Origin: Elusimicrobiota bacterium
GTDB taxonomy: Bacteria; Elusimicrobiota; Elusimicrobia; UBA1565; UBA9628
DNA length: 29,658 nt
Reading direction: 5' to 3'
Assembly: GCA_027319565.1 (NCBI GenBank)
Contig: DAHVNA010000028.1
Coordinates: 1 to 29,658 of the forward strand
A program made the position numbers and the translations under genes. Below are positions 1 through 29,658 of the stretch, piece by piece; position 1 is the stretch's first letter, and each line of letters begins with the position of its first letter. Under the pieces are notes generated by a model. That model did not search any database, was not told where the DNA came from, and saw only the letters and a program-made list of their open reading frames with translations.

Positions 1-1
1 A

Positions 2-697
2 TCTCGCATTTTTGTTTTAGTCGCGATTTTTGGCGGAATTTTAGTTTATGCAAGTCTTTTGTTCGGGGTTTTGGCGGTCGAGCAAGAGTTAAGGGTTCTG
101 ATGGATTCCGGGCTAGCTTTAATTGAAATGGTGACATTGATCGCGGGGATCTATTTCTCCGCAACCTTGTTTTTAAGAGAGATCGAGACAAAAACCATTT
201 ATTTGGTTTTATCCCGCCCGCTGAGCCGGCTAGAATATCTGTTGGGCCGCGTTCTCGGCTTAATTCTTTCGCTTCTGTTGATCATGGTTTCAATGTCTTT
301 GATTCATCTGATTCTCCTTTTTATTCATCACTGGAGCTGGCAAAATTCTTATTTATTATCTCTCTTGGGAATTTTTCTTAAAGCCTTGATCTTGCTTGCC
401 GCCGCGGTATTTTTTTCTCTTTTTTCGACTTCGACTATTGCCGCGATTGTCTTTTCCGGAGCTTTGTGGATATTGGGGAACTTTACCGCTGAAATTCGCT
501 TTCTGACGCGAAAGGAATCGGGTTTAACCGCTGTTTTTAGCCGTCTTCTTCTGTTTATTTTCCCGCATTTTGAAGTCTTAAATTGGCAAGGCAGTTTTGA
601 CGAAACCAAGGTTTTAATGGGCGCAGGCTATGCCGCTATCTATTTTTCGATTTTTATTTTCTTGTCGTGGCTTATTTTGAGAGAAAAAGAATTCTAG
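2..697 (+). CDS. ABC-2 type transporter permease (PilI/XapB-like), 5'-truncated by window edge
   Basis: Frame is open from base 2 (SRIFVLVAIFGG...). Multiple hydrophobic helices, REIETKTIYLVLSRPLSRLEYLLGRVLG motif, C-terminal REKEF. Confidence 0.85.
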   Translation, partial: SRIFVLVAIFGGILVYASLLFGVLAVEQELRVLMDSGLALIEMVTLIAGIYFSATLFLREIETKTIYLVLSRPLSRLEYLLGRVLGLILSLLLIMVSMSLIHLILLFIHHWSWQNSYLLSLLGIFLKALILLAAAVFFSLFSTSTIAAIVFSGALWILGNFTAEIRFLTRKESGLTAVFSRLLLFIFPHFEVLNWQGSFDETKVLMGAGYAAIYFSIFIFLSWLILREKEF

Positions 698-704
698 GGC
701 CGCC

Positions 705-1385
705 ATGCGCTATTTTTTGCTGCTTTTTTTATTCCTCTTTCTCATGAACGGTTTTTTTTCTTCATTTAAACCAACCAAAGCCTTACCGGATTTTTCTTCC
801 TCAAAACATCCGGTTGAAATACTGACGCTTCTTAATCTCGGTTTTGGTCGCCTTGCAGCCGACATCGAGATGGTTCGCCTGTTGATTTATTACGGTTCGA
901 GCGAGGCGATGGCCGACGATCTAAACCCTCCCAAAGATGTTCCTCTCTATCCGGGAATTTTTCCGCGGGCAAAAGAAATTCTCAGCCTGGACCCTTCTTT
1001 TAGCTATGTCCGCCTCTATGCGGCGGGGGCTTTGGCTTTTAACTTGGGTCGTCCGGATGAGGCCCTTCAACTGATGCGGGAAGGCTTGATTCTTGAACCA
1101 GACAATTCCAAATACAAGGCTTATATCGCCGCCATCGCTTTTTCCCAAAAGGGAGACCCAAAACAAGCTGTTGAGGCCTTAAGCCCGTATCTTCACTCTC
1201 CAAAGACCCCGAGCATGATCAAAAATATCGCCGCGTTTATTTATCTGCGGCTTAAAGAATGGCCGCAAGCCGCCGAGCTTTATCAGGAACTCCTCAACTC
1301 AAAAGACGCCGGATACCGAAAAGAAGCGAAGAAGATGTTGGGGAAAATTAAAAGGTATCATCATCTTAGGCGCTCAGACCAATGA
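705..1385 (+). CDS. Membrane-anchored TPR protein (PilG/XapA-like partner of the permease)
   Basis: N-terminal hydrophobic segment, RLAADIEMVRLLIYYGS motif, TPR-like helices (PDEALQLMREGL, PKQAVEAL, WPQAAELYQEL); 7 bp after the permease. Confidence 0.65.
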   Translation: MRYFLLLFLFLFLMNGFFSSFKPTKALPDFSSSKHPVEILTLLNLGFGRLAADIEMVRLLIYYGSSEAMADDLNPPKDVPLYPGIFPRAKEILSLDPSFSYVRLYAAGALAFNLGRPDEALQLMREGLILEPDNSKYKAYIAAIAFSQKGDPKQAVEALSPYLHSPKTPSMIKNIAAFIYLRLKEWPQAAELYQELLNSKDAGYRKEAKKMLGKIKRYHHLRRSDQ

Positions 1386-4003
1386 GAGAAAAAAACTACA
1401 TCGTTCTATTTATTGTCTTGACGCTAAGCGCTGCTTGTTCATTGTGGCATCAGGAAACATTTACCTCTCAAGATGTAGCAATGCCTTCCAGCGAAGAATC
1501 ACCGCAAAACTTTTTTCTTGTTGCTAAAAAGGGGGTGACAAGCCTTGCCTTTTCTCCGAATGGAAAATTGATGGCGGCAGGCGAACGGAATTGGGATAAC
1601 AGCAAGGTAGGTTACATTCAAATTTGGAACACAAAAACGAAAAAACAGGTGGGGTTATGGAAGGCGATTTATAGCGTCAATAGTATCGCTTTTTCTCCAG
1701 ATGGGAGTAAGATCGCGGTGGGAGAAGAAAATGGGCAAATTGAAATCTGGAGCGTTCTAAATCACAAAATGATAGAGAAATGGGAGGCTCGCTTTGGCAT
1801 TAATAGTGTCGCCTTTTCTCCGGATGGTCAAGAGCTTGCCGCTGGAGAATGGGACTGGAGTTCCGGTAGTGGAAAAAGCAATGAGTATATTTTTAGCGGA
1901 TATGTCCAAATCTGGGATTCTCATACTGGAAAAATTAAGCGTGAATGGAAGACTGTCAATGATGTCGCGGGAATTTCCTTTTCTCCGGATGGCGCAGAAA
2001 TTGTGGCCGGAGAGTCGACCTTGGTCACAGGAAAAATAGAATTGTGGGATATATCTACTGGAGAAAGAAAAGCTGGGTGGGAAACGAATACGTTTGTCAG
2101 AAGCATTTCCTTTGATCCAACGGGAACGCGGATTGCCGCCGGCGGCTTTGACGGCTCCGTTTATATATGGAGTTTGAAAGGCCGCGTGTTAAGCGCGCTA
2201 AAAGCCGATGATGCCGTCAGAAGCGTTCTTTTTTCTTTAAATGGTCGCCAACTTGCGGCTGGAGGCAACTCTATTGCTCAAATTTGGGATGTGGCCACTG
2301 GAAAGAAAGTCTTTACCTGGAAATCTAAACAAGGAATTTCAAGCGTCGCTTTTAATCCGATTCAAAAGGAATTAGCGGTTGGCGAATCAGAAGAATCTTT
2401 CGAAAAATCTGACTCGCGGGGAATGGTTGAGGTTTTCCCGCTTAAGGATTATGATTATTACATCGGAGACAATGATGCGCCGATTAAAAGCCTGACTGGA
2501 CAAGTCATTACTCTTTTACCTTTAGGAACTCCGGTCTCCGTTGAAAAAACCTTGACTTCGCGGTGGGTCTGGGTTCGAGCAGGGAACAAATTAAAAGGCT
2601 GGGTCGATAAAAAAAACGTTGTGACCCAGAGGCCGGATATGTTTCCCCCAGTGATCCGCCTGACAAAAAAATCAATTAGAGGTTCTAGGCTTTATGTCGA
2701 GGGATTTATCTATTCAGACAAGTCTCTTGCCCTTGTCACTTTGGGGGAACGCGAAATTTCAAATTTTTCTCCCTTAGCGAACAAGGGAAACTACAGATAT
2801 GGGTATTCATTTAAAGGTTATGCTCCAGTTTTACCTAATACCTCTCTTGTGATATCAGCGCAAGATAGCGCGGGAAAACAGAGCAGTATTCCCATTTCTA
2901 TTTCTGAGCCGATCATAAAATATACTCCTCAATATGCGCTTCTAAGTCTTACAAAAGATACTCCTATTCTTGCGTCTCCAGGGAAAACCGCTGAGGTCAT
3001 TAAGCAACTTTCTGCTGGAACCCAACTAGCTTCCGTTGGCTATGACAATGATTTTTACGCTCTTGAGGGGGGCGGCTGGGTATCAAAGTCTTCTGCCCGG
3101 GAGTATCCCAACTTTATCCCAGCATTTAACCCTGCCGAAAGCGTTGCCGTTAAGAAGACGATGTCACCAACAATACTTTATAATCCTTCTTCTGTAGATG
3201 TAAACATTCCTCTGGGAATTCAAGAAAACAACGCCATTGGCGTGATCATCGCTAATCGAGATTACCAAAACCCGGATGTCCCGTCGGTTGCCTATGCTCT
3301 TAACGATGGACGAATAATGAAAAAATATTTCATAAAAACTTTTGGCATTTCTCCCAAGAATATTATTTATCTGAAAAACGCAACGAAAGGAGAAATGGAA
3401 TCTGTTTTCGGCAAAAAAGGTTTTCCGCATGGGAAGCTTTACGATTATGCCATCACCCAAGGCCCGAATGCAATAATTTATGTTTATTATTCCGGTCACG
3501 GAGCTCCGGACTTGACGACAAAAAAGCCATATCTTGTGCCCGTGGATGCTGATCCGGACTATGTCGCATTGAATGGTTATCCCTTAGAGACCCTCTATTC
3601 AAACATCAACCATATCCCCGCGCGTCGAGCTGTCGTTATTCTGGACGCTTGTTTTAGCGGAGCATCGCCATCAGGGATGCTCATTAGCAACGCTTCTCCT
3701 TTGGAAATTTCGGTCTTGCCCCTAGCTCGGCCTCCTCTGTCAGGACTTGTCTTTGCCGCTTCTGCTCCTGACCAAGTGGCAAACTGGTACCCGCAAAAAA
3801 ACCACTCGTTGTTTACCTACTTCTTCCTAAAGGGGCTTCAATGGAGAGCGGGTTTGTCAAAAAAGACAAAAACAATCACTGCAGGCAATTTGGAAAATTA
3901 CATCAAGACTCGAGTTTCAGCGATAGCCCTTAAAGAATTTCACCGAAAGCAAACGCCAACGCTCTTTGGCCATTCCCAAAAAATTCTACTGCACTACCGC
4001 TGA
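1382..4003 (+). CDS. Secreted WD40-repeat / SH3-like / caspase-family (peptidase C14) protein
   Basis: Signal-like N-terminus; about 7 repeats of (V/I)xS(V/I/L)xFSPDG...I(Q/E)IW; SH3b-like segments (WVWVRAGNKLKGWV, YALEGGGWVSK); C14 dyad motifs YYSGHG and ILDACFSG; HSLFTYFFLKGL and QTP. Confidence 0.85.
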   Translation: MREKNYIVLFIVLTLSAACSLWHQETFTSQDVAMPSSEESPQNFFLVAKKGVTSLAFSPNGKLMAAGERNWDNSKVGYIQIWNTKTKKQVGLWKAIYSVNSIAFSPDGSKIAVGEENGQIEIWSVLNHKMIEKWEARFGINSVAFSPDGQELAAGEWDWSSGSGKSNEYIFSGYVQIWDSHTGKIKREWKTVNDVAGISFSPDGAEIVAGESTLVTGKIELWDISTGERKAGWETNTFVRSISFDPTGTRIAAGGFDGSVYIWSLKGRVLSALKADDAVRSVLFSLNGRQLAAGGNSIAQIWDVATGKKVFTWKSKQGISSVAFNPIQKELAVGESEESFEKSDSRGMVEVFPLKDYDYYIGDNDAPIKSLTGQVITLLPLGTPVSVEKTLTSRWVWVRAGNKLKGWVDKKNVVTQRPDMFPPVIRLTKKSIRGSRLYVEGFIYSDKSLALVTLGEREISNFSPLANKGNYRYGYSFKGYAPVLPNTSLVISAQDSAGKQSSIPISISEPIIKYTPQYALLSLTKDTPILASPGKTAEVIKQLSAGTQLASVGYDNDFYALEGGGWVSKSSAREYPNFIPAFNPAESVAVKKTMSPTILYNPSSVDVNIPLGIQENNAIGVIIANRDYQNPDVPSVAYALNDGRIMKKYFIKTFGISPKNIIYLKNATKGEMESVFGKKGFPHGKLYDYAITQGPNAIIYVYYSGHGAPDLTTKKPYLVPVDADPDYVALNGYPLETLYSNINHIPARRAVVILDACFSGASPSGMLISNASPLEISVLPLARPPLSGLVFAASAPDQVANWYPQKNHSLFTYFFLKGLQWRAGLSKKTKTITAGNLENYIKTRVSAIALKEFHRKQTPTLFGHSQKILLHYR

Positions 4004-4012
4004 TTTTTTTGT

Positions 4013-5131
4013 TTAGGCCGCAATAAGGTTTTCGATTTTGGAAGACTTTTCTCCCAGGGCTTGGGCCACGGCCTCGCAGGTAATTTCTCCCCCGTAGGCG
4101 TTGATGCCTTTTTTGAGCGCGGGATCTCTTTTTGAGGCGTCTTCAAGGCCGTATTTGGCGATAGCGCGCGCGTATTTGAGAGTTACATTGGTCAAGGCGT
4201 AGGTGGAAGTATTGGGCACCGCTCCCGGGATATTGGGAACCGCGTAGTGAAGAACTCCGTGTTTGACAAGAACAGGGTTGTCGTGACTCGTGGTTTCGGC
4301 GGTTTCAACGCATCCGCCTTGGTCGACGGCGACGTCAACGATGACGGAACCCGGGCGCATCTTTTTGACCATCGCCTCAGTCACCAGTTTTGGCGCGACA
4401 GCTCCGGCGATTAAAACCGCGCCGATGACGAGATCGGAGTTAATGACGGCATTCTGGATGTTTTCTTCATGACTCATCAGAGTCGTCACCGAATTTCCAA
4501 AGACATCGTCTAGATAGGCCAAACGCTGAGCGGAAATATCGAGGATGTTGACTCGCGCGCCCATCCCGACGGCGATTTTAGCCGCATTAATTCCGACAAC
4601 GCCTCCTCCGACAATGCTGACGGTCGCGCGATTGACCCCGGGAACGCCGCCAAGCAAAATACCGCGCCCGCCGTAATGCTTTTCCAAAAATTGAGCCCCA
4701 ATTTGAACGCTCATTTTTCCGGCGACTTCCGACATCGGAGTAAGAAGGGGAAGGCTGCCGTCATCGAGCTGAATTGTTTCATAGGCCACAGCGCGCAAAC
4801 TCATTTTTTTAAGAAAGGCCACCAGTTCCGGCGCGGGAGCGAGATGAAGATAGGTGTAGAGAATTTGGCCTTTATGAAAATAAGAAAACTCTTCCGCTAA
4901 GGGCTCTTTGACCTTGATAATCATCTCGGCATCCGCGAATAGTTTTTTCTTGTCGGAAACAATAGAAGCCCCGGACGCCTGATACTCTTCGTCGGTAATT
5001 CCGGAACCAAGCCCGGCGCCTTTTTCGATTAAAACCTTGTTTTTGTCGGCAACCAAGGCTCTGACTCCGCCGGGGACAAGACCTACCCGATGCTCGCGAT
5101 TTTTAATTTCTTTAGGAACTCCGATAATCAT
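4013..5131 (-). CDS. ald: Alanine dehydrogenase
   Basis: [74 protein letters not shown] motifs. Confidence 0.97.
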
Positions 5132-6225
5132 TTTGCCTCCAATTCAAAAGTAAAGCGACTTCCGCCTCCGGGGCGGTCTTCAACTAAAATAGTGCCGCCC
5201 AAGGTCGTTACGGCTAAGCGGCAAAAGGCAAGCCCAATTCCGGTTCCAGAAGACTCCGCCGTCGATTGAGTATGTCCGATAGCGTATTTGTCAAAAATAT
5301 GATTTTTAAGGTGCGGGGGAACGCCCGGGCCGCGATCGGAAACAGAAAAGCGGGCTTTTTGATTGACCTTTGAGCCCCCAATTTCGATATCTTGTCCCTT
5401 GGGAGAAAACTTAACTGCGTTTGACGTCAAATTAACGAGGATTCTGAAAAAAAGATTCGCGTCGGTGGTCAGGTTTTTTATCTGGGGGTCGATGGTCGAG
5501 AGAATCCTGATATTTTTTCTCTGGCAAGTGGGCGCGAAGAGAGATTTTAATTTTGTCATCATTGTCTCGACAGAGACGGAACTGAGTTCCACAGGCAATG
5601 CCCGCTGTTCCGAGCGGCCGATGTCTAAAATATCATTGACCATTAATAACATGAAGTCGGCGGCTTCTCCGGCGTTCGCAAGGAGACTTTTATAGGTCTC
5701 TTCGCTGATAAGACCCCGGCTTTTGATGATGTCCAAGGTTCCTTTAATTGAAGTTAAGGGAGCCTTTAAATCGTGGACGATCATGTCCGAGAGATCTTGT
5801 TGGACGCGGTGGAGTATCTCAAGGTCGTAATTACGGCGTGCCAATTCGTCTTGGGACTGTTTTACTTTGAGATGAACCTTGACCCGCGCTAAAAGCTCCT
5901 CGATAGCGAAGGGCTTCTGAACATAGTCCTGGGCTCCGGCTTCAAAAGCGGCCAGGCGAGTTGGCAAATCTCCCTTGGCGGTGAGAAAAATAACCGGGAT
6001 AAAAGGCCCAACCCCGGTCCTGGTCATCCGGCAGACATCAATGCCGCTGCCGTCCGGAAGCCCGATATCCACGATGATAAGGTCCGGGCGTTTTTCGTTA
6101 AAAAATTTAAGCCCTTGGGCCGCGGTCTCGCAGGCCGTGACAGAAAAGCCGTTTGACTGGAGAACAGTTGACGCAAAAGAGCGGATATTGGCGTCGTCTT
6201 CTATCAGCAGGATATGGTAAGCCAT
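5128..6225 (-). CDS. Cytoplasmic hybrid sensor kinase (REC-HisKA-HATPase)
   Basis: Receiver (IEDD, VDIGLPDGSG, FLTAK, QKPF), H-box HDLKAPL, N-box NLTSNAVKFS, DRGPG, GTGIGLAFC. Its stop overlaps the ald start (ATGA). Confidence 0.92.
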   Translation of the reverse strand: MAYHILLIEDDANIRSFASTVLQSNGFSVTACETAAQGLKFFNEKRPDLIIVDIGLPDGSGIDVCRMTRTGVGPFIPVIFLTAKGDLPTRLAAFEAGAQDYVQKPFAIEELLARVKVHLKVKQSQDELARRNYDLEILHRVQQDLSDMIVHDLKAPLTSIKGTLDIIKSRGLISEETYKSLLANAGEAADFMLLMVNDILDIGRSEQRALPVELSSVSVETMMTKLKSLFAPTCQRKNIRILSTIDPQIKNLTTDANLFFRILVNLTSNAVKFSPKGQDIEIGGSKVNQKARFSVSDRGPGVPPHLKNHIFDKYAIGHTQSTAESSGTGIGLAFCRLAVTTLGGTILVEDRPGGGSRFTFELEAK

Positions 6226-6322
6226 AATCTCTCTACGCCTAAAAGTCTAACATATTCAAATGCCGAGTCAAGCGCGTTTCTGGCGGATTGCGGTTTAAGG
6301 CCTCTATTTGAAACAATAGGGT

Positions 6323-6973
6323 GTGGATCATTTCTTGGCAACCCACAAAGCCTTCCGCTCGATTTCGGCAAGCTCCATTGAAAACGCCTTGCCGTTGATT
6401 TCTCTGCGCCGCTACAAACGCGGAGAAGCGATATTTGAGGAGGGAAATCCGGCCCAGGCGGTTTATCTTTTGCGCTCGGGGCTGATCAAGGCCGCGAAAT
6501 ACTCGCCCAATTCAGACCTGGCGGCGATGGAGATCATCACTCCCGGGCAAATGTTCGGGATGATCGCAGTGATGGACAAAAAGAATTACCCCGTGAGCGC
6601 GTCTTCTCTCCAGGATTCGGAGGTCTATCGCATTCCCGAGCGCGTCTTTACCGAGTTTTTGGAAAAATACCCCGCCTTTTCCAAAGAAGTCTACTCCGCT
6701 ATAGGGAGCCATATCCGCCACGCGCAGACCCTTCGCGCTTTGTCCAAGGAACAGGTCGAACGCCGTATCGCCTGGGTTTTACTTTTACTTTCGCAGTCGC
6801 TGGGAAAAAACATGGAGCTGCGCCGTCAGGATATCGCGGAACTCGCCGCCTGCACGCCGGAAACGGCGATGCGAACCTTGGGCGATCTTAAGAGAAATAA
6901 AATCATTTCCTCCGGCTGGAAGCGCGTGACAATCCTTGATAGCGAACGCTTAAGCAAAATAGCCTCCTTTTAA
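6323..6973 (+). CDS. Crp/Fnr family transcriptional regulator
   Basis: cNMP-binding-like N-domain (IFEEGNPAQAVYLLRSG, PGQMFG) and C-terminal HTH (RQDIAELAACTPETAMR); GTG start. Confidence 0.92.
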   Translation: MDHFLATHKAFRSISASSIENALPLISLRRYKRGEAIFEEGNPAQAVYLLRSGLIKAAKYSPNSDLAAMEIITPGQMFGMIAVMDKKNYPVSASSLQDSEVYRIPERVFTEFLEKYPAFSKEVYSAIGSHIRHAQTLRALSKEQVERRIAWVLLLLSQSLGKNMELRRQDIAELAACTPETAMRTLGDLKRNKIISSGWKRVTILDSERLSKIASF

Positions 6974-6977
6974 AAAC

Positions 6978-7019
6978 CTGCGCCAGCGCATAGATTCTTT
7001 GTCGGCCGCATGATATCCT
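6978..7019 (+). promoter_or_regulatory. Class II Crp/Fnr-type promoter: CTGCG-CCAG-CGCAT box plus extended -10 TGaTATCCT
   Basis: Palindromic box 6978-6991 (centre 6984.5); -10 at 7014-7019 implies +1 near 7026, putting the box at -41.5; AGGAGG RBS follows. Confidence 0.75.
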
Positions 7020-7037
7020 AATGTTAGGAGGCTTTCC

Positions 7038-7457
7038 ATGAACACGCCTATCACGGCGGATGAAACCGTCGCTTCAATCGCCAAAAAGTCGCCTGAGCTC
7101 CATAAAATTCTCGTCCAATACGGGCTTGATATGTGTTGCGGAGGGGTTCATCCCCTGCGCTTGGCGGCCCAGGCCCACGGGGTTAATCTCAAGGAAATTT
7201 TATCCGCGCTTAATTCCTGCCTGGCTCCAGAGTCCGGGGGCAAGACTTATATTCTCGATGTTCATGGTTTAGAGCCGCCGGAGCCCATGGTTCAAATTCT
7301 CTCGAAACTTTCCGAGTTGGGGCCGAAAGACGCGCTTGAGGTCGAGCATTTCCGCGAGCCCGTGCCGCTTTACGCCCATTTGGAGGCGGCCGGTTTTGAG
7401 CATGAGATAGAAAAGCTCGCCGAGGGCCGCTATAAGCTTCGCATTTATAAAAAATGA
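7038..7457 (+). CDS. DUF542 (ScdA/RIC N-terminal) - DUF2249 fusion protein
   Basis: GLDMCCGG motif of the ScdA_N domain; LDVHGLEPPEPM...REPVPLY motif of DUF2249. Confidence 0.85.
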   Translation: MNTPITADETVASIAKKSPELHKILVQYGLDMCCGGVHPLRLAAQAHGVNLKEILSALNSCLAPESGGKTYILDVHGLEPPEPMVQILSKLSELGPKDALEVEHFREPVPLYAHLEAAGFEHEIEKLAEGRYKLRIYKK

Positions 7458-8785
7458 CAAGCGCCAAAGAGACGCCGCAACAGCCATCTTTTATTTTAAG
7501 CGGCTCCGCGCCGTTTCTTAAATCCGCGCCGCCGGCCTCTCTCCCGATGCGGCATTTCGCCTTCGCGGCCTTCGCTTTCTGGATATTTGCGGCGGAATTC
7601 GCGATTCACTCAACTCGCCTCTTGGGATTTGATTTCGAGGCTCTCTGGGTTTTGGGGTTGGCGCATTCCCTGACCCTGGGTTTTATCGCGATGACGATTT
7701 TAGGCGTGATGATCCAGATGTCTTCTGTCCTCTGGGAAATTCCGCTTCAGGCTCCGCATCGTATCATCAGTCTTTGCTGGTGGGGCTTTTCCTCGGGCCT
7801 TACTATTTTCGTTTATTTTTTGTGGAGCGACCGCGTTTTTTATTGGATTCCAGCCGCTTTGGCGGCTCTTTCTCTCACGGGATACATCGCTATTTTTATT
7901 CGAACCATGCTCGCGGCCAAGAAAATTGATTGGACGGGAAAACATTTAGCGGTCTCAATGGTCTATTTAATTTCTCTAGCCATTCTGGGAGTTCTCTTGA
8001 GTTATGACCGTGAGCGCGGCGTGATTTTCCCTGACCCTCAAGGCGCTTTGATCGCCCATATTCATCTGGCTCTGATTGGTTGGGTCTCTTTGAGCATTAT
8101 CGGAGTTTCTTATCGCCTGGTTTCGATGTTCGCGCTGTCCCATCTTGAATCAAAAACGCCGGGACGCCTAGCGCTTTTTCTCCTTAATGTCGGACTTATT
8201 GGCCTTGTTGGAGATTCTCTTTGGAACGCTCATCGTTTTTTGCCGTTGTGGGCCTCTCTTTTAAGCGCGGCCTATTTTATCTACGCCCTTCAGATGTTCC
8301 GAATATTCAAGGAAAGAATGAGGAAACTGGATCCGTCTCTCAGTTTCACGATATTGGCGCTTTTTGGCGGCGTCCTATGGTGCGCCTTGGGGCTCGGGCT
8401 TTCTTTCGGCTGGATCAAGGACAGCGTCCATGCGCGGGAAGCCTATATCGCTTCCGCGCTTTTAGGATGGGTAACGCCCTTTATTCTTGGAGAAATTCAT
8501 AAGATCGTTCCATTCTTAGTCTGGCTTCACGTTTATAGCCCGCAAAATTTTAAGCCGCCCGTCCGCGTCCCTAAAATCTCGGATTTAACCAGCCAAAAAC
8601 TCGCTTGGGGGGAATTGATCGCGGCTGTTTTCGCCTTGATTCTGGTTGTCCTTGGCTTTCTCATCAAGTCTCGCGGGATTCTCCGCCTGGGAGCTTTTTC
8701 CTGGCTTTTAGTCGCCACCCTTTACGCCATCAACACGATGATCAGCCTCAAGCACTTTTTATGGAAAGACCCGAGATGGAGCTGA
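7454..8785 (+). CDS. Polytopic membrane protein, DUF2249/DUF59-associated (NnrS / heme-copper oxidase subunit I-like superfamily)
   Basis: About 12 hydrophobic helices with intramembrane His motifs (AHSLTLGF, AHIHLALIGW) and KIVPFLVW; ATGA overlap with the upstream gene. Confidence 0.7.
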   Translation: MTSAKETPQQPSFILSGSAPFLKSAPPASLPMRHFAFAAFAFWIFAAEFAIHSTRLLGFDFEALWVLGLAHSLTLGFIAMTILGVMIQMSSVLWEIPLQAPHRIISLCWWGFSSGLTIFVYFLWSDRVFYWIPAALAALSLTGYIAIFIRTMLAAKKIDWTGKHLAVSMVYLISLAILGVLLSYDRERGVIFPDPQGALIAHIHLALIGWVSLSIIGVSYRLVSMFALSHLESKTPGRLALFLLNVGLIGLVGDSLWNAHRFLPLWASLLSAAYFIYALQMFRIFKERMRKLDPSLSFTILALFGGVLWCALGLGLSFGWIKDSVHAREAYIASALLGWVTPFILGEIHKIVPFLVWLHVYSPQNFKPPVRVPKISDLTSQKLAWGELIAAVFALILVVLGFLIKSRGILRLGAFSWLLVATLYAINTMISLKHFLWKDPRWS

Positions 8786-8819
8786 CTTAAAAAAAGGGGA
8801 CAGTCCCATTTTTTAAGTC
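8784..8819. terminator. Probable bidirectional terminator between convergent operons
   Basis: GACTTAAAAAAAGGGGA-CAG-TCCCATTTTTTAAGTC imperfect inverted repeat with A/T tracts on both sides. Confidence 0.6.
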
Positions 8820-9238
8820 CTGATTTTTGAAAAAATGTCCGCGACATCTTTATCCTCTAAAAATCGGTCGCAGGCGGGGTAGAGGACTTGTTCTTCCTTG
8901 GCGTTGTGGTGGCTTAAAATCGAAGCTAGCGCCTTCTCGTGAATTTTCGCGTCCGAAAGATCGGCTTTTTTAAGAGCTTGAATTACCGCGGCTTTTTCTT
9001 GGCGAATCTCTTTGTGCTCGATGAGCATGACGCGAATCGGGCCTTCTTTAAACATCGGATTTTTTTGAGCGAGAGCCGGAAATAAAATCGTCTCTTCCCA
9101 AACGATATGCCGCTCAAGCCTTCGGTCATACTCCTCGAAAATGCCGCGATATTCCGCCAATGCCTTAAAGCGGAGATCGAGAAATAGAGCGTCAATCTCG
9201 CGATGGTCTTTTTCAAAAAAATCGAAGATTTTTCCCAT
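8813..9238 (-). CDS. Hemerythrin (HHE) domain protein
   Basis: DHREID, RHIVWEETILFP, EHKEI, HHNAKEEQVLYP di-iron ligand pattern. Confidence 0.9.
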   Translation of the reverse strand: MGKIFDFFEKDHREIDALFLDLRFKALAEYRGIFEEYDRRLERHIVWEETILFPALAQKNPMFKEGPIRVMLIEHKEIRQEKAAVIQALKKADLSDAKIHEKALASILSHHNAKEEQVLYPACDRFLEDKDVADIFSKIRT

Positions 9239-9594
9239 TAAGCCTTTCCCTCCAGGTAATTTTTGAGCGCAACGGCATGGTTTATTTTTTGATCCTTGGC
9301 CGCGAATAAAAGCGTGACAGTTTGTTTTTTCGCGTGCTCGCGTAAGCTCTCAACCTCTTCTTTGAGATCCTTAAGCTCCGCGTGATAGCGCTTCTGAAAT
9401 TCCTCCCATTTTTCCGGGTCATGGTCAAACCATTGCCTCAGTTCTGTCGAGGGCGCAATGGATTTAAGCCACAAGCCCACTTTCGCTCTTTCCTTTGAAA
9501 CTCCCCTGGGCCAAAGCCGGTCCACCAAAACGCGAAAGCCGTCCTCTTTGGAATAATCATCATAAACGCGCTTAATCCGGATTTTTAATTTCAT
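9238..9594 (-). CDS. DUF488 family protein (YeaO-like)
   Basis: IKRVYD...DGFRVLVDRLWPRGVSKE...APSTELRQWFDHDPEKWEEFQKRY...NHAVALK. Confidence 0.92.
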   Translation of the reverse strand: MKLKIRIKRVYDDYSKEDGFRVLVDRLWPRGVSKERAKVGLWLKSIAPSTELRQWFDHDPEKWEEFQKRYHAELKDLKEEVESLREHAKKQTVTLLFAAKDQKINHAVALKNYLEGKA

Positions 9595-9601
9595 GACTCT
9601 A

Positions 9602-9943
9602 TTATAAACCCAAGGCGGCTCGCCCGTCCATCGTGATCATTCGAGGATTCCAAGGCGGATCCCAAATCAAGCTGATTTTGACTTCCTTATTTTTAAAGGC
9701 GGATTTAAGCGCTGATTCGGCCATCAAGACGATGCTTTCGCCCATTGGGCAATTACGAGTCGTCAAGGTCATCTTTAAATGCACCCAGTCTGCGGAGGCG
9801 TCTATTCCATAAATAAATCCGGCGCTGACAATATCGATTCCCACCTCAGGGTCAAGAACGGTTTCCAGAGCCGAGATCGCGCTTTGCACCAGCGCCTCCC
9901 GCTTAAGGGCCTCCGGAGGCGGCGCTTGGGAGTTTTCCTGCAT
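9602..9943 (-). CDS. DUF59 / SufT-PaaD-like metal-sulfur cluster assembly factor
   Basis: VLDPEVGIDIVSAGFIY, MTLTTRNCPM, WDPPWNP. Start set at MQENSQ (9943) to avoid overlapping the upstream gene. Confidence 0.88.
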   Translation of the reverse strand: MQENSQAPPPEALKREALVQSAISALETVLDPEVGIDIVSAGFIYGIDASADWVHLKMTLTTRNCPMGESIVLMAESALKSAFKNKEVKISLIWDPPWNPRMITMDGRAALGL

Positions 9944-9947
9944 GGGA

Positions 9948-10469
9948 TTAAACCTGTTTTTTATAAAAATAAACTTCCCAGTTTTCCTCTCCGATTTTTT
10001 TGGCCCAATGTTCAAAACCTTTTGATTCCAAGACTTTATATAAAGGAAAAGGCTCAAAGGAGACGCGCAAAAGCAAAACTTCCCCTTCTTGGACCTTGAG
10101 AGAGGCGGCCATTATTTTCGCGAAAGGCTCTTCGCCTTTTCGCAAATCCTCCCGCACATCAACGGAATGCGCGCGGGAATTTCCGATCCAATACGGCGCC
10201 TTTTCGCCGGCGTCAAGAGATGGGGCGCGTTTGTCGGGGGCGATTCGCTTAATCAACACGGACCATTTCTCCGGCCCTCTATCCGCCGCGGTCCATTCAA
10301 ATTCTCCCGCCCGTTCGGCCTTAAACTCATAAAAAAGCGGTTTGGGGTCGTGATCGTTGATTAATTTCAGCACGCCTCCAACCGGAAGATTCTCCCAGGT
10401 TTTAAAAATAAGCGGGTGCCTCTCTCTTGGCGAGACCCTGCAAACATCCAAGCAAACTTCGTCGCTCAT
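9948..10469 (-). CDS. Tandem DUF2249 domain protein
   Basis: LDVCRVSPRERHPLIF...INDHDPKPLFY and VDVREDLRKGEEPFAKIM...FEPFPLY. ATG at 10469 is preceded by AGGAGG. Confidence 0.88.
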   Translation of the reverse strand: MSDEVCLDVCRVSPRERHPLIFKTWENLPVGGVLKLINDHDPKPLFYEFKAERAGEFEWTAADRGPEKWSVLIKRIAPDKRAPSLDAGEKAPYWIGNSRAHSVDVREDLRKGEEPFAKIMAASLKVQEGEVLLLRVSFEPFPLYKVLESKGFEHWAKKIGEENWEVYFYKKQV

Positions 10470-10489
10470 ATCAGCCTCCTGTTTCAATT

Positions 10490-10531
10490 AGGATAACAGA
10501 AAGCTCGCGGCGTTAATATGCGCTAGAACAG
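10490..10531 (-). promoter_or_regulatory. Internal class II Crp/Fnr-type promoter (CTGTT-CTAG-CGCAT box, extended -10 TGtTATCCT)
   Basis: Same architecture and 19-nt box-to-TG spacing as the promoter at 6978-7019; box centre 10524.5, +1 near 10483. Confidence 0.7.
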
Positions 10532-10555
10532 GTTTTTTAAAATTTTGACAGGGAG

Positions 10556-11026
10556 CTACCAGGAAGAAAACCTGAGCGAGGCGGCGCAAAAGACGATCGC
10601 GGCCAAGATAAAAAGGTTGAGCGTTCCCCAAAACTTCATTTTCGCCGCTAAGGCTCTGATTCGGGCCGGATCCTTGGCTTCCATCATTTGCGGACCCCAA
10701 ACATAGGTGTGGAGAAGACTTAAAATGACCATCAAGGCGACTAAAACGAGTTTAACGCCCAAAATTTTTCCCCAGGGGCCTAAAAAAATTTCGGGAGTGT
10801 CTCGAATTTCCCAAAGCTTGAAAATTCCGGTCGCAAGAAGGGTCGCCCAGCATCCCCACATGACGATTTTAAAGCGCGCGCCGATTTCCCGGTAAATTTC
10901 AAAGCGGGCGGAGTCTTTCAAAAATTTTCTCAATATCGGCTGAACGGCTAAAGACATCGCGAAGGTTCCACCGACCCAAATAATCGCGGCCATCAGATGC
11001 AGCCAATGAATAAAGGCGTCCATCAA
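10556..11026 (-). CDS. CopD/DUF4149-like four-helix membrane protein
   Basis: HWLHLMAAIIWVGG, LATG, KILGVKLVLV...SLLH pattern. Confidence 0.75.
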   Translation of the reverse strand: MMDAFIHWLHLMAAIIWVGGTFAMSLAVQPILRKFLKDSARFEIYREIGARFKIVMWGCWATLLATGIFKLWEIRDTPEIFLGPWGKILGVKLVLVALMVILSLLHTYVWGPQMMEAKDPARIRALAAKMKFWGTLNLFILAAIVFCAASLRFSSW

Positions 11027-11925
11027 TTCCTCACCGGGACAAATTCATCCCAACCGAAGAGCTCGGGATATTCCTTCCACGGGCCCTCGCAGACAAAATC
11101 ATAGCGGCAGTTGCGGCATTTGTCGGTTTTGGATTTCCCCTCATCATGGCGATAGGCCGTATAATCGGCGATCACCGCCTCCGCGTCATAGACTGCGGTG
11201 TGCGGGATGATTTTTTCGGCGACATAATTTTCATAGCCTTTCATGAGACAATAAGGGATGGCCTCCGTCATACAGCATATGCCGGCTTTAATTCCGATGT
11301 CAAGGCCTTTAAAAATATAGGGCATGATTTCGGATTTTTTCGGAACGATTTTATTTTTATTTTTGTCTGCTTCGCCCAAAATATGGACAAAGGCGAATTG
11401 ATACTGATTGACGCCTAAAGAGACCAGGAGTCTCGCGATGTTCGGCAAATCCTTATAATTGAGCTCGGTAATGACCGTGTTTGTCAGTATCCGCTGCCCC
11501 AGTTTTCTCAGATTTCGGATTCCGCCGATGACCTGGACAAAGGCCCCCGGGACTCGGGTTAGTTCATCATGAATTTGGGGCACGGACCCGTGAAGGGCGG
11601 GGGAAAACTCGTTGGCCCCGGCGTCTATTAATTCCCGGCAAAAGTCCTCGTAAAAAAATCGGCGTCCGTTGGATTGAATTTGAATGATTTCATAGCCCAA
11701 ATCGCGGGCAAGGCGAATGGCTCCAAGAAGACCCTTGTGCACGGTCGGTTCTCCGCCGGTCAAAACCAAACTCTTGGCGCCCTTTAAACGGCCTTCTTCC
11801 AAGCTCGCCTTGATTTGATCCGCCGATTTGGGGCCAAACTTGCTTCTTTTATCTCCCTGAACGCAAAAATGGCAGCGGTTATTGCAGGCAAAGCCGAGCT
11901 TGAGATCGATTCGTTCGGCGCTCAT
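11023..11925 (-). CDS. Uncharacterised radical SAM protein with C-terminal Cys cluster
   Basis: CNNRCHFC, LTGGEPT, IQSNG, IPYC, and C-terminal CRNCRYDFVCEG. Confidence 0.85.
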   Translation of the reverse strand: MSAERIDLKLGFACNNRCHFCVQGDKRSKFGPKSADQIKASLEEGRLKGAKSLVLTGGEPTVHKGLLGAIRLARDLGYEIIQIQSNGRRFFYEDFCRELIDAGANEFSPALHGSVPQIHDELTRVPGAFVQVIGGIRNLRKLGQRILTNTVITELNYKDLPNIARLLVSLGVNQYQFAFVHILGEADKNKNKIVPKKSEIMPYIFKGLDIGIKAGICCMTEAIPYCLMKGYENYVAEKIIPHTAVYDAEAVIADYTAYRHDEGKSKTDKCRNCRYDFVCEGPWKEYPELFGWDEFVPVRN

Positions 11926-12899
11926 GCGCTCATGCGGGAATTTTTAAGAGCGTTTTCCGCGATCCAATCTTGAGTTCGGCAGGAACAATAATAGACCGAC
12001 ATTTTAAACTTGTGGATCAAGGCGTAGAGAAGATGGCCGAAGACCGTTTCCTCGCTTTTGGCGACGGGAGACCAGGTCAGTCTAAAATCGGGCGAACCGC
12101 TTGAAGAGGCCTGATAGCCGCGTTTTTGTAAAGAATCAATATTGGCCGCGCTCGCGAAAAGCTCATGCAAAATGAGCTGTTTAACGCCTAAATTATCAAG
12201 ATGATGCATGATGTCCCGAACGGGTTTTTTATCTTCAGGGACTGCCGGCATTTCAATTTCGACATCGCTGAAAACTTCTCTGGCGAGCTCGACCGGAGAG
12301 GCGTCATAAGCGCGGGCGGCCAAATCAATCCTCAATCCTGAAACTCCGGCGGCTTTCAGTTCCTTTAGAATTGGCAGGCTTAGGCGATCGGCATTGGTGT
12401 AAAGGTCAATCCAAAGCTCGGGGCCAAAATTTTTTTTGAGAGCCGCCAGGATCTCAAAAACGCGTTTGGGAAAAAGCAGGGGCTCGCCGCCTCCAATCCC
12501 GACGCTTTTAACTCCCAAATTTTTGAGGCTGAGAATGGCTTCTTCAAGAGACTTAACCTCTCGCCCGTGAACGCTTAAGACATCCTTGCGGGGTTTGGGA
12601 TTGAAACAAAAAAAACAGTCGCGGTTGCAAAGGGTAGTGACGCTTAAGTGGCTTGCGCATCCCTCAAGACAAGGCTTGCAGCCTTCCGAGAGTTCCCGCG
12701 TATAAAGCGTGCCGCGCTCGGGCCATCCCTTAATCCCGTGGGCTTTAAGCAGACGCAAAAACCGCGCTTTTCGGCTCTGGGCCATTTCAGGATGACGTTC
12801 CGGAGGCAGAACTTCCCTGCGGGCGAGCCCCAAGGCATAGCGTTCAAAGGTTTCAGAGAGAGGCTGGGTCATGGTTTCATTTCGTTGAGACTCGGTCAT
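11922..12899 (-). CDS. Radical SAM protein, COG2108-like (extra N-terminal CxxC)
   Basis: LSEGCKPCLEG upstream of CNRDCFFC, GGGEPL, LYTNA, C-terminal YYCSC. An alternative start at 12872 is possible. Confidence 0.8.
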   Translation of the reverse strand: MTESQRNETMTQPLSETFERYALGLARREVLPPERHPEMAQSRKARFLRLLKAHGIKGWPERGTLYTRELSEGCKPCLEGCASHLSVTTLCNRDCFFCFNPKPRKDVLSVHGREVKSLEEAILSLKNLGVKSVGIGGGEPLLFPKRVFEILAALKKNFGPELWIDLYTNADRLSLPILKELKAAGVSGLRIDLAARAYDASPVELAREVFSDVEIEMPAVPEDKKPVRDIMHHLDNLGVKQLILHELFASAANIDSLQKRGYQASSSGSPDFRLTWSPVAKSEETVFGHLLYALIHKFKMSVYYCSCRTQDWIAENALKNSRMSA

Positions 12900-13914
12900 A
12901 TACGCAGGCCGGTTCTTCGGCTAAAACGTTGTTATAAGCGAAATAGGCTCTGGCGCGGCAGCCGCCGCAGACGTTTTTAAAATCACAGGCGCCGCAACGG
13001 CCTTCCAAAAGTTCCGGATTTCGGAAATCCTCAAAGAGTTTAGAATCCGTCCAAATTGTCTTAAGCGGAGTCTTTTTGATATTGCCGGAAGATAGGGGAA
13101 GATATCCGCATGGAAAAACATCGCCTTTGTGGGAAACAAAACACATGTGGATACCAGCGAGACATCCTTTTCGGTCATCAGTCGAAATAGGGACAGTTTC
13201 CATTTCCGCTTCAACGCGGTAATAATGCGGAGCGCAGATGGCTTTGATGGGAAGTTCTCCGGGCCTGTCTTTTTTTGCGACCCATTTGAGCCATTCTTCC
13301 ACTTCTTCCGGCAAAAGCATATCGGAATCGGCGATTTCGACCCCGCAGCCGACTGGAACCAAAAGAAAGAGATAAAGAGCCGAAGCGCCTATGCTTTTTG
13401 AAAGATGATACACTTCCGTAATTTCGCCGACGTTTTTCTTGGTCATCGTGAAATTAACTTGGACCTTGATTCCCGCGTTTTTAAGGGCGAGAAACCCCTT
13501 AAGAGCCTTGGCGAAATTTCCAGATCCGCGGAAAGCGTCATGAGTTTTGGCGACGGCCCCATCTAAAGAAATCGAGGCGTAGTAAACTCCGGCCTTGGCT
13601 AATTTTTCGGCGACCCTGTCATTGACCAGCGTGCCATTGGTCGCAAGCCCCGAAGGGAGGCCCCGGCTTTGGGCGTATTCGATGAGTTCGAAGATGTCTT
13701 TTCTGAAAAGCGGTTCGCCGCCTGAAAAAATCAAGACCGGGCGGCCCATCTCGGAAAGCTGATCGATAAAGGACTTTGCTTCCTTGGTCGTCAACTCATC
13801 GGGAGAGCCTTTGACCAGAACATCGGTTCTTCGGCAGTGAATGCAGCGGAGATTGCAGCCGGCCGTCACTTCCCAATAAACCCGCCTCAGCGTCGCGGCC
13901 AGAGGCGGGTTCAT
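12877..13914 (-). CDS. Radical SAM/SPASM protein, AhbD/NirJ family (most like heme b synthase AhbD)
   Basis: YWEVTAGCNLRCIHCR, FSGGEPL, LVPVGCG, CAPHYYR, GCLAG..CFVSHKGDVFPCGYL, CGACDFKNVCGGCRARAY. Start set at MNPPL (13914). Confidence 0.8.
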   Translation of the reverse strand: MNPPLAATLRRVYWEVTAGCNLRCIHCRRTDVLVKGSPDELTTKEAKSFIDQLSEMGRPVLIFSGGEPLFRKDIFELIEYAQSRGLPSGLATNGTLVNDRVAEKLAKAGVYYASISLDGAVAKTHDAFRGSGNFAKALKGFLALKNAGIKVQVNFTMTKKNVGEITEVYHLSKSIGASALYLFLLVPVGCGVEIADSDMLLPEEVEEWLKWVAKKDRPGELPIKAICAPHYYRVEAEMETVPISTDDRKGCLAGIHMCFVSHKGDVFPCGYLPLSSGNIKKTPLKTIWTDSKLFEDFRNPELLEGRCGACDFKNVCGGCRARAYFAYNNVLAEEPACVYDRVSTK

Positions 13915-13927
13915 GGGATATCTCAAA

Positions 13928-14530
13928 CTAAGAGTGTTGAGCCGGAGACGAAGCGGGAGCGCTCGAAGCCCCGGAAGCGGTCTTTTTAGCGGAGGAAGAC
14001 GTTCCGAAAATCCGGGCATAATCCTTGGGATAATTCTGTTTAAAGCTCTTTAAAAGCTTTTCTCGATTCGCTTCCCAGGCTTCTGCGTTGGCGCCCGTCT
14101 TTCGGACTTTGGAATCATAAACCAAGAACTCAAATATCTTTTTGCCTTCCGAAGGCCGGATATTCGATCCCGGTTTGGACATCATCTTGTGAACGTATCG
14201 GCTCCAGATTTTTTGGCCGATTTGCCAAACCAAGGGATTTTTGAACATTTCAGGATTGGTCTTTTTGTCCGCCGCCTGCTCATCCGCAGTCAATTGCAAA
14301 AATTGCGAGTTAATCGGGCGGGCGATGGTGTGGCAAGCCGAGCACTTGTTGAGAAACAAGTGATAATACATCTTCATTTTGGGCGGATAATGCGAGACGT
14401 CAATGGAAGTGGATCCGAAATCATTCGGATAAACGCCTCCCGACTTGTCCTGAGAATAGGCCTGCGCAAAAAGCGTTCCGCTGATAATGGCGGCCCCGCC
14501 GATGATTACGGCTATTTTTTTTATGTTCAT
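13928..14530 (-). CDS. Secreted monoheme c-type cytochrome (resembles the PscC/c-551 C-terminal domain)
   Basis: Sec signal peptide, KCSACH, distal WSRYVHKMMSKPGSNI Met-ligand motif, GGAG RBS. Confidence 0.8.
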   Translation of the reverse strand: MNIKKIAVIIGGAAIISGTLFAQAYSQDKSGGVYPNDFGSTSIDVSHYPPKMKMYYHLFLNKCSACHTIARPINSQFLQLTADEQAADKKTNPEMFKNPLVWQIGQKIWSRYVHKMMSKPGSNIRPSEGKKIFEFLVYDSKVRKTGANAEAWEANREKLLKSFKQNYPKDYARIFGTSSSAKKTASGASSAPASSPAQHS

Positions 14531-14560
14531 GTCAGTCTCCTTACTTTTTTATTTATTCCG

Positions 14561-16000
14561 TCAAAATCCAACTTCAAACTGAAGGCTTAAGCGATTTCCC
14601 ATCGGCAAAAGGGCCGCAATATTTGAATTGACCCCTCCGTAGTTAGCGGTCCCGCCTCCGCCGAATCGGTTCGTATCCACCGTATACTCAAGGAAACCCT
14701 TGAAATTCGGCGCGAAATAATGAGCCACCTGGGCTGTCACATAGTTGAATCGCTCGGTTCCGTTCCATAAAGTCATCCAGTTTTCTCTAATGAGAGGGAC
14801 TAAGAAGGCATAATCATGATAATCCCGCTTATAGGTATAGAAAAGTTCGACATAAGCGGCTTGATCGCTTTCGGCTGCGCCTAAAAGCGCGTCCGAATCA
14901 TGGGCGTAGGCATAAACCGCCCGGGCGTAGAAGTCATCATGTTCCCAAAGCGCGTCAAAACCTCCGCGAATATCTTGGACATAGTGGTTCGCAATTGGAG
15001 TCGTCCCGCCACCAGGAAGATTTCCAGTGGATCCTGGGGCGCCGGCATCGGTCACTCCACCGCTTTGGCCGTATTGGCCAAAGGTTCCAAGCATCAGGCC
15101 ATCTCCGGTGTCATAGGCAAAACGCGCATAAGCGTTTCCGGCTCCGCCTTGACCGGTGTTATTGGATGAAGGATCTTTGGAATACCCCAGCGAGTAATAG
15201 ACGAAAGAGGGGCTTGCGCTAGAAATATGAACTTGGCCATAAATTTCCCCGGTTTGGGTTTGCGTGTTAAGCGGAAACCCCGAAAGATAGGCTTGCCCTT
15301 CCATTAAGAAGTCCGTCGAACGGTTGGCGATGGTCGGGCTTTCCGCGGAAGTGATGGTCTGATAAGGATCATCGACGAAAAACCCGCGGCGCATAAGAAC
15401 GACGTTGTAAAGCAAAGAGGGATGATATCCGAACCTTAAATCTCCCATGCTCGGGTTAAACCCAGCGGCTTGATTAGCGTCCATTTCCCCAAAATAAGAG
15501 ACGTGTTTGGCCGCGTCTCCGCCCGCGATAAACATATCGATATCGTTAATGGGCTGAAATTCCGGGCCATTGAGAGGGCCTGTGCCGCCCATTTGAGATC
15601 CAGTCGTCGCGGTTCCGTGTCCGGTATCAAGAGGGCGGGAACGCACGATGACGGCCCAAGGCATGGTCGCTTCCGTCCACAGCTCTTGATTCTGGCTTTG
15701 AAGAACGCCATCGGTCGATCCCCTGGTGCGCACGTATCCGTTCATTTTAAATTGCCGCCCGTAAGCGTTTAACGTCGGGTAATCAGCATGACATTGAGAG
15801 CAGCTCATTTTATATTTGCGGGCGAAAGCCGGAAGACCGAGAGCTTGGCTAACGCCATCCGGACGGACGGGGCACAAGTGCCTTAAGCTGTGAAAATAAG
15901 GCGGCAAAAGCCACAAAAGACCCAAGATAGCGGCAGAAACCGCTATCTTGCGGCTAAAACTCTTAAACGTCTTGGCGCTCCCATCACTTCCGTCCGTCAT
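14561..16000 (-). CDS. Cyc2-like monoheme cytochrome c - outer membrane porin fusion
   Basis: LPAFARKYKMSCSQCHADYPTLNAYGRQFKMNGY matches the PxFAR...CxxCH...PxL...GRxFK..GY motif; aromatic/Gly-rich beta-strand body; C-terminal beta-signal LSLQFEVGF. Confidence 0.82.
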   Translation of the reverse strand: MTDGSDGSAKTFKSFSRKIAVSAAILGLLWLLPPYFHSLRHLCPVRPDGVSQALGLPAFARKYKMSCSQCHADYPTLNAYGRQFKMNGYVRTRGSTDGVLQSQNQELWTEATMPWAVIVRSRPLDTGHGTATTGSQMGGTGPLNGPEFQPINDIDMFIAGGDAAKHVSYFGEMDANQAAGFNPSMGDLRFGYHPSLLYNVVLMRRGFFVDDPYQTITSAESPTIANRSTDFLMEGQAYLSGFPLNTQTQTGEIYGQVHISSASPSFVYYSLGYSKDPSSNNTGQGGAGNAYARFAYDTGDGLMLGTFGQYGQSGGVTDAGAPGSTGNLPGGGTTPIANHYVQDIRGGFDALWEHDDFYARAVYAYAHDSDALLGAAESDQAAYVELFYTYKRDYHDYAFLVPLIRENWMTLWNGTERFNYVTAQVAHYFAPNFKGFLEYTVDTNRFGGGGTANYGGVNSNIAALLPMGNRLSLQFEVGF

Positions 16001-16554
16001 TTATTTTTTCTCCTTTTATTGACGTAATTGATCCTGCTTTTTAGCCCTTCTAACTCTAATTCTAGCTTTTTATCCAACACCCTGATAAGATCAAAAGCGG
16101 TAATGACGCCGACGACTGCGCTCTTTTCCGTTACAAAAACGCGATGGATGCGCTTTTTGAGCATTTCTTTAACGACTTTGTGAAGAGAGGTTTCCTTGTT
16201 CACGGAAAAAAGTTTTGGAGTCATCCATTCGCTCACGGCATCCTCTTCGCTTTCGGCATGAAAACCCACTCCCTGAGCGATTGCTTCCAGCGCTCCAAGA
16301 GTTCTCAACGCGCCTCTATCCTCGCCCGAAGAGGCGCAGGCGACATGATCCCGCTCATAATGAGTAATATCGGTCTTGGTTAAAACTCCAACGGGAAAAG
16401 AGCCTCCGTTTAAGACCGGGGCTCCGCTGATATTTTTATCCAGAAAAACGGAAGCGGCATGCTGCATCGTGTCTTTAGAAGAAATCGTGATTACGGGCGA
16501 GACCATTACATCCTCGGCCCGAAGTTTGAAGTCACCCGCGTTGGTTTTTCTCAT
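15997..16554 (-). CDS. CBS domain pair protein
   Basis: AEDVMVSPVITI...ISGAPV...VGVLTKTD and VSEWMTP...IHRVFV...VGVITAFD. Confidence 0.9.
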   Translation of the reverse strand: MRKTNAGDFKLRAEDVMVSPVITISSKDTMQHAASVFLDKNISGAPVLNGGSFPVGVLTKTDITHYERDHVACASSGEDRGALRTLGALEAIAQGVGFHAESEEDAVSEWMTPKLFSVNKETSLHKVVKEMLKKRIHRVFVTEKSAVVGVITAFDLIRVLDKKLELELEGLKSRINYVNKRRKNK

Positions 16555-17000
16555 TTCGACGCTCCGACAATATCCTCTCTAGCAACAAAATGACTTGTTT
16601 TCTGAGGCAAGAATGAATTCCCAAGAGAGAAATCTCTTTTTTTTCTGAGAGAAGACAAAACCTTGGCCAGCACATAAGAAGGGCAACTGGGCGGCGGGGA
16701 TGTCTTTGAATCGCAATTACAGAGTAAAACAAGTTTGCGGCGCAAGGAAAGAAGGGCTAGGGGCTTCATCAAGTTAAGAGCGTAATCGGAGTTTAACTCC
16801 TTTTCATATGCCGCTTGAAATTCTTTTTGAGTCAATATCCCAAGATCCAGGCGCTTGCGCAAAACGTAACTGGGAGACAATCCCGGAATCCAGGCATCCA
16901 TTTCTTTTAGGGCATTTCCATGCGGACGCTTCCAAGAAGGCAGAATCTTATAACCGTTTCGATGTTGTCCCAGTTTTTCGACGCTGATTCCGCTCTCCAT
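16551..17000 (-). CDS. Divergent DUF488-like protein
   Basis: MDAWIPGLSPSYVLRK...EFQAAYEKEL...LVLLC pattern parallels DUF488; ATGA overlap with the CBS gene. Confidence 0.6.
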   Translation of the reverse strand: MESGISVEKLGQHRNGYKILPSWKRPHGNALKEMDAWIPGLSPSYVLRKRLDLGILTQKEFQAAYEKELNSDYALNLMKPLALLSLRRKLVLLCNCDSKTSPPPSCPSYVLAKVLSSLRKKRDFSLGNSFLPQKTSHFVAREDIVGASK

Positions 17001-17006
17001 GAGATT

Positions 17007-17049
17007 AGTATAGCGCGCATGGATAAGTCTGTTCCATGACCTAGGTCAT
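17007..17049 (-). promoter_or_regulatory. FNR-like box ATGAC-CTAG-GTCAT plus -10 TATACT (leaderless promoter of the cyc2-like operon)
   Basis: Perfect 14-bp palindrome 17036-17049 (centre 17042.5); TATACT at 17012-17007, 6 nt before the ATG at 17000. Confidence 0.75.
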
Positions 17050-17066
17050 AATTAAAAAAATATTTT

Positions 17067-17732
17067 TTAGCGGCTGAGGGCGGCCAAGGATTGGGGGTCT
17101 TGGATGAGAATTTTCCCTCGGGAAGAAGAAAGAATTTTTTGATCTTCCAGATTTTTAAGGGCACGGAAGGTCGTCTCTAAAGTGGCGCCGACAAGCTCGG
17201 AGAGCTCTTTTTTGGTAAACGGGATGGTCTGTCCGTAGACCTGGCAGAGTCTCGTTAAAATCGAGGCAATTCTTTTTGGAACCGCTTCTTGACCTAGGCA
17301 TCTTAAGCCTTGCACGTCTTTAAGTCTTTCGGAACACAAAGAACAGAGCCCGCGGACAAACCCGCCGTTTCTTGCGTAGCAATCTAGGAAAATTCTTTCT
17401 GGAATTAAAATGACATGGCTTTCCTCGGCGCAAACGGCAGTGCAGGGATAACTTCGGTTATTAGAGCCCAAGCGGCACAAGGTGCCGAAAATTTCTCCAG
17501 GGGCTAGACTTTCAAGGGCGAAAGACTTGCCGTCGGAAGTGAATTTGAATACTTGAAGCCTTCCTTTATATAAAACCCATACTCCTTGGGCGGGCTCGCC
17601 TTCATTGTAAATCGTGTCGCCCTTTTTAAAAGTTTTGATCTTGGAAACTAAAACCAAGGAGGAGAGTTCTTGGGGAATCAGATTCTTAAATGGGTCTATA
17701 GATGAGAGAAATTTTTGAATCTCGGAGGCCAT
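17067..17732 (-). CDS. Crp/Fnr family transcriptional regulator, Cys-rich
   Basis: IYNEGEPAQGVWVLYKG, PGEIFG, HTH KKELSELVGATLETTFR; 8 Cys. TATAAT lies 5 nt before the ATG. Confidence 0.92.
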   Translation of the reverse strand: MASEIQKFLSSIDPFKNLIPQELSSLVLVSKIKTFKKGDTIYNEGEPAQGVWVLYKGRLQVFKFTSDGKSFALESLAPGEIFGTLCRLGSNNRSYPCTAVCAEESHVILIPERIFLDCYARNGGFVRGLCSLCSERLKDVQGLRCLGQEAVPKRIASILTRLCQVYGQTIPFTKKELSELVGATLETTFRALKNLEDQKILSSSRGKILIQDPQSLAALSR

Positions 17733-17755
17733 TCTTTATTATAGCTCTTTCAGTT

Positions 17756-18016
17756 TTATAAGTCATCTAAAGGGGGGAGATTGAGTTTACGAATGGCGTT
17801 ATTGATCATGAGTTTAGCGCTGACATAGGGGATGGGCCCGCAAACGGTTTTAATGGCCGAGAGGTATTTCTTTATATCTTGAGGAGAGTGCATAACGACT
17901 GTTCCGTCCGGGAAAATTCTCAACCCCGAGACGGATTGGATTTGGCTGAGCTTGTTTTGATAGAGATCCAAGACGACAAGGGCGTGCTCTTTGACTGCAT
18001 CGCTGTAGTTAGCCAT
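17756..18016 (-). CDS. Hypothetical protein (86 aa)
   Basis: ATG-start ORF that fills the gap, co-oriented with the crp gene; no motif recognised. Confidence 0.55.
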   Translation of the reverse strand: MANYSDAVKEHALVVLDLYQNKLSQIQSVSGLRIFPDGTVVMHSPQDIKKYLSAIKTVCGPIPYVSAKLMINNAIRKLNLPPLDDL

Positions 18017-18065
18017 CTCTGATTTCTATAGTCTATAATTTTCTTGTATAAATTTAAAAAAACCG

Positions 18066-18074
18066 TGCTATAAT
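18066..18074 (+). promoter_or_regulatory. Extended -10 (TGcTATAAT) for the cold-shock gene
   Basis: Consensus hexamer about 80 nt upstream of the csp ATG, in AT-rich intergenic DNA. Confidence 0.6.
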
Positions 18075-18152
18075 AAATCAGGCTGGTAATCAGAGACTAT
18101 TTCTCTGAGAGAGCGAGCCTAAGAAGTTAATAATAAAGAGGTAATAATCATA

Positions 18153-18362
18153 ATGAAAGGAACAGTAAAGTGGTTCAACGATCAGAAAGGATATGGATTC
18201 ATCACCCCAGAGGATGGAACGCCGGATGTGTTTGTTCATCACAGCTCCATCGTCATGGATGGTTTCAAAACCTTGGCTGAGAACCAACAAGTTGAGTTTG
18301 AGGTGACCAAATCGGACAAAGGTCCGAAGGCCGCCAACGTCAAACCGCTCGTCATGGCCTAA
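18153..18362 (+). CDS. cspA: Cold-shock protein
   Basis: [52 protein letters not shown]. Confidence 0.96.
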
Positions 18363-18376
18363 AGCGATTCGAGTGG

Positions 18377-18410
18377 AGCCCGCGCGGAGAAATTCGCGCG
18401 GGCTTTTTTT
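18377..18410 (+). terminator. Rho-independent terminator of cspA
   Basis: AGCCCGCGCGGA-GAAA-TTCGCGCGGGCT followed by a T run. Confidence 0.9.
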
Positions 18411-18444
18411 ATGCCGGATAGAATTTTTGTAAAATAGTCCTTTC

Positions 18445-18481
18445 GCCGGGGTAGCTCAACGGTAGAGCAATCGCTTCGTAA
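18445..18481 (+). pseudogene. 5' half of a tRNA-Thr(CGT), truncated at the end of the anticodon loop (att-like)
   Basis: GCCGGGGTAGCTCAACGGTAGAGCA-ATCGC-TTCGTAA, then non-tRNA sequence; TAAAAT -10 at 18430-18435 just upstream. Confidence 0.85.
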
Positions 18482-18615
18482 TCCTTGGAGAGGCGGGCAA
18501 TGTTGGCGGCATTTTTCTCCTTGGTGGAGGGATTTCTCGACGAGAAATTGCAAAGTTGTCGGATCGGGTCTATTTGTATTGAAGGTGGCCAAAAAGGTTT
18601 AATTTGGATGCAGAG

Positions 18616-18637
18616 TGGACACTTTTTGGACACTTTT
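18616..18637 (+). repeat. Tandem 11-mer TGGACACTTTT x2 (integrase arm-site-like)
   Basis: Perfect direct repeat at 18616-18626 and 18627-18637, immediately before the intact tRNA. Confidence 0.6.
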
Positions 18638-18640
18638 TTT

Positions 18641-18712
18641 GCCGGGGTAGCTCAACGGTAGAGCAGCTGCTTCGTAAGCAGCAGGTTGTGGGTTCGAATC
18701 CCATCTCCGGCT
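18641..18712 (+). tRNA. tRNA-Thr (anticodon CGT), CCA not encoded
   Basis: Cloverleaf: GCCGGGG/CTCCGGC acceptor, GCTC/GAGC D-stem, GCTGC-TTCGTAA-GCAGC, GTGGG-TTCGAAT-CCCAT. Confidence 0.95.
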
Positions 18713-18813
18713 TTTTTTATTGGAGTGATTCGAACCCACTTTGGCGGTTGAACTCGGCCTTTTGTGGAGCCTTTGGCGTTCGGCTGAGTTCCTTCTTAAA
18801 TGACACGGCTTGT

Positions 18814-18996
18814 GGCGGTGGATACTGCCTCGGCCGTGGACTTGTGGATAAGTCGTCGCCTTTGACTTACCCACAGGGTCCACAGCCGTTTGGACATCGC
18901 CCCTGTAACGAATAAAGACAGGGCGGCGGGGCGTTCCGCCGACGTTCCACCGCGCTTAAAGCCGCGCGGTCCGCGATGCCCACAGTCTCCACCGCC
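18814..18996. repeat. Nested multi-stem inverted-repeat element containing DnaA-box-like motifs
   Basis: Stems 18814-27/18983-96, 18831-54/18864-88, 18891-900/18973-82, plus three small inner hairpins; TGTGGATAA sits in stem 2. Confidence 0.75.
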
Positions 18997-19314
18997 CGGC
19001 GGCGGTTCCTTCTCTCTTTTTCCAACGACTCTTCGCGTCTCTTTTTCACTCTCTCCATTTTTACAGTCGCGCCTTCTCTCAAGTCACCAGGAGTGAAGAC
19101 CGCCGCGCTGCGGCATAAACGGTCACCCCCTCCGACAATCCAAAAATTCGGCCCAACCCCCGCCGCGCCCCAAATTTTTCGGACAACTCGCGTGCCGCGA
19201 GGCCGCCAGCCCGACTCCATCGGGGGCGGTTGCCAGGTGGGGTCCCACCATTTAATCCTCGCTTAGCGGCTCTACCTCGGCGACTTTCGCCCTCCGGGCA
19301 GGCGGAGGCGCGAC

Positions 19315-19890
19315 ATGAAAAACTACAAGAGCTTCAAAAGAGACGCGAAGAGAAACGCCGGACAAACGGCGAGCCGGGAGAAAACGATCGAAAAACTGAT
19401 TGACGAGAATCGCGAGAGGGCATCTGCGTTCGCCTGCAATCTGACTAAAAGTTTAGATGAGGCGCGGGACTTGGTCCAGGAGGCGAACTTTCGGGTTCTG
19501 AGGAGTTGGAATCAATACGACCCCTTGCGTTCGTTTTCAGCCTGGTATCTGACCATCATACGGAACGCTTTTCTGGATGACCGGGAAAGCGCGGGGAAAA
19601 TTAAGACCGTGCCCTTGTGCGGTTTCGTTGAAGAGGGGGGCGGAATGAGTCCGGCGGATTTCTTGGCCGACGGGGAAATGAGCGCGGAGGAGCGTCTGGA
19701 AAAAGAGGAGGCGGCGCGGGAGACAAGGGAGATTCTCAAGGCCTTGCAAAAACCGCATCGAGACGTCTTGACTCTTTGCGACATGGAAGGAAGAAACTAC
19801 GCGGAGGCGGCGAAAATAACGGGCGTTTCCATCGGGACGATTAAATCGAGGCTGAGCCGCGCGAGAAAAGCGTTTCGGCGGCGAATATAA
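19315..19890 (+). CDS. ECF-family RNA polymerase sigma factor
   Basis: Region 2 ARDLVQEANFR...FSAWYLTIIRN; region 4 EGRNYAEAAKITGVSIGTIKSRLSRAR; GGAGG RBS. Confidence 0.92.
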   Translation: MKNYKSFKRDAKRNAGQTASREKTIEKLIDENRERASAFACNLTKSLDEARDLVQEANFRVLRSWNQYDPLRSFSAWYLTIIRNAFLDDRESAGKIKTVPLCGFVEEGGGMSPADFLADGEMSAEERLEKEEAARETREILKALQKPHRDVLTLCDMEGRNYAEAAKITGVSIGTIKSRLSRARKAFRRRI

Positions 19891-19910
19891 ATAAAAGGAG
19901 AAATAAAGCG

Positions 19911-20318
19911 ATGAATAAATTAGGCGAGACAAGACGCGAGGACGGAAGCGAGGAAATTATTTATGCCTACACGAGAGAACAGGCGATTGAGGACGGGGAA
20001 CTGGTCGATATAACGCCCTTGTCCAGGGAAGCGGGGTTTAAATACCCCGTGGCCGTGACGAGGGCGGTTTGGGATATTTTGGAGCCCGCCGATGAACTTA
20101 AAGCCGTCGGCCAAAGCGCCACGGGCCGAACCTGGGACATGCTCCAGGTCTTGCGCTGGGCCATGCGGAGAAGCGGGATAAGCGACCGCATCGCCTTCGC
20201 TCCCTTGTTTTTGACGGAGAGAAAAGGCCGAATAGAACCCGTCAGCCTTTGGGCGGTCTGCGGCCCGGGAGACGACAGCCAAGCCGTCATAACGATTATG
20301 ACGGAGGGGGAAGACTAA
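19911..20318 (+). CDS. Plasmid/ICE-associated hypothetical protein (DUF6573-like)
   Basis: IIYAYTREQAIEDGELVDIT...AGFKYPVAVTRAVW...GRTWDML...CGPGDD..AVITIM..ED; AAGGAG RBS. Confidence 0.75.
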   Translation: MNKLGETRREDGSEEIIYAYTREQAIEDGELVDITPLSREAGFKYPVAVTRAVWDILEPADELKAVGQSATGRTWDMLQVLRWAMRRSGISDRIAFAPLFLTERKGRIEPVSLWAVCGPGDDSQAVITIMTEGED

Positions 20319-20324
20319 AAAACC

Positions 20325-20348
20325 GGAGGCCCCCGCAAGGGGGCCTCC
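20325..20348. terminator. Strong hairpin / probable terminator
   Basis: GGAGGCCCCC-GCAA-GGGGGCCTCC perfect 10-bp stem; the U-tract is present only for the minus direction. Confidence 0.65.
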
Positions 20349-20415
20349 ACCCCTAAATTCCGCGAAAATTATTTTTGATAATTTTCGTCCGTAATTTTGA
20401 TAAAATTTCGACTCT

Positions 20416-21111
20416 ATGACTCGCGCCAAGGTCCTAATTGTCGAAGACGAAACGCCGACTCAAATCTTATACAAGGATTTCCTCGAGAGCGCTCCCTGCA
20501 AGGATGAGTTCGCCTTGAGCTTTGTTTCAACGGGCGAGGAGGCTCTGCGGTATTTGAAAGAAAACCAGGCGGAACTCATCATTTTAGATTGGACGCTGCC
20601 GGGAATCTCCGGCTTGGAAACGCTGGCGCGCATCCGTCAAAAAGATCGCCTCGCCTTGATTATCATGGCGACGGCGCATACCGATGAGAAAGATATAGAC
20701 GCCGCCTTGGAAAATGGGGCCGACGACTATTTGACGAAGCCCTTCGCCATGCCGCTGTTTTTATCTCGCCTTCACGCCCTTAAGCGCAGGCGCGAACTGG
20801 ATTTAGGAAATCAGGCCATCTATGCGCTTGGGGATTTGCGCGTGGACGCGCGAAACGGAATCATTCTCAAGGGCGATCTCCGCATCGAACTCTCCGGCAA
20901 GGAACGCGATCTATTGGCGCTTTTCTTGCGTCGCCCCAACATGGTCCATTCCGCCGCTCACTTGATGGAAGCTCTCTGGGGACATTCAATGGAGGGTCGA
21001 AATATTTTGGAGCGGCACATTAGTTCTTTGCGAAAAAAGCTTGGCTCTCAATGGGCGGGGCGCCTTAAATCCAAATACGGAATCGGCTATTGCCTTGAAA
21101 TTCCCTCTTAG
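20416..21111 (+). CDS. OmpR/PhoB-family response regulator (orphan)
   Basis: VEDE, LDWTLPGISG, MATA, GADDYLTKPF, winged helix LSGKERDLL...HISSLRKKLG...YGIGY. Confidence 0.93.
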   Translation: MTRAKVLIVEDETPTQILYKDFLESAPCKDEFALSFVSTGEEALRYLKENQAELIILDWTLPGISGLETLARIRQKDRLALIIMATAHTDEKDIDAALENGADDYLTKPFAMPLFLSRLHALKRRRELDLGNQAIYALGDLRVDARNGIILKGDLRIELSGKERDLLALFLRRPNMVHSAAHLMEALWGHSMEGRNILERHISSLRKKLGSQWAGRLKSKYGIGYCLEIPS

Positions 21112-21254
21112 AGACCTTGAGCGCTCGATGATCTCCCGCAAAACCCAAGCTCGCGGGGTTATCTTGTCAAGACCCAGAAGCCGTCTAGGCCCTTGATTAG
21201 ACGCCTTCAATCTCCGACGATAAAGCCTCCGTCGCCCGCCTTCATGAGCGCACG

Positions 21255-21288
21255 CCGTCAGGATTTCGTCAGGATTATCTGCTACGCT
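21255..21288 (+). promoter_or_regulatory. OmpR/PhoB-type tandem box plus extended -10 upstream of the giant gene
   Basis: CGTCAGGATT repeated with 11-bp period (21256, 21267); TGcTACGCT at 21280-21288. Confidence 0.6.
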
Positions 21289-21353
21289 TACTCGCGGTTG
21301 GCCTTGCTCAAATAGTCGGAGGTCGGAAGATTCTCTTGGAGGGTTTTCGCTTC

Positions 21354-24300
21354 ATGGCCAAGCGGTATGCCGCGCGAACTTTTTGGCTCGCGGTTCTGGC
21401 GAGCGCGATTTTTGCGTCTCAAGCCGCGGCCGCGCCGATTCTTCTCTCCGGATTTCCCGTCTCGCAAAATAATCCCTTTCAAGGCCCCTCGACCGGCCCC
21501 GCCTTTGGATACGCTGCGGCGGTGGATTCCCAGACCTTAAACGTCTGGACGGCGGGATCGGCGTTTAACTCCGCCAGTCAGTCTCAAAGCGGAGCGGTCT
21601 TGGTCTATGCCGCCGGCGGGCGGCTCATAAACGCTTTGCCAATTAATCTCGGGATCAGCGGCGGAACCTGTTTTGTGGGAAATATTGATTACTGCGTCTC
21701 GGGCTCGTCTTCCGTCGTGCGCGCGCTTGCGCTGGACTCCGCCAACCGCCAGCTCTGGGCCGCTGGAACGCAATATGACGCCACGGGCCAAAACCCGGTT
21801 CTCTTTGTCGCCAACATTGATTTAGACGCTCAAAGCGTCTCGTTTCTCCTCGTCAATTCATCCACCGGAACTAAAGCCCTGGGAGCGGGCGTCGCCTCGG
21901 GCGGCGACGCTTGGATCGTCGGTTCATCATCCGGAGCGCCGGAATTATGGAGCGCGGACGCGCAGGCGGGACTAGAGGACTTAGGAAGCTTCGCTTCGGC
22001 AGGTTTGGCCAACGGCGTCGTCGAAACAAACTCGGGCGGCGTCTGGGCCGTGGGGGAAAGCGGGCAGACAAATGAAATGGCCTTGTGGAATTACGACCCC
22101 AACACGGGGACGGTGGAAGAATACCTTTGGTCCAATGATTTAGGCGGAGCCTTTAGCTCGGGCAAGTCCATCATCCTCTCGCCTTTAGGTTCTCCTCTCA
22201 TCGCGGGAATAGCCGCGAGTTCAACGCGTCAAGAAGCCGTCGTCTGGAGCTTTTCGGGCGGCGTTTTTAACGAAGCGGCTTCTACCGGAGCCTACAATGA
22301 CGCGGCCTACGGGCTCGCCTTGGACGCGGCCGGAAATATTTGGGCCTCGGGAAGTTCCGTCATCGACGCCCAGGGCGATCAAAATCTCGCCCTTTGGGAA
22401 GAGCCTTTAGGCCAAAACTCGCTTTTCCTCGCCGCCTCCTACAACGACCCCGCCTTCGCGCAAACTCCCTACGCCAATCAAGGCCGCTCCCCGGCTTATA
22501 TCGATGGGGAAGTTTGGATCGCCGGAACCCTCGATGACGACGTCTTCGGCCTCTGGGCGTACGCCCTCAACACGGGAAACATCGCCGGAACTCTCAACTA
22601 CGCTGGCGGCTTCTCCGGTCATAACTTGGACTTCGTCCCCTCATTAACTCCCTCTTTCGGGAATGTCTCCCCAATAGTCTTGGCCGCGTCGGTCAACGGA
22701 ACCACCGCCTCCAGCTATACCATCGCCGGCCTCGCCGCTCCCGCGACTTATTACCTCGCCGCGGTTTATGACATTGCCGGAAGCCTCGGCCAGGGCTTCG
22801 TCCCAAGTTCCGACCCGCTAGGACTTTACCAGGATAATTCTAACGGCGTCGTCACGCAAATCATGCCTGTCTTCGTCCCGGCCGGCGGACAAGCCTCGAA
22901 CATTAATTTTACTCTCGCCTTGGACACCCAGGCCCCCATCATATCCGCCGCCTCGCCCATCGCCGGATCGACCATCACGCCGAGTCTCTTTGATCTCTAC
23001 GGAACCGCGACAGACGACACGGGAGTGATGCGGGTTTCACTCGCCGTCGAGGACGTTTCCGCGAACTCCTGGTGGAACGGCTCTTCCTTTATATCCACCA
23101 CCAGCGTCCCCCTCTACAGCATGCAGGCCCAAATAAGCGGACCCATCAACTCCATTAACTGGAATCTCGATCCCAATTCCTTGGCCAATATCGGCGCGGC
23201 GCTTCAAGGCGGGCATTCCTACGCCGCCGTTATCCAAGCCCAAGACGTGGTCGGAAAGACGAGCGTCGACACAATCGCCTTCGTCGTTCAAAGCTCCGCG
23301 GTCGTTCAAGGGACCTCCGTCGGACAGGCCCTTCTGCGCGATCCATCCGGAAACTTTTGGGTCGCGGCCAATGACTATTTTGGCGGCCAGGCGGTAAACT
23401 TTAGGCTTGAGCGCTACAACTCGGGAGGAAGTTTTATCTCCTCGGCCGCCCTCTCGGGAGCGGGGGGAAACTCGAACTTCGGGACGGCCTTTGACTCCTC
23501 GGGAAATATTTGGGTTTCGGGCGGCGTCTCCTCCGGAAATATCTCGGGCCTGGGAATTTGGAAGTTTAACTCCAACTCGGTTTTCCTGGCCTCTTCCGCT
23601 TATTTCTCATCCTCCGGAGGCTCGATGTTTACCGGGAAACTCTCCATGGACGGATCAGGAAACGCCTGGGTTCCGGCCGCCGAAGCGGCATCGTCGGGCG
23701 GCTACCGCGCCGACCTCTTTAAATTCGCGCCCAACGCCGTCTTGGACGCGGGATTCCCCGTCTCATACCAGCGCGGCGGAGGACTGGACGGCGGCATAGC
23801 CGCCGCCGTGGACGGCTCGGGAAATATTTGGAGCGCCGGAGTCAGCTCCAACCCCGCCACCGGGAAATTGGACATGGCCCTCTGGAAATATTCACCTTCA
23901 GGCGCCTTGGCCTCGGGATTTCCCGTCTTTTGGACGGACGCTTATCCGTCCATTAATCAATTCCATCTGGCATTGACCGTCAATCTCGCCCAAAACCAGC
24001 TTTGGATCGCGACTCAAAAATCGTTTCCCAACTGCTCGGCCCCGGATTTTGCCCTCTTAAGCTATGACTTGAGCGGCGCACAAACCTCACAAAACCTGTG
24101 GCACGCCTCTTTAGACCTGGGCTCCGAGGGAGAAGCTCTTTCCTTGGATTCCTACGGCGACCTTTGGGTCGTGGGAGAGTCTTCTCCCACTTCCGCTCTT
24201 TGGGGGTATGATCCATCGGGCAATTTGTTCTCCGGCTACCCGCTCAACTTCTCCGGCGGCCAGAATTTCTCGCAAAACAGCGTCGCGATAGACGGCGCCG

Positions 24301-27300
24301 GAGACCCATGGATTCTCTTTGGAGATATCCCCAATCTCTTTCAGCCGGGGACGCCTATTCCCGGTTCATCAGGGCCAAGCCTCTGCTCTTTAACCGGCGT
24401 GGGACAGATTTCGGGCGTCATCACCAACCCCTCGGGCTTTATCTTAGGCTCGACCGTCAGCGTCATCGCCTCGACCAATCCCTTCTTCGGAAATTCCTCG
24501 CAAATATTCACGCTGACGGCTTCAAGCGCCGCGACCCTGTCCTACGACCTCACCCTTCAAGCTCCGGCGACTTATTTTATCGCCGCCGCAAACGGCGTTA
24601 TTCCCAACGGCCCCTTGCCCTCCACCACCCCCGTCGGCGTCTATAATCACTTCTCTCCCATCCCGCTTTCGGCTTCAATCGGCGTTCCCAATATCGATTT
24701 CTCGCTCTCTCCGGACACGATCGCTCCGACTTCAGGCGTCAATTCCTTTATCGGCGGATCGACCTTGACCGCCCTCGCCTCCATCGCGGGCACGGCCTCT
24801 GACGACGTCGGCGTCGGCGGCATCAGCCTCGCCGCTGAAGATATCTCCCAAAACCTTTGGTGGAACGCGCAAAATCAACAATGGATCAGCACGACGACGC
24901 CCTTGTTCCAGGGATTTCCCGCCCTTTCCGGCACGCCTTATCAGGCCTCCTGGACGCAATATGTCGCTTCAAGTTCGCAGCCCTACAATAATTTCGGAGA
25001 CTTGGCCGGATTTTTGGCGACGGGACACGAGTACCGGATTTTTTCGGAGGCCCAGGATGTTTCAGGACTTATCCAATCCACTTCCAGCGTCCTCGCGGGA
25101 TCATCCGCGTTTTTCTGGCAAGGCCCCAACGGCGCCGTCCCGCCCGGAGCCCCGCAAAATATACAAGGATTTTCCCTCGGCGTCTCCTCCATCGGCTGGA
25201 ACTGGCAAAACTCCGGCTTTTCCTCGGGATACGACGTCTATCAAGGAACCGGCGTCCTCTTGGCCCAGGTTTCGCAAAATTCGTTTAATGAAGTCGGGCT
25301 GTCCACCAACGCCGCCCAGGAAATCTGCGTGATCGCCTTTAATCAATACGGCCAAAGTCCCGAAAGCTGCGGGCCCGCGGTCTTTTCCGCGGCCTCTACT
25401 CCGGCAAACCCGGGGTTTGTCGCCGTCACCTCAACGACGATTAATCTTTCCTGGAACCCGAACGGCAACCCCTCAAGCTCGACCACTTACCAGGCCGAAC
25501 TCTCAACCGATGATTTTACCGGCGGATATTTCTTCTTTAGCCCCGTCTCGACTCAAACCCAAGCCGCCTTCTCGTTTCTCTCGCCAAATACTCCCTATTA
25601 CGCGAGGGCCGAGGCCTTTAACGGAAACGGCAATCCCTCGCCTTTTTCCTCCGTCATCTCCACTCAAACCGCGCCCGCACCGCCGCCGCCGCCCGCCAAT
25701 ATTTTGGGCGCGGCCCTCGGAATTTCATCCATCGCCTGGACCTGGAACGCCGCCACCGGCGCGATCTTATACGACATCTACTCTTCAAGCGGCGGATTTT
25801 TGGCTTCAGTCTCTACGACCTCCTTCGTTCAAGTCGGCCTCTCGACCGGAGAGGCGAGCTTTATCTGCGTCGCCGGCGTCAACGCAATCGGCACGGGACC
25901 CAAGGCCTGCTCCCCTTCGGCCTACGCCTTGGCCGCGCCGACCGGGCCGCCCTTTTTCCCGGCCGTATCCTCCGCGAGCTTTTCCCTCTCATGGAACACG
26001 GAGGGCGACCCCTTCGGAACGGTTTATCAAATCAATCTCTCCACCGACGATTTTGTCCAAAATGTCTCGACCCCGGTTCCGTTCTCATCCAACCTCATCC
26101 AAAACACCACCGCCCTTTTTGGCCTTGACCCGGACACCACCTATTACCTGCGCGTCGAGGCTCAAAACGGCGCGGGCGTCTCGACCGCGTTCTCGCCCGT
26201 CAGTCAGATTCGGACGCTCTCGCCGCCGCCCAGCGCCCCCGTCAATTTAAGCGCCGTCCCCAACGGACCGCAACACCTTGTTTCGCTCTCCTGGCAGCCA
26301 GGAGCGGGCGGCGTTTTAGCCGCCGCTTTCGATATCTTCCGCGCGGCTTATCCAAGCTCCGGAACCTTTACCCTCATCGCCTCGACCAATTCAACAAGTT
26401 ACGATGATTCCCTCTTTTATTCGGACACTTTCTATTACCAGGTCGCGGGAGTCAATTCCGACGGCGTGATCGGACCCGTCTCACAAACGGCCTCCGTTCT
26501 CCTCGACGTCCTCGGCCCCAACGCCGTGACGGATCTCCGCGTTTATTCCGTCAATCTCGCTTCTTCTCAAATCACGCTCGCCTGGACTTCTCCTTCTGAC
26601 GACGTGACCAATGTCTCCGCCTATTTCCTCAAGGAATCATCCCTCCCGATTAATTCCTCTAATTTCGACGCCCTGCTGAATCTGGCGGCGGGAATGATTC
26701 CGGAAGCCCCGGGCTCGACCCAAACATTGACCGTCCCCGTCAGTTCCGCCTCGGCCGATTATTTCCTGCTCAAATCCTCAGACGCCGCCGGAAATATTTC
26801 AGGGCCGTCAAATCTCCTCCTCTATGACCCCGTCCCGCCGACAGTCGCCATCTCGACGCCCGCCCCCGGCTCCGTCATCGGACGACCCTTCACGGTTTTG
26901 GCCGACGCCTCAGACCCCATCAGCGGAATATCGGATGTGATCTTCTCCGTCAACGGCGTCATCCTCGCCACCGCGACATTCGCGCCCTACGAGTTTTTCT
27001 GGAACACCCCTGATTTCGCGGACGGAAACTACGTTTTATCCGCTAAGGCCGAAGACAACGCGCAAAATACCGCCGTCTCATCCTTGACCGTCACCTTAAG
27101 CTATATCCCACCCGCCGCCCCCGTCATCCTTTTCCCGGCCCAGGGCTTTATCACGGACGTTTCCACCATCAACACCTACGGAACCGCCGAACCCGGGACG
27201 ACGGTCCAAGTCATGGTCAATAATCTCGACCTCTCGACCGCCTCGGTTGACGCGCAGGGGTTTTGGTCTTTAAACGCGGCGCTGCCGTTCGAGGGGGACA

Positions 27301-29658
27301 TCGCGCTCTCGGCTGTCGCCTTTGACGACAGGGGATTTTCCGCGCCGTCGTCTCCGGTCAATGGCGTCTTTTCAACGGGGTACCCCAACCCGCCGCAAGC
27401 TTTATCCGCCAACGCCGTTTCGGCCGGACAAGTGGACCTTGCCTGGTCCGCTCCCGTCTCTATCGACCCCGCCGCTTCCTACAGCCTCTACCGCTCAACT
27501 GACTCAGAAGCCCTTGTCGAGGGCTCCTCAGTCGCCGCCAATCCGCTCTTGGCGGACAATCTCTCGAGTTTCACCTATGTGGATTCCCCCGCAGTCGATG
27601 ATCTCTATTACTACGGCGCGGCTTCTGTCGACGGCATCGGACGGGAAAGCGTTCTCTCGAATATCGCCTACGCCCTGACCGACCGCGTCCCGCCGACCGC
27701 CCAAATCCTGTTCTCGACTTCGCAGCCCCTGGGACCCGGAATTTACAATCCCGAACTTCTCGTCTCGGAAACTCTCTCGGCTCCGCCATCGCTCGCCTTT
27801 ACACCGCCCGGCGGACAAACTTTTCCGCTTAATCTTACGCCAATCACCGACACCCTCTGGCAGGCCAGCCTCGCCATTACGACCGCCATGAGCTCCGGAA
27901 CCGCGCTCTTTTCTTTTCAAGGGACCGATCTCGCGGGAAACTCCGGAACGGCCTTGAGTTCCTCGACTCTCATCATCAGAACCGTCGGACCGCTCGGAAC
28001 TGTCATTCTTTCCAAGAATTCACCCGTCGGACCGGGAGTTTTAGGAATCACCCTGTCTTTAGATGAGCCCGCGGCCTCGACCCCCAGCCTCGCCGTCTCG
28101 CTTTCAAGCGGCTCTCTTCCGGTTCCGCTTACGGAAATTTCTCCCTTGAGCGGACAAAATTGGTCCGGCAGCCTGGATATCGCGACGACCACCCCCAACG
28201 GAGCGGCGAACTTCTCTTTTTCCGCCTCGGATAAGTTCGGAAATTTAAGCTCGACTCTCTCGGGCGGAACCACCGCTTTTATCATCGACACGACCGCTCC
28301 CCAGCCGCCCTTAAACCTCGGGGCCTTCCCAAAACCGCAAGGCTATATCCATCTCTCCTGGAGCGCGCCCTTAAGCGGCATTCCCGCCTTCTATTTCGTC
28401 TACAGAGACTCCGTCAAACTCTCGACCCAAGTCTTTCCCGCGCCGGACGGAACCGGAACCTACGACGACCTGCCGCCCCAGGGGACGCATCTCTACCAGG
28501 TCGCGGCCGTAGACCTCGCCGGAAACGAAAGCTCGCTTTCAAACACGGCCTCGGCCCTCTCGCAATATTTCCCGCCGCCGCCTCCCGCCAACGTCCTCAT
28601 CAGCTCAAATTCATCGGGAGAACCCGTTTTAAGCTGGCAGGCCTCTTCCACCGGCACGGCGAGCTTTAACCTCTACCGCTCAACCTCGCCTCTGATCAGC
28701 CTCATCGGGAATCTCATCGCCATAAACGCCGTCTCGCCTTATACCGACTCTCCAAACGAAGACGCCTCCTATTATTACGGCGTCACCGCCCTTGACGCCG
28801 CCGGAAACGAGAGCGCGGCATCGACAGCGGCGGCCTTTCTCTTCGCCCAGGGCGCGCCCAAAATCACGATCCTCGGCGTTTCAGATGGTGGAGTCTACAA
28901 CCACGACGTGTTTCCCGATGACTCGATTTTCGACCTCGCCTTGAACACCGCCTCGGTCAAAGTCCTTCTCAACGGCGCGCCCTTTGTCGCGGGTTCGACG
29001 GTCTCCGCCGAGGGAAATTATACCTTCTCGGTCTCGGCCGCGAATTTGGCCGGACATGTTTCGACCGCCTCGGCTTCTTTCGCCATCGATCTCACGCCGC
29101 CAGCGATCAGCTTCTCGGGGGTCTCGCCCAACGCCTTTATCCGCTCGACCATCCCCATCTCGATTGGAATCGCGGTCTCAGACCTCCACCCCGGAACCTC
29201 CGCCTTTATCCTGAGCGATCAGACATTAAACGCCCAGGAAGCTTATTTCTCGGGCGAGCCGATATCCCGGAACGGGTTTTATGTTCTCTCGGGCACGGCA
29301 ACCGACGCGGCCGGAAATATCTCGACTGCCGCCCTCGCCTTTACCTTCGAGATCGGCCCCGCTTCTCCCTTGAATTTAGCCGCGACAATTGAAAACGGAG
29401 CCGCTTCCTTGACTTGGCAAAGCCCGGAACCGGACGTCGCGGGATACCGCGTCTATAAAAACGGCGCGCGATTAAGTTCCAGCCTCTTTACCGGCACGAT
29501 CTTCGGAGACCCCAACTTCGGTCAAGGCCCAGAAATCTATCAAGTCACCGCCGTCGATCAAAACGGCGTCGAAGGCCCGCCCGCAAAAGTCACCATTCCA
29601 AACCTCGCCTTGACCTATAACAATCCCGTCACGCTCACAAGAGGCTTTTTTGACGAAC
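21354..29658 (+). CDS. Giant secreted surface protein: beta-propeller, Ig-like and fibronectin type III repeats (at least 2768 aa, 3'-truncated)
   Basis: GGAGG RBS at 21338, then ATG. Manual translation MAKRYAARTFWLAVLASAIFASQAAA-APIL... stays open to ...TLTRGFFDE. DxSGNIW propeller repeats, DTxAP Ig starts, LSW...YY.V.A.D.AGNES FN3 repeats. Absent from the ORF track because there is no stop in the window. Confidence 0.93.
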   Translation, partial: MAKRYAARTFWLAVLASAIFASQAAAAPILLSGFPVSQNNPFQGPSTGPAFGYAAAVDSQTLNVWTAGSAFNSASQSQSGAVLVYAAGGRLINALPINLGISGGTCFVGNIDYCVSGSSSVVRALALDSANRQLWAAGTQYDATGQNPVLFVANIDLDAQSVSFLLVNSSTGTKALGAGVASGGDAWIVGSSSGAPELWSADAQAGLEDLGSFASAGLANGVVETNSGGVWAVGESGQTNEMALWNYDPNTGTVEEYLWSNDLGGAFSSGKSIILSPLGSPLIAGIAASSTRQEAVVWSFSGGVFNEAASTGAYNDAAYGLALDAAGNIWASGSSVIDAQGDQNLALWEEPLGQNSLFLAASYNDPAFAQTPYANQGRSPAYIDGEVWIAGTLDDDVFGLWAYALNTGNIAGTLNYAGGFSGHNLDFVPSLTPSFGNVSPIVLAASVNGTTASSYTIAGLAAPATYYLAAVYDIAGSLGQGFVPSSDPLGLYQDNSNGVVTQIMPVFVPAGGQASNINFTLALDTQAPIISAASPIAGSTITPSLFDLYGTATDDTGVMRVSLAVEDVSANSWWNGSSFISTTSVPLYSMQAQISGPINSINWNLDPNSLANIGAALQGGHSYAAVIQAQDVVGKTSVDTIAFVVQSSAVVQGTSVGQALLRDPSGNFWVAANDYFGGQAVNFRLERYNSGGSFISSAALSGAGGNSNFGTAFDSSGNIWVSGGVSSGNISGLGIWKFNSNSVFLASSAYFSSSGGSMFTGKLSMDGSGNAWVPAAEAASSGGYRADLFKFAPNAVLDAGFPVSYQRGGGLDGGIAAAVDGSGNIWSAGVSSNPATGKLDMALWKYSPSGALASGFPVFWTDAYPSINQFHLALTVNLAQNQLWIATQKSFPNCSAPDFALLSYDLSGAQTSQNLWHASLDLGSEGEALSLDSYGDLWVVGESSPTSALWGYDPSGNLFSGYPLNFSGGQNFSQNSVAIDGAGDPWILFGDIPNLFQPGTPIPGSSGPSLCSLTGVGQISGVITNPSGFILGSTVSVIASTNPFFGNSSQIFTLTASSAATLSYDLTLQAPATYFIAAANGVIPNGPLPSTTPVGVYNHFSPIPLSASIGVPNIDFSLSPDTIAPTSGVNSFIGGSTLTALASIAGTASDDVGVGGISLAAEDISQNLWWNAQNQQWISTTTPLFQGFPALSGTPYQASWTQYVASSSQPYNNFGDLAGFLATGHEYRIFSEAQDVSGLIQSTSSVLAGSSAFFWQGPNGAVPPGAPQNIQGFSLGVSSIGWNWQNSGFSSGYDVYQGTGVLLAQVSQNSFNEVGLSTNAAQEICVIAFNQYGQSPESCGPAVFSAASTPANPGFVAVTSTTINLSWNPNGNPSSSTTYQAELSTDDFTGGYFFFSPVSTQTQAAFSFLSPNTPYYARAEAFNGNGNPSPFSSVISTQTAPAPPPPPANILGAALGISSIAWTWNAATGAILYDIYSSSGGFLASVSTTSFVQVGLSTGEASFICVAGVNAIGTGPKACSPSAYALAAPTGPPFFPAVSSASFSLSWNTEGDPFGTVYQINLSTDDFVQNVSTPVPFSSNLIQNTTALFGLDPDTTYYLRVEAQNGAGVSTAFSPVSQIRTLSPPPSAPVNLSAVPNGPQHLVSLSWQPGAGGVLAAAFDIFRAAYPSSGTFTLIASTNSTSYDDSLFYSDTFYYQVAGVNSDGVIGPVSQTASVLLDVLGPNAVTDLRVYSVNLASSQITLAWTSPSDDVTNVSAYFLKESSLPINSSNFDALLNLAAGMIPEAPGSTQTLTVPVSSASADYFLLKSSDAAGNISGPSNLLLYDPVPPTVAISTPAPGSVIGRPFTVLADASDPISGISDVIFSVNGVILATATFAPYEFFWNTPDFADGNYVLSAKAEDNAQNTAVSSLTVTLSYIPPAAPVILFPAQGFITDVSTINTYGTAEPGTTVQVMVNNLDLSTASVDAQGFWSLNAALPFEGDIALSAVAFDDRGFSAPSSPVNGVFSTGYPNPPQALSANAVSAGQVDLAWSAPVSIDPAASYSLYRSTDSEALVEGSSVAANPLLADNLSSFTYVDSPAVDDLYYYGAASVDGIGRESVLSNIAYALTDRVPPTAQILFSTSQPLGPGIYNPELLVSETLSAPPSLAFTPPGGQTFPLNLTPITDTLWQASLAITTAMSSGTALFSFQGTDLAGNSGTALSSSTLIIRTVGPLGTVILSKNSPVGPGVLGITLSLDEPAASTPSLAVSLSSGSLPVPLTEISPLSGQNWSGSLDIATTTPNGAANFSFSASDKFGNLSSTLSGGTTAFIIDTTAPQPPLNLGAFPKPQGYIHLSWSAPLSGIPAFYFVYRDSVKLSTQVFPAPDGTGTYDDLPPQGTHLYQVAAVDLAGNESSLSNTASALSQYFPPPPPANVLISSNSSGEPVLSWQASSTGTASFNLYRSTSPLISLIGNLIAINAVSPYTDSPNEDASYYYGVTALDAAGNESAASTAAAFLFAQGAPKITILGVSDGGVYNHDVFPDDSIFDLALNTASVKVLLNGAPFVAGSTVSAEGNYTFSVSAANLAGHVSTASASFAIDLTPPAISFSGVSPNAFIRSTIPISIGIAVSDLHPGTSAFILSDQTLNAQEAYFSGEPISRNGFYVLSGTATDAAGNISTAALAFTFEIGPASPLNLAATIENGAASLTWQSPEPDVAGYRVYKNGARLSSSLFTGTIFGDPNFGQGPEIYQVTAVDQNGVEGPPAKVTIPNLALTYNNPVTLTRGFFDE

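Follow-up and report, generated by a model that had tools for sequence, protein, structure and literature searches.

A Cyc2-like cytochrome-porin operon with three radical SAM genes in an uncultured Elusimicrobiota lineage: a candidate low-oxygen respiratory regulon

The stretch of DNA analyzed here (the window; 29,658 nucleotides) belongs to an uncultured Elusimicrobiota genome (G000) from mine drainage and carries eight consecutive, tightly spaced open reading frames (ORFs) on the minus strand. From upstream to downstream, these encode a DUF488-N3a protein (16551..17000; PF22751, 37.4 bits against a cut-off of 27), a stand-alone CBS-pair protein (15997..16554; PF00571), a Cyc2-like fused monoheme cytochrome-porin of 479 residues with a C-terminal Phe (14561..16000), an exported monoheme cytochrome c resembling SorB and PscC (13928..14530), three radical SAM (rSAM) proteins, and a CopD/DUF4149-like four-helix membrane protein (10556..11023; PF05425). 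The first rSAM protein (rSAM-1; 12877..13914) is an AhbD-like radical SAM/SPASM protein, the second (rSAM-2; 11922..12872, with an alternative start at 12899) is COG2108-like, and the third (rSAM-3; 11023..11925) is HxsC4/HxsC-like. ATGA overlaps join DUF488 to CBS, CBS to the porin, and rSAM-2 to rSAM-3; a TGATG overlap joins rSAM-3 to the CopD-like gene, and the remaining gaps are 30, 13, and 4 nt. A first-pass annotation had described eight packed minus-strand genes with ATGA overlaps. All of these ORFs and junctions were recovered, profile matches bore out its labels (DUF488-N3a for DUF488-like, CBS, Radical_SAM plus SPASM with AhbD as the best model, and CopD), and the rSAM protein that it had noted for a Cys tail is now resolved as rSAM-3. 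The operon is intact in five of the six genomes of the genus, and no description of one like it was found in the largely open-access literature searched. An Rfam scan returned only tRNA-Thr, and a generic scan for σ70 promoters and terminators was uninformative. Among three runs of mine-drainage RNA from the same study, one gave 11 short contigs and the other two gave no contigs; the absence of the rSAM genes from this coverage carries no weight.

Judged by its motifs and predicted fold, the porin is Cyc2-like, in agreement with the first-pass annotation. Its sole CxxCH is the heme c motif CSQCH (residues 67-71; 15788..15802, minus strand), present in 76 of 76 aligned rows. The surrounding sequence, GLPAFARKY...CSQCH...PTL, fits the AXPXFAR[QK][TY] upstream and PXL downstream of the heme motif by which Cyc2 proteins are recognized (10.1101/228056), with G at the first motif position here and A in 70 of the 76 homologues. 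Its 479 residues compare with a Cyc2 length of at least 365, and its structural model (pLDDT 82) has 16 long strands, matching PorB (Foldseek E 2e-11) and other 16-strand porins (VIA Z up to 24.0, rmsd 3.6 over 312 residues). The sequence itself matched nothing in Pfam, NCBIfam, or the PDB (searched to E 1). Ahead of the predicted mature protein lies an unusually long leader of about 50 residues, in which a hydrophobic helix extends to about residue 33, an A-x-A-type site precedes L56, and a conserved insert of 20 residues lies between the two. An invariant Cys43-Pro44 (15869..15874, minus strand; context W-x-x-P-P-x8-C-P-x-R) stands before the predicted cleavage site and is present in all 75 rows that have residues in those columns. 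No Cys-Pro motif of a Cyc2 signal peptide was found in the largely open-access literature searched.

The cytochrome c matches its nearest families weakly (SorB, E 0.029; PscC domain, E 0.035), and its invariant Met116 is likely to be the sixth heme ligand. The earlier pairing of the porin with a secreted monoheme cytochrome c is supported. Among 28 mapped porin rows, fragments included, a SorB-like cytochrome lies within 6 kb in 19 and ACIII/Qrc genes in 12. Porin paralogues that are 79% and 72% identical stand in Qrc/ACIII operons that contain no rSAM genes, and porins of the island type do not form one clade (5 changes; AU p 6e-55). The best reading is that this porin is a relocated duplicate of the porin from the Qrc/ACIII operon of relatives. 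Like the Fe(II) oxidases Cyc2 and Cyt572 (10.1101/228056; PMC13741234), it has one N-terminal CxxCH, a 16-strand barrel, PxFARKY five residues upstream of the heme motif, and PxL downstream; it is also followed by a periplasmic cytochrome c, and its relatives adjoin ACIII/Qrc. Unlike them, it has the long Cys-Pro leader, its partner is SorB/PscC-like rather than Cyc1/Cyt579, and its operon, headed by a Crp/Fnr box, also contains an AhbD-like gene and two orphan rSAM genes. Cyc2-like genes are already known from an Elusimicrobiota metagenome-assembled genome (MAG) from mine drainage (PMC8357290), and G000 itself encodes another Cyc2 on contig C37, closer to the canonical form and accompanied by a diheme cytochrome.

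Upstream of the operon lies a gene for a Crp/Fnr-family regulator (17067..17732, minus strand; PF00027 and PF13545), which was absent from the earlier gene list. Its five internal Cys residues are invariant in eight of eight aligned orthologues, and the gene sits ahead of the box and DUF488 in two genera (g1 and g17). It scores 30 bits against the FNR model NF008365 (cut-off 228) and lacks the N-terminal Cys cluster. Between the two genes is a palindromic operator, ATGACCTAGGTCAT (17036-17049; extended as TATGAC-N4-GTCATR, 17035..17050, minus strand), with two mismatches to the FNR consensus. Since the window contains 46 such two-mismatch matches against 32 expected, this similarity alone is weak. 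The claim of an Fnr-type box gains its support, as Crp/Fnr-type control, from conservation and from an excess across the genome. The box stands 49 nt upstream of the DUF488 start and is kept in all five operon-bearing genomes of the genus and in a genome of another genus (G028); searching G000 with a strict form of the pattern finds 10 strand-matches, where about 1 would be expected and the reversed control has none. Box sites number 6 in G000, 4 in G001, 8 in each of G028 and G033, and 3 in G021, with 0 for the reversed control in all five. A -10-like hexamer, TATACT (17007..17012, minus strand), is conserved in five of five copies in the genus. From its position, transcription would begin on or close to the DUF488 start codon, which places the operator center at -42.5 relative to the predicted start (the class II activator position). 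The five-Cys protein is likely to be both the sensor and the cognate regulator of the box.

In four of the five genomes scanned (G000, there after a bacteriohemerythrin, G001, G028, and G033), the box also lies ahead of coxII-coxI. In G028 and G033, separate boxes precede the porin, the cytochrome, DUF488, the rSAM-1 orthologue, and a TatD-rSAM/rSAM-2 unit. The other G000 boxes include two ahead of RND efflux genes and one within an ORF. These features resemble FNR/FixK/Dnr-type regulons in the TGA-N6-TCA core palindrome near -42 and in the targets (oxidase, hemerythrin, heme enzyme). They differ in the box itself, TATGAC-N4-GTCATA rather than TTGAT-N4-ATCAA, and in a regulator that has five internal Cys and falls outside FNR models.

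rSAM-1 contains both Fe-S motifs of AhbD, CX3CX2C and a C-terminal CX2CX5CX2CX17C (PMC10114771). TIGR04545 is its best NCBIfam model, matched over the full length at 399 bits; this is below the cut-off of 500, as are all six scanned AhbDs from heme operons of the same order (391-426 bits). A NirJ (heme d1) enzyme was rejected (TIGR04051, 193 bits against a cut-off of 515), as was a siroheme route (no AhbA/B family match in 61 genomes, G000 included), which sets this lineage apart from known AhbD systems. G000 has hemE-hemY, a ChdC-family gene, and a CbiX-type chelatase near chdC; PF00762 ferrochelatase was not found in this genome, which is 92% complete. Thirteen genomes have no ChdC match, and the seven examined all carry ahbD-hemE-hemH-hemY. 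The rSAM-1 clade is distinct, with a long stem (1.25), and is sister to the heme-operon AhbDs of such ChdC-lacking relatives. It accompanies the porin in seven of nine genomes, which would also fit a specialized role. Because HemE, HemY, and ChdC are present, AhbA/B gave no match, and the sisters lie in heme operons of ChdC-lacking relatives, rSAM-1 is most likely an O2-independent coproheme decarboxylase that makes ordinary heme b, as the earlier suggestion of an AhbD-like enzyme for heme supply had anticipated. Under anoxia, heme synthesis would still be held back at the HemY step, which depends on O2. A comparable arrangement is found in Haloferax volcanii, which uses ChdC aerobically and AhbD anaerobically and has ahbD among respiratory genes (PMC5746218). 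No paper pairing Cyc2 with ahbD was found in the largely open-access literature searched.

The other members of the operon are harder to place. The CopD-like protein has invariant His6, His9, and His105, and its presence follows the porin across genomes; a HemJ (UPF0093) role found no support (PF03653, 7.9 bits against a cut-off of 34.2; best of six members, E 0.002). rSAM-2 has extra invariant Cys65, Cys68, and Cys296. The JGI names of its relatives, which we take to correspond to COG2108, fit that label. Fold searches gave generic radical SAM folds and no function (viperin-like, SkfB, NifB; TM ~0.5), the Atlas gave only generic rSAM clusters, and the largely open-access literature searched contained one unrelated mention of COG2108. 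rSAM-3 has C-terminal Cys226/270/273/279 and scores 165 bits against the HxsC4 model NF038332 (cut-off 500). As in the HXS anti-phage system (HxsB/HxsC/HxsD/HxsA; PMC13128918), it is HxsC-like, and many of its orthologues belong to clusters of several rSAM genes, HxsB being present in some of them. HxsA, HxsB, and HxsD are absent from the eight-gene operon, with HxsB and HxsD of G000 on contig C78; the porin has four scattered HxS, which are not His-Xaa-Ser repeats, and the cytochrome has none.

rSAM-2 and rSAM-3 had been proposed as the module's own cofactor-making or protein-modifying enzymes, with co-occurrence across genomes named as the check. When this check was run, the homologues were largely decoupled from the porin, and the proposal was not supported for these two. 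Of 101 genomes of the order, 67 have rSAM-2; 47 of the 67 show no porin match, and 7 of 27 porin genomes lack rSAM-2 (20/27 with the porin versus 47/74 without, the kin not being independent). Among 61 genomes, 34 have a close rSAM-3 orthologue, and 24 of these lack the porin (10/19 with versus 24/42 without, with the same dependence among kin); the orthologues lie mostly in His-Xaa-Ser-type rSAM clusters. Nevertheless, the link to the porin, although not dedicated, is not nil. In two genera (7 genomes), no more than 5 kb separates rSAM-2 from the porin, and for rSAM-3 this is so in 6 genomes; both share the porin's regulation in a second genus and stand next to it in a third. A single origin of porin-adjacent rSAM-2 is rejected in a careful tree (p 0.014), but not in a quick one (p 0.12).

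The explanation that we consider probable, with moderate confidence, is a low-oxygen respiratory regulon of acid-mine-drainage Elusimicrobia, compacted into one operon and combining inward electron transfer with heme supply, rather than a cassette for tailoring cytochromes. As O2 falls, the Cys-containing Crp/Fnr protein would bind TATGAC-N4-GTCATR and turn the operon on. The porin and the periplasmic cytochrome would pass electrons inward, with Fe(II) the most likely donor and either the heme-copper oxidase that shares the box or alternative complex III as the recipient. The AhbD-like enzyme would complete heme b from coproheme without O2 or H2O2, as a backup for ChdC, and rSAM-2 and rSAM-3 would be oxygen-labile regulon members with other substrates, sharing the promoter and tailoring no cytochrome. 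The box-controlled oxidase is CoxA-like, which counts against this reading; A-type oxidases of this kind are usually low-affinity. Also against it are the second Cyc2 of G000, the boxes ahead of RND efflux genes and within an ORF, the missing ferrochelatase, the limit set by HemY, and the below-cut-off score and long stem of rSAM-1.

The same parts and regulon might instead work outward, with the quinol pool, under anoxia and via Qrc/ACIII, feeding the cytochrome, the porin heme, and extracellular Fe(III), while the C37 Cyc2 oxidizes. This is rather unlikely. It would suit the anaerobic-type regulon members (AhbD-like, B12-rSAM, and tyrosine phenol-lyase), the ancestral tie of the porin to a Qrc-like complex, and the second Cyc2; moreover, 10.1101/228056 describes function as most uncertain among the Cyc2 homologues that diverge more. 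However, the box ahead of the heme-copper oxidase suggests O2 as the acceptor, and the Cyc2 proteins tested so far are oxidases.

Also unlikely is a dedicated tailoring cassette, in which one or more rSAM enzymes produce a modified heme, or alter the porin or cytochrome (for example, at the Cys-Pro leader), for a high-potential iron oxidase like Cyt572. The predicted mature N-terminus, LPAFARKYKM, resembles YPGFARKYNF of Cyt572, which is said to carry an unusual heme; the rSAM-1 clade is long-stemmed and follows the porin; genus g10 repeats the order cytochrome c-porin-rSAM-2(-rSAM-3); in the HXS system, an exported protein is both processed and modified by HxsB/HxsC; and 9 of 28 porin rows have AhbD-clade or TIGR04053 genes no more than 6 kb away. 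Against this, the close paralogues in Qrc operons do without rSAM genes, one genome (G003) has the porin with no close rSAM-1, -2, or -3, rSAM-2 and rSAM-3 show no genome-level association with the porin, and the operon has neither HxsB, HxsD, nor His-Xaa-Ser repeats. Moreover, among 80 metagenome Cyc2-like loci (37 of at least 8 kb), rSAM-2 occurs in none and an AhbD/TIGR04053-type gene in one. The leader as a substrate tag for rSAM-2 or rSAM-3 is disfavored, since it also occurs in a genome (G013) where neither was found. A more specific version, in which the AhbD-clade enzyme and the His-containing membrane protein, possibly with rSAM-2/3, supply a non-standard heme or a Cys-Pro leader modification for this Cyc2 lineage, the Cys-Pro acting as a heme-responsive gate or chaperone for porin export and maturation, seems similarly doubtful.

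It is quite improbable that the regulator responds to NO or to thiol/metal stress instead of O2, and that the operon is a loose set of stress genes in an order of little functional significance: the regulator's distance from FNR, a DUF2249/SufT/hemerythrin block that follows in G000, boxes ahead of RND efflux and a peroxidase-related gene, and the heavy shuffling of gene content in these islands would fit it, but that block carries a separate motif unlike the box and does not occur at this position in G001, G002, and G004, and in two genera the core of the regulon (oxidase, hemerythrin, cytochromes, AhbD-like) consists of respiratory genes.

Taken as a low-oxygen respiratory regulon, the operon would give a divergent Cyc2 of an uncultured mine-drainage lineage a candidate regulator, a predicted binding site, and a regulon, tying it to low-oxygen respiration, making the function of uncertain Cyc2 homologues testable, and supplying a physiological context for two orphan radical SAM families. 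The Cys-Pro of the leader is a new feature of a Cyc2, as conserved as the heme motif, and Elusimicrobia appear to swap ChdC and AhbD within a coproporphyrin-type heme route. If tailoring were true, Cyt572-type iron oxidases, whose heme is unexplained, would gain their first candidate enzymes for making it, and the operon would bear on how acidophile iron oxidases get their unusual hemes.

The eight minus-strand genes of the first-pass annotation, encoding a DUF488 protein, a CBS protein, a Cyc2-like porin, a cytochrome c, three radical SAM enzymes (rSAM-1, AhbD-like; rSAM-2, COG2108-like; rSAM-3, HxsC4/HxsC-like) and a CopD-like protein, were all confirmed between 17000 and 10556. Neighbouring genes overlap at ATGA three times and at TGATG once, and the remaining spacers measure 30, 13 and 4 nt. 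Directly upstream lies a Crp/Fnr-family gene (17732-17067), preceded by an 86-aa gene (17756-18016) of no known family, whose copy in the congener G002 is 81% identical. Gene order is identical in this genome (G000) and in four congeners (G001, G002, G004 and G005), and the boundary proposed after the CopD-like gene is right, because the genes beyond it differ in three of these five genomes. In the sixth genus member, G003 (93% complete), the sole porin copy is Qrc-linked, and no close match to rSAM-1, -2, -3 or the CopD-like protein was found. No published description of this arrangement was found in the main texts of the open-access literature.

Two further regions flank the operon. Between 6323 and 10536, a second Crp/Fnr gene occurs with DUF542/DUF2249, a 443-aa membrane protein, and DUF2249-SufT-DUF488-hemerythrin genes; AAAACCTGYKCYAGCGCATA precedes both units (6973, plus strand; 10536, minus strand), the genome's only two such sites. 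These units, absent from the corresponding place in G001, G002 and G004, look like a separate stress regulon. On the other side, tRNA-Thr, ECF sigma, DUF6573 and response regulator genes (18641-21111) precede an open-ended ORF (21336-29657, minus strand, 57-60% GC) that encodes 2774 aa or more, and the region 18641-29657 resembles an island carrying a giant surface protein.

The porin sequence contains a single CxxCH at residues 67-71 and the Cyc2 motif (criteria from 10.1101/228056), and it ends in Phe. A structure model built from 77 sequences (pLDDT 82) shows 16 long strands, and in fold comparison its matches are porins with the same strand number. The predicted mature start is similar to that of Cyt572, as given in PMC13741234. 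Cyc2-like genes have already been published for an Elusimicrobiota MAG from mine drainage (PMC8357290); mine drainage is also the label of the RNA runs from the same study as the best-matching samples. An RNA-library contig spans the porin-cytochrome junction with 7 differences over 217 letters, but it may derive from DNA and does not demonstrate a single transcript. The gene after the porin encodes a monoheme cytochrome with an invariant Met116 and weak SorB/PscC matches. The porin was found in 27 of the 101 genomes of the order. Among 28 mapped porin rows, fragments included, this cytochrome family lies within 6 kb in at least 19 and ACIII/Qrc genes in at least 12, both lower bounds because contigs break off and the count covered clustered genes only. 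In the tree, the window's porin falls within the Qrc-linked porins of the same genus, to which it is 79% and 72% identical. In a tree of 27 rows, after one row without the motif was dropped, regulatory-island porins do not form a single clade (5 changes; AU p 6e-55, the groups having been defined by gene neighbourhood once a smaller tree was already known). That electrons flow outward through this conduit is considered unlikely. A second, canonical Cyc2 (AIPSFARQTG) is encoded elsewhere in the genome with a diheme cytochrome and ResB/CcsA genes (C37:8173-13831, L038).

An unexpected feature of the porin is its leader of about 50 residues, with Cys43-Pro44 in all 75 rows having residues there, Arg46 in 75/76 and Trp30 in 73/75. 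Cys-Pro is a known heme-binding motif. The same leader, Cys-Pro included, begins the otherwise divergent second Cyc2, of which only the first ~90 residues align; one Elusimicrobia porin (G090) is without it. Among distant homologues, C-P/T occurs in 25 of 101 complete leaders (median length 53 with it vs 27.5 without). No description of such a leader in Cyc2 was found in the literature.

The top model for rSAM-1 is AhbD (399 bits vs a cut-off of 500), and both AhbD Fe-S motifs are present, as defined in PMC10114771. Heme-operon AhbDs also score below the cut-off (391-426 bits, six scanned), and a quick 22-row tree places them as the sister group of the rSAM-1 clade. A ChdC match occurs in 48 of 61 genomes; in all 7 Elusimicrobia genomes examined from the 13 without one (those with the strongest AhbD-like matches; L229-L235), an ahbD-hemE-hemH-hemY operon is present, with hemH confirmed in one. 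From this arrangement and the sister placement we infer that AhbD-like enzymes act as predicted coproheme decarboxylases in this order. AhbA/B matches were found in none of the 61 genomes, this one included, and the AhbD of L229-L235 is predicted to serve a coproporphyrin-type route without AhbABC. This genome has adjacent hemE and hemY and a ChdC-family gene (matching the C-terminal half of PF06778). The pairing of rSAM-1 with ChdC would fit the aerobic/anaerobic split between ChdC and AhbD shown in Haloferax (PMC5746218). Three caveats apply to the AhbD reading: the rSAM-1 clade sits on a long stem, it tracks the porin (7/9 genomes, kin not being independent), and no PF00762 ferrochelatase was found in this genome. 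A CbiX-type gene 3 kb from the ChdC-family gene (C111:21956-26040, L108) is a candidate coproporphyrin chelatase.

The first-pass annotation tied the uncharacterized radical SAM enzymes to the porin; their distribution largely speaks against this, although some link persists. In 7 genomes, drawn from two genera, no more than 5 kb separates rSAM-2 from the porin, and in 3 others the two share a contig within 30 kb; of the 67 genomes (of 101) that have rSAM-2, 20 carry a porin as well and 47 are without one. rSAM-2 is absent from 7 of the 27 porin genomes (Fisher p 0.35, descriptive only). At 39 mapped loci, five of them from one genus, neighbours within 8 kb are rSAM-3 (11), an RlmN-like rSAM family (11), the cytochrome (8), porin (7), CBS (7), TatD-linked rSAM (6) and B12 rSAM (6). 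The rSAM-2 tree follows genera, and a single origin of porin-adjacent copies is rejected in a careful tree (p 0.014) but not in a quick one (p 0.12). Of 571 metagenome Cyc2-like loci, 80 were kept, 37 of them 8 kb or longer; none of the 80 has rSAM-2 and one has an AhbD/TIGR04053-type gene. Of 61 genomes, 34 carry a close rSAM-3 orthologue; the porin is present in 10 of these and adjoins rSAM-3 in 6. rSAM-2 and rSAM-3 lie within 1 kb of each other in 9 of the 30 genomes that have both. Outside the operon, rSAM-3 occurs in multi-rSAM clusters, with HxsB within 8 kb in 6/19 rows. The HXS system acts in the maturation of an exported protein (PMC13128918); unlike that system, the operon has no HxsA, HxsB or HxsD. 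Dedicated tailoring of a heme or protein appears rather doubtful, and the two orphan enzymes would instead be co-regulated members of a regulon. The CopD-like gene is rarer (11/61 genomes), with a close porin in 9 of the 11; in L247 it is followed by a homologue of the 873-aa WD40 propeller-caspase-like fusion found at 1382-4003. Multi-rSAM clusters are common in the order, some adjoining a prepilin-peptidase-like gene; one here (C78:21984-40354; L114, L115) has about 10 rSAM genes with HxsB, HxsD and a 319-aa orphan gene. The RlmN-like family, which has no Pfam match, recurs beside rSAM-2 or under the regulatory box described below (L075, L077, L086, L090, L271), as do B12-rSAM, thioredoxin-reductase-like and tyrosine phenol-lyase genes, possibly an unknown anaerobic pathway.

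A Crp/Fnr-type palindrome (TATGAC-N4-GTCATR) upstream of the DUF488 gene is kept, with its distance to TATACT, in 5/5 operons, centred at -42.5 from the inferred start. Strict sites number 6 in this genome, 4 in G001, 8 each in G028 and G033, and 3 in G021, with none in any reversed control; here the pattern gives 10 strand-matches vs ~1 expected. In G028 and G033, of another genus, where the regulator is 60% identical, separate boxes precede the porin, the cytochrome, DUF488, the rSAM-1 orthologue and a TatD-rSAM/rSAM-2 unit. A box also lies upstream of coxII-coxI in 4/5 genomes, here behind bacteriohemerythrin. The regulator fails FNR models; its five internal cysteines are invariant in 8/8, and we infer that it senses O2. 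Three sites in this genome fit poorly (two before RND efflux genes, one within an ORF). A regulon answering to a stress other than O2 is improbable. The operon is best read, with somewhat better than even confidence, as a regulon whose members have been brought together under a single promoter and which would unite an electron conduit, its partner cytochrome and an O2-independent heme supply, with rSAM-2 and rSAM-3 as co-regulated members.
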